Positions 1-64,000 of a stretch of 64,000 bases of DNA are shown here, one piece after another. The notes beneath the pieces were generated by a model. The model saw only the letters and a list, made by a program, of their open reading frames with translations, searched no databases and was not told the origin of the DNA. Every line of letters begins with the position of its first letter. Position 1 is the first letter of the stretch. The stretch spans positions 3,685,567 to 3,749,566 of the forward strand of contig MU053629.1 in NCBI GenBank assembly GCA_013239625.1. Reading direction: 5' to 3'. Made by a program: the position numbers and the translations under genes. Source of the DNA: Lama guanicoe (lineage: Eukaryota).

Positions 1-3000
1 TCAGGACCTAACACTGCACTTGCAGAGAGGGGCACACAAAGGTAGAGAAGGAAAGCATTTCAAAACTAATGAATCTTGGAAGGGAAGAAGAAAATTAAAA
101 TGCAGTTTCTGGACTGGGTTGCAGAAATCTTGCAAGTGGAGAGATAAAAATAGCTGCTTGTTAGGACCTGGCCCGCGTGCTCCGAAGGCTCACTGTGTGA
201 ACTCACTTGTTAATCAGGAGGTGGGAAACAGCCTCTAGTTCCTGCTGTCATCATCTCCTGCAGTTAAACTCGTCAAGGAGGGTAAGGAGCTGGAGCTGAC
301 AAGGAAGTGCTCACTCACCATCCTGGAGCTTTGAGATACAATTGACATATAACATTGTATTAGTTTCAGGTGCACAGCACAGTATGCACACTTGATACAC
401 GTGAATATTGTGACGTGATCACCGCAGTGAGTCCCGTTAACCCCCATCCCCTTACGTAGTTTTCTTTCCTGTGAGGAGAACTTGTAGGATTTACTATGGT
501 AGCAACTTGCAAACACACAGTTCAGTGTCTGTTCCCAGTAGTGGGCCTGCTGTGCATTACATCCCCAGGACTCACTTCTCTCAGACCTGGAGGTTTGTGC
601 CTTTGACCGCTTTCATCTACAACTTCATAGCTTTTTCTGAAACTTTGCAGGACAACTCTTTATGGTTTGCCATTTGTTGTCTTCTTTAGACCCAGATTAG
701 CCAGGCTCTGGATAAACAATCGAGAATCTATGAGTTCTACTCTAGCCTCTGCCAGTAGCTCGCTTTGTAACCTGGACAGGTAACTCCCAAACTCAGGTCC
801 TCAGTGTTTCTGATCTGTACGCAGGGGTTTAGGACGCTCACCTCACACCATTGTTGTAAGGATTGGAGAAGGCAGTGTATTTAAAAGGCCTGGCATAGCA
901 GGTGCTCAGTGAACCAGAGGAGGGGTGGTGTCTTCCTCGGTTGGCTGGCTTCTTGTTACTTGTTGGACTCTGTCTCCCCTGGTGGTGACAGCCTGAACAG
1001 GGACAAGGACTTGTCCTTTTCACTCATAGCTCGTGCAGGCTACATGTTTATAGAATAAACAGGTGACCCCACTGAATTCTGTAACATGTTGATTGCCCAC
1101 TGTGGATCGGGTGCTCCGAGGAAACAACTATCATCCAGATTTGGGTGTTGTGGCGATCGATGTGTTAATCCAAACCCCTTGTTTAGAGGGGTAGACAATG
1201 TTTAGAAGTCAAGTTAAAATCATGTGCTCATGGGGGGAAAATCAGGAGGCTTTAAACAGTGGTTATTTCTGGGGCAGAAAATATCAGAGAACAAAATACT
1301 CCCTGCCACCTAATCTTTTCGTAAAACCTCCTTGTTCGTTTTTGAAGGGTTTACCCATCTTCATTGTTGCAGAGTCTGGGCAGGATCTGGGTATCAAACC
1401 TTAGCATCTTGTAGGTTTCTGTAGGAGGCTTGTCAGCCTGGGAGCCTGGGGCGGGGGTGGATGCTCCCTCTGGAATGCAGCATGGCCTACCACGTGCTGG
1501 GGCTCCTCTCAGCCTCTTCCTTCTGATGGTGGAGGGTCAGAAAGAGAACCCAAGGCCTGGGGAGGCCTCAGGAAGTAGAGAGAGCCTGGGCCCGCGGTGT
1601 GAACAGTGGTTGAGGTAGCTGCGAGGGAAGATGCTGGCGGAAAGCCTGATTAAACCTCTCAGGGCTCCAGAGTAGGGCAGTATTCCTCGTTGGAAGGGGG
1701 ACTCAGAAGAACCAGGCACCTGATGTAGAGGTGAGAGGGAAAGGGCGATGTTTTAGATGCAGGGACCAGCACAAAACCAGCAGTTAGAGAGGTAGGTGAG
1801 CCCGGGCCCGGGGGAGGTGAACATGGAGATGTGTCGTGGCAAGAAGTTGGAAAGGTAAGCAGAGCAGTGGAGGGCTTGGAAAGGCAGGCCATAGGGCCTG
1901 GACGGTACTCTGAGGCAGACGGGAGCCACTGCAGGCTCTGTACAGGGGTTGTCCCACTGGAGGAGTGCTGGTCAGTGTGCAGGATAGCGTGGAGGAGGAA
2001 GATGCTGGGGATTGGAGCAGAGGAAGGAGGGGCAGCGATTCTGGGAAGCAAGTGCGAATGCTGACAATTGGAGGAAACACTATCTCTGGCCTTATCTGAC
2101 ATGTACCTCATTTCTGCCCCCATAGAAGAGCCCCCCTTGGCTGGGGCTGCCAGGGACGAACATGTCCCTGCCTGGCGGCTCCAGCCACATACTCTGGAGT
2201 GGAGGGATTTAGCATGCCCAGGTCTCCAACTTCTTGTAAGGCCATCAGGGTCACCAGGAGGGGCCGTGTGCATGCATTTGGCTTCCAGGATGGATGTGGT
2301 CCAAGCAAGGAACCCCCCTGAGGGTTTCCCTCTGCTGCCCTCCCCCATGGATCTCTGTAGCCTACCGGACAGTGTTGTTCCCTGGAGCGGGTGGAGGAAG
2401 CTGGAGCTGACTGCCAGGAAGGGAGGAAAGCGGTGTTATGTAAGTTCGCAAAAAAAGGAGGCTGGCTTGCCATGTGAGTAGAAATCAGAACAGTCACAGA
2501 GGCAGTGCAGCCACTCCTGAGTGGCAGCTGTGGCCTGGAGAGATGTGTCTGAGCAGCAGGGAGAGTCCCCGGGCCCTGGGGAGGGCTGCTCTGTTGGGGA
2601 CAGGGGGCGGGGAGGGGGTGATGCCTGGTGCTGTGAACTTGCCAATCTGGGAGGGCTACCCATGAAAGAATCCTTCTTTGTGTTCCTGTAACGTGCATGC
2701 GTGCTATTTAAATGCCCACAGTTTGTTATGTTAGATTGATCCTGGTCTCCGTTTGGTGAGGTTGTGAGAGCTGCAGTTTTTATCACCACTTTACTGATTT
2801 GCAGACTGCAGACCACAGACTGTAGAAGCGAGGCCGCACATGGAGCAGGCGGCAGGGCCAGGATCTGAATGCAGGTCTCTTGTCTCTGTAAGCAGTGCCG
2901 CTCTTCTGCTGTATGGCAAGGCCTAGCAGGTCACTTCCCAGCAGGGCCTGGGAACATTTGGAGGGTAAGGAGCTCAGGGCTTCATGGTGCAGTCACGGGG

Positions 3001-5084
3001 ATGAAAGGCTGTGATGCGGCTGGAGCGTGTCGGGGGCGGGGGTCGTGTCTGAGCGCCTCCGTGCTCCCCGCTGTTCCTGTGGGGAGAGCGCTGCCCAGCC
3101 CTTCCCGCTCTGTCCTGTCACTCAGCCTCGCTCTCCACATACTGAACCCGGCCACCGGGGTCAGGCTCTGTCTGGTGGAGAAGCGCCACAGAGCTGTGGA
3201 GGTGAGGACCAGGGGCTCCCTGGGGAAGTGTTTGTCAAGGCCTGTCCTAGTGCCAGGCTCGGGAAGAAACAAAACAAAAGGTAGCCCCTGAGCTCCCAAG
3301 GTTTGTCGTCTCCCATGTGTTTGAAATAGTTCTTCAAGAGGCCAGACGGCTTCTCCCTGAGTTCATGTGGGTCATTGCTCATCGCCCTGTCTCATTGGCA
3401 CCCCTCACTGTCTGGGTTCTTACACGGTTTTGTTGTTTTTATTTCCTTCATGCACTTGAGACCACATGATGCTGCACGTTGGTTTGTCGGTTTATTTTGT
3501 CCGTCTCCTCGCACTGAAGTGTCAGCTCCGCGGAACGGGAACTTGAGTTTGCTGGCTGTCATCTCCCTGGTACCTGCATGGTGCTGCCATGTAGCAGGTG
3601 CTCGGGGACACTTGGGAATGAGTGAAGCGGTTGAGTTGAGGGCAGCAGGGTGAGTGGGGAGAGGACAGGTCTGGGCATCAGAAGGCCTGAGTTCTGGTTC
3701 CAGTTTTACCCAGTTTTTGCTGTGTGACCTCAGTCAAGTCCCTGGACCCCTTTGGGCCTTCGACTTTTCATCTCCACCATGAAGGGGAGGAGCCAGATTC
3801 CTTCTAAGGCTACTTCTGATGCCTGTGTTCTGAGAGTCTCTATAAGGGAGACACGAGTGGTTGCCAAAGGGCTTGGAAAGGCCTCATATCCTGTCCTGTC
3901 GTGTCCTGTGACATGTTGAGGGCTGGATCTTAGAGAGGCAGCACCCGTGGCTCTGAGGACGTGCGTGTGTACACGGTGAGTTTAGATCCATTCATTCGCA
4001 GACATTCCTGTGGGCCAGGTGCTGCCCTGGCTCTGAGGTTCCAGGGCTGAGGCAGACGGCCAGTGTCCCTGCCTGGTGGAGCCTGTGGTGGGTGGCGAGA
4101 GGCTAGAGGTGGCTGGGGCCCGTGGCTCTGGCCTGGCCCAGGCTGGGGATGCTGACGGGCTCGGCAGAGGTGGGCAGGGAAGGACTTGCTGGGATATGAG
4201 AGGGTGGGGTTTTATTTTCAGTTTTCCCTTGGAAAGATACTTAAATAGACCTGTTAGAATCTGTTTAAGAATAAATAAATGTACTCATATGAATATGAAG
4301 GGGAAAAAATAAAATGTGAATAGTGGCTCTGGTAGGTTGGAATTATGGGGATTCCATTTTTTCTTCCTCTGATTCTCCGGATACCCTGTGTAGTGTCTGT
4401 ATTATTCCCATCAGAGATTCCCTGTCAGGGTTTATGATTTTGCTCCTGGGTTTGGCCTCCTTTTGAGTGGAACTCATTGTCTGCTGATGTCTGTCCACAA
4501 AGCCCTGGCCTGGGGACCTTTACCAAGAGAATTCTTGGCTCTGCTCTGCCCACTTCACAGGGAAGTTGTTTGAATCAGGAGAGGGTAGGAAAATAGAGAT
4601 GGAGATTTACCTCTCTGCAAAGGGAAGGGTCACTGAACTCACACTGGTGTCGGGAGCCAGGGTGGGAAGTGGGGATGGTCCGAGTGCAGGTAAGGGGATG
4701 GGGCTGGTGCTGGGGCGCAGCCTTGACCTTGGGGAGCAGCTCTCAGGCCTGCCTGGTTCTCCGGCCCAGGCAGCAGGAGACTCTCCTTGACTGACAACTA
4801 GGTGCAGCTCTTCAGGCTCTCAGGGAGATGACTTCAGTGACAGAAAATCAAAAGCCAGCTCCCAACCCCTGCCACGTACTCATGAAACCCCTGCTCTGTG
4901 CTTGGTGCTGACGTCAGAATAGGAGTTCCCGCCTCTATCCCATCCCCTTTAGTCTTTGGTCTGTAGCCTCAACAAGCATACAGGTCTTATTATTTCTTCC
5001 TTATGATCCAACGATGGATATTATGTCTTGCCAACAGGGTTGGTCAAAGCAACAGAGTGAAATCTGATTATTCTTGGTAGCTGA

Positions 5085-13588
<8,504 letters not shown>

Positions 13589-14477
13589 GCACCGGGAAGA
13601 GTCCCCGCGTGGGGCGTGCCGTGTTGCGCTCAGGCCCCTTTCCCACGCCTGTCTCTGTTCAGACGTGCACTTCACCTATGACAAAGGATGAGGAAGAACA
13701 CAGCATGTGCCAAAATTCTCTTCGTGTCATTTGAATATTATTGCCTTTATTCTCATCACGATTGTTACTCCCCTGAGTGGATTGGCTTTGTGCTTGGGGC
13801 TATTTTTGTGTATGTCGATGATCAAAACATGTGCAGTGTGGAGTTACAGTGAAACTCTGGTGGCTGTGGGTAGTCATTCTTACTGAAAACTGCACTGCTC
13901 TCCTGCACCGTGACTGGCTAGCCGCCCCCTATTTTCAGGATCCTTTGACACCTGGTGGTACTTCCTTCTTGCCAAGCGCACCTTCTTTCTGTCGGAGTAG
14001 GAAGGGGCCTTGTGAGATCCTTCACAGGCAGTGCATGTGAAGCATGCTTTGCTGCTATGAAAATGAGCATCAGAAAGTGTGTATCATGATGTTTTATTAT
14101 ATTTTTGCTTTTGGTGTAGAGTTCAGCAATTTCCATCAAAATCTAGCCAGGGCCCTTCACTGCCATGATAGCTGGAGCTTCACCAGTCTGTCTGCTGTGG
14201 TGATTTGTAGACTTCTGGTTGTATTTCTATATTTATTTTTAAATATACCATGTTGAGATATTTAGTGATATGTCTGAGTTTGGATTCGTGTTTCTAAAAT
14301 GGTGGAGTTACTTTGAATATTATAAATGGATCAAGGCATTAAAATGTATGAGATTTATCTTTCCCGAAACCCAAGTACTGATGCTATTGTAAACAAGTGT
14401 GTATAGTGCCTAAAAACTGTATGAAAATCCTTTTACCACTTTAATCCAGATGTTTAACAAATCTACTCTCTTATTCT

Positions 14478-14483
14478 AATAAA
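14478..14483 (+). terminator. Probable MAP2K1 polyadenylation signal (AATAAA)
   Basis: AATAAA at the end of an AT-rich 3' UTR about 900 nt after the stop codon. Confidence 0.7.
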
Positions 14484-17073
14484 TATACTATCAAATTCCA
14501 AGGATGAAAGATATTTCTACTTTTGTGGTAGGATTTTCAATGTCTCTAGTACATAAGAAATCAAATGGTTTAGCCACGCATTATTGAGGGGAAAGGCAAA
14601 GACAGGCACGAGGCCGGAAGGTGGAAATACCACACCGAGGGCCAGTTCAGGGCTTTGGACTAATGGCACTTCCTGTAATTCTAATCTTTGGATTTCATCC
14701 AATTCTCACCAAACACACTTATCTGCGACTCTTCCAACCACCCTTTCTGTGGACCTGTGACTAGATCTCATCAATTCCCTCCATCTCATTATGGGACGGC
14801 GGTAGTTGGGGGTGGGCTCGGGGGGTGGCCAGCACGCTCACAGGAGGGCCTGAGTGGCGCTCGAGCTTCCGCCGGGGACTGTCCCATGCTGCTTTGCTCC
14901 ACCGGGCAATGGCTTCCCCTCTTTACCAGTTAACACCTGACACACCTTTCTGGAGAGGAGAGACGTGCCTGGCACCGGCTTTATCATGCTTGTGGGATGG
15001 AGTGAAGTCACAGAAAACAAAGCCATGTCCCAGATGGCCTCCCTTCTTTCTTTAAAAAAGACTTCTGAGATTTAGGTGTACGTGAGGCTGCCTGGTCAGC
15101 ACCTCTCCCCTCGTTTTCTTCTTTGAGACACCAGGTGATAGAAAGCCAAAGTAAATATATATTTTTAAAATAAAAGGCCTATTTCACTTGCAAATTAAAA
15201 CCAGAACTTGGGTAAATCTCCTGAGCAGGTAGCTCCATTCTGTATAGCAGAGCCTGGGATCCAGCCAGGATTTAACACCTAGTCAGTTCTATATATACAG
15301 CTGCCTCGGCCAGTCAGTGTTTTCTCGCTGTGAGGTGAGAACACTTGTTCTATATCAACAGTCTAATGTAAGTTTTCAACATGCAAATGTTAAGAAGAGG
15401 TTTCAGACCCATACCCTCCTCACACCCAGGGTCTTTTACTAACAAGATGCCACCAGCTTTGAGAATGTCACATTAAAATGCTCAAACTGCATCTGAGGAG
15501 GAAGGAACGGTGTAACTTGATGTCTACTAGGATCTGAACACTCTCATGCTCACTGTCTTGAGGGTTATTTTAAATTCTCCAATCACACACACAGACACAC
15601 AAAGTCAAAAGATTTTTCCCTAGTAATTCTCACCAAGAATGATCTCGTTCTCAAGAATGATGTTCCCAGCCTCAGTCCTGCTGTGTTTTGAGTTCCCCAA
15701 GCCAAACTCCCTCCTCAGACTTCCTTCCTGAGACACCAGTAATAGCTGGATTTTTAAATGCTATGTCATGAGCACCTACCACCACCCTTTGAAACTGCTA
15801 GAGCAGATACCAAGACTCCGATTTTACAGCTGGGAAAGTGAGAGCTGCAAAGAGGCAAGTGGCCAGTAAGTAGTCGAGCTAGAACTCACACCCAACTTTT
15901 CCAGCTCTTAAAAACCCATGCTCGTATTTTAAATTAGACCCCAAACTGTATACTTTGATGCTTTTTGTCACAGAATAAATGTTCACATTGGTGTTTTCCA
16001 AGAAACACGCTCATTTAAACTTCTGGCTATTTCCTGTAAGTAGCTCAAAATAACATTAATGAAATGTTGACTGACGGGTATGTCCAAGCGCTCTTCTGGG
16101 GCAGTTAGGTAAAGAGTCCTGCTTGAGGAGTTTGTCTGTGTTTTGTTTGGCTTTTCTGTTGCTTGGCCAGGGCATATTTTACAAAACCAAGCAACTACTT
16201 AACTGTACACTTAGTGGGAAAGGGACAGTATGCAGAAATAAACCTTTTTCAAATACGATGTTTAACAACTCTTATTCTGTAACTGTCATCTCTTTATTAT
16301 AAAAACCCAGTCTCCCAAGCCTAGTGGTCCTGCTTCAATGGCACATTTGCTGAGTCCAGCAGTAGGGTTTAAAGCATCCTGCTGTGCTGTTCACCCAGGG
16401 GAGGAACTAAGCCTCGTCTCTCTTGCTGTCTGGAAAGCAGCAAGCTGCAAGGTGGCTGTTTATCTAGGATTTATTTCTAAGCACGTTTTACCAGTGATGT
16501 CTCAACCTAGCTGTGATGATGGCCACACAAAGCATGTTAGCAGCCAGTGTTTTGCGATGTCACTGGGAGGTGGCAACAGCTTGTGCTCTCAAGTGGCTCT
16601 CTGTCCTCCTCTTTGTCCTCTTTCTCTCCCAGACTGTGGCCTTGCTCTGCTCACAAGGGTTCAATGGCAGGCAAACAGCCTTTAATTGGTTTTCTTAAAA
16701 GAGGCATTGTTGATGGGAAAGGACGGCCGTCTTTAAACTCTGCCCTTTTTGCAAATGCCAGACTTTCTCAGTAGCATTTCAGAGGAAATGTTTTGTTTTG
16801 AACACAGTTACTGAATCTGACCAGAACATAAACACAGCAGCACACATACTGCTCAATACTGAGACACTGCGTCTCTGCTTTTCTGCATGTCCCTAAGTTT
16901 TGTTAAAGCCTTCTGAAACTTGAATTACTGATGGAACCATTCTTACAAATCCACATCCTACTGAAGTTCCTGCTTCCGTTTAAAGCAGGCCACAGGGCCC
17001 ATGGCAAAAATTAAGAGAAAGTTCCTGAGACTTAGAGCTTAATTTGTTTGACTAACCCCGGCTCTTCGCCCCT

Positions 17074-19376
17074 TCAGGAATCTGATTCCTCCTCCTCTTC
17101 CTCTTCTTCTTGCGGCACATGGCTCCTTGTGCTCAACTCCAGTGCAGTTTGGTTGATGGATGCTTCGTTGTCTACATGCACCAGCATCTGCTTTGGTCAA
17201 GGACACTATGTTTTAGTAGCAAGAACACTGGCCTCAAAACAAGTTCTTAATGTTTCAAAATAAAATCTCAATTGCATATTCATTGCCAATATTTACCACT
17301 AGCATGTGTGGCCACTCTTCCTATTTCTCCAAATTCTACTCTGACCCCCACTGCCAAAATGGGAGCAGAATAAATGCCAGAGATTTGATAGAATGTTACT
17401 TGACTTACAAACATGGTTCTTACATAAAAATTATGCTGGCTATGGTGTGCTGCTCTCAAATAGTTAAAAATGCTTAACACATCTGAGAGAACTAATCAAA
17501 TGTGGTATATTTAGAGAGATGGTTTTACTGACTGACCTGGGGGCATCTGGTGAGGCAAGGACATGATGATGACAAGAACTCATTTTTTAGCACTGGGCTT
17601 TGGAGTTGAAGCTACACTCTATTTTCGAATCCTAAGCTTACTTATTCTCAGAGCAGCAAGAGTTCTGACATGTTCCTACAAAGATCTCCACACTCTCCCC
17701 AGGTTCACTGGAGTGACTGGAGAGAATAGATGACTAGGAAGGTGTTGGCAATATAACAGGAAAATCAGCCAAAGTGTAGCCCACTGGTAGGTAGGTGGGC
17801 TGTTCCCTGTTTAAAACAGTCATACAGACCAGCCAGTTTATTAAACTAGAAAGTTCTTATCAGCACTTCCCAGAGTCCTTTGGGCTTGACAATGTAATTT
17901 ACAACTTTTGACCTCCAAGGAGCCTAAGAGCAGAGCGGACTTTGCCATCTCCCTCGGGTCCCACCCTTGATTAAGCTTACATCATGTGACTGTTCAGGTG
18001 CAGCCTGAGAAGTCAGCATCTCATCCCCTCTTCTAGAACTAATCATTGACTGGAGGGCCAGTTCTTCAACCTAGAAAAGAAGAGTTGAGGACACCTTCCT
18101 TACTGTCACTAGGCTACTGATGGAGGTAAAATTCAGAGCACGCTGTAAGAGGTCGGCAGCATGAGAGGAACTGAAAACAGTGTAATCTAATCTATGTAAA
18201 GCGCTAGAGGAAAGTGGGGAGGCTCCTTAAACTCCCCCTGCCTCTTAAGGTTAAGAGCACAGAAAGCCTCCAGCCCTTTTCTTCCAGGGTGAACAGCTGT
18301 TTCAGCTGAGCCAAGGCTTTCACTCCACCAGAGCAAGCCACTCAGGGGAGACAGAAGCCTGCCCTAAAGCCAGGGGCCATCTGATTCCACAGGCCCGAGC
18401 CTGTCTACCCAGTAATGAGCGAGTGAAGGTAGGAAGAATGGAAAATGGAAGTTTCCTGGAGCATAAAGGAATCTCGGCTTTGGCGGCGTTGTCATCAACA
18501 CGCAGGCAGCTGTACACGTGCTGTGGTGACATAACATGAAGCACAAGCCGCAACATGCGTCCTGAGGGAGAGTGAACTATCTTGACATGTCGCAGTTGGA
18601 CAATGCTTCTCAGTTTACGAAGGGCTTTCATAACCCTCATCTCACTTGAATTTAAAGATCCTGAAGGGTGAAGAGCAGGGATTCTCAGGAGCACCTCACT
18701 GGCGCTAAAGAGGGTGACTTCCTCACAGGTCTAAGAAACGGCCCTGGTGGGTTTTAATCTTGACTCCTTGTCAGGGCCGTGGAGTTGGTAACAGACCCGG
18801 GAAGAAAAGCTACCGCGAACTACTCCGTGACAGGTCTCTTCTCCCAGGGCCTCGCAGTCTGTCTTCGCACAGTAGGGGGACCCGCGAGTCAGCCGGCTGT
18901 GCGAGACCAGAGCCGCTTCCAGCGCCGGTACTAGCTAGTAAGAGAAGCTAGGAGATGCTGCAGGGGCTCGGGAGGCGAGGACGGCGGGCAGGAAAGGTCC
19001 AGGCGAGCCTTCGGGAGGTCGCCCTTCTCAGCGTGTGGTGCGGGCCGCCTGTGTTTACGGGGCTGTAGGGGTCCGGGGCCTGGGGTGGTGTACTCGCCAA
19101 ACTCAGATTGCTGGGCCTCAGCCTAGACCTGCAGGATCAAGATTCTCTGAGGGGTGGACCCACAATCTCAAAACCAGCCCCCCAAGTGCTGTCGGCCACC
19201 ATGTCGGGCCGGCAGGACGAGGTGAGGAAGGGCTACCCGGCAGCAGGCGGACGGCGGAATGGAGGGGCGGGGGGCCGCGGGGTCACCTTGAGCCGGTTCA
19301 GCTGGTCGTGCAGAGCCGCCTTCAGGCGGAGCAGCGTCTCCTCCTCCTTGCGCAGTTCCTGAAGCCGGCTCAGCAT
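17074..19376 (-). CDS. SNAPC5: snRNA-activating protein complex subunit 5 (SNAP19), 97 aa; exons 19376-19287, 18070-17981, 17187-17074
   Basis: The translation is MLSRLQELRKEEETLLRLKAALHDQLNRLK/VEELALQSMISSRRGDEMLTSQAAPEQSHD/MLVHVDNEASINQTALELSTRSHVPQEEEEEEEESDS*. Junctions are GT-AG and phase 0. There is an in-frame TGA just upstream of the ATG. Confidence 0.96.
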
Positions 19377-19750
19377 CTCTCCTCCTCACGCGGGCCGCCG
19401 GCCGGGCGCTCGGCGATGACGCCACGGCCTCCGCGCCACCGGAAACGGAAGAGCGAGCAGAGCGGGCGCTTCCGGCTGGCGTCGGTGATCGTCGCTGCTC
19501 GCTGCAACGGGCAAACGGGGTGTTAAGCAAAAAGCTAAACTCGGTGAGGATTCCTAGAGCGAAGGGCGTTGGGGCTGTAAAAGGCCTGGAGAGAACAACG
19601 GCCAGCTAGCTGTTAAGTGTCAAGTGCTCGCCGTTCAACGCGTTTCTTCCAGTGGCGCTGCACATTTGGCTATTTTAGCCCCACGAAAGCTGCAGACGCA
19701 CTTGAAGGCCAGACTAACATCAGTGTCTGGTACAGCGGTCCAAGAGCCCT
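18850..19750. promoter_or_regulatory. CpG island / SNAPC5 promoter with ETS-type CCGGAA/CGGAAG motifs (~19439-19476)
   Basis: High CpG density around SNAPC5 exon 1, with ccggaaacggaag and cttccgg motifs just upstream of the ATG. Island limits are approximate. Confidence 0.75.
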
Positions 19751-20601
19751 CCTGTGCCGTTATGCAGGCAGGGTTTCCCAGGAGGCTGCAGCGAATTAGA
19801 GCAGGAAGATTAAGGGAACGGTGCTTTATGCTAAGGAACTTTCTCTTGACCTGCAAATTTGAGGATAGATCACCCCAGCTGTGGATTTTAACGAGACTGC
19901 CAAATGGTAAACAAACCAGATGCAAGAACAAGACCCTGACACGAGACCAGAAGTAGGGAAGAACAGGTCACCTCTAAGGTAATAAAGCTTGATGGCAGAT
20001 TTGGGTAAAAACGTTTGGATACATTGTCTGCACAAGCATGCTTGGCCAACATATTCAGCCCCTACTGAAACACAAATGATTGTGGAAAAACACGGCACTT
20101 TTCACACCAAGGTTCCAGGTATTAAAGGGGGTGGAGCAAGCATTTATTTCCTCCATCAATTGTATTCTATCACATAAGGTTGTAACATTTCTGAGAGAAC
20201 TCTCTCTTACTGCTGTACTTAAAAAAACATGTATTTTGATTCTGCCCTTTGTGATTACTGAATGGGAAATGGATGAAATTCCATACAGATTTGACAATTT
20301 TTTTTTCCACTTTGGGGAGAGAAGGCTAAATCCTAAGAGCTTCTCTATTTCTTTAACAAGTCTTCTAACCATCCGTTTCTCAAGGAACATTTTGTTACTT
20401 ACAAAATGGATTTTATAGCTCCCAATTTATGGAGCATCCCTCATTAAACTTCACGCACTTAGTATATATCCAATGCTCCATTTTACACTAGACTATAAAA
20501 TGTAACTAAAAGGCTTGAATTAAAACGCCAGTGAAAAAATTCTAACCAAGATTTACACAACACATCCAAGTCATGTTTCTCACTACCACTTTGATCAGAA
20601 C

Positions 20602-20607
20602 TTTATT
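20602..20607 (-). terminator. RPL4 polyadenylation signal (AATAAA)
   Basis: tttatt on the + strand about 55 nt downstream of the RPL4 stop, giving the short 3' UTR typical of ribosomal protein mRNAs. Confidence 0.8.
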
Positions 20608-20660
20608 CAAACTTAGCTGTCCAAAATAATTTGACCTCCACGGAATAAACAAATTTAAGT

Positions 20661-25265
<4,605 letters not shown>

Positions 25266-25810
25266 GGCGGGGAGAGGAGAGAGCCACGCTCCTCTCAACC
25301 CGGCGGCTCCCACAGGAAAAGGAAGTGCGTAGCACTCCCACTGTATATGTAACCTTCAACTCGTCTCCCACCCTGCTCCGCCTCCGAACCAATCCAGAGA
25401 GACAAAATATCTCTCTACCTCTACACAAAAATAAAAAATAGCGTAGTATCTCCTTATATGCGTCAAACTACTGTATCTATTGAGTTTCAAAGCCATAAAG
25501 AGCTCTTAGAGACGAGGGACTCCTTTTCGCGGAGTAATCCATAAGGGGGCGTGGCCAACTCTCGCGAGACGAAGTTTCTGTCCCCCTCAACCAGTACAAC
25601 TTATTTTAACTTTTTCACACAGGAGTGGAAAACTATTGGGACAGGAAAGGCCGTTGTGTGCGCTAGAGCAAAAATTTAACTTTTTCGACAAACGAGGCCT
25701 TTTGGGGGTAAAAGTAGTCCTGGCGGGGGGTTATGACCCCGGACGTCAGCATCCGGCGCGCAGTTCAGTTTGGCGGTTTCGGGTCTACAGTTAAACTAAC
25801 CAAGGGCGTG

Positions 25811-28800
25811 ATGTGGCCGCGAATGAACCGAGCTGCTGAGGAGTTCTACGCTCGTCTCCTGCAGTGAGTTTTAGCCTCTGCTTTTGGCTTGGTGTTAGGA
25901 CACTACTTCTCCCTTGGGGTATCTCAATCCCCGCCCCGAGCCTCTTGTTGCAGCCTTGGGGATTCGCATTTTGTCAGTTTCTAACAGCGCGTTCTGTTGT
26001 AGACTAAGTCAGTTTTCTTGGTGTCTGGGAGCTGGGGGTAGACTGGGTACCTGCTCCACGGTGGAACTGGCCCTGTGGGGCTTGCTTGTAATCCCGTTTA
26101 GGAGAAAACAGACGTACGCTGTCACTCGAGGTGAAAGGTGACAAGTTTTCCAAGGGGCGCGTTATTCACTCAGATAATACGCTCAACTTGTGATATGTTA
26201 GAGGCACCTCCCAGGATGGAGAAAACTAGATGTTGACATGCTTCACCTTTTGAAAGCCGTCCTGGTGTGATTCGTATTGTTACAGTCTATTCAAGATAGT
26301 TATCACATGAGCAACAGTTATAATGATAACGTGTTGGTGTGTTGGCTCTTTAAGCCACTTTTGTTTCATTTTATTTTGTTCCTATAGTGAAGTACTAGTA
26401 CCAAAGGGGATTCCACCCAGTTCTGCATTCACCGTAAAAATCTAATCCAGTAGTTCTCAAATTTGAGCGTGCGTCAGAATCACCTGGCAGATTACCAAAA
26501 CACAGATTGCAGGTCCCACTTCAGGGTTTCTTATTTAGTAGGTCTGGGTGGGGCCAGAGAATTTGCCTTTCTGACAAATTCCAGGTGAAACAAATGATGC
26601 TGGCCTGACAGCACAGCTTGATAACCATTGCTGTAATCTAACCCCTTATTTTCTAAATGCCATACTGTTTCATTGTTTATTTTTATTGCTTTCTTTTCCT
26701 GCTTACAAATGTGGTTATGCTTGTCAATTTTTTTTCCAACATTATAGAAAGAGCACAAGCTTTTTTAAACTAACAGTGTCTTGGACAGCTTTCAGTATGA
26801 CAGCCTATAGATCTGTCATTGGTTTTAACTGCTATATAATATTTCATTGTATGGCTATTTTGTGTTTATTTAACCAGTCCCTTGTTGATACAACTTTATT
26901 TAGACCTTTTATATTTCCCAATTGTTTTATAGGTGTTAGTCTTTCTCTCCACTTGTAAGCACCAAAAGTCTCTTCTCTTGAATCCCTCACAATGCCTGTG
27001 TAGCCACCTGCCTATTGGGAATTTGCAAATAAGACCTCAAAGTCAATATGTGGAAAACCGAATTCATCTTTTCCTTGAAGCCTGACATTTTCCTGAATTC
27101 TGCCTCTGAGTTAGTTTCAAGTCCAAGACTGTGACTTCTTTTTTCCATCGTCCCCACCCCCACCAGATCTAGCCAGTCCCCAGGTGCCCTTGTTCTCCCT
27201 CCCTCCCTCCCGTTTTGTTCACCACCATCACTTCTTTGAAGTGCTACAAGTTATTCACAGCTATCTTCCTGGCCTCTGAGTTTCTTGCCTCCACATCAGA
27301 AGGTCAGAGAGATCTTTCCCATTTAAAATCTTGTAGTGAGCTCCTCTTGGCTTATAGGATAAAGTTCAAATCCTATAGCAAAATCTCTTCCTTTGCGCCA
27401 CCGCAGCACCTCCACTCGCCTCTGTTGGGGCATTCATCACTCGATTTTGTAACCATTGGATTGCTAGTTGGACTGAGTCAAGACTATGAACCAGGAACCA
27501 TGCATTTGTTTCCTATCTTGGACATCTAGGAAGAACTGCCGACTGAAGAAAGAAATACACTGAAAAGTTGAGTTATATTATTTAGGGACCTTAGTGAGGA
27601 CCAAAGCCTGGGAATTGGCCTCTCAGATAGCTGTGAGGAACTGTTCCAAAGAGGTAAAGGAGGAGCCAGGATATATATATATAAGAGTTTTTGCTGAAAA
27701 CAAACAAAAATTTGAAAAACCCACCAAAAACCTGTGTAGTTGAACATCAAAGGTGTACTGCTAATCACAAAAACAGACGTCTCAGGTTAATGATTTTTAG
27801 TGCTTTTCTGTTTATGGGAAGATGTAAGAGTCTGGGCTCATTGAACTTACTTTTTTGATAAGCACCTGAACTGTCTAGGGCCAGTGTCCTGTTTTTCTCC
27901 CTCCTGAATTCCCCTCAGGGTGCACTGGGCGGCTGCAGTGGCTGATGGCTTGATGGCGGGCAACACTCCGTTGTTTACCAGAATGACAGGCACCATTTTT
28001 TTGTCCAGAGTGTCTGCCTATAGTATACATACCCGAGAAATGACTGTTGAATGATTGATTGAATAACATCCCTCAGTTATGCGTCTACAAAAGATAAACA
28101 TCTATAAGAATAAATCATAATCTTGTCCAAAATGGCTAAAGTGAATCAGTCTCAGCCCTAGCTTTTATTTCAGTGAGTCATAGAGTAGATGAAATAATAT
28201 ATGGTTTCCTGAAACTGTTCCGTTGGATTCCTTTAGGACTCTTAAGTTTTCTCCTTCAGAGATCAGGCTGATGTGCATTTTGGTATGTGAATAGTTTATA
28301 GTTTACATGCTTTGGGATCAGCTTTCTTGAATAAAATGATAATTATTGAGTATCTTAGAGTTTTGTGCTTACATTTGAGACAGGAAATTGTATAACATTA
28401 TTAAATTTACTGATTTTTTTGGTAACAGCTTATGAAAACAGGATCAATGCTTCCATTTCAGCTGTGGAAATCTAAGGCCTGGGACCCTTAAAAAACCTCT
28501 CTGTGGTTACACACTGATTCGGTGGCAGATCAGAATCCAGTCATTTTTACTTCCAAAAAGTCGTAGTGAATTACATTTCCATAGTAACTGGTAGTGTGTT
28601 TTAAAAGATACAGGAGGCAGGCAGCCAAATTTCCTGCTGTCTCTTAGAAGCAATTGTACCCAGTTTGGGGCAGCCGTCTATTAATCTCTACACATCTATT
28701 TTTTCTCTTCCCTTGATAACCTAGTACTCTTTTTCTGCCTTTTTCTCTCTTCCCAAGTATACTTTAGGGCTGCCATGAATACTTAGCATTTTGCTCTTCT

Positions 28801-31800
28801 CTCTGGTGTCATGCAGAGAGAAAGTGATAACTAACTCCAGAGTTTAAATGACAGAATACTGTAGCTTTATTTATTACCTGTGGTTCTTCTGCATTTCAGG
28901 GAATTTAACGAAGAAAAGAAAGGAATCTGTAAAGACCCATTTATCTATGAGGTACGAACAGTTTATTTGATTTTTTAACAACTCAGTCATCTGAAAATTG
29001 TGAGTGTTTACCAGCTGAGTTTATTGAAGTTAATTTACATACAGTAAATTTCACCCTTTTTGAGTAAAGTTCTTTGAGTTTTTACAAATGTATTCAGTCA
29101 TATAACCACCCCTGTAACCCAGAACATTTCTATCGCCTCCAAAAATCTGATGTCCCTTTATAGTCAACCCTTCTTCCCTGCTCCCAGCCCGTGGCAACCA
29201 CTAATCTGTTTTCTGTCTTCTGTTTCGCCTTTTCCAGAATGTCATATAAGTGAATCTATATAGTTTGTAGCCTTTGGGGTTTGACTTCTGTCAATGAGTA
29301 TAATGCATTTGAAATTCAGCTATGTAGTTGTGTGTATGAGTAGTGCATCCCTTTTTATTGCTGAATAGTATTCCATTGTATGGATGTACCGCAGTTTGGT
29401 TATCCATTCACCAGTTGATGGACACTTGGATTGTTTCCAATTTTTAAAAAAAATTTTTATTTTATTTTTCAGGGGATAGGTAATTAGGTTTATTTCAATG
29501 AAGGTACTGGGGCTTGAACCCAGGACCTCGTGCATACTAAGCATGAGCTCTGCCACTGAGCCATACCCTCCCCCCTGGGTTGTTTCCAATTTTTGATAGT
29601 TATGAATAAAGCTGCTATAAACATTCATGGATTTATTAAGCATCTGATATATGCCAAGTGTTCTGTAGGTAAGATCCCCATAGAACTTAATCCCTTAAAA
29701 CAATTAGCACGCTAAAATAATTATATTCTAAAAGACAAGCTGAGGAGAAATGGTCTTATATGATAAGGGCTAATATCCATAAAAATAAAATATATAAAAA
29801 GCTGTTAAAAATCAATGAAGAAGAAAGACAGTCATAACAGAATAGGCAAAGGATACAAACAAGTAATCGCGAAAGAAAAATACAAATATTGCTGATCCTT
29901 GAATAATGTGGGGGTTAGGGGTGCTGACCCTCCACAGTCAAAAATCTGCACATAACTTACAGTTGGTTCTCCCTTGTGTGCTTCCTTCGTACCCAAGGTT
30001 CTACAGCCGTGGATTCAACCAACTGTGGATTGTGTAGTACTATAGTGTTTACTGCTGAAAAGAGTTTGCGTGTAAGTGGACCCACACAGTTCACACCCTT
30101 GTTCAAGGGCCAACTGTAGAGTTATGTCTCACTATCTGAATTCTCACTAGCCAAACTCAGGAATCAGATGTCTCCAGGGAAAGTATTAGCCCCACCCTGC
30201 CTGAATTAGTACAGCTTGATGCCTTTACTAGTCTCCTAGGGCTGCTATCACAAAACACCACGAATTGGTTTTCCTAAAACATCGGAAATATATTCTTTCA
30301 CCGTTCTGGAGACAAGGAGTCTGAGATCAAGGTGGCAGCAGGGCCATGCTCCCGCTGAAACTCTAAGAAAGGATCCTTCCTTTTCTCCTCCTTGCTTCTA
30401 TTGATTTCCAGCAGTCTTTGCTATTTCCTGGCTTCCAGAAACACCTGCCTCTGTCAGCACAGGGCATTCTTCCTGGGTGTCTATGTGTCTAAACCTCTTA
30501 CTCCTTAGAAGTGCACCACTCACTGGGTTTAGCACCCGCTTCCCCGATCCAAGTTAATCCTCAACTTACTACGCGTACAAAGACCTTGTTTCCAAATACA
30601 GTCACATTCAGGGGAACCAGGGGTTAGGACTTCAGCTTATCATTTGGGGGGACATAATGCAACCCACAATGGTACTAAGATTAGATTAACAGCCTTCTTT
30701 GCTCTCTGAACTTGGTATCTAAATGCTTGAAGTGGGGAGAAAAATAGGTCAATGGTAGAGGGCATGTTTAGCATGCACGAGGTCCTGGGTTTAATCCCTA
30801 ATACCTCTGTTAAAAAAATACTTCAATACCCAAACTGAGAAGTTAAAGAGATTCAAATAATGAGAGAGATTTGTCAATAATAAGCATATTAGGGACTGTT
30901 CACCCTCATTAGTGATCAAATAAAAGAAAATTAAAACAATAACAAGATACTATCTTTTGCTGAGATGGTAAAAATAAGCAGTGAAGATAGTGTGTTGATA
31001 TGAGTGATGGGGATGCAAATATGTGGTTATGACATATTTGAAAGGCAACTTGACAATGTCAATGTGATGTTTAGATATTCATCTTAAATAATTCAAGGAT
31101 GTCCATTATCGATTGTTTATTACAGCACATAACTTGAAACTATGCAAGTGTTGAATAATATGGAATTAATTATACAATGATAGAGCCAGGATACTAGACA
31201 GCTTAAGAACATTTAATGGCATGGAAAGAAGTCATGATATGGAATTATTAGAACATTGTATTTTTTATTAAAGAAAATCCTATCGAGTTATCAAAATAAT
31301 AGATACATTTCTATTTAAATAGATTTATTTGTATGTCTGGAAAAAGATCAGCCAAAACATACACCAAAAAGTCTTAATAGCAGTAGTGACTGCTCTGGCT
31401 AGTAGAATTATAGATGTGTTTCTAAAAATCTCTTTTAGCTGTTTTCAAACTTTTCTGCAGCAAATGTGTTTTGCAATCAGAATGAAGAAATATGTAGTTC
31501 CTATAAACTGATCAAGTTCTAAATTCCGTGGTACAGTCAGAAAAAGGGATAATATTTAGTGAAGTGCTAATTTTGTGGTACCCAACAGTAAATCCAATAT
31601 GATTAGGAGAAGAGGATGTCAGTGAGATCTTAATCAAAAGAAGGGCTGACAAGACAGAGTGCACCGTAGGTGGGCCTTGAGGCATGTAGATAAGATACAA
31701 GAGCTAGCTTTTTCTCAACATGAAAAACATGGGCAGAGAATAAATGAAAATCTTACTTGCAAAACATGATGTCTTGTTCAGGTTCTCTTTTCCAGTTACT

Positions 31801-34800
31801 TGCATAGAACTGATCTTTATATATTTAACTATTTATACATACCTATGTGTTTTTCTATAACATTGCTTGACTTTAATCTGCTTTTGACAGGTTGATGTCC
31901 AAGTGCAGTTGATCAGCAAAGGGCAACCAAACCCTTTGAAAGATATTCTAAATGAAAATGACAGAGTGTTCATCGTGGAAAAAGTGGTAAGTAGTGCTTG
32001 GTTGGGCTTTGTGGTTAATTCTTAATTGTGATTTCTTTTAAATTTATGTTTAGTCAGTTTGCAATGCTGTGTCAATTTCTGCTGTACAGCATAATAGTTC
32101 AGTCATATATATACATACATATATTCATTTTCATGTTCTTTTTCATTTCAGTTTACCACAAGATGTTGAATATAGTGCCCTGTGCTATATACAGTGGTAG
32201 TGGTTAATTCTTAATAGCCAGATTTTGTTTCTTGGGGATAATCTCAAGTGTACACGTTTTCTGATCAATGCATTAGTAATAGTATGTTCTGATTCCTTTA
32301 GTAATAAGTACAGTGCCATCCAATAGAGATATAATGTGAACCATATATAAAAACCATGATTAAAATTTTCCTAGTAGCCTCATTAAAAAAAAAAGAAATG
32401 TAATTAATTTTCATACAATAAAATTGACTTCTTACTTTTGCTGTACATTTCTATGAATTTTAACACATATGTAGAATCTGGTAATCACCACCATAATCAG
32501 GACACAAAAAGGTCCCATCACCCCAAAAAACTCCCTGTCCTATCCCTTTAAAGTCAGGCCCTCTTCTCCCCAACTGTAGTTTTGTCTTTTTAAGAATGTC
32601 ATGAACGGAATCATACAAAAGTGTAACCTTTTGAGTCTGGTTTCTTCCACTCAGTGTAATAATGCCTTTGAGATTCACTCAGGTTGTATGTGTTTTAGTG
32701 GTTCATTTCTTTTCATTGCTGAGTAGCGTTCTGTGATATGGGTGTACCAGCATTTATTTATCCTTTCATCCTTTGTAGGACATTTGGGTTGTTTTCAGTC
32801 TTCAGTGGTCATGAATAGAGCTGCTGTAATCATTTCTGTGCAGAAATTTTTATGAGCACAAGTTTTCTTAACAGTAAATACCTAAGAGTGTGATTGTTGG
32901 GTCTGAAATTATGTTTAATAGTGCTTTTTATTTAATCTAAGATATATAGTGTTATCATTTCCCTACTTAATTAGTATAAAAATCATTAATGAGATATTTT
33001 AAGTTCTTTTTTTCATACTACATCTTCAAAATCTGTGTGTGTATTTTGCACACAGATCTCTATTTGATCTGGCCACATTTCAGGTGCTCAGAAGCCACAT
33101 GTGTCTGGTGGGTGGGTGAAAAACTCAGTTTACTGTGTTGAACAGCCCAGCATGAACAGCTATGACTCATGAATTTCTACTTTAATTTTTGCTTGTGAAA
33201 TGTAACAGGAGGGACCGTCTTATTTTTTACATCACTTTATATTTATAACCCTCAACCTTTGTGTTTTAAATATGGGAACTGTTTTGGCAGAGCAGTAACT
33301 GATTTTTACTGAGTGCTGATAATGCTGTCATATTACACAGTTGCTTGGGGCCAAGACTCATTCTTTGGGTACATTGGTTCCCCAAGTAGTTAGGAACAGG
33401 ATTTAATAGGGGAGGGTAGATATTCCTTTAGAAGGAACACCTCTGTCTGCTTTAGGACCTGCATTCTGTATGGACAAGCATTGTGATGAATGAACAGGGA
33501 GTTCTTTGTTTCAAATACACGTGGAAACGCCTTTCTGAGGAGGGGACCGACTTTATTTGTCTTTTATATTAATGATGCTTATCTATGCTAGACAGATGCT
33601 TGGAAAATAATTATAGGCAAATTATGTGGTAGAATTTAGACTTCTGTTATGGGGAGAAGGGAAAGTGTAGAGCAAAAGCTGAAGAAATTAAGATGATCAG
33701 GTGAAGATGAGTTATCTAGGTGAGGGTAAAGATGAGCAGAGGGGATTGGTGGAAATCGGGATACTAGTGAGAATGCAGCTTGGAGTCGTGAGGAGTTACC
33801 AGGACTCACTGAGGCCCTGGCATTTTGTTTTTAATTTTTTTGTTGTTGAGGGGGGAGGTAATTAGGTTTATTTGTTTATTTTTAGAGGAGGTCCTGGGGA
33901 TTGAACCCGGGACCTCGTGCATGCTGAGCATGCGCTCTACCACTTGAGCTATACCCTCCCCCGCCCCCCAAGGCCCTGGCATCTTGGGATGGGGAACAAT
34001 TAAAATGGCCTTTATTTCGCAAAGATCAGTAGAACTTAAAGCGTGAGTTTCAGGTAGATGGATATTGAAAAGTAGACTGAAAGGGAAAATGACATTTCTT
34101 GGATACTTCAGTTCTAGGAACTATTTGGAAATCCAGGCCTGGAAGAAGGAATTCAAACTTGAAGAAACATCTGGGGCTGATTCCTATTATGTGTTTACTA
34201 CTCGAAGAGCTTAATGGATAGGGACTCGAGTTTTGAAGTCAGACTTCCTAGATTCAAATGTTGGCTTTGCCACTAAGCAGCTGTATTATTCTAGTTACTT
34301 AACCATCCACTAGCTCGGTTTTCCCATCTGTAAATAATAATAATATCTATCTCAGGGTTTCTATGAAGAAGAAAAAGAAAGCTTAGAACAGTAGCTGGTA
34401 AACAGTAATGCTCAGGAAATGTTAATTTGTGTAATTGTTGTTATTAGCAGAGCGCAGCTGTTTAACTGCTTGAACACATGACTGTTGAAACAAAAATGAG
34501 AGCTGATAGCCCTAAGAGCAGTAGACTTAAGGAGTCATGGCTGTGGACCTTCCAGTTTTGGGGAGTGACAAAATCAGGGAGTCTCCCGTGGGTTTCCCTT
34601 GGTGTTTTGTCTTCAGCTTATCGTTTTGTACGTGATGGAGCTTTTTCTTTTCTAATGGCATCAGATGCTTCCTTTATCAGTAGCAACTTAGATCAATATC
34701 TTTTCATAGGACAGTGGAAATGCTTCTGATGGCAAGATCTGTTGGTACCAAACTGGTTTGTAGCTGTGATTCTTGCCGTAACCCAGTCATTTGTGCTCAT

Positions 34801-37800
34801 GGGTTTAGAAATTGGTATGTTATGTTCTAGCGTAGTAAAGAGTTGACTGTTAAGTGTCCTTTTACCTCATTAAATAATTAAACATGTTTAAAGCCTTTAG
34901 AAAAGGAAGAAGCAAGTCACGCTGAAGAACTACAGTCTGAAGAAACTGCTATTTCTGATTTCTCTACTGGTGAAAATGTAGGACCACTTGCTTTACCAGT
35001 TGGGAGAGCCAGGTAAGTTTTTTCTTAGTGTAGGGGTGGAAGGTAGTGTTTAAATTGAAGTGTTCTTCTTACAAATGTTGGGAAAGAAATACATGTCTGG
35101 CCCAGGTCCCTCCCTCCCTCCTTTCCCCTCCTTGTAGATGTGTACCCGTTGCCGTAAGGATAGCTCTATGTGGATGTCTGATAGGTGTCCAGCATGACTA
35201 AGATGACAGGTCTTCCCTCTCTCCATCCCCCTATGCTGTTTCCTGTTGTTGCTTTGTAATTGTCCTCTTTATTTCTAATCTGGTTCCTCCCCAGCCTTTT
35301 TTCCTCACTGCTGCCAGAGTGATCATAATAAAATGAAAACCTGATTGTGTTGCTTTTCTGCTTAAAAATCCTTCAGTGGTTCTTTTGCCTCATGATAAAA
35401 ATCCACATTCCTCATGAGTGACGTCTTATGAGGAACCTTCAACATCGAATCCGGTGGTCCTCTATCAGGGGTGCCATACCCAGTGGGCATTTGGAAATAT
35501 ACAAGGGTACTTTTTGATTGTCACAGTGACTGAGGGGAGCTATTGGCCTAGGGGCCATGGATGGTAAGGGTCCTGCAGGCCGTGGGGCTCTCCTGTCCAA
35601 CGAGGAGTTACCCAACCCAGATGCTGGCAGCACCCCCCCCCCCCCCGTGAGAAGCCCTTCTGTTTCTGTGCGCTTTGCCAGCTTCACTTCCTGCCCCGCC
35701 CCCGGCCCAGCCGTGTGACTTTCCCTCTGCCCAGACCCCTCAACTCCAAAACCAAAAAAATCTTTGCCATCAAGGAATTCCGGAGGATCTGGTCATGTAT
35801 ACAGTAACATTAGAGAATAATGACTATAATAACAGTGTTCAGAAAGTGACTTCCTTCATGGTGGATTTTTTATTGTTTTGCTGAGTAGAAATGCTTTGTA
35901 ATTAATCAGTCTTTTCTCTCAAATCTTCTTGATTTTAAGTCATGTTTGGCGTCCCCCGCACCCCCCTTTTTTTTTTCTTTTCTTGCCCACAACTCGAACA
36001 TTATTTATTTGTATTTTTCTCCAGCCCGTGTTTGTTTGGATTTATCCATCGGCTTATCATTTCTTTGCTCTCCATTTCTTCTTGCATTTCAGACCTTCCT
36101 TCTGGGATTATTGTGTTTCTTTTTTGAAGTTCAGTCCCTTAGAAATGCCTTTCCTGAACATCTGTTGGTAATAAATTTAGTTTTCATCTCTTTGGGGAAA
36201 AAAAATTTGAAGCCATTTTTTGGGGTAACTTTTAATTTTGATACACTTTCAAATTCACAGGAAAGTTAATAGTACAGGAACTTCTGTGGACCCTCAACCA
36301 GAGTCAACAGTTACTTACATTTTGCTGTCTTTGCCATGTCATTCTCTCTCTTATTTCTCCTCCTGTCCCTCTCCCACCCCATCTGTGTACATACCCATAT
36401 CTCACACGCACATATTTTAAATGAAATATTGACAATAGGTTGGAACATCATGCTCCTTCACCCCTAAGTGTGTATTTCACTGTGTATTTCCTAAGGACAA
36501 GTACGTTCTCCTACATAACAGAACAGACACCAAGATAGGAAATTTAATAGTGTGACAATACTACTATCTAATTCATAGGTTGTTTTCAAATTTCCATCTT
36601 ATCATATGCTTACTGGCTTCCACTTTCTCCCACCCCCCAGCTTTACTGAGATATAATTGACATATGCTACTTAACTGTTTTTCCTTAATCTCTCAGCCTA
36701 CATCCACTCCCACTGACCCTCTGTCCCTGCCATATTGAACTCCCTGCTTGGTGTGGTTACAGTCCTGTCACACTCTGTCTTTCTTGATCTGCCTGGTGCA
36801 CCTTTCTCCCACTTCTCCACTGGGTGAGATATTTATGGTTTTTGCCACTGAATTTCCATATTTTTGTTTCTGGGATACTGTGATATTGTGGTTTATAATA
36901 AGAAACGTAGTTTGGTTTTCGTCCTGGCACCTAGTTCCTAAAACGTTTGGATTTTCCTAAGTTTTGAGAACAATAGAGGTGTCTTTTGTTATGTTAATGA
37001 GGTAACTTTTGGACTGCCCCCAGGTAACCTAAAATTGGGGGCTGGTTGCCAGGGGAACCAACCATGTGACTAGAGGGTTAGAACTTTTAGTCTCACCCCA
37101 CCATCTAGGGACCAAAGAGGGCCTGGAGGTTGAGCCCAGTCACCAAAGGCAGATGATTTAATCAGTCGTGACTGTAATGAAATCTCCATGAAAACCCAAA
37201 AGAAGAGGGTTTGGAGAGCTTCTGAGTGGTGAACACAGGGAGATGCAGGGAGAGTGGCTTGCTAGGAGAGGGCGTGGAAACTCTGTGCCCTGTCCCCATA
37301 CCTTGCCCTGTGCATGCCTTCCACCTGTCTGTTCCTAAGTGATGTCCTTCTGTAATAAACTGGTAATCTATCAAAATGCTTCTGAGTTCTGTGAGCCACT
37401 CTAGCAAATTAATTGAACCGAAGGAGGGGTTGTTGGAACCTTTCATCGATAGCTGGTCAGTCAGAAGCACAGGTGACAGTCTGGACTCAGAACTGGCATG
37501 TGAAGTGGGAGGATGGGGGTCAGCCTTGTAGGAGTGAGTGTCTAACCTGGAGGAGTTGATGTCTGCTTTGGGTAAACAGTTCAGAATTGAGCTGAGCTGT
37601 AGGATACCCAGCTGGTGTCAGAGAATTGCTTGGTGTACGGAAAAACCCTACACTTTGGAACAGGGTGTAGAATCTTAGTTGGCGATCAGAAGTAGGATCA
37701 AAGTCAGAATCGAAGGTAACTCTTCATGGAAAAGAAAACTCTTGACTGGTCGACAATCTCTGCTTACAATTTATTCTTCCTACTCTTGTTCCCAAGACAG

Positions 37801-40800
37801 TTAATTGGACTTTATACCATGGCGCACAATCCTAATATGACCCATTTGAAGATGAATCCGCCAGTCACTGCCCTTCCTCCCCTTTGGATAAGATGTGACA
37901 GTTCAGATCCTGAAGGTACCTGTTGGCTGGGAGCTGAGCTTCTCACAACCAATAACAGCGTTACAGGAGTTGTCTTGTATGTGGTCAGCTGTAAAGGTGA
38001 GAGCTCACTCTTTTATGAGTGTGTGTATTTATTTATTTGTGATTTTTACTGAAACTCGTTATTAAGAGAGAAGTGCACAACAGAATTTACGTTAGCCACC
38101 ATGAATCTACTCTAGTGTGTAACTTGCAGCATGTAGGAGATATTCCAGAAACAGATCTCCAAACGTCAGAACAGGAGTTTATGGCTGTTTTGTTTGGGTT
38201 TCATCTCATCTATGTGTGGATATTTTTGGGGAATTTTCACTGAAGGTTAAAAAAGTTGAATATAATGGCTATATAATCCTAATCTCATTGTAAACATTTA
38301 ATTACACTTTTGGTAGTAGCATTGGCCTTTGTTCCACTTTCGTTCTTTTAAAAACATTTCCTTCATCTGTGATTTAAAATTTGATTTCAACAATTATTAG
38401 TGTTGTGGTACCCTCAGAATTTGAGGGATCATAATTTTTTAGCTCTAATGATGTGATTTTGAATTGTACCTCTAAAGTTTTTTCTTTCATTCATGTCCTG
38501 TAGCTGATAAAAATTATTCTGTCAATCTTGAAGACCTAAAAAATTCACACAAGAAAAGACATCACTTGTCTACTGTAAGTGTTTCTCTTCTATTCTTGTT
38601 TTCATCAAACTATTATCAATCTACCTTCCCAGTTCAAAGGTTTTTCACTCTTAGTATGACTAGAGTTTTCCTGTAGTATCAAAATGTATTTATTGTTATA
38701 TCAACTAATGACTAAAAATATATCCCTCACCTTTTAGCTTATCTTTGTGATGAAAAAGAATTGTCTTATTTTTCCATTTGAGATAAAAGCATGGCACTTT
38801 TTCTTCTTGTGGGAAAAGAATCAAAGTAGCCTTTTTAACAAAATACCGTTTATTTTATTTTTTCTTAATTTCACTTTTTTCAGGGGGAGGTAGTTAGGTT
38901 TCCTTATTCATTTATTTTTAGAGGAGGTACTGGGGACTGAACCCAGGACCTCGTGCATGCTAAGCATGTGCCCTGCCGCTTGAGCCATACCCTGCGCCCC
39001 TCAAAGTAGTTTTGATAATGCGCCTCTGGCCCTGGGGGGGCATAGCTGATGGTCTCCTGGATGTCCTCTTTGCAGGTGACAGCCAGGGGCTTTGCACAGT
39101 ATGAGCTCTTCAAGTCCACTGCCTTGGATGACACAGTTGCCACATCCCAAACTACCATCACGTTGGACATTTCCTGGAGTCCTGTGGACGAGATTCTCCA
39201 GATTCCTCCACTTTCTTCAACGGCAGCTCTGGTAGGACGAACCCTATTTTCTGTTGCGTTTACTCAGGCTGGGTTGGCTTTTAACTTGCCTGTTGCTGGT
39301 GCCATGTGCTCCCAGCTCCGCCCCCGTCAGTCCCCGCCCCCACTGGACAGCCCCGAAACACTCAGCTTGCCCCTAGTCTCACCAGCGCAGCCAGCGGAGG
39401 TTTTGCCAGCGTGATCTGATCTATCAGCTCTCCACCGTGCTACAATTATGTCACAAGAGTTTTCCAGTGATTAATAAAGTCTTTCGAGTGGGGTCTCAAA
39501 TGGACTCATCAGAGTGACTTAGAGTCTTCTGCTGTTGAATGCAAATATGGGAAACACATCAGGGATCGTTACCCTTTTAAGCCCTTTCACCCTATATTTA
39601 CATTTCTAGGATCTGCCTTAAGAAATTAATCAGAATTAGTAACAAAAATAAATGTACAAAGATATTCAATGCAGTGATAGGGCTGTGTTTCCAAAATATT
39701 AAAAAAAAAAACAAAACTGAATGTCGAATAGGGAAATGATTAAAATAAATTTCCATGATGAATAGTATATATTTTAAAAAAAACATGATTTAAAGTATCT
39801 TTAATAAATACAGAAATAAATAAAGCATCTTTAATAATGAGAAGAAATGCTTATTATGCAAAAAAAAAAAAAAACCTCCAAAAGTACAAAATTGTATGTT
39901 CAGTAGGATCTCAACTATGGTTTTTAAAAATGTGTACACAAAGGCCTGGATAGTGTTAGAAGTGGTTCCCTCAGGCTTTATGGATAATAATATTCTTAGT
40001 ACTTTTCTTTTCCTGCAGTAGGAATTTGCATACAACAACATTTCCTATTTTCTTTTCTTTCATTCCCCTACCCGCCCCTCCCCCCCCTTTTTTTAAGGTT
40101 TTAGGTTTGTAAAACTTTGACCCCTGGCTAAGACGGCTCACCGTTGCCTTAGTTAGAAGTCTATGAGCCAGTATTTTGGGGGGCGGGTATTTGTGGTGTG
40201 GAGTAATGCCAAGTTTGTCACTGGGTCTTGAGACGTATTTATTTGTATTTCTACTCCTTGTCCTCTTGGAAATTCAGTGGGACAGAGCAGGAGGGCGTGT
40301 GTTCCATGTAGTTACAGCTGTGGTATAGAGAGTGGGGTGTGGTGGCCTGAATTTGGGATACTGTATTGGGATGGGCAGGGTCTGTGGCATCTCTGGGTAA
40401 AGTGTTTTACTTTTTCAATTCAGAGCTTTATGAAATATATTTTTAAATATATGGGTAGTTTGAGATGCAAGTAACTGTGACCCTTATGCAGAGAAGGTGG
40501 GATTACCAGTGAAAACTGACTTTGGGAACTTTTTAGAACATCAAGGTGGAATCTGGAGAGCCCAGAGGTCCTCTGAATCATCTTCACAGAGAACTGAAAT
40601 TCCTCCTTGTGAGTATCCTTCCGGAATCTGTTACGTGCATTAAATTCCATGTTTTCATGAAACTGTGGGCTAGTATCGTTGTTATTTAGTTTTGTGTTCT
40701 TCAAAATTTGTTCCAGATGTTATGTTCTTGACAATTTGTGCAGTTTGATTTTACTATGTGGTAGCTGTCCTTGCAATTAAAGGGAGCATTCGTTAGCTAG

Positions 40801-43800
40801 TTAGTAGTTAATAGTTAACAGTTCTTTCGCCTTTTGTACTGAAGCATTTGGGTTTTATTCAAATGATGGAGTCCCCTCTTTCCAGGTGAGTCAGCTGCCA
40901 ATTTATCCCAAATACGTATATAATCAGCTTGTTAATAAATGGGATTTTGACTGATGCTAAAGATTAATGAGCATGGGTTTCAAGAATTTTATATTTCAGT
41001 CATATTAGCTCTACTCTACAAATAGAATCTCATAGTGAGTAGGGGAGCCCGTTTTAATGCAGTAGAAATTCCAGATGTCTTAGGTTGACGTACAAAGCCA
41101 GTTATAGCCAGTCCCTACCCTGCTTCGTTCTTTTTTTTTTTCTTTAAATAGCTCTATTGAAATATAAAGTACATCCCATAAAATTCACTTATTTTAAGTG
41201 TACAGGTCAGTGGTTTTTAGTGTACTTACAAAGTTGTACAACCATGATCATATTTAATTTTAGAGCATTTTCATCACCCCAAAAAGAAACCCCATTAGCA
41301 GTTACCTCCCGCCCCTGACAGCCCCTGGCAGCACTAATCTACCCTCTGTGATACTTTGTTCCTTTTTATTAGCGAATAACATTCCAGGGTATTGATATGA
41401 TGCATTTTGGTTATCCATTCACCAGTTGATGGACATTTCAGTTGTTTCTAGTTTTTGGCTTTTTACGAACAATGCTGCCATGCATAGTCACGTAATAAGT
41501 TTTTATGTGACATGTTTACATATCTCTTGGGTGGAGTTGCTGGGTCATATGGTAACTCAACGTTTAACCTGTAGAGGAACTGCCAAGCAGTACCTTTTCC
41601 AAAGTGACTGCAACATTTTACGTTCCCACCAGCCGCCTACGAGGGCTCCAGTTTCTCCATATCCTTGCCGATCCTTGGTACTGTCTTTTCTGTTGTTCTT
41701 ATGGCCATCCTAGTGGGGATGATGTGGTACCTCATTACGGTTTTGATGTGCATTTTCCTGATGGTTCATGACATTGCCCATCTTTTCATATTCTTATCAG
41801 CTCCTACTTATCTTACTTATTATTTATTTCTTTGCACTTAATCTCACGCCCTGCTTTGCCATGTTGTGCTCTCTGCTTGTGTAGCTCCAGTCCCTCACAC
41901 TGTCACCTTCTGATGTGTGTGTGTGTGCCTTGATCTGCCTAGTGTGCCCTTCTGCTGTCTCTTTGCTGGGTTGGCATCTGTGACATCTTCTCCGCTTCCA
42001 TCAAATTATTTCCCACTTGAGTAGAGAGCTCTTCCCTCAAATTCAGTGTGTCCAAAATGAAACTTGAAATCCTCTCCAGACTAAATCCCTTTAAAAAGAC
42101 CCCCATTTCTTTCTGTGATTTCACCATTCCTTCAATTTCCCAGGCTAGAAACCTTCTATTTTACTTCAGTAAGGACAGCCTCTGCCACCACCACTAACTA
42201 CCCCAGCTAGGAGCTGCCACTCTGCTGTGCGCCCAGCATGTGGTGCTAGACAGTTCGGTGCTTTTGCCTAAGCTATCAGCAGTGGGTAAGTGGAAGAGCT
42301 GGCTTCAAACTCATTCACATACATGTCTGTCTGTCTGACTTGAAAGTCCATGCTTTGCTATAACCTCCCTTATATAAAGTCATACTCTTAGCTGTGCACG
42401 TGGCCATAGTCTCTCCAAGTTCAATCCCCTGCATTTTTTCAAATGGGTAGGATGTTTCCTTTTGTCTTATTCCTCATATATTTCTGTCTGTCTGTCTCTA
42501 TTTCTCTTTCTCTCTCTGCTTCTCAAATACACTGTTTTTGTTTTTTCTTTTGAGGTTTTCCTACCTGTGCCCGTCTTAGTTAACACCCTTACCAACTCCC
42601 TCCTGGACCACACTAATGATCCTTCATTATTTCTCAACAGGGACTCACATTCAGCGTCTTGGGCAGAATCATCCCTTGTGCTTTGAGACCATTGTACGCA
42701 TTGCAAGATGTTTAGCATCCTTAGCTCCCACCCATCTAAATGCCTGAAGTGCGCCTGTACACACAGTCCTTGTGGCACCAAAAATTATCTTCACATTTTC
42801 CCAAAGACCCCCCTGGGGAGAGGAGGATGATCTCACTTCTTTTGAGAAATGTTGTACTTTCTCTTTTCCTTAGAATCTATCCGGGTATTTCTGACAGAGG
42901 AATTCTTAGCTGCTTGATCATGTCATTTTCCTGCCAAAAACCAACAATGGCTGTTGTCTTCCATGTGAAATAACAAAATCTTTTTAAGTTTTAAGATCAC
43001 TTAATCTTAGGCGTTCCTGTCCAACCCCTATTCCTTGTAATCTTATTTATTTATTTTTTTGTAAGTTGGATCCGTGTCGTCCTGTTTCCCACTGTTGCCT
43101 GCATGTCTTCCTCAGCCTGTTGGAATCGTCCCACCCTCTTCATCTTACTCCCTACTCTTTCTCTGCTCTGTAGCCAGTGGTCCCCACATTTGAGTTGAGC
43201 TGGTGAGCTGACGTTTCACATTGTTCCTCTGGCTCTTTCGGCCTGTCTTGACCTCTTTCCTTACTTCAGTTTAGATATTATACATATAGGCATACACATA
43301 CATGTTACTTTCACATTAACTTCCATTCAGTCTCGCATTTTTCATTGCCCAGGTATTTCATCTGTATTATCAGTCCTTAACCAAAATTAGGAGCATCTTC
43401 AAGGCAGGCTCATTGCTCTTGTATCCTCGGTAGCACCTGTGCGCACGTAATGAGAGTTCCCAACACCATCCTTGGCATCAGACTGCTGGGTATGTGTCCT
43501 GGCACAGTTACTGTGTGACCTTCAGCAAGTTAATTAACCTCTCTTAGGCTCAGTAAAATGAGAGTAATAGTAGTATCTGCCTCATAGGGGTTTTGTGGGG
43601 ATTAAATAACATACTGCATTGTGAAACACTTAGAACAGTTCCCAGCATCTGATTAAACATGCAAGATATATATCGACTAATATTATTGAATATGTCTTAC
43701 TGATTAAGCTATATCTTCTGCTAACAAGTTTTGGGTTTTTCATTTTTTTTTTTTTTTAATCTCTTACAGGTTTTGGCTGATGGTTTAAGGACTGGTGTAA

Positions 43801-46800
43801 CTGAATGGCCTGAGCCCCTGGAAACAAAATCTGCTGTTGAACTTGTGCAGGAATTTCTGAATGGTGTTTGTTTTCCTAACTCACACTTTTTTTTTTTGGT
43901 TTATTTTTCTTAATTGATGATTTATACTTGCTGTTTAAATATAAGTTGTCCCTTCAGGCTTGGTATGCTTTTCGGTTGGGATAGAGATAAAGCTATGAGG
44001 TCTGTCATGGTGAGAGGGACAGCTTTTGTTCTAAATTGCTAACGATAAAGTAATTTTAAGAATTAATAATATGTTTTTAGTGGAGAGGGTATAGCTCAAG
44101 TGGTAGAGCGCATGCTTAGCATGCATGGGGTCCTGGGTTCAATCCCCAGTACTTCCTCTAAAAAATAGATAAGTAAACTTAATTCCCCCCAAAAATAAAT
44201 AAATTAATTAAGGCTTTAAAAGTTTTAAATTTATATATCATGTACTGCAGTCATATTTGAGATTGTAGGAGAAGAGGGATGGAATGGTACCTCTGAGCTC
44301 CCACCATGTGCCTGACGTTTTGTGCCAGGGGCTTTCATTGCACCTCAGTGCATCCTCACTGCCCTACCTAGTGGGGATCTGTTATAGCCTTGTTGGAGAG
44401 TTAAGCAATTTGCTAACATCCCCAGTTATATTTCTACTATGCTTATTTGCCATTTGAAAATAGGATTAGGCTAGAAATAAGTTGGAAAGCAGAAAAATAA
44501 ATTCAGAGTTAATAAGCTTTTGCCACTTTCTAGACTTAAATAAGCTGGATGAACTTGGTGATTCTACAAAAAAAGACACAGAGGTAAGTGATTGTTATTA
44601 GAAAAATACACTGAAATAGCTTTTAAAGTCTAGTTGCACTCTTGTCTTTTATGTCCTACTGTCTCAAATGGATCTGGTCCAGGCAAGACGATGTTTTGAG
44701 GGTAGCTTTTGCTTGGTCTTTAAAGTCAGCACTGGTGATTGTTCTGCCTGAGAACTGATGAATATTTTTAAAGAGAACTAATATGCATTGATTATTAATT
44801 GCTTAACTGCAGTGAAGTAGAAATGGATATGTTAACATACTATGAGGTGATATTACTGTAGTATGTGAAAAATGCTCTGAGATGTTTTGTTAATATGCCA
44901 CAGGTGGTATTAAATTGAGCTAAATATGTTACCATTTGACAACTAGGAGAATGGAGACAAAGGTGTTTTAATTAAATATTTTCACATGGAAGGAAAGTTG
45001 AATGCTTGATTGAGGCATCACCCTTTAAGAACAATTTTAGGGGTCCAGTTTCTCACTGTCTGTGGATTTGTAGCTCCTTATTAGTGAATGAGGTTACAGA
45101 AGATGCATTCATGTCTCTGTATGTGCTCGTGATTCCGCATTTTCTCAGAGCGGCATTTGAAAACTTATTGGCATTCAACTGTTTCACTTTTGAAAAAATA
45201 AACGAGTATTTCTGACGCTGACTTCTCTTCCAGACAGTGAAGCACGACTCCGCAGCAGTTGATCGGTCCATGGAGTGTCTTCTCACAGTGCGGGGTGACC
45301 TGGATTTTGCTGAGCAGCTGTGGTGTAAAATGAGCAGTAGTAAGTGTCCATCAGGACTGGGAAATAAAATGTTTCCTGTTATCCTTAGGTTTACTTTTAA
45401 GTCTTTTGGAAATAATACAGTGTGCACTGCTAGTCTTGTGTGGACATCTGGTTCCCATTTTATGAAATTCATGTCTAATAATACATTGGCACATTCTACT
45501 CAAGAATTGTCCTAAGACAAGGCAACTCGTAGAATCTCTTCTCCTGCCTGAAGTATAAGACTTAGATGGGGTCTTTTTGTTTTGTTTTGTTTTAATTTTT
45601 AATTTTTTTAAAATTAAAAAAAATTTTTTTTTTTTTTGGAAGCAGGAGGTAATTAGGTTTATTTATTTATTTATTTTTAATGGAGGTGCTGGGATTTGAA
45701 CCCAGAACCTTGTGACTGCTAGGAGCTATACCCTCCCACCAAGACTTAGGTGGTTTTTATGCTATATTTATATGAAACAAAATATACCTTAGTGAAATTA
45801 CAATTATTAGAAAGAGGAAAAGATATTTCATAATATTTTTCTAGGTATGTTATTTTATGGAAATGAGTTTAATTTCTCTCTTAAAAAATACATAAATTTT
45901 TTTTTTTTTTTTGGTTTTGGTTGCTTTCCTTGTCTCACATCCATAAAATTCAGATACTTATCTTCCACTTCATTTGTGTATCCTTAAGATTAATGACATA
46001 TTTGATCTGCAGAAGTAGCCATGAAAATAATGTTAGACTGACCTGTTTTCCAAGGTGTGGTTTCATATCAAGACCTGGTGAAGTGTTTCACATTGATCAT
46101 CCAGAGCCTCCAGCGCGGTGACATACAGCCATGGGTAGGTTTAGTAGTGTGTGTTAAACATATTCTCAGCAGCACAGCACAGTGGGTAAGGACTCAGGTT
46201 CTGGAGCAGACGGCCTGAGTTCGAATTCCAGCTCTGCTCCTTTCTAGCCATATAAACTCTGGCAGATTCTTTGGCTTCTCTGAGCCCCAGTTTCCTCATC
46301 TGTCAAGTTGAAGTAGGGAATGATAACTACCTCATAGTGTTGTTTTCGGATTAAATAATTTAATTCATGTGAAACACTTAGCACCGAGCTAGCTCATAGT
46401 TAAGTGCTCAGTGTTTGTAAGCTACTAATATTGTCATTACTTGAGATGAATGATCATTCTCATAGCTATTGATGAGAGTACAAATTGGAACAAAAGCAGT
46501 TTTGTTCCAGTTTCTCTTTAAAAAGCAATTCTGATAATGTCTTGAGATCTTCAAAATGTATCATGCCCTATGAATCTTTAGGATCCATCCTAAAGCCATT
46601 ATAGAAATACGTATCAAGATTTTATGTATCGGAATCATCATTACAGCCTCATTTATGATAGCAAAAATTATAAATGACCTAAATTTTCACCATTAATGGA
46701 ATACCTAAGTAAATAATGACATAGCCACATAATGGCACACGTAATAGTTGCTATAAATGGTGCTGACAGATGATGTGGAGAAATGCGTATAATACTTAGT

Positions 46801-49800
46801 AAAAAGGAAAGGATTGTACACTATTGTATTAAAAATACAAATTTTGGAGAGAAAAGCCTGGAAACAAAAATGCTAAAATGTGATAGCAGTCACCTCTGGA
46901 GACAGGATGAAATGAGAATCAAATGAGGTTCTCCAACTGTATTATGTATTTCTGTACTTTACGGATGTTCCGTAATGATTTTGTGCTTTTATAATCAAGA
47001 AAAACCAGAGTTACAAGCTAGAAACAAAAAGATTCCTCATTTAATAGGAATTATTTTAAATAACGCAGCTGCCAATTCATGACTACAAAACTTAGAAACT
47101 TTCATAGGTGTGAATAGAGAGATGCTTTGGAGCAGAGGCATGCAAACCCTCCCCCTATTTGGCTGTTAGTCATTCTAGGCGTTTTAGTCTTGGCCATTGA
47201 ATTTTTCTCTTGAGAGTTTCAGTGTTTCTGAGATACTTACACGTGTGCCCCTACCAAATACAAAAGATTGTGGTGGAAATTGGAGATAACAAAAAAGACA
47301 GTAGCAAGAAAGTGTCAGATATTTTGGTTTGGTTTAAAATTGTTTAACATTTGTAACCCATGTTAGATCTGTAAGTTCACAGCCCTCGTTAGTTCTCAAA
47401 GGACCAAGTTAATATGTGGGATATTATAGCCCATAAGGAGGTCCTTCTGACACGGACGTGGACCACTGCGGGAGCAGCAGCAGATCTGTAGTGTAGTTGA
47501 AGATGCTCAGTTTTGGAAAAGATGCCCAACAGCACTTAATGGGTCAGGAAGAGAGAATTCTTAGTTGTAAAGCTTCAAAGGACCAACTCTGCCTTCTCTT
47601 TGGGAGAATTGTGTCTTGGATGCGTTTAAACCCTTCTTAATTGCTTTGGACTTAAGCAAATGAGGTAGGAATGGCACTTTAGAAACTGATGGGTTTGTGA
47701 CTTGGAGGTTTTATTCAAACAATTTGTAGCGTCAGGAGATGAAAAATGTAAGCTTATAATTTTTAGCTTTTAGCTAATACAGTTTGCTTCTCTTTTGCTC
47801 ACTGGACTTCTTTTTTGTTTTTATTTGTGGTTTTATAAACTTTTCTCGATGCCTAGCTTCATAGTGGGAGTAACAGCTTGCTAAGTAAGCTCATTCATCA
47901 GTCTTACCATGGGCCCATGGACGTGGTTCCTCTCAGTGGGACTGTTCCAGTTCAGATGGTTTTGGAAATTGGTTTGGATAAACTGAAGAAAGACTACATC
48001 AGTTTTTTCATAGGTAAGTCCCTTTCCCAGCTCAAAAAATTGAAAGCTGCCTCACAGCTGTCAGCCATAGGAATTCTCAGATTTTATCTACATTTTCCGT
48101 TGTTGTTTGGAGTGCTGGCTTTGCCCCTGGTTCACCGTGAGACTTCCATTTTCTGAGCTTTGGTTTCCCCCCTGAATAAAGATATTAAAGATAACTATAG
48201 TTTTTGTTTGTCTTTAGATCAAACATTTTGAGATTCTATGAGGTTAGTGTAGTAAATAAAAAACTTTTATGAGATGCAATTTTAATACATATCACTTGGC
48301 TGATTTGATTAGGGGCAAACTGTGATCACTTTTAGAATAAATATTAGCATATGTATATGGTGTAATGTAGCAGAAAATTTGGCCTTTTGTGCGAAATTGT
48401 TTAGCTTGATGATTCCTTTCATGTATGAACTGTGAAATTGTTTTCTTAGGTGGCTTAACAGGTAATAGATAATGCCTAAAGCTTATGTGCATATATGTGG
48501 TTTTTTCTTGATAGGTCAGGAACTTGCATCTTTGAATCATTTGGTGAGTTTATTTTTTCATTCTGAAGTTGATTTTTTATTCAGTCATTCTGCATAACAT
48601 TATTAAGTGCCTACTCTGTGCCAGTCTCTGTCCTAGGTCCTAGGAAACAGATAAATAAGACAGTCAATTAATTATACTGTCTGGTAAGGCAGACCAAAAA
48701 AGTAGCCTATACAGTGTCATTTCTTGTTCTCTGTAAATTGATGATACTGACATAAAGTTGTATCCTGCTCAAGCCATTGCACCCCCCCCCAACTCTCATC
48801 TGTCTGAAATGGCAGGGAATGCCTTTCTTTGACAGGCCCTCTAAAGGAATATTTGCTTTATATTCACTTGACCCATTTCTGTTACACATTAAGGATTACT
48901 TTCCAAAGAATTCGCTATGCTCTTTAACATACTAATTCAAAAGATACTTGAGGGTTTCAGGGCCATGATCATGCGCTTTTGTGTTTTCTTCGTGTATTGA
49001 TTTAGAAAGTTAAGGAGATTGAAGGGCATCTGTACTGACCCTTGACATTTGTTGGAGGATTTTTTTAGAAAATGAATCTTCAAATGACATCTGGCTTCTT
49101 ATAAAAATACAAGATAGGAAACCTCTAGCTTTATCTGTTATGCAAAGGAAGATACAACTGGATTCTTTTGACACTGGTTTTTGCTATTCAGCTTTTAAAC
49201 ATTTTATTAAGAGTATATATTTTTAGTACAAATTTTTGGTATACATTTTTTAAATAACATTTTTGCAAATATACTCTTGATCTCATCACTCAAATGTGAG
49301 TACTTTTTTATGAATTCCCCTCAAGTCATTTCATATGCCTATTTTTAAAAATTCGGTTTGACTTCAGACTTGACACGGTAGTCCTTAAACTTTGACGGTT
49401 TCCTAGAAGGCTTATTAAAATGCTAATTCCTGGGCCCCAGTGACTCAGTAGGTCTGGGGCTCCAGAATACGTCTTTTATTGGAGGGTGAGGGGGTGGACG
49501 AACCCTTTGTGGCTTTATCAGATTCTCAGTCAGTTGCTTTTGGCTAGAACTAGGATATGCAGGGAAGAATGCATCTTTTTAAACAAACTATCTCCATCTC
49601 CGGGTGATTCGGATGCAGGGGATTTGCAGGTATGTTAGTTTTGTATTGCTGCCATAACAAATTATGACACACTTAGTGTCTTAAAACAACACAAATGTAT
49701 TACTTTATAGTTCTGTAGTTCAGAAGGCCAGGCTGGGTCTCACTAGGCTCAGATCAGGGCGTTGGCAGGCTGTGTCCTTGTCTGGAGCTCGTAGGGGAGA

Positions 49801-52800
49801 GTCCATTTCCTACTCCTTTGAGTTACTGGCAGAATTCAGTTCCCCGTGCTTGTAGGACTGAGGTCCCTTTTTCGTGCCGGCTGTAATCTGAGGGGTGTTC
49901 TCAGCTTACAAAGACCAGCCCATACCTTGGCTCCTGGCTCCCTTCCTCCATCTCTAAAGCCAGCTATATAGAGGGTCGAGTCCTTCTCATGCTGTATCCC
50001 TGCCTCCCTTGTCCGATTTTAAGAGCGCGTGTGATTGGGCTCACCTGCATAATCCAGGACACTTTCCCTATTTCAAGGTCAAATGACCTTATACGTCTGC
50101 AACCTTAATTCCTTTTTGCCATGAATGTAACATACCCGCAGGTTCCGGGGTTAGGACATGGATGTCTTCTGGGGGTGGTCGTCTGTGTAGCATGGCAGAC
50201 CACGCCTTGAGAAACCCTCATGAGGCTACACTGTCTCCAGGTAATCAGGCTGTGTCACCCAGGTCAACCCAGGTGGACCAGCCTGGGTTGTAGCAAGAGC
50301 AGAGAGAATCAGAGGGGAAAGGCACGCTGGGTCTGTTCCTTTGTGAGAAAGACCTGGGGCTGTCCACTTCTAGGGGACCGCTGGGAATACGGGTGGCAGG
50401 TGCGAGGAACGCTGTAGTCTGTAGCCAGTGGCGAGCGGGGCTGTGTTGGGCTGCTGCCTTCCTGGGCCCTTGCCTCTTCCCCTACTTGTGTTATTTTCAC
50501 ACTTTAGAATAACCTGTGTAAGACAAGAAATATGTCCCTGTATTTTGGATTTCATTATAGATGAATTTGCATTCAATTTGTCACATTTTGCCAAGCTTCT
50601 TTTAAACTATAATTTAGGATTATCCATGGATCTCTCCTACCTCCTTGCCACTACCCCCAATTAATTAAGAGATGGCTATGGCTTTTCCCTCACTGTGTTA
50701 GTTTTCTGTCGCTGCCTAACAAAATCTAAATGCTTAAATGAACACAGCTTATCTCACAGTTTTTGGGAGTTGGGCGCCTTTTAGCTGAGTCCTCTGCTCA
50801 GGGTGTCACAAGGCTGAGATCAAGGTGTCCTCTGGAGGCTTGACTAGGGAAAGACCCACTTTCAAGTTGCCTCACTTGTTGCTGGTGGAATTAATTTGCC
50901 TGTGGCCCTTTGATGAAGGTCCCCGTTTTCTTGCTAGCTGTTGGCCCAGGACCAGTCTCAGGTCCTAGAGGTTGCTTGTGGGTTCTGGCCCTGTGGCCCT
51001 CTCCACAGCATGGCAGTTTGTTTCTTTAAAGCCAGCAGGAGAGCATCTCTCATGCTTCACCTCCTTAAAGAGCTCATTCACTAGGTCATACTAACGACCA
51101 ATTCATTAATTCAAAGTCAATTAGTAGTAGGGGAGGGTATAGCTCAGTGATGGAGCGCATGCTTAGCATGCACACGGTCCTGGGTTCAATCAAAAAAAAA
51201 AAGGAAAGGAAAAAACCCAAAGTCCATCAGTAACCTTATCATGGAGGTAACATTCCATCACATTTACAGGTCTGGCCTCGCTCAAGGGGAAGGGAGTATA
51301 CAAGATACGTATTCCAGTGAGGGGCGAGTTGTGGAAGAATTCCACTGACCGTATCTATCATGGAATGTTTCCTTAGGACGGGTTCTCAGAAACAGATCTC
51401 GGCGTTTTATGATGCTTGGCGTAAGGCTGCCAAGTTTCTTTTTCAAAGAGTCATACCAGTAATACATGCTAGTGGAAGCTTGCTGATATACTTGCTTAAT
51501 TTATTGGTGCTTCAAGTTTACTATGTATTTTTAGGGGTGGGTACTCCCATCAACCTAGCAAGTGTGTTGAAGTTAAGAATGATCTTGTGGGTCTTGCCCC
51601 TCCTTCCATCTGGAGAGTTTGGTGGGTGGATCCTAGTTACCTCCTTGGGCCTCCTTGGTGAAGCAGTTCTGTGATTTCCCTTGGCCAGAGGATATGTGCT
51701 TGGCTCAGAACATTCTCAATGAGGACTTAGAGTTTACTTTGAGGAGTGGCATTGAAAGGAGGAAAGCTGTCTGGCTGCCTGCTGTCTTCCCCTGACCCCA
51801 CCCCAGGCCTGTTAATCAGTCGTGCACACGTAGGTCAAGTGGGCAAGTTACAGTCTTTCCAAAGATCCCACTTGTTCATTAATTCCCCGTTTTCCTTTCC
51901 CTTTTTTCATTTCAGGAATATTTCATTTCTCCATCAGTAGATACACAAGAACAAGTTTATCGTGTCCAAAAACTCCACCACATTCTTGCAATAGTAGTCA
52001 GTTGCAGGCTTTTCATCAAACCTCAACACGAGCTCCTCTTTTCCTTAACGCAGTAAGTGTCTCTCTCTTGTTGACTTACATTAAAATGTATTCTCTTCTG
52101 AAATAGTTGCAGCCAGATAAGCGCCTTTTTTTAAATTATCAGTGAGGATGGAATCTGTGCTCCCCGTCCTCACAGTAGCAGGATGGTTCTAAGTCCCTGC
52201 GGTGGGAGGACAGGCTTAGGATTCGGGAGGAATCAGGTTGGACACTTGGAGCTGGTCCATCCTGACTTTCTGAGGAAGTTGCTTTTCCCTGCAGCTTGTT
52301 TCATCTATAAAAAGGTTGGAATATATATAAAGTGCCTGACACTTAATAGATGCTTGATAAATAGTTCCTTCTTTTTTTTTTTTTCAAGTATTTTTTAGAT
52401 GTGGGAGGAAGGTAATTAGGTTTATTTATTTATTTGTTTTTAACGGAGGTACTGGGGATTGAACCCAGGACCATGTGCATGCTGAGCACCGACTCTACCA
52501 CTGCGCTACACCCTCCTCACCTTCTCTTTTCTTAACATCCTTGTAGAATTTGGGTCAAACTAATTGCCAGCCATCTGTATGGTAACTGAATGGAAGCAAA
52601 TTTTATTACCAGACCTCTGTCAATAGTAATTGCTGAAATTTTAGCAATCCTGTCGATTGGTTGGACTAAAAACAGGTGGGAATAATCCTTGCACATGGAT
52701 TGCTGGTGTCTTATGTGTATTTTTTTTAGACTTCAAACTGGAAGTGAACCGTTGAGTGGAAGGAATAGGTTTCTTTTTCCCTGTAGAAGGAGATACACCA

Positions 52801-55800
52801 TTGCCTTTTCCAAAATGAGAGTTGCCTCATTTGTGAAGGGAAAGTTTGAAGTTGTTACTGGGTTTTTTTCCCACATTAAAGATCAGTAGTATATGTGAGT
52901 TAACTCTTTAATTCCCTGTATTTGGAAAACAGTGGAGGCTGGATCTTTTGCCTCTCTGTTTTCTTTCTGGTACCTCTTTCTCCCACTTAAATCCTGACTT
53001 GAACTCAACTTAAATATATTTTCCATTTATGAGAACTATGTCCACTATTAATTTTTTAAAAGGAAATGAAATTTCCTTTGTAAGAAAAAAAAAAAAACCT
53101 AAGTATTGTTGATAACAGGGAGTTTCATGTTTCCCTTATGAGCTTTAGGCAACCAGAAAGCCTTTTTCTCTAAGTGGCTTCTTTTTCCAGTGATTTTTTT
53201 TTTTTTTTTTTTTTTTTTAGATCCTGAATAAAATATTATAAACAAAATCCTCTTGATGAGCAACACGTTTTTCAGCTGCCAGTCAGACCAACTGCTGTAA
53301 AAAACTTATATCAAAGGTATGCAATTTAATAACTAAATATGCTTCAAGTCCAGCCATGATTTCTAGGCATTTTCGGTGTCAGCTCCTCATGACCTCATGA
53401 CCTGGACCTACTTGACCTCTGAAACCGTAATCCTCTGATTCCCTTTCTCTGAACATAGTCTGATAGAGTCCTGCCTCTTCCTCCTCCCAGAACTTTTGTC
53501 TGTTCTCTTTAGACTAGTGGTTCTCTACTCTTTGATTTTGCTCTTAATTTGTAATTCCTTTACGGAAGAGGGCAGAAAGTTTAGCCAGAAGGGAAGTGAC
53601 AGATTAGGAGGAAAGTGATTGGGGTAATGACAACAAAGTCAAGGGTATGGCTGTGGGAGGGAGAGAGAGGAGGATGTGGGGAGGGGTGGAACTGAGGCTT
53701 AGATGGTAGATGAGCCATCCACCCAGACGGTGCAGTCGCCTCAAATCACGGTCTCTCCTGACTCTTCTCCTTAGCATATGACAGACTTGAAATTTTTCTC
53801 GTACTCGATTTGGACCCTCCCTCTGTTTAGATCCCGCTTAGCCAAACCCCATCACCCCCCTGAAATTATTTGACAAAAGTTGCCGGTCATTGCCAAATCC
53901 AGAGGACACTTTCCAGAAGAGTGTGTTTTGGCCCCTTGTGTAATTAGCTGGCCCACCAATTCTCTCCTGTTCACTAAGTACTTGTAAGGCTCTTTGGCAT
54001 TCACACTACTGCTCTCTTGAACCTAGCCCCTTCCTTTGTTTTCATGAATAATATTCTATCTTAATTTTAACTCTACCTCTCTGGCCCACCTCCAAGACTG
54101 AGAATAGTTCCCATTTCAAGTTCTCCTTCCTCTGCCTCCTTCATCTGAGTTCTCACCAGACCTCCACCCTCTCTGTCTTCTTTTCTTCCTTTCTGTCTTC
54201 CCTAGGTGATTGCGTTCACACCCAAGGCTTCAGTTCCTCTGGGCCAATGATAATTCATAACCCGTACCTCCTGCTTCCTCTGCGCTTCACACCCGTGTTT
54301 CTAAACGTCTGTTAGACGTGAATCCTCAACTTCAACATCCTGTAGGTCGTTCAGACTCTAAATCCGATCTCCTCACTTTCTTCCTAACATTTTTCCTACT
54401 CCCGTATTTCCTCTCCCAAGCGGTCATCATTAATCTCCATCTGATGCCCAAAACACTTACCTTCTCCTTGCTCTTGTCACTTCCTCTCTCTTTAAATGGT
54501 TACCAGGGGTCTTAGAAGCTCTTGAATCCGTTCCTTTCTCTACATCCTCACGTCATCATTGCCTCATTTCGTATGTAGGCTCTGTATGCTAAATCCTTTC
54601 TCCTAGCTGCTCTGTCCACCTCCATCATCCTCCTTCTCTGTGTCACTGCTGAAGTGATCTACCTAAAATTCAGATCCATCACCTGACTTCCTTCTGTTTA
54701 AGTGACTCCCTTACCTTCAGGACACTGTTCCAGCACTCAGTGTGGTCTGTGAGGCCTCTGCGCCATTCTGGCCCATGTGCCACCACGTCTTCCCAATCTC
54801 CTCTTGAGTCACTGACTGTGTTTCCTCAGGCGCGCCCCACACTGAGCCCTTAGTGCCCACACCCATGTCCTTCCTTCATCCTGGACCTTGTCTATTTAAC
54901 TAATTCTGCTTACAATTTCCTTTAAAGCGTACCTCAAAGGCCACAATCTCTGAGGACTCTTTTTCCAACTCTACATTCCCAATCTAAGTTAATTTACCGC
55001 TCTTTTATTGTCCCCTCCCACATCCGGTATTTCTCAATTATAGCATTTTTCAAAATTGACTAATTATTTACTTACTAACTTATTTATTTTTATTGAAGTT
55101 TAATTGATTTACAATGTTGTATTAGTTTCTGGTGCACAGCAAAATGATTCAGTTATACATATTTTTTTCAGATTCTTTTTTATTATAGGTTATTACAAGA
55201 TATTGAATATAGTTCCCTGTGCTACACAGTAAATCCTTGTTGCTTATCTATTTTGTATATAGTAATGTGTATCTGCTAATCCCATACTCCTGATTTATCT
55301 GTTCCTTCCCCCTTTTCCCCTTTGGTAACCACAAGTTTGTTTTCTGTGTCTGTGAGTCTGTTTTTGTTTTGTAAATAAATTCATTTGTATCAGTTTTTTA
55401 GATTCCACACATAAGTGATATCATGTAATATTTGTCTTTCTCATCTGACTTACTTCACTCAGTATGATCATCTCTAGGTTCATCCACGATGCTGCAAATG
55501 GCATTATTTCATTCTTTTTTATGGCTGAGTAATATTCCATTGTACATATACCACGTCTTCCTTATCCAGTCATCTGTTGATGGACATTTAGGGTGCTTCC
55601 GTGTCTTGGCTATTGTGAATAGTGCTGCTATGAACATTAGGGTGCATGTATCTTTTCAAATTAATGTTTTCATCTTTTCTGGACATATGCCCAGGAGTGG
55701 GATTGCTGGATCACATGGTAACTCTAGTTTTAGTTTGTTTTTTTAAGGCGCCTCCGTATTGTTTTCCGTAGCGGCTGCACTGAATTGTTGTCACTTACAA

Positions 55801-58800
55801 CCTTGTTTCTCTTCCTCTCTTTGCTGTGCTTCTTCAGGTGGGAACTGTGACCTCTCCACCTCTTCCTCACTGCTTGTCACATCAGGACTTCACTGACTAT
55901 AGAAGGAACTGGGTTTTTTCTTTGATTTTTTTTTTCCTTAGTGAGAAGCCACAGAAATGGAGAGTGGAGATAAATAGCGGTCAGAAGAAGGTGAAAACCG
56001 TTTGGCAACTGAGTGACAGCCCACCTGTAGACCATCTCAGTTTTCACAAACCTGGTGAGGATGGTTTGTAGTCTCTCCACATTAATTATTCCAATAGAAA
56101 ATAAACTAAGTTTACTAGCAGATATTATTATTAGAGCTCTTGGGCCTAGTTTTAAATAATTTTCCTCAACTCTAGGTAAAAACCTATTTATTCTGGGGGA
56201 AAAAAATCATGAGAGAGTGCTTTTTCTCACTGTCCTGGCTAAAGGAACTTATTAATAGAGGTCAAGCCATAGGGACATAGGTGTAAGAACAAGGTTATAA
56301 AATGGAAATGCCAGCTCATACTTTTTACTTTGGTGTGCTGTTTAAAACAGTGATGGTATTTCTGCCCTGATGCCCTCTGTGTGGTGGAGAAAGGGTTAGT
56401 TTGTAGTATTCTGTCAGACATGGTCCATGTCAGTCAAAGAATGTCTTTTAGCCCCTGGTATAATTAGCTGACCCACCAAGTCTTCCTCCTTCCGTAAGTA
56501 CCTGTGAAAACTGTTACCTTTGTGCACATGGACCACATGGTGCTGACATCTCTTATTCTCTATTTGTATAAGTCTTAAATGGCTAGTTCAAATATTGCAA
56601 GGATTGTCCAAAATAAAATCTGATATTATTTAAACAGAATTCAAGAAGATCTGAAAGGCTGGGAATACAAATAGTCCTATTATAGTGATTAATATCTTGC
56701 AAAATTATTTCCAAAAAATGTTTATACTTGCCCCCCTTCCCAAATATATTTTGATTCAGGCATAATGGAAGTTTCTCTCAACTAGAATGGAAACTCCTGT
56801 CTTCATACGGCTGAACTGTTAAAGTCCTAGAGAAACCAAATTTTCCTGAGAACCATCAGTTAAAATCATGCTACCTTTTCTAAGTGTGATATAAAACCTG
56901 GAGGCTATAAAAAACTGAAAATCAACTATATAAAAATAGAAATATTTTTGCCTGGCAAAAAATACCAGAGGCAAAGCAACGGACAAATGATAAACTGGGA
57001 AAAGAAATTTGCAGCTCATGTTCGGAAAAGGGGCTACCTTCCCTAGTATACAAGGAACTTTCGAATCACTGAGACAAATATAAGTAACTCAATAGAAAAA
57101 TGGGCAAGTAACATGAACAGTTTACCAAAAAGGAAATTCAGATGTCATCTTAAAAATAAAAGGTGCTCAACCCCACCTATAATAAGAGGAATGCAAATTT
57201 ATATTATGTAAATATCATCTTTCATCTGTCAAATTAGCAAAGGCCAAAAAGTTTGGTGTCACAGTGCTGGCCAGGATTTGGGAGAAACCACACACTGCTG
57301 GGTGGAGTGTGAAGGGGTGTGGCTTCTGTAGAGGGTGCTATTCACCAGATTTTTGAAGAATATATTCTTTGGCCCAGCAGTTCCATTATTAAGAATTTAT
57401 TCCACGTATATAACTAGACCTGTGCAAAAAGGCCTACAGACCAGATTATTAATGGTGGTATTGTTTGCAGGAGCAAAACTAGGGGCCTGGACCATAGAAA
57501 AAGGTCTGAAAGGAGACAATTAAAGCTTAACCTTGAGGTGTGGAGTGGTGAGGGCAGAGGGTGGTGCTCAGTTTTAATCGAACATTAGAATCATCTGGGG
57601 AGCTTTTAAAGTTCTAATACCCAGACCAAGTAAATCAGAATCATTGGAGGCAGAGCCAGGACATCATAATTTTTAAAGTTCTCCAGGTGACTCCACTGTG
57701 CAACTAAGATTAAAAACCCACCAATTCATACATTTTACTTTATCTCCATTTGTTGTTTCAGGTTTGTTTTTTTTTTAAAGAAATGTATTTTATGATTTAA
57801 AAGAAGTTTTGAAGACATGAATAAATGTGATACATTTTTGGAAAATGCCATTTAAAAATAAACTTTATTACATAAAGATTAAACCTCTGAGATGAGGAGA
57901 TTCACACAAGATTAAATGCCTTTTTCCAATGATGCTGAAATAGTGCAGTATGCTGAACATGTCTTCTAGAGTCTTTCTGATGAGGTTGCTTCAAAAAAAG
58001 AATGAAAGCTATTTTGAATGTTAAGAGTTAAAACACTGTGCTCATCTATTGGTCCAGAGACTCCTTTTAGGAAAATAAGGAATTTTTATGAAATCATATA
58101 TTTGCCTGCTTGGAAACAAACTCAAACTCCATTTTGACTTGAACTTTATAACCTCTTCTACCCATCACATATTCTTGATGTGTTTGTCTAGAAATTATCC
58201 AGTGACCTTTGGCCCAAAGCAAGGCCCACTGTTGAAGGAGGATCTCATTCGTAAAAGTCATGGGTTATTCAAACAAAGCCTCAGTTATAAATATTAAGGC
58301 CCAATAATTTTTTATTTTGGCCAGATCATAGGCATTTACAAAACTAGACTGTGTCATTGGACTGAGCACTTAGGTCAAATACTAGCTTTGTAAGATGTCT
58401 AATGGAATGATGCTCTTGAGTAAAATAGTTGACATCAAAAGCAGGAAGGCTGAAGAGAGAAGAGGGTACTTTTAGCTGCCCTGGGAAGAAAGAATAATGA
58501 TTTGGAGTTAATGAGGGAGAAAAACCGTGTCCAGTAGAGTGCTGCTCACCCCAGTGGGCGCTCGGCAAATGTCGTTGGTAATGGTGGGTATATGGAAACC
58601 AAAATGTTGACCCCCAAGGAAGTGGACGCTATCTCATCTAAATGTTAATTGTACCATTTATTTTTGAAAAACAGTCATCTTCAGGAGAAAAAAAAAAGGC
58701 TATGTATCAAGACTATAAATCCTAAGTAGAAAATGTTTTCTGAACTCTATATTACGATGGGGAAAAAGACAGTTGTTTAACTGTAGGATGAAGCACAAAA

Positions 58801-59162
58801 AATAAAGCAGTAGATGCCCAAATTAACAAGAGAGAGTTTTTTAAAAAAATCTGCTTGCTTTTTTAGTTTGTTTAGTCATGTTTTCGACACATCAGGAGGG
58901 TTTACTGTTTAAAGGAATCGCCTTTGCTGATTTTTGTCTGATAAATTCTCTGAAAGTAGAACACACACGTCATTCAGGCTGCTGCTTAATCACTGTTAAA
59001 TTCAGCAGGATGTATAGTAGAAAAGCCAGCAGGGTGGTAAATGATTCTGATCTCTCTGTCTCTCTGGTTATAGATTTTTCTGAGTTAACATTGAACAGTA
59101 GCCTGGAAGAAAGAATATTCTTTACTAACATGGTCACCTGCAGCCAGGTGCATTTCAAGTGA
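25811..59162 (+). CDS. ZWILCH: Protein zwilch homolog (RZZ kinetochore complex), 589 codons; exons 25811-25863, 28900-28951, 31891-31986, 34894-35012, 37797-37996, 38504-38574, 39076-39231, 40537-40608, 43770-43863, 44534-44583, 45234-45339, 46055-46134, 47857-48013, 48515-48543, 51916-52052, 53221-53316, 55942-56054, 59074-59162; in-frame TGA at 53225-53227 (codon 493)
   Basis: The translation runs [52 protein letters not shown]...[19 protein letters not shown]...[14 protein letters not shown]...[26 protein letters not shown]...[17 protein letters not shown]. The exons total 1770 nt, all junctions are AG/GT, and the frame is continuous apart from one internal stop. Confidence 0.95.
26450..26632. 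mobile_element. MER5-like hAT DNA transposon
   Basis: CAGTAGTTCTCAAATTTGAGCGTGCGTCAGAATCACCTGG...GGTCTGGGTGGGGCCAGAGAATTTGC. Similar copies lie at about 49400-49630 and 57560-57720. Confidence 0.7.
27540..28010. mobile_element. ERV LTR-like element
   Basis: GCCTCTCAGATAGCTGTGAGGAACTGTTCCAAAGAGGTAA...ATGGGAAGATGTAAGAGTCTGGGCTCATTGAA resembles laurasiatherian LTRs. Family not assigned. Confidence 0.55.
29020..29630 (-). mobile_element. Old L1M 3' fragment interrupted by a SINE
   Basis: GGCAACCACTAATCTGTTTTCTGTC...TTTTATTGCTGAATAGTATTCCATTGTATGGATGTACC. Boundaries are approximate. Confidence 0.75.
29446..29575 (-). mobile_element. tRNA-derived SINE (vic-1-like) inserted into an older L1
   Basis: Head GGGGAGGGTATGGCTCAGTGGCAGAG...GTCCTGGGTTCAAGCCCCAG. 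TSD TTGTTTCCAATTTTT at 29431-29445 and 29580-29594. Confidence 0.88.
29888..30118. mobile_element. Tigger2-like (Tc1/mariner) non-autonomous element
   Basis: The ends resemble inverted repeats: TGCTGATCCTTGAATAA ... TTGTTCAAGGGCCAACTG followed by TA. Confidence 0.7.
30225..30670 (-). mobile_element. MLT1-like MaLR LTR
   Basis: TAGTCTCCTAGGGCTGCTATCACAAAACACCAC...GTCTGAGATCAAGGTG...TTTGGGGGGACATAATGCAACCCACAA. Confidence 0.75.
30750..30820 (+). mobile_element. Partial vic-1-like SINE
   Basis: TGGTAGAGGGCATGTTTAGCATGCACGAGGTCCTGGGTTTAATCCC followed by an A-rich tail. Confidence 0.75.
32027..32199 (-). mobile_element. Short 5'-truncated L1 3' end with a 16-bp TSD
   Basis: L1 3' UTR-type TTGAATATAGTGCCCTGTGCTATA, also seen at about 55205. 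TSD GTGGTTAATTCTTAAT at 32011-32026 and 32200-32215. Confidence 0.82.
32410..32905 (-). mobile_element. Old L1M fragment nested in a MER3-like hAT element (~32311-33150)
   Basis: L1M 3' motifs flanked by CAGTGCCATCCAATAGA... and ...GGCCACATTTCAGGTGCTCAGAAGCCACATGTG. Boundaries are approximate. Confidence 0.6.
33824..33970 (-). mobile_element. tRNA-derived SINE (vic-1-like)
   Basis: The head carries A and B boxes. TSD AGGCCCTGGCAT at 33812-33823 and 33971-33982. Confidence 0.9.
35452..35660. mobile_element. MER20-like hAT element
   Basis: GGGCATTTGGAAATATACAAGGGTACTTTTTGATTGTCACAGTGACT...GAGAAGCCCT. A related copy lies at about 42628-42850. Confidence 0.6.
36878..37720. mobile_element. MER21-like LTR
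   Basis: TGTGATATTGTGGTTTATAATAAGAAA...GGGGCTGGTTGCCAGGGGAACCAACCATGTGACTAGAGGGTT...TCTGAGTTCTGTGAGCCACTCTAGCAAATTAATTGAACC. Confidence 0.7.
38835..39000 (-). mobile_element. tRNA-derived SINE (vic-1-like)
   Basis: Same consensus as the other copies, flanked by TCAAAGTAG at 38821 and 39001. Confidence 0.88.
41150..41795 (-). mobile_element. Old L1M 3' fragment
   Basis: TTATCCATTCACCAGTTGATGGACATTT...TTGCTGGGTCATATGGTAACTC...GGGCTCCAGTTTCTCCATATCCTTGCC. Confidence 0.75.
44081..44210 (+). mobile_element. tRNA-derived SINE (vic-1-like)
   Basis: GGAGAGGGTATAGCTCAAGTGGTAGAGCGCATGCTTAGCATGCATGGGGTCCTGGGTTCAATCCCCAG plus an A-rich tail. Confidence 0.9.
45575..45740 (-). mobile_element. tRNA-derived SINE (vic-1-like, internally deleted)
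   Basis: GGTAATTAGGTTTATTTATTT...GGATTTGAACCCAGAACC...GAGCTATACCCTCCC, with AAGACTTAG on both flanks. Confidence 0.8.
49630..50190 (-). mobile_element. MLT1-like MaLR LTR
   Basis: TATTGCTGCCATAACAAATTATGACACACTTAGTGTCTTAAAACAACAC...GGGGTTAGGACATGGATGTCTT. Confidence 0.75.
50695..51345 (-). mobile_element. MLT1-like MaLR LTR containing a SINE
   Basis: TGTGTTAGTTTTCTGTCGCTGCCTAACAAA...CACAAGGCTGAGATCAAGGTGTC. Boundaries are approximate. Confidence 0.65.
51130..51215 (+). mobile_element. tRNA-derived SINE (vic-1-like, 3'-truncated) inside an MLT1-like LTR
   Basis: GGGGAGGGTATAGCTCAGTGATGGAGCGCATGCTTAGCATGCACACGGTCCTGGGTTCAATC plus an A tail. Confidence 0.85.
52372..52519 (-). mobile_element. 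tRNA-derived SINE (vic-1-like)
   Basis: Same consensus as the other copies, in reverse orientation with a T-rich tail. Confidence 0.87.
55080..55782 (-). mobile_element. L1 3' end (ORF2 C-terminus and 3' UTR)
   Basis: Typical L1 3' sequence: TTTTATGGCTGAGTAATATTCCATTGT...ATCCAGTCATCTGTTGATGGACATTTAGG...CCCAGGAGTGGGATTGCTGGATCA. Confidence 0.88.
56870..57480 (+). mobile_element. Degenerate L1 ORF2 fragment
   Basis: AAACTGGGAAAAGAAATTTGCA...CAATAGAAAAATGGGCAA...CCCAGCAGTTCCATTATTAAGAATTTATTCC. Confidence 0.65.
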
Positions 59163-59696
59163 TATGTGCTGCTGGGGTCCACTCTAAGGTAGTATGTTCA
59201 TTTTTTGTTCTCTCCCAATACTGTGTAATATATTAAGTACCTTATGTTTTCGTTCTTTCTACAACATAAATGCTGATTTAATACATTTGAAATATGGATT
59301 ATTAGTAATCACATAAAAGGCTTACCAGGTGTTACTGAGCAGTGCAAGTCTTTAATTTCCTTTCTACCTTCTGTAGTCACCTGACAGTTTAATCCTAAAA
59401 CCAGAGAAATGAAAAAAAACTTTTTTAAGTGGTAATGTCTTTGCATTTGAAATCTGTATCTATAGTAGAAAGAGAGTTTGGTTTCAGTACCATTGTTGGA
59501 AGAAAAAAACCCTAAGTAGGCATGCTGATTTGACATTGAAAGCGAAGTTTTGTTAAAAACAAGTGTAACCCAGCCTAGCTGTAGGACTGAGCCCCAGTTG
59601 TAAACACCCTTTTTAAACTGTTTAATCTGAGGTAGTATTAACCACAAGAATTAATGGAATAGCATTTTCTACTATCTTACTGTTTTTGTGTTTCAG

Positions 59697-59817
59697 AAAC
59701 AGCATTAAATAGAGTCAGATCATGAATAAAATGCCTAACATCATTCTTTCTTAAGCTGTGTTTTGTACCCAAATAAGTGGTTATTAATTTTAGCATTTTG
59801 GCATAGTTAAGAATAAA
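59697..59817 (+). other. Probable non-coding terminal exon of ZWILCH with AATAAA at 59725-59730 and 59812-59817
   Basis: A donor-like AAG|GTAGTA at 59188/59189 follows the stop, and an acceptor TGTTTTTGTGTTTCAG ends at 59696. The true 3' end is uncertain. Confidence 0.55.
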
Positions 59818-60432
59818 ATGGACCTTTTAAAAAAATCTAGTTACAGAGAAGATTTATAAATTATATGTATAATATTTCTTTGAGGTATTTCATTGAGTAA
59901 AGGAAATTAATTTAGCATTAGAAAATTTCTCTTAGAAAAGCGAATGTGCTCATTTGCTTGGTGCCCACCTAATGGTTTTTCCTGGTTGCCTAATAGGAAA
60001 GGATTGTTATCTATGATTGACTGTCTCTCGTTTGTAGGGCAGTGCTGATGTGGCAATCATTTCTACTTTAAAATAGTATTTGGGGAGATTTTAAAATGAA
60101 ACATCCGAATCACACAGCAGTTTATACGCTATGATCCCCTTTTGCAAAAGGAAAATAGGTGCATAACATACAGCAAAATATTAACATTGACTTTGAGAGG
60201 GCTGAGATTACAGGTGGTTTTTATTTCATTTGTGCTTATTTTTATTTTCTCATTCTTAAATCCCAGCACAAGCCCTCCTCCCCCGCCAAAAAAAAAAAAA
60301 AGAGGAAAAAAAAAAAGGTAATTATCACAGAACCTGAAAACAGAGATGCATGTAAAGCTTCAGAGCAGAGAAAGGAGCAAGAGCCTGAAGGTGCCCTGTG
60401 AAGGATGCAGCCGCCGGACGGGAGAGCCTGTC

Positions 60433-60548
60433 TCAGCTCAGGCTCCGCAGCAGGAGCATCAGGAGAACCGCAGCGATCAGAATGCAGAGGGTGCAGACCG
60501 TGGGGACCACGATCTCCGTCACGATCTGCATGTAACTCAGCAGGGGCT
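60433..60548 (-). CDS. LCTL: Lactase-like protein (gamma-Klotho), last coding exon encoding the transmembrane helix; upstream exons lie beyond the window
   Basis: The acceptor TCTCTCCCCTCCGCAG is followed by (E)PLLSYMQIVTEIVVPTVCTLCILIAAVLLMLLLRSLS*. This matches the recalled LCTL C-terminus and the expected synteny next to ZWILCH. Confidence 0.9.
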
Positions 60549-60987
60549 CTGCGGAGGGGAGAGAACGGCATGGCGGATGAGAACGCGGCCAGCATGGCTT
60601 CCTCCTGAAAGCTTCCCCTGTCTGGGAAAGCTCGGAAAGGGGCATCGTCAATTTTCTAATTATTCTTATTTGCCATCAGAGAACCTGGTGAATTAAGTGG
60701 ATAAAGGATACTTAAATTGGATTCCTCCATAGGTACAGAAATTAAAGTCTGCATGTGTGTTAATGCTTGTGCTTACTCAGAATATTAGCATCCATGTTCC
60801 ACAGTTCCTGTAACTCTCACTGCGGGGACTGATGAAAGAAAATTCCTTGGGAAACACCTGCAGCCTTTCAAAGATGTTAGTGAGCATCTTAAGAGGTACA
60901 GGGATTTCTATGTTGACATTTTTTATGGTAAGTCTTAACATAGCTAAATAATCTTTAAGAGTTATAAGCATATTTTGTGGACATTTA

Positions 60988-61004
60988 TGTAATACCTGCT
61001 TTTA
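60988..61004. repeat. Target-site duplication, copy at the 3' end of the insert (TGTAATACCTGCTTTTA)
   Basis: Identical to 63246-63262. Confidence 0.93.
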
Positions 61005-63077
61005 TTTTATTTTTTAAATACTACGTAAATTTTAATCATGCACATACAATGCAAAAATATTTCCCTTTAATAAGCATTGTGAATATCTTACTTAACGGGA
61101 AGTAACGAAAATGTTTAACAGCGCAGCAGATAAATTTTTCGCATTTATTTTTTAGATCATATACTTCTTCAAAACCTTCACATATTCTTGACGTGCTTTC
61201 AAAACCAGATCTTGACTTAGACTTGACTCGTCCGTAGATCCAAGAGAAAGTCTGTAGGACTCAGAGTGGAGTTCAGTAGTAGCTTCTTTTACATCTCAGC
61301 TATATTATTTTCCAGCTTCTGCATCCTGAACAAGTAGTCGCCCGTGCTAGCTGAAGAAATCCTTTTGGGCTCTAAGCTATTATTAAAATTTTCAGCGGAA
61401 GGTGGCTGAAAATCCTTTTGGGCTCTAAGCTATTATTAAAATTTTCAGCGGAAGGTGGCCCGTCAACAGGCCTTGTAGGAACAGTGCTGATGGGAAAGAA
61501 CTCTTGTGCTGTTTCTCCATCTGAAGTTCAGTGTTCATCTCTGCCAGCCTCTTGTTAGCCGAGTTTTGCTGACTTGCCAATTGCGTTCTGTTTTCTAGCT
61601 CTTCCAGGTGCAGTTGTCTGTATTTTTCTAATTCTTTTTTGTTAGAATTGAACTGCAGAGGTTTACTTCTGGGGAGTTCAGATTCCAGATATTTAATTTT
61701 GTGTTCCATTTGACTTCCTGTTGAAGCATTTTTATTCTCTCTCAAGTTTTCTTGAGATGGTGCTTGTACCTGTAAAAACTGGCTGATTCCTTTCCATTTT
61801 TCTACTACGTCCTGTCTTGCTCGCTCTTCAGTCTCCCGTTTGTTCTGCTGCACTTGACTGCGTTCCACGGTATTCATTTCTAGGTGACATTTGAGGTTCA
61901 CTACTTCTTCCAACTTCTTTTTCTCCTCCTCTAGTTTTTCACATTTGTTTTGCATCTCTTGCATAGACAATAACTCCTTTAGAAGAAGTTGAGTTTCTGC
62001 ATTCAGATGGAAAAATACTGAAGATGTAGATTCCAGTTTTGCTATAAGATCAGCATTTTCATTTGCAGTTTGATGTAATTTCCTCTCTAAATCCTGTGTC
62101 TCATTTTCTAAAGGAGTCTGATGATGCGCTGTCACCTCCAGGGAGGCCTTCGACATGGGCTGTTTCTTTCGGGTGTCAGTCAGTCCTTGCTGAAGCTGTC
62201 TCACACAGGCCTGGCTCGGTTTATGCCTTAAGCTCTTCAGTTCGAATTCTAGTGCTCGGACTTGCTGTTTCAGGTGAACTTGTTCATTGTATTGTTTGTC
62301 TTTTCTTTTTAAGTCACCCTTTTTTTTCATAGACTATATCAGCAATTTTTTTTCTTTCCTGTTTCTTGTTTTAATGTGAATCTCACACTGCAGAGCTCTC
62401 GTTCCCACTCCACATTTTGACATTCTGTGAATTCATTTCCCTTGTTTCCAACAGCTCTTTTTGTAGCCTGTTAACTTTATTTTCCATTTTTAAAATTTTT
62501 TCTTCTAAGTAGTTCACAGTTGATTTCTTTAGGTTCTGTTAATCTTCTGAATAAATGAACTGCATCCTTAATTTTCAATAAGTTAACAGTCTTTACACTC
62601 CAGGCCAAGTTGTTTGATTAGCAACAGGATATTCTTATACTTCGAGTAAAGCGACTCGCAATCCTCGGAAGCTGTTTCCGGTGACAGAGTTAAGTCATCA
62701 GGGTCATCCACAGAACTAATCTGCTCTTTGACCTTGTCCTTTTTAGTAGATGTTTTCTTTTGAAGACCTGCCACGACCTTGATCTCCTTCACTTAAACTG
62801 CTGTTGTCATTCATGTGTAGGAGACCACCAGCCAGTGAGGCAGTCTTCGCAAATACACGTGAAGTCACAGATGCTTTTAATGTCCGTTTTCCACTTTCCT
62901 TCTTTACTTCCTTCATATGCAAGCTATCAGAATCTCCTTTCTGCAGAGCAGGAAACTGATGGTCATTAGTTTTTCCCCTCTTCCTCTGGTGAGTTAATCC
63001 TTTATCATAACTGCATCACACATGGTTTCTGATCCTTTCAGTTCACTACTTTTGTTCCTGTTCTCTTCTACTTCAAC
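61004..63077 (-). pseudogene. Intronless ANKRD26-like processed copy (C-terminal coiled-coil region, no ankyrin repeats) with frameshifts and stops; longest ORF 62330-61425 (301 aa)
   Basis: The peptides KVKEQISSVDDPDDLTLSPETASEDCESLYSKYKNILLLIKQLGLECKD, VRQLQQGLTDTRKKQPMSKASLEVT, ELEKYRQLHLEELE and the terminal LGSTDESSLSQDLVLKARQEYVKVLKKYMI* (stop 61154-61152) resemble ANKRD26. There are no introns, and an A-rich tail and TSD are present. Confidence 0.88.
61357..61459. repeat. Tandem duplication, 53-bp period (50 identical nt x2)
   Basis: AAATCCTTTTGGGCTCTAAGCTATTATTAAAATTTTCAGCGGAAGGTGGC occurs at 61357-61406 and 61410-61459. Confidence 0.95.
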
Positions 63078-63245
63078 CAGATTTTTGGTGTCTTTGTCTT
63101 CCAAAGAGGGTGATGTTCTTTCTGTCGGAGTTGGGCAGGTGCTCTGGTTGGCTGAGTGGGTCCGTAGATGTGAGTTTTGGTGTATTTGTGGGAGAGGGTG
63201 AGCTACGAGTGTCCTTCTACTTCGCCATCTTGCTTCCTTATCGTC
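63078..63245 (-). mobile_element. L1 5' UTR-like leader (168 nt) forming the 5' end of the ANKRD26-like retrocopy
   Basis: The minus strand reads GACGATAAGGAAGCAAGATGGCGAAGTAGAAGGACACTCGTAGCTCACCCTCTCCCACAAATACACC...AAAAATCTG. The YY1 motif CAAGATGGCG lies about 14 nt from the 5' end, as in full-length mammalian L1 starts (recalled, not searched). Confidence 0.75.
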
Positions 63246-63262
63246 TGTAATACCTGCTTTTA
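63246..63262. repeat. Target-site duplication, copy at the 5' end of the insert (TGTAATACCTGCTTTTA)
   Basis: Identical to 60988-61004. The minus strand reads CT/AAAAG, an L1 endonuclease-like site. Confidence 0.93.
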
Positions 63263-64000
63263 GGTTTTGTGCCAGACACCCCTCGGTTACCGACACAGGT
63301 AAGGCCCAGGTCTCACTCTCATGGAGCTCTTGGGCTCAACAGTAAATTCTACATCATGTCTTTCCATTAAACTTAGTTTAGTTTAATGGAACATATATCT
63401 TTAATATTGCTTGATTTTTTAGGTTGGCGAGGGAACAGTGGTGTAATGGCCTATAAAAACAGATGCACTGGTAGGACTGGCATTTTCCGCCTCTGATATC
63501 ACATTAAAGATGAATTTGTTAAAACAGGAAGTGTATTTCTCTGGCCTTATATAGCGAGAAAGACAAAATCCAAAGAAACAAATGATGTGCGTTGGCATTT
63601 CTTGATGCATGATTACAGCCTGGTCATTCTATACCTCTGATCTTTTTAGATCCTGTTGCATGAGAAATGCCTTCTGTGAGAGCAGGGACCTTGTTTTGTT
63701 TATTGCTGTGTCCCCAGGGCTTAAAACACCCCTGAGCTAAACAGTGACTGCTTAATAATTACTTGTGGGATGAATGAATGTAATATATGGCGGGGTTCTT
63801 TGATTTTCCTTTGTTCCATTTGGTATAATGGTTGAATTTCCCCCTCCTTCCAACAAAGCCCACTTTGTATAACACAGGAGTAGATTTATAAAGTTACAGT
63901 ATGATTCAGAAAGGATCAAACTAAAATAGATAAAATACTTCTTTTTCATAGTAAATTTTTAAAAAATATTTTAAATGCTGATAGCAATTTGACATTGCTT

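Follow-up and report, generated by a model that had tools for sequence, protein, structure and literature searches.

How the 5' end of an L1 element came to head the 3' half of a host-gene mRNA is the question raised by one insert in the guanaco genome. In the window (the whole 64-kb stretch of DNA analysed here), the 17-bp word TGTAATACCTGCTTTTA was found exactly twice, at 60988-61004 and 63246-63262 (17/17 identity), and the 2,241 bp between the two copies (61005-63245) read, 5' to 3' on the minus strand, as GAC, an L1-type leader, an intronless ANKRD26-like body, ATTAAA and an A-rich run. We conclude that this insert is very probably a processed retrocopy of one spliced L1::ANKRD26-like chimeric RNA.

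The insert and its site in the last intron of LCTL

Shuffling gave an expectation of 0.02 chance matches for the 17-bp word, and none of 100 shuffles reached two, confirming the first-pass annotation of an exact duplication around a minus-strand insert. The length of the duplication lies within the range of roughly 7-20 bp for L1-mediated retrocopies, and the target at its edge is T-rich (plus strand ...CTTTTA/GG), which we take to fit the L1 endonuclease site. The outer features of the insert are the following.

63246-63262, minus strand: 5' target-site duplication (minus-strand TAAAAGCAGGTATTACA), identical at 17 of 17 positions to 60988-61004
63243-63245, minus strand: GAC, three additional bases that separate the duplication from the start of the L1
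60988-61004, minus strand: 3' target-site duplication, bridged with the insert by contigs of all four sequencing runs assembled
Target word, of which one copy is expected at an empty site: AAAAGCAGGTATTACA

The three bases GAC may be untemplated or may reflect scatter of the start site. Short-read assemblies, made independently for four sequencing runs that all contain the insert, supported parts of this structure: contigs crossed the junction between the 3' duplication and the insert over 60600-61386 or 60600-61356 (0-1 differences), and in three of the four runs they bridged the leader/body junction (63038-63149, 0 differences). Depth was 0 at 63252-63650 in all four runs, which in itself proves nothing, so that the 5' junction is known from the assembly alone. 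No empty-site joint across the insert was found in the four assembled runs, and the run search returned holders of the filled site only (20 among the 24 runs listed, five organism codes, all with at least 0.72 of the sampled words). Since no empty-site sequence was seen, it is the duplication that argues for insertion in a single event.

The insert sits in the last intron of LCTL, as the first-pass annotation had placed it, and in the same orientation as the gene; LCTL exons were found on both sides by tblastn.

60433-60548, minus strand: last coding exon of LCTL, encoding the transmembrane tail, with stop TGA at 60435-60433 and acceptor ccgcAG/AGCCCCTG
64145-64207 in window-equivalent positions, just beyond the window end: preceding LCTL mini-exon VESWYLKALEICSINNQMLAA, 100% identical to pig
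62743-62940, minus strand: stretch of the retrocopy that forms the terminal coding exon of one dromedary LCTL model, with cryptic acceptor ctctgcAG/AAAGGAG and stop TAA at 62745-62743

A Pfam search of 142 open stretches between 44 and 64 kb returned ZWILCH only, and LCTL was therefore identified through a GH1 search of the contig, which placed GH1 exons further upstream on the same strand, together with tblastn using 11 mammalian LCTL proteins, which found the last exon with E values down to 1.7e-12. This exon is identical to that of dromedary at 67 of 67 positions and is thus uninformative about the species.

Judging from one protein model, the insert is also present in dromedary. The dromedary LCTL model P0121 ends ...NPRE/KGDSDSLHMKE...SSKENI, and its terminal stretch is 95% identical to 62743-62940. 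Given this model, the prediction that other camelids would show an empty site is probably wrong for at least dromedary. Support for exonisation into LCTL was limited to P0121, the single LCTL model among the 45 proteins that share the 65-aa stretch.

The ANKRD26-like body, the L1 leader and their junction

Exon-by-exon comparison with multi-exon paralogues identified the body as the decayed 3' half of an ANKRD26-like mRNA lacking introns.

61012-63077, minus strand: intronless, decayed 3' half of an ANKRD26-like mRNA
63077-62924, minus strand: exon A
62923 to about 62766, minus strand: exon B
61428-62333, minus strand: longest open stretch, 302 aa, with coiled-coil domains (Pfam DUF3496, E 6.5e-20; CCDC144C, E 1.1e-10)
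61357-61459, minus strand: perfect 53-bp tandem duplication inside the retrocopy (TRF period 53, 1.9 copies, 100% matches)
61031-61036, minus strand: ATTAAA polyadenylation signal of the parent mRNA, kept in five of six paralogue last exons
61005-61011, minus strand: short A-rich tail AATAAAA, about 7 nt, absent from paralogue DNA, which goes on CCACATTTCTCTGC

At least five paralogue introns are missing from the body, as judged by GT/AG-flanked ends at query positions 154/155, 1020/1021, about 1308, 1518 and about 1795; for query positions 313-1020 and 1519-1793 the exon map comes from protein alignment only. The body aligns to residues 905-1203 and 1419-1759 of a 1,777-aa camelid ANKRD26, relative to which about 215 coiled-coil residues are missing inside it, and the exon A/B junction is 9 nt short relative to the paralogue AG acceptor, which we interpret as a later deletion, with an unusual splice as the alternative. 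The top 47 protein matches were all camelid ANKRD26-like or CCDC144A-like proteins, the best ANKRD26-like ones at 53-68% identity, and these matches, together with the C-terminal CCDC144C and DUF3496 domains, bear out the earlier assignment to the ANKRD26 family. Pfam found no match in three short open stretches of the insert. The N-terminal ankyrin repeats of the family are absent, with the copy beginning at about residue 905 of 1,777, as would be expected if the transcript began mid-gene, and the copy is a fragment and not a gene. With stops in all frames and frameshifts, the retrocopy is a dead pseudogene without protein-coding function of its own. The tandem duplication is attributed to a later event, after insertion; a contig of run X20 differs at this duplication, with 51 bases replaced by 7.

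At the 3' end, homology to the paralogues stops at 61012, 15-20 nt past ATTAAA, and is followed by the A-rich run. The insert thus shows both intron loss and termination at a poly(A) site with an A tail, albeit a short one. The possibility that 60988-61004 belongs to the parental 3' UTR, which the first-pass annotation had named as a potential objection, was rejected, since paralogue genomic DNA diverges at the poly(A) site, ahead of the duplication.

The other partner of the chimera is the leader, which together with GAC comprises 168 nt (63078-63245).

63078-63242, minus strand: L1 5'UTR leader, from the 5' terminus of the element to a splice donor, with CAAGATGGCG near its start and 3' end ...CACCAAAAATCTG at 63078
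63077-63078, minus strand: splice junction between the L1 donor (CTG/gt) and the acceptor of ANKRD26-like exon A (ag/GTTGAAG)

The motif CAAGATGGCG is presumably of the YY1 type. The genome itself contains at least 1,886 candidates for the leader, and 39 copies other than that in the window scored 90-94% identity. All nine aligned L1 copies, and likewise three of three further copies, have a common 5' terminus after unrelated flanks; L1 copies other than that of the insert start GATAGA, GACAAG or GAGAAA followed by GAAGCAAGATGG, and other L1 copies in the read contigs diverge at 63232-63236, which marks the 5' end of the family. Followed downstream, the best-matching copy ran into L1 ORF1 (Transposase_22, E 1.9e-14). 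The leader of the insert has private variants, for example a 4-nt insertion in the alignment with L1 copies. By these comparisons the leader corresponds to the genuine 5' terminus of an abundant L1 family, in agreement with the initial reading, and transcription would have started at the first bases of the element, driven by its internal promoter.

Both boundaries of the junction match splice sites to the base. On the L1 side, a GT donor follows the end of the leader in all nine aligned copies (...AAAAATCTG/GTAGGA), and on the gene side an AG with a pyrimidine-rich tract precedes GTTGAAG or GTTAAAG in all nine ANKRD26-like paralogues (exon A acceptor ...AAAG/GTTGAAGTAGAAGAG). A 30-mer spanning the junction was unique in the 2.05-Gb genome with up to three mismatches allowed. 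Because the junction joins an L1 GT donor to a gene AG acceptor, a single spliced RNA running from the L1 promoter into the gene, as first proposed from the sequence, is strongly supported, and template switching by reverse transcriptase is very unlikely; the junction does not settle whether splicing occurred in cis or in trans.

Spliced L1 copies in the genome indicate that the leader donor is functional in vivo. An unspliced L1 on contig C754 reads ...AAAAATCTG/GTAGGAG and, 1,759 nt downstream, TTTTTTAAG/TTTTATTCC, and two L1 copies (L061 and L062) lack exactly this donor-acceptor interval. A 21-mer from the acceptor side gave 115 matches, and the best 100 of these comprised 15 joined to the leader, 74 preceded by a pyrimidine tract and AG, and 11 with a mutated AG. 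A 21-nt donor anchor gave four matches, three of them spliced, leader-joined L1s and one a mutated L1. The guanaco genome holds at least 18 L1 copies internally spliced from the donor of the leader. A 13-nt donor anchor was too noisy (109 matches vs 29 in the control), with one further row carrying a motif variant, and a GTB variant of the anchor search, whose last-letter restriction also leaves out the LCTL-intron locus itself, gave no matches. No second host-gene chimera using the leader donor was found in these shallow anchor searches (13-nt, 21-nt and GTB).

Proposed origin of the insert

The enzymology of L1-mediated retroposition is established, and the insert very probably arose by the following route. 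Driven by the internal promoter, transcription of a sense L1 would have begun at its 5' terminus or no more than about 3 nt away. Splicing would have linked the donor about 165 nt into the L1 5'UTR (...AAAAATCTG/GTAGGA) to an internal ANKRD26-like exon at its acceptor, both partners being visible at the junction. The remaining downstream exons would have been spliced normally and the RNA polyadenylated at the ATTAAA of the gene, the site identified by the paralogue comparison. L1 ORF2p acting in trans would then have carried out target-primed reverse transcription into the T-rich site in the last LCTL intron, leaving the 17-bp duplication and a short A tail, and later decay would have added the frameshifts and stops, the 9-nt loss at one exon junction and the 53-bp duplication. 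The source L1 would most likely have lain in an intron upstream of exon A, for splicing in cis.

We searched for this source in the paralogues. In the nine paralogues with an exon A match (all that had one), the 20 kb preceding this exon contained neither the leader nor any L1 5' end, and the only L1 traces were three old fragments of L1 interior, in two of 18 upstream stretches. The closest paralogues reached at most 94% identity to the retrocopy in exons A and B and at most 87% in later exons, so none of the paralogues compared stands out as the parent or as the home of the source L1; 40 of 141 candidates were scored, and some may have been missed. Paralogue exons matched at 98-100% only with alpaca proteins, save for one tie of 98.1% with Camelus bactrianus, a pattern that hints at a New World camelid without proving it. 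Of 90 proteins matching at exon A, 27 are camelid, and each of these has residues upstream of it. In annotated relatives this exon is always internal, and the start of the retrocopy is therefore not the normal start of the gene.

Mammalian trans-splicing is rare, which counts against a reading in which the donor of a free L1 RNA was spliced to exon A on an independent ANKRD26-like pre-mRNA before retrotransposition, with no L1 in the parent gene. We consider this unlikely, although the lack of an L1 5' end upstream of exon A in all nine paralogues speaks for it and, in the text available, Law and Burns (bioRxiv 10.1101/2025.02.02.635956) raise trans-splicing for mRNA/L1 chimeras on the basis of 15 gene loci without an intronic L1. 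The negative source search weighs little, however, because none of the paralogues found is identifiable as the true parent, and intronic L1s may be polymorphic and later lost, whereas for L1/FOXR2 splicing in cis out of an intronic or upstream L1 has been documented directly (PMC9038871, as excerpted). Highly improbable is an ordinary 5'-truncated pseudogene whose parent had an old L1 fragment as an internal or 5'UTR exon, with no role of the L1 promoter and an accidental match to the L1 end. TE-derived exons are common and the exon structure of the parent is not open to inspection, but such an exon would begin at an acceptor inside the L1, whereas the copy begins about 3 nt from the 5' terminus of the family; moreover, none of the nine paralogues carries the leader in the 20 kb before exon A, and in the 27 camelid proteins the residues that lead up to this exon are ordinary coding sequence.

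Least credible, and in our estimate extremely improbable, is a template switch of the type described by Buzdin, in which ORF2p would have passed from a 5'-truncated ANKRD26-like mRNA to L1 RNA at about nt 165, without any chimeric RNA. Retrocopies made of two parts but with a single duplication and tail do exist (U6/L1 and others, in the partial accounts available), and one duplication alone cannot separate a switch from the spliced-RNA model. Nevertheless, a switch gives no reason for an exit at the first base of an exon or for a landing right before a GT donor, and this donor is independently used in spliced L1 copies. Rather than falling independently of splice sites, the junction lies on them on both sides, has no filler bases and shows as its only microhomology the GT after CTG, in the L1 intron and in exon A.

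Under the preferred reading of a spliced chimeric RNA, the retrocopy brought with it part of the L1 promoter (about 165 nt), together with a poly(A) signal of its own and a cryptic acceptor, in the orientation of LCTL. It might not be inert: it may have been retained from a time before Old World and New World camelids split, as an alternative last exon producing a secreted LCTL isoform without the transmembrane segment, like that of the single dromedary model, perhaps also as a self-promoted transcript inside LCTL, but we regard this as improbable.

Relation to known L1-derived chimeras

Each step of the proposed route is already known and no concept is changed; in the literature searched, we found no description of a retrocopy of a transcript running from an L1 leader into host exons, nor of this combination as a fixed retrocopy. 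Ordinary retrocopies lose their promoters; a retrocopy of an L1-initiated, L1-spliced RNA is an exception, since the L1 promoter is situated downstream of the site where its transcription starts and is therefore partly included in the RNA. The locus is a base-resolved fossil of germline L1 sense-promoter RNAs spliced into host exons in camelid ancestors, and indicates that L1/host hybrid RNAs can become fixed DNA. It also supplies a recipe for genome-wide surveys, namely to look inside one duplication for an L1 leader that stops at its donor and continues into non-L1 exons.

The insert resembles L1 sense-promoter chimeric transcripts, which, in the sources as excerpted, start in the L1 5'UTR, use a donor in the first 100-170 nt and have a host acceptor and host poly(A) site. 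Hybrid L1/gene transcripts were reported by Belancio et al. 2006 (cited in PMC2896524), and in the L1/FOXR2 transcript of glioma the initial 97 bp of the L1 5'UTR are spliced from a known donor onto an acceptor of the gene (PMC9038871), compared with a donor at about nt 165 in the camelid insert. As described there, those chimeras are RNAs, somatic or at the EST level, whereas here only a germline-fixed DNA copy, and not the RNA, was observed. With processed pseudogenes made by L1 in trans, the insert shares intron loss, an end at the poly(A) site, an A tail, a duplication, a T-rich target and decay by stops and frameshifts, but their 5' end is the 5' UTR of the gene or a random truncation, whereas here an L1 leader with about 165 nt of promoter region is joined to an internal exon.

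SpIREs (Larson et al. 2018, PMC5860796) likewise use an L1 5'UTR donor and derive from spliced RNA that was retrotransposed; in the portion of that study drawn on here their acceptor lies inside the L1, whereas that of the insert is a host-gene exon and its 3' end is that of the host. The SpIRE-like copies of the guanaco genome use the same donor as the insert and document SpIRE-type spliced L1 copies outside primates. Template-switch retrogenes (U6/L1, Buzdin and colleagues), as far as the excerpts describe them, also combine two unrelated RNAs within one duplication and with one tail, but their junctions are unrelated to splice sites, in contrast to that of the insert. Finally, the mRNA/LINE-1 insertions of Law and Burns (bioRxiv 10.1101/2025.02.02.635956) share with the insert one duplication, spliced host exons and splice-site junctions, and the pipeline, as outlined in the text available, examines only sequence 5' of L1s. 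Their architecture is the opposite, with a host promoter and first exons leading into an L1 body, whereas in the insert an L1 promoter and leader run into the last exons of the host.

Insert architecture and setting within LCTL

Exactly two copies of the 17-mer TGTAATACCTGCTTTTA are present in the window, one at 60988-61004 and the other at 63246-63262. Shuffles that kept the dinucleotide composition predicted only 0.02 matches, and none of 100 shuffles contained two, supporting the exact target-site duplication claimed in the first-pass annotation. Read on the minus strand, 2,241 bases lie between the copies. These bases and the neighboring exons comprise the following features:

45222-56068, plus strand: ZWILCH exons (Pfam Zwilch, profile positions 300-556), tail-to-tail with LCTL
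60548-60433, minus strand: LCTL transmembrane last exon, with a ccgcAG acceptor in front
61011-61005, minus strand: short A-rich run AATAAAA
61036-61031, minus strand: ATTAAA
Between the leader and the ATTAAA region, minus strand: ANKRD26-like intronless stretch (body), ~2.07 kb
63242-63078, minus strand: 165-nt leader, starting GATAAGGAAGCAAGATGGCG and ending CACCAAAAATCTG
Directly before the leader start, minus strand: three bases GAC, the 5' edge of the insert
64145-64207 (window-equivalent), minus strand: 21-residue mini-exon VESWYLKALEICSINNQMLAA
Just beyond the window end on the same contig, minus strand: GH1-domain exons, the nearest identical to dromedary LCTL at 67 of 67 positions

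The positions of the LCTL exons therefore place the insert in the last intron of LCTL and in the orientation of that gene, as proposed earlier, with the mini-exon and the transmembrane exon on either side. It makes up 2.27 kb of this ~3.6-kb intron.

An L1 5' end probably spliced to ANKRD26-like exons

The 168-nt leader had at least 1,886 first-look candidates in the same genome. Scoring covered 40 of them; apart from the copy in the window itself, the other 39 showed 90-94% identity and all reached the last base of the query. Nine L1 copies aligned with their flanks share a common start (...GAAGCAAGATGG) preceded by unrelated DNA, and three further copies begin GATAGA, GACAAG or GAGAAA, followed by GAAGCAAG; the leader therefore reaches the 5' terminus of this L1 family, within three bases. 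Read contigs from other repeat copies lose the match at 63232-63236, which is the same terminus reached by another route. In the best-matching copy an ORF1-like frame opens ~1 kb downstream, and a longer stretch of that copy matched Transposase_22 (E 1.9e-14). Thus, the common terminus and the downstream ORF1 identify the leader as an L1 5' end. It carries a 4-nt insertion relative to the other L1 copies.

Analysis of the body agreed with its earlier description as intronless ANKRD26-like sequence. The longest open stretch (302 aa, 61428-62333) matched DUF3496 (E 6.5e-20) and CCDC144C (E 1.1e-10), and its best 47 protein matches were all camelid proteins named ANKRD26-like or CCDC144A-like (53-68% identity), followed by cetacean ANKRD26. 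The genome contains many multi-exon paralogues, which the insert matches exon by exon; their exons are AG/GT-flanked at positions 1, 154/155, 1020/1021, ~1308, 1518 and ~1795 along the body, and the same exons abut one another in the insert. Compared to the 1,777-aa dromedary ANKRD26 (P0014), the insert corresponds to residues 905-1203 and 1419-1759, starting mid-gene and lacking the ankyrin repeats. The missing ~215 coiled-coil residues (aa 1204-1418 of P0014) are absent in frame at about 62210 (body position ~865-870), which could mean that the source RNA skipped exons, that the parent was shorter or that the block was deleted later. Because stops occur throughout all three frames and the protein alignment requires at least six frame changes, the body is a pseudogene.

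At the 3' end, the last exons of six paralogues align up to ...GTAGTATTT(T/A)AAA (61012), 15-20 nt past ATTAAA, which is kept in five of the six. Past this point the paralogues read CCACATTTCTCTGC, and the insert reads AATAAAA and then the duplication. This divergence indicates that the insert stops at the mRNA cleavage site, and, since paralogue sequence already differs before the duplication, the 3' duplication copy is not part of the parental UTR.

The junction between leader and body (63078/63077) reads AAAAATCTG/GTTGAAGTAGAAGAG. In all nine aligned L1 copies the same leader end continues as AAAAATCTG/GTAGGAG, a GT donor in good context, and in all nine paralogues the first exon of the body (exon A, 63077-62924) starts as ...CTTTCACTAAAG/GTTGAAG or GTTAAAG, with an acceptor AG behind a pyrimidine-rich tract. 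Both edges match the insert junction to the base, a result not expected, for either edge, from a reverse-transcriptase jump. In all annotated relatives exon A lies inside the gene: of 90 proteins that match it, the 27 from camelids all carry coding residues upstream. The junction 30-mer is unique in the 2.05-Gb genome, allowing up to three mismatches, and was bridged without differences by contigs of three of four independent runs. The position of the junction on an L1 GT donor and a gene AG acceptor upholds the proposal of a single L1-to-ANKRD26-like RNA.

Cis splicing from an intronic L1 is the most economical model for this RNA. Trans-splicing of an L1 RNA donor to an ANKRD26-like acceptor, a process that Law and Burns raise for mirror-image exon/L1 chimeras, seems to us improbable. 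The leader was not found within 20 kb upstream of exon A in any of the nine paralogues with an exon A match, and the closest paralogues among those scored (40 of 141 candidates) reached at most 94% identity in exons A and B and at most 87% in later exons. This camelid has a greatly expanded set of multi-exon ANKRD26-like/CCDC144-like genes, and small contigs carry many of them (paralogue-bearing contigs include C1724, C6074, C3427, C4610, C1236, C7686, C8194, C2805, C7051, C1686, C3491, C7937, C5894, C7151, C2417 and C4415), and the protein database holds dozens of camelid paralogues spread over different chromosomes. One locus, L018 (G000:C371:113442-116928), showed an unbroken 75-78% match to body positions 1023-1504 across the exon boundary at ~1310 and could represent an additional retrocopy from this family, older than the one in LCTL.

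Distribution, age and later changes

At least 72% of the words sampled from 59000-64000 were present in each of 20 public runs, which carry five coded labels for the organism. Contigs bridged the junction of insert and 3' duplication in all four runs assembled, in which no contig joint skipping the insert was found. The flank at 60600-61000 was covered in all four; contig cover of 63252-63650 was confined to depth 2-3 in one bin of two runs, a gap to which a filter that drops records may contribute.

An empty site had been expected in other camelids; this expectation is probably wrong for the dromedary. The deposited dromedary 'Lactase-like protein' P0121 ends ...NPRE/KGDSDSLHMKE...SSKENI, and its last 65 residues are 95% identical to 62940-62746, with ANKRD26-like proteins all at or below 89%. 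Like the retrocopy, this tail lacks the (S)CPG codons (GDSDSSCPGLHMK) of family members. The identity and the shared private codon loss indicate that the retrocopy is also present at LCTL in dromedary. In the P0121 model, the exon ending GH1 is joined to a cryptic acceptor in the retrocopy (62743-62940, minus strand), which would replace the transmembrane tail; this was the one LCTL model with a retrocopy tail among 45 protein matches. Paralogue exons of the guanaco genome showed 98-100% identity with alpaca proteins only, plus one 98.1% tie with Camelus bactrianus. We infer that the insertion took place before the two camelid tribes separated. L1 relatives and paralogue exons each lie 6% away from the insert, consistent with an old event.

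Nine nucleotides, CTGTCCTGG (codons CPG), are missing from the retrocopy where exons A and B meet (62924/62923). All nine paralogues have them after the AG acceptor, whereas the P0121 tail lacks them too; a GCT repeat flanks the lost segment. The retrocopy also contains a 53-bp perfect tandem duplication (61357-61459; 1.9 copies, 100% identity). This duplication may be lineage-specific or polymorphic, because one contig of sequencing run X20 has 51 bases replaced by 7 there.

Use of the L1 donor and known systems

Some L1 copies read ...GACAAAGACACCAAAAATCTG and then TTTTATTCCTACATAGGCATT, with the ORF1 region ~80 nt later. In an unspliced L1 (L063 and L064, C754:5452600-5454900) the leader ends ...AAAAATCTG/GTAGGAGAAAGG, and ~1,759 nt downstream the sequence reads ...TTTTTTAAG/TTTTATTCCTACATAGG; exactly this 1,759-nt GT...AG interval of the 5'UTR is missing from the short copies. 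Two of these, joined at the donor that the ANKRD26-like chimera also uses, are:

G000:C6476:16515400-16516800: short copy L061
C5396:4819700-4820720: short copy L062

These camelid copies are of the spliced integrated retrotransposed element (SpIRE) type known from humans (Larson et al. 2018, PMC5860796). The acceptor-side 21-mer had 115 genomic matches, leaving out those with A at position −12; among the 100 matches listed, it was preceded by a pyrimidine tract and AG in 74, by a mutated form of these in 11 and by the leader's end in 15. A separate search for the leader's end added three leader-joined copies, giving at least 18 SpIRE-like copies overall, and another such search returned one further row with a variant of the motif. 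These copies show that splicing of L1 RNA in this lineage does use the leader-end GT as a donor.

L1 retroposition of cellular mRNAs is textbook knowledge. The RNA step has a precedent in L1/FOXR2, in which splicing at a known donor joins the first 97 bp of the L1 5'UTR to the acceptor of a gene (PMC9038871). The class catalogued by Law and Burns, whose pipeline as described looks solely 5' of L1s, has host exons 5' of L1 and is the mirror image of this locus, where the leader lies 5' of host exons. Literature searches yielded no report of a fixed retrocopy of an L1-leader-to-host-exon transcript; Belancio et al. (2006) may bear on this point. In sum, the locus is well documented and its mechanism unsurprising, with the RNA step and L1 retroposition each known already.

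Follow-up and report, generated by a model that had tools for sequence, protein, structure and literature searches.

L1-mediated processed pseudogenes are intronless copies of spliced RNAs that carry an A tail and a target-site duplication and whose reading frames have decayed; in the available sections of PMC5470649, the usual retrocopy ends at the gene's own 5′ end or at a random truncation. A second class, the SpIREs (spliced integrated retrotransposed elements), is generally dead on arrival: in the parts of PMC5860796 at hand, these elements use a donor early in the L1 5′ UTR, at +97, and an acceptor inside L1, are retroposed at full length and have lost most of the promoter. The mRNA/L1 chimeras of Law and Burns (bioRxiv 10.1101/2025.02.02.635956, abstract and passages), which include a cis-spliced pair involving RAP1GDS1, are single insertions by target-primed reverse transcription (TPRT) whose parts join at splice sites, with the gene at the 5′ end and L1 at the 3′ end. 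Splicing has also brought a gene exon and a retroelement together in one mobile RNA in SVA_F1 (MAST2) and in the chimpanzee STK40-SVA, where the gene exon forms the head and the composite has amplified, to 94 members in the chimpanzee subfamily (PMC6139936, excerpts). The ANKRD26/POTE genes, finally, form a fast-duplicating family with chimeric members, and POTE copies map to segmental duplications (PMC7073761, in part).

Here we describe an insertion in a 64,000-nt stretch of Lama guanicoe DNA, the window, that shares features with each of these systems. Like L1-mediated processed pseudogenes it is an intronless copy with a tail, a target-site duplication and a decayed frame, but its 5′ end corresponds to the start of an L1 and not to a gene's 5′ end or a random truncation. 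Like SpIREs it appears to have used an early donor in the L1 5′ UTR, to have been retroposed at full length and to have lost most of the promoter; unlike them, its donor lies near +168 and its acceptor is a host exon, so that L1 beyond that point is replaced by gene exons and everything 3′ of 63078 is ANKRD26-like. It resembles the mRNA/L1 chimeras in being one TPRT insertion with a join at apparent splice sites, but here L1 occupies the 5′ side and the polyA end is supplied by the gene. As in SVA_F1 and STK40-SVA, a gene exon and a retroelement would have been spliced into one mobile RNA, but we see no amplification. Its parent family is the fast-duplicating one that includes POTE, whereas the present copy is RNA-derived and non-coding. 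The literature searched, openly accessible work with few subscription papers, contained no account of the present locus or of any ANKRD26 retrocopy with an L1 head.

We consider it probable that the insertion is a one-off processed pseudogene of a spliced ANKRD26-like transcript that had started in an L1. A first-pass annotation of this DNA had proposed that an L1 served as alternative first exon of an ANKRD26-like gene and that the product became a retroposon family; the L1 head, the donor-like site and the join to an exon start hold up, and the family does not.

Structure of the insertion

By every feature tested the insertion is a processed pseudogene (Table 1): it has a target-site duplication, a polyA signal and tail and an endonuclease-type target, its introns are gone and its frame is disabled. 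The 17-bp direct repeat occurs twice within the 64-kb window, both times bordering the unit, and the chance of such a repeat in the areas searched is about 2e-6; the duplication would measure 16 bp if its first T is coincidental. The consensus target of the L1 endonuclease is TT/AAAA, and the empty target site reads CT/AAAA on the element's strand, which conforms to an endonuclease-type target (T/AAAA). The host exon downstream presumably is the last exon of LCTL, and a MAP2K1 exon early in the window agrees with the gene order around LCTL. Within the explanation proposed here, the insertion site would lie in an intron.

Table 1. Features of the insertion and its surroundings, in window positions; slashes within sequences mark joins.
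Feature	Position	Strand	Size or detail	Basis
Whole insertion	61005-63245	minus (reads 63245 -> 61005)	2,241 nt	
Target-site duplication, 5′ copy	63246-63262	minus	17 bp, identical to 60988-61004	
Leader, matching an L1 5′ end	63078-63245	minus	168 nt	contig depth, homology
YY1 motif CAAGATGGC	63224-63232	minus	intact	sequence
Leader/exon junction	63076-63078	minus	63078/63077, 3-nt microhomology G/GT	sequence; repeat contigs
ANKRD26-like body	61005-63077	minus	intronless, broken, without ankyrin exons	alignment to P0014
First captured ANKRD26-like exon (VEVEE ... GDSD)	62924-63077	minus		X18 record 20; protein models
217-codon skip NKPSQ/ACVRQ	62210-62211	minus		alignment; gene models
53-bp tandem duplication	61357-61459	minus		TRF; missing from orthologous X15/X18 contigs
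PolyA signal ATTAAA	61031-61036	minus	15 nt ahead of A-rich tail	sequence
A-rich tail	61005-61015	minus	11 nt	sequence
Target-site duplication, 3′ copy	60988-61004	minus	partner of 63246-63262	
Host exon	60433-60548	minus	440 nt downstream of insertion, same strand	translation

The best 47 protein matches of the longest open frame in the insertion are all ANKRD26-like or CCDC144-like models, and 45 of them name Vicugna or Camelus. In a frameshift-aware alignment to the camelid protein P0014, 428 of 608 aligned residues are identical, and the body contains about 10 frameshifts together with a single in-frame stop. The alignment is continuous across the inferred exon joints, and the introns are therefore gone; at 62059-60 and 61768, DNA contigs of paralogues end and RNA contigs continue through. 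Relative to P0014 the body also has a 25-residue gap, where many paralogues carry an internal repeat, and the 217-codon skip. Each end of this skip (NKPNQ on the 5′ side, ACMRQ on the 3′ side) is a boundary in other camelid models, and the joint itself occurs in none of 156 proteins. Lying as it does between model splice sites, the skip supports a template RNA with unusual splicing. The 53-bp tandem duplication post-dates the insertion.

Two further details of the body may be recorded. A four-residue gap against P0014 at 62923 corresponds to exactly 12 nt that are missing, at 62924/62923, from the start of the exon following GDSD (where paralogues read SCPG); the parent may have used a shifted acceptor, or a small deletion may have removed them. 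The model P0128, fused to an enoyl-CoA hydratase domain according to precomputed domain annotation, was considered as a second inserted copy and rejected because it carries native upstream exons.

The leader

Depth and copy number were judged from the contigs of four of 24 public runs, X1 and X7 (DNA) and X15 and X18 (RNA), at a likeness setting of 80%; near 80% the sensitivity is patchy, contigs drop rare variants and a filter removes some records. In the leader bin (63124-63224) the summed contig depth reached 105,783 in X1 and 192,995 in X7 versus 13 and about 14 in the 3′ flank, a contrast of about four orders of magnitude, and it is this contrast alone that we use, summed contig depth being no copy number. 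Contigs leave the window at 63231-63236 (192 in X1, 191 in X7) into G-rich starts, and the starts of these leader-like repeats are preceded by A-rich flanks that differ from one another. By length, with loose ends at 63236, the leader begins no more than about 1 nt from the L1 start. It retains the YY1 motif that opens almost all mammalian L1s (PMC5381506, in the part available).

Homology points the same way. A pattern scan of metagenomes returned three loci, two of them chance matches (L001 and L003) and the third, L002, a mammalian L1 5′ end to which the leader is 78% similar over 67 nt (E 2e-10); L002 lies 75 nt from the end of its contig, and the sequence downstream is therefore unreadable. 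Compared by eye with the portion of PMC6501411 supplement 1 at hand, L002 resembles the 5′ end of pig L1A1, and the leader is also similar to pig L1D1. On this sequence evidence the leader is assigned to the 5′ start of an L1, with the link to the L1 open reading frames drawn from the pig consensus labels, since the camelid contigs seen stop short of ORF1. Among the L1 contigs listed, the longest diverge from the leader at 12-16% of positions. A search of the window for a second leader copy found none, the best other match being 19 nt.

The first nine nucleotides of the leader (63237-63245) are unlike the G-rich starts of other repeat copies; they may have been taken over from the source locus, or added without a template.

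The junction

At 63078/63077 the minus strand reads ...AAAAATCTG/GTTGAAGTAGAAGAG; re-reading it places the junction, and a leader of 168 nt from 63245 to 63078, where the first-pass annotation had them. On the L1 side, at least nine X7 repeat contigs match through 63076 and continue with AGGAG, giving CTG/GTAGGA (agreement 0.89), a donor-like continuation that comes, among the pieces listed, from nine contigs of this one DNA run. Single long L1 pieces in X7 and X15 also depart at 63076 and 63075, and pig L1A1 has a comparable GAG/GTAGGA near +161 (PMC6501411, in part). The donor-like motif that the first-pass annotation gave for cetartiodactyl L1 5′ UTRs is accordingly found in camelid repeat contigs, at the junction itself.

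The exon side was examined in 74 camelid models. VEVEE-type words occur 30 times in them, behind six unrelated types of preceding peptide, whereas seven control motifs have one to four types each; conversely, the exon that usually precedes VEVEE is followed by VEVEE, VKEQ, DKC/DTC/DKY or VCEN, depending on the model. In addition, an RNA contig, X18 record 20, lies with all 152 of its letters on 62924-63077 and ends exactly at the junction, with bounds like those of a single exon. That an ANKRD26/POTE-family exon begins here (given as VEEE in the first-pass annotation) agrees with the six peptide types and this contig; the exon start is supported by predicted gene models and one contig, and the acceptor is a predicted one.

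We therefore read the junction as a donor-like L1 site apparently joined to an exon start. The first-pass annotation had named a missing GT in L1, or a join away from an exon boundary, as grounds for preferring template switching to splicing, and neither is what we find: GT continues in other L1 copies, and the join falls at an exon boundary. It had missed that G/GT is common to both sides of the junction, L1 and exon, which leaves the exact breakpoint ambiguous over 3 nt; G/GT is the usual context of a splice junction.

Searches for other traces of the join were negative within their scope. No contig bridges the junction among the pieces listed in the four runs, the locus's own contigs included; no six-residue word from the leader's three frames occurs in any of the 156 proteins; and the exon start has no match in viral contigs. 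Two candidates were set aside. X1 record 8 (63061-63232) might have been a second junction-spanning copy, but it extends only 17 nt beyond the junction before 68 loose letters; we interpret it as an L1 in which the purine-rich sequence that follows matches by chance. A frame through leader and exon had 15 protein matches, and those inspected carry native ANKRD26-like upstream peptides.

Origin of the junction

An L1 5′ end, a donor-like site and an exon start together make it probable that the template was an RNA spliced from L1 into an ANKRD26-like gene. Donors in L1 are spliced to host exons that lie downstream of them, and we regard cis-splicing as the likely source of the junction. Taking as observed the L1 head, the donor-like site, the exon-start join, the loss of introns, the target-site duplication and the tail, together with the single-copy depth, the frameshifts and the presence in a second lineage described below, we envision the following scenario. 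A sense L1 in an intron of one camelid ANKRD26-like paralogue would have been transcribed from its own +1, and a donor at about +168 of its 5′ UTR would have been joined to the host exon that came next (VEVEE). Further splicing of this RNA would have produced, among other joints, the 217-codon skip from one splice site to another, and polyadenylation would have used the signal of the gene itself. L1 proteins would then have made a full-length copy in the present intron by TPRT, and this copy would have decayed in place. On this reading the locus is a fossil trace of a probable splice, in the camelid germ line, from an L1 5′ UTR donor near +168 into an ANKRD26-like gene, and it suggests that L1-headed gene transcripts can be retroposed at full length.

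The rival that survives best, although we judge it unlikely, is a template switch, or a joining of RNAs, during reverse transcription: the enzyme would have started at the tail of a spliced ANKRD26-like mRNA and switched at a GGT match to an L1 RNA, a course that would likewise leave a single dead insertion finished at the L1 5′ end. Such a jump is consistent with the 3-nt microhomology at the junction, with the purine-rich sequence on either side of it and with a head that ends at the L1 start, as expected from a full L1 RNA template, but it requires a donor-like L1 site and a gene exon start to coincide, and the junction is not unrelated to splice sites. This coincidence is less decisive than it appears, because, of the ten other GGT words in the body, three coincide with inferred exon joints; a switch guided by microhomology could therefore meet an exon start in perhaps one case out of three. 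The divergence of 12-16% between the leader and the longest L1 contigs listed also speaks against a switch, and the odd first nine nucleotides weakly favour an aged genomic L1 over fresh L1 RNA.

In trans-splicing, an L1 RNA of other origin would have given its 5′ exon to an acceptor in an ANKRD26-like pre-mRNA, and a single retroposition of the product would have followed. The same junction is predicted, and this route has been proposed for mirror-image human mRNA/L1 chimeras (bioRxiv 10.1101/2025.02.02.635956, in the abstract and passages available), whose gene-first order the L1-first, gene-second order seen here reverses. However, the cis route is simpler given the many intron-bearing paralogues and the thousands of L1 5′ ends; we consider trans-splicing very unlikely.

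Copy number

The first-pass annotation had gone further and proposed a gene-carrying, non-autonomous retroposon family that brings along its own piece of L1 promoter and is mobilised again, with many dispersed copies. If true, a self-promoting family of this kind would matter far more than a single insertion, but the evidence points the other way. In favour of a family, the copy extends in full to the L1 start with its YY1 motif intact, a few diverged sisters could exist beyond the contig pieces listed, and splice-made composites such as the SVA subfamilies have arisen elsewhere (PMC6139936, excerpts). Both DNA runs, however, indicate a single copy, the very finding that the annotation had said would refute a family. 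The locus's own contigs inside the element have depths of 8.9-12.6 in X1 (no differences) and 12.3-18.5 in X7 (0-1 differences), compared with flank depths of 13 and 14.1.

Of 426 sites, 40 were listed with their individual depths, and 38 of the 40 lie inside the element. Total depth is at flank level at nine of these (61122, 61161, 61290, 61569, 61745, 61768, 62059, 62060 and 62215) and also at 62758, with 8.9-13 in X1 and 14-18.5 in X7, and the ten include sites 1-10 nt from four inferred joints (61769, 62057, 62210 and 62768). At 28 of the 38 element sites listed, X1 depth is well above single copy; most of the other sites listed are several to tens of times deeper, mainly with other letters. 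Body pieces listed that do not belong to the locus are 163-311 nt long, about 88% alike, and stop short of the inferred joints. We infer that the excess depth in the body comes from exons of many intron-containing paralogues.

TPRT begins at the 3′ end, and every sister copy must therefore include 61005-61300, where depth at 61122, 61161 and 61290 is at flank level in both DNA runs. Longer sisters would have to span exon joints, and the four joints are at flank depth too. No long sister contig is present among the longest pieces listed, and neither the skip joint nor a leader peptide is found in the 156 proteins. No second copy was found in which mutations shared among daughters could be compared, the similar X15 and X18 contigs representing the same site in another lineage. 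With no detectable daughters, the family reading is very probably wrong, and equally improbable is a small, old family, beyond the contig pieces listed, made up of a few ANKRD26-like retrocopies with L1 heads of which some derive from others.

Comparison with other L1 5′ UTRs points in the same direction. In a reporter assay, a human L1 5′ UTR from which splicing at +97 had removed sequence reached about 7-fold activity versus 267-fold for the full UTR (PMC5860796, in part), and pig L1 5′ UTRs measure 551-3,254 nt (PMC6501411, in part), of which 168 nt is a small part. The leader has 5 CpG in 167 nt and no CpG island. In the RNA runs, the copy's contigs have similar depths in flanks and body (15.6, 10.8, 6.3 and 8.9 in X15; 15, 30.8 and 11 in X18). 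Because contig depth neither ranks expression nor rules out DNA as the source, these values are compatible both with leader-driven RNA and with its absence. The locus agrees with the view of spliced L1 heads as dead on arrival.

It is possible, though on balance doubtful, that the source L1 still serves as an alternative first exon in a living paralogue and gives an ankyrin-less coiled-coil protein from the Met of the VEVEE exon. Among the camelid models, P0044 and P0045 start at the VEVEE-exon Met or at that of the next exon, as they would with a non-coding first exon; P0044, an alpaca model that begins inside the VEVEE exon, is a lead for an L1-first-exon isoform.

Age and decay

Fourteen DNA-type runs under five organism labels contain 79-88% of the sampled words. 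Contigs from X15 and X18 connect each flank to the element and so derive from the same insertion site; in X15 the orthologous contigs have 72 differences in 2,279 nt (3.2%). Frameshifts near 62758 and 61491 are, by depth subtraction, common to X15 and X18. Because the site and these frameshifts are shared with a lineage that is about 3% diverged, both the insertion and its decay predate the split, and a divergence of about 3% would fit the split of the two camelid tribes. About 10 frameshifts and presence in a second lineage mark the copy as old and dead. As a character common to two camelid lineages the insertion can serve as a marker, and the 53-bp duplication (61357-61459), present in the window and absent from the X15/X18 lineage, is a lineage marker.

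Additional observations

The camelid ANKRD26-like family is large, with many models both with and without ankyrin repeats (P0001-P0047 and P0121-P0146). In DNA, ANKRD26-like exon bins mostly have 7 to 40 times the flank depth, and very deep contigs of ANKRD26-like paralogues occur in X15, a reproductive-tract RNA run. Some models carry a fused extra domain: P0001-P0003 have PF00041 at their N-terminus, and P0128 has the enoyl-CoA hydratase domain at its C-terminus; these could be patchwork duplications or model errors.

The public metagenome contig that contains L002 runs out, at 2580-2730, into DNA of a mammalian host, namely an L1A 5′ end of the pig type. Elsewhere in the window, the exon at 20702-20894, which we take to be the last exon of RPL4, contains a KKPAAD repeat with an 18-bp unit in 5.5 copies, a number that may vary among species.
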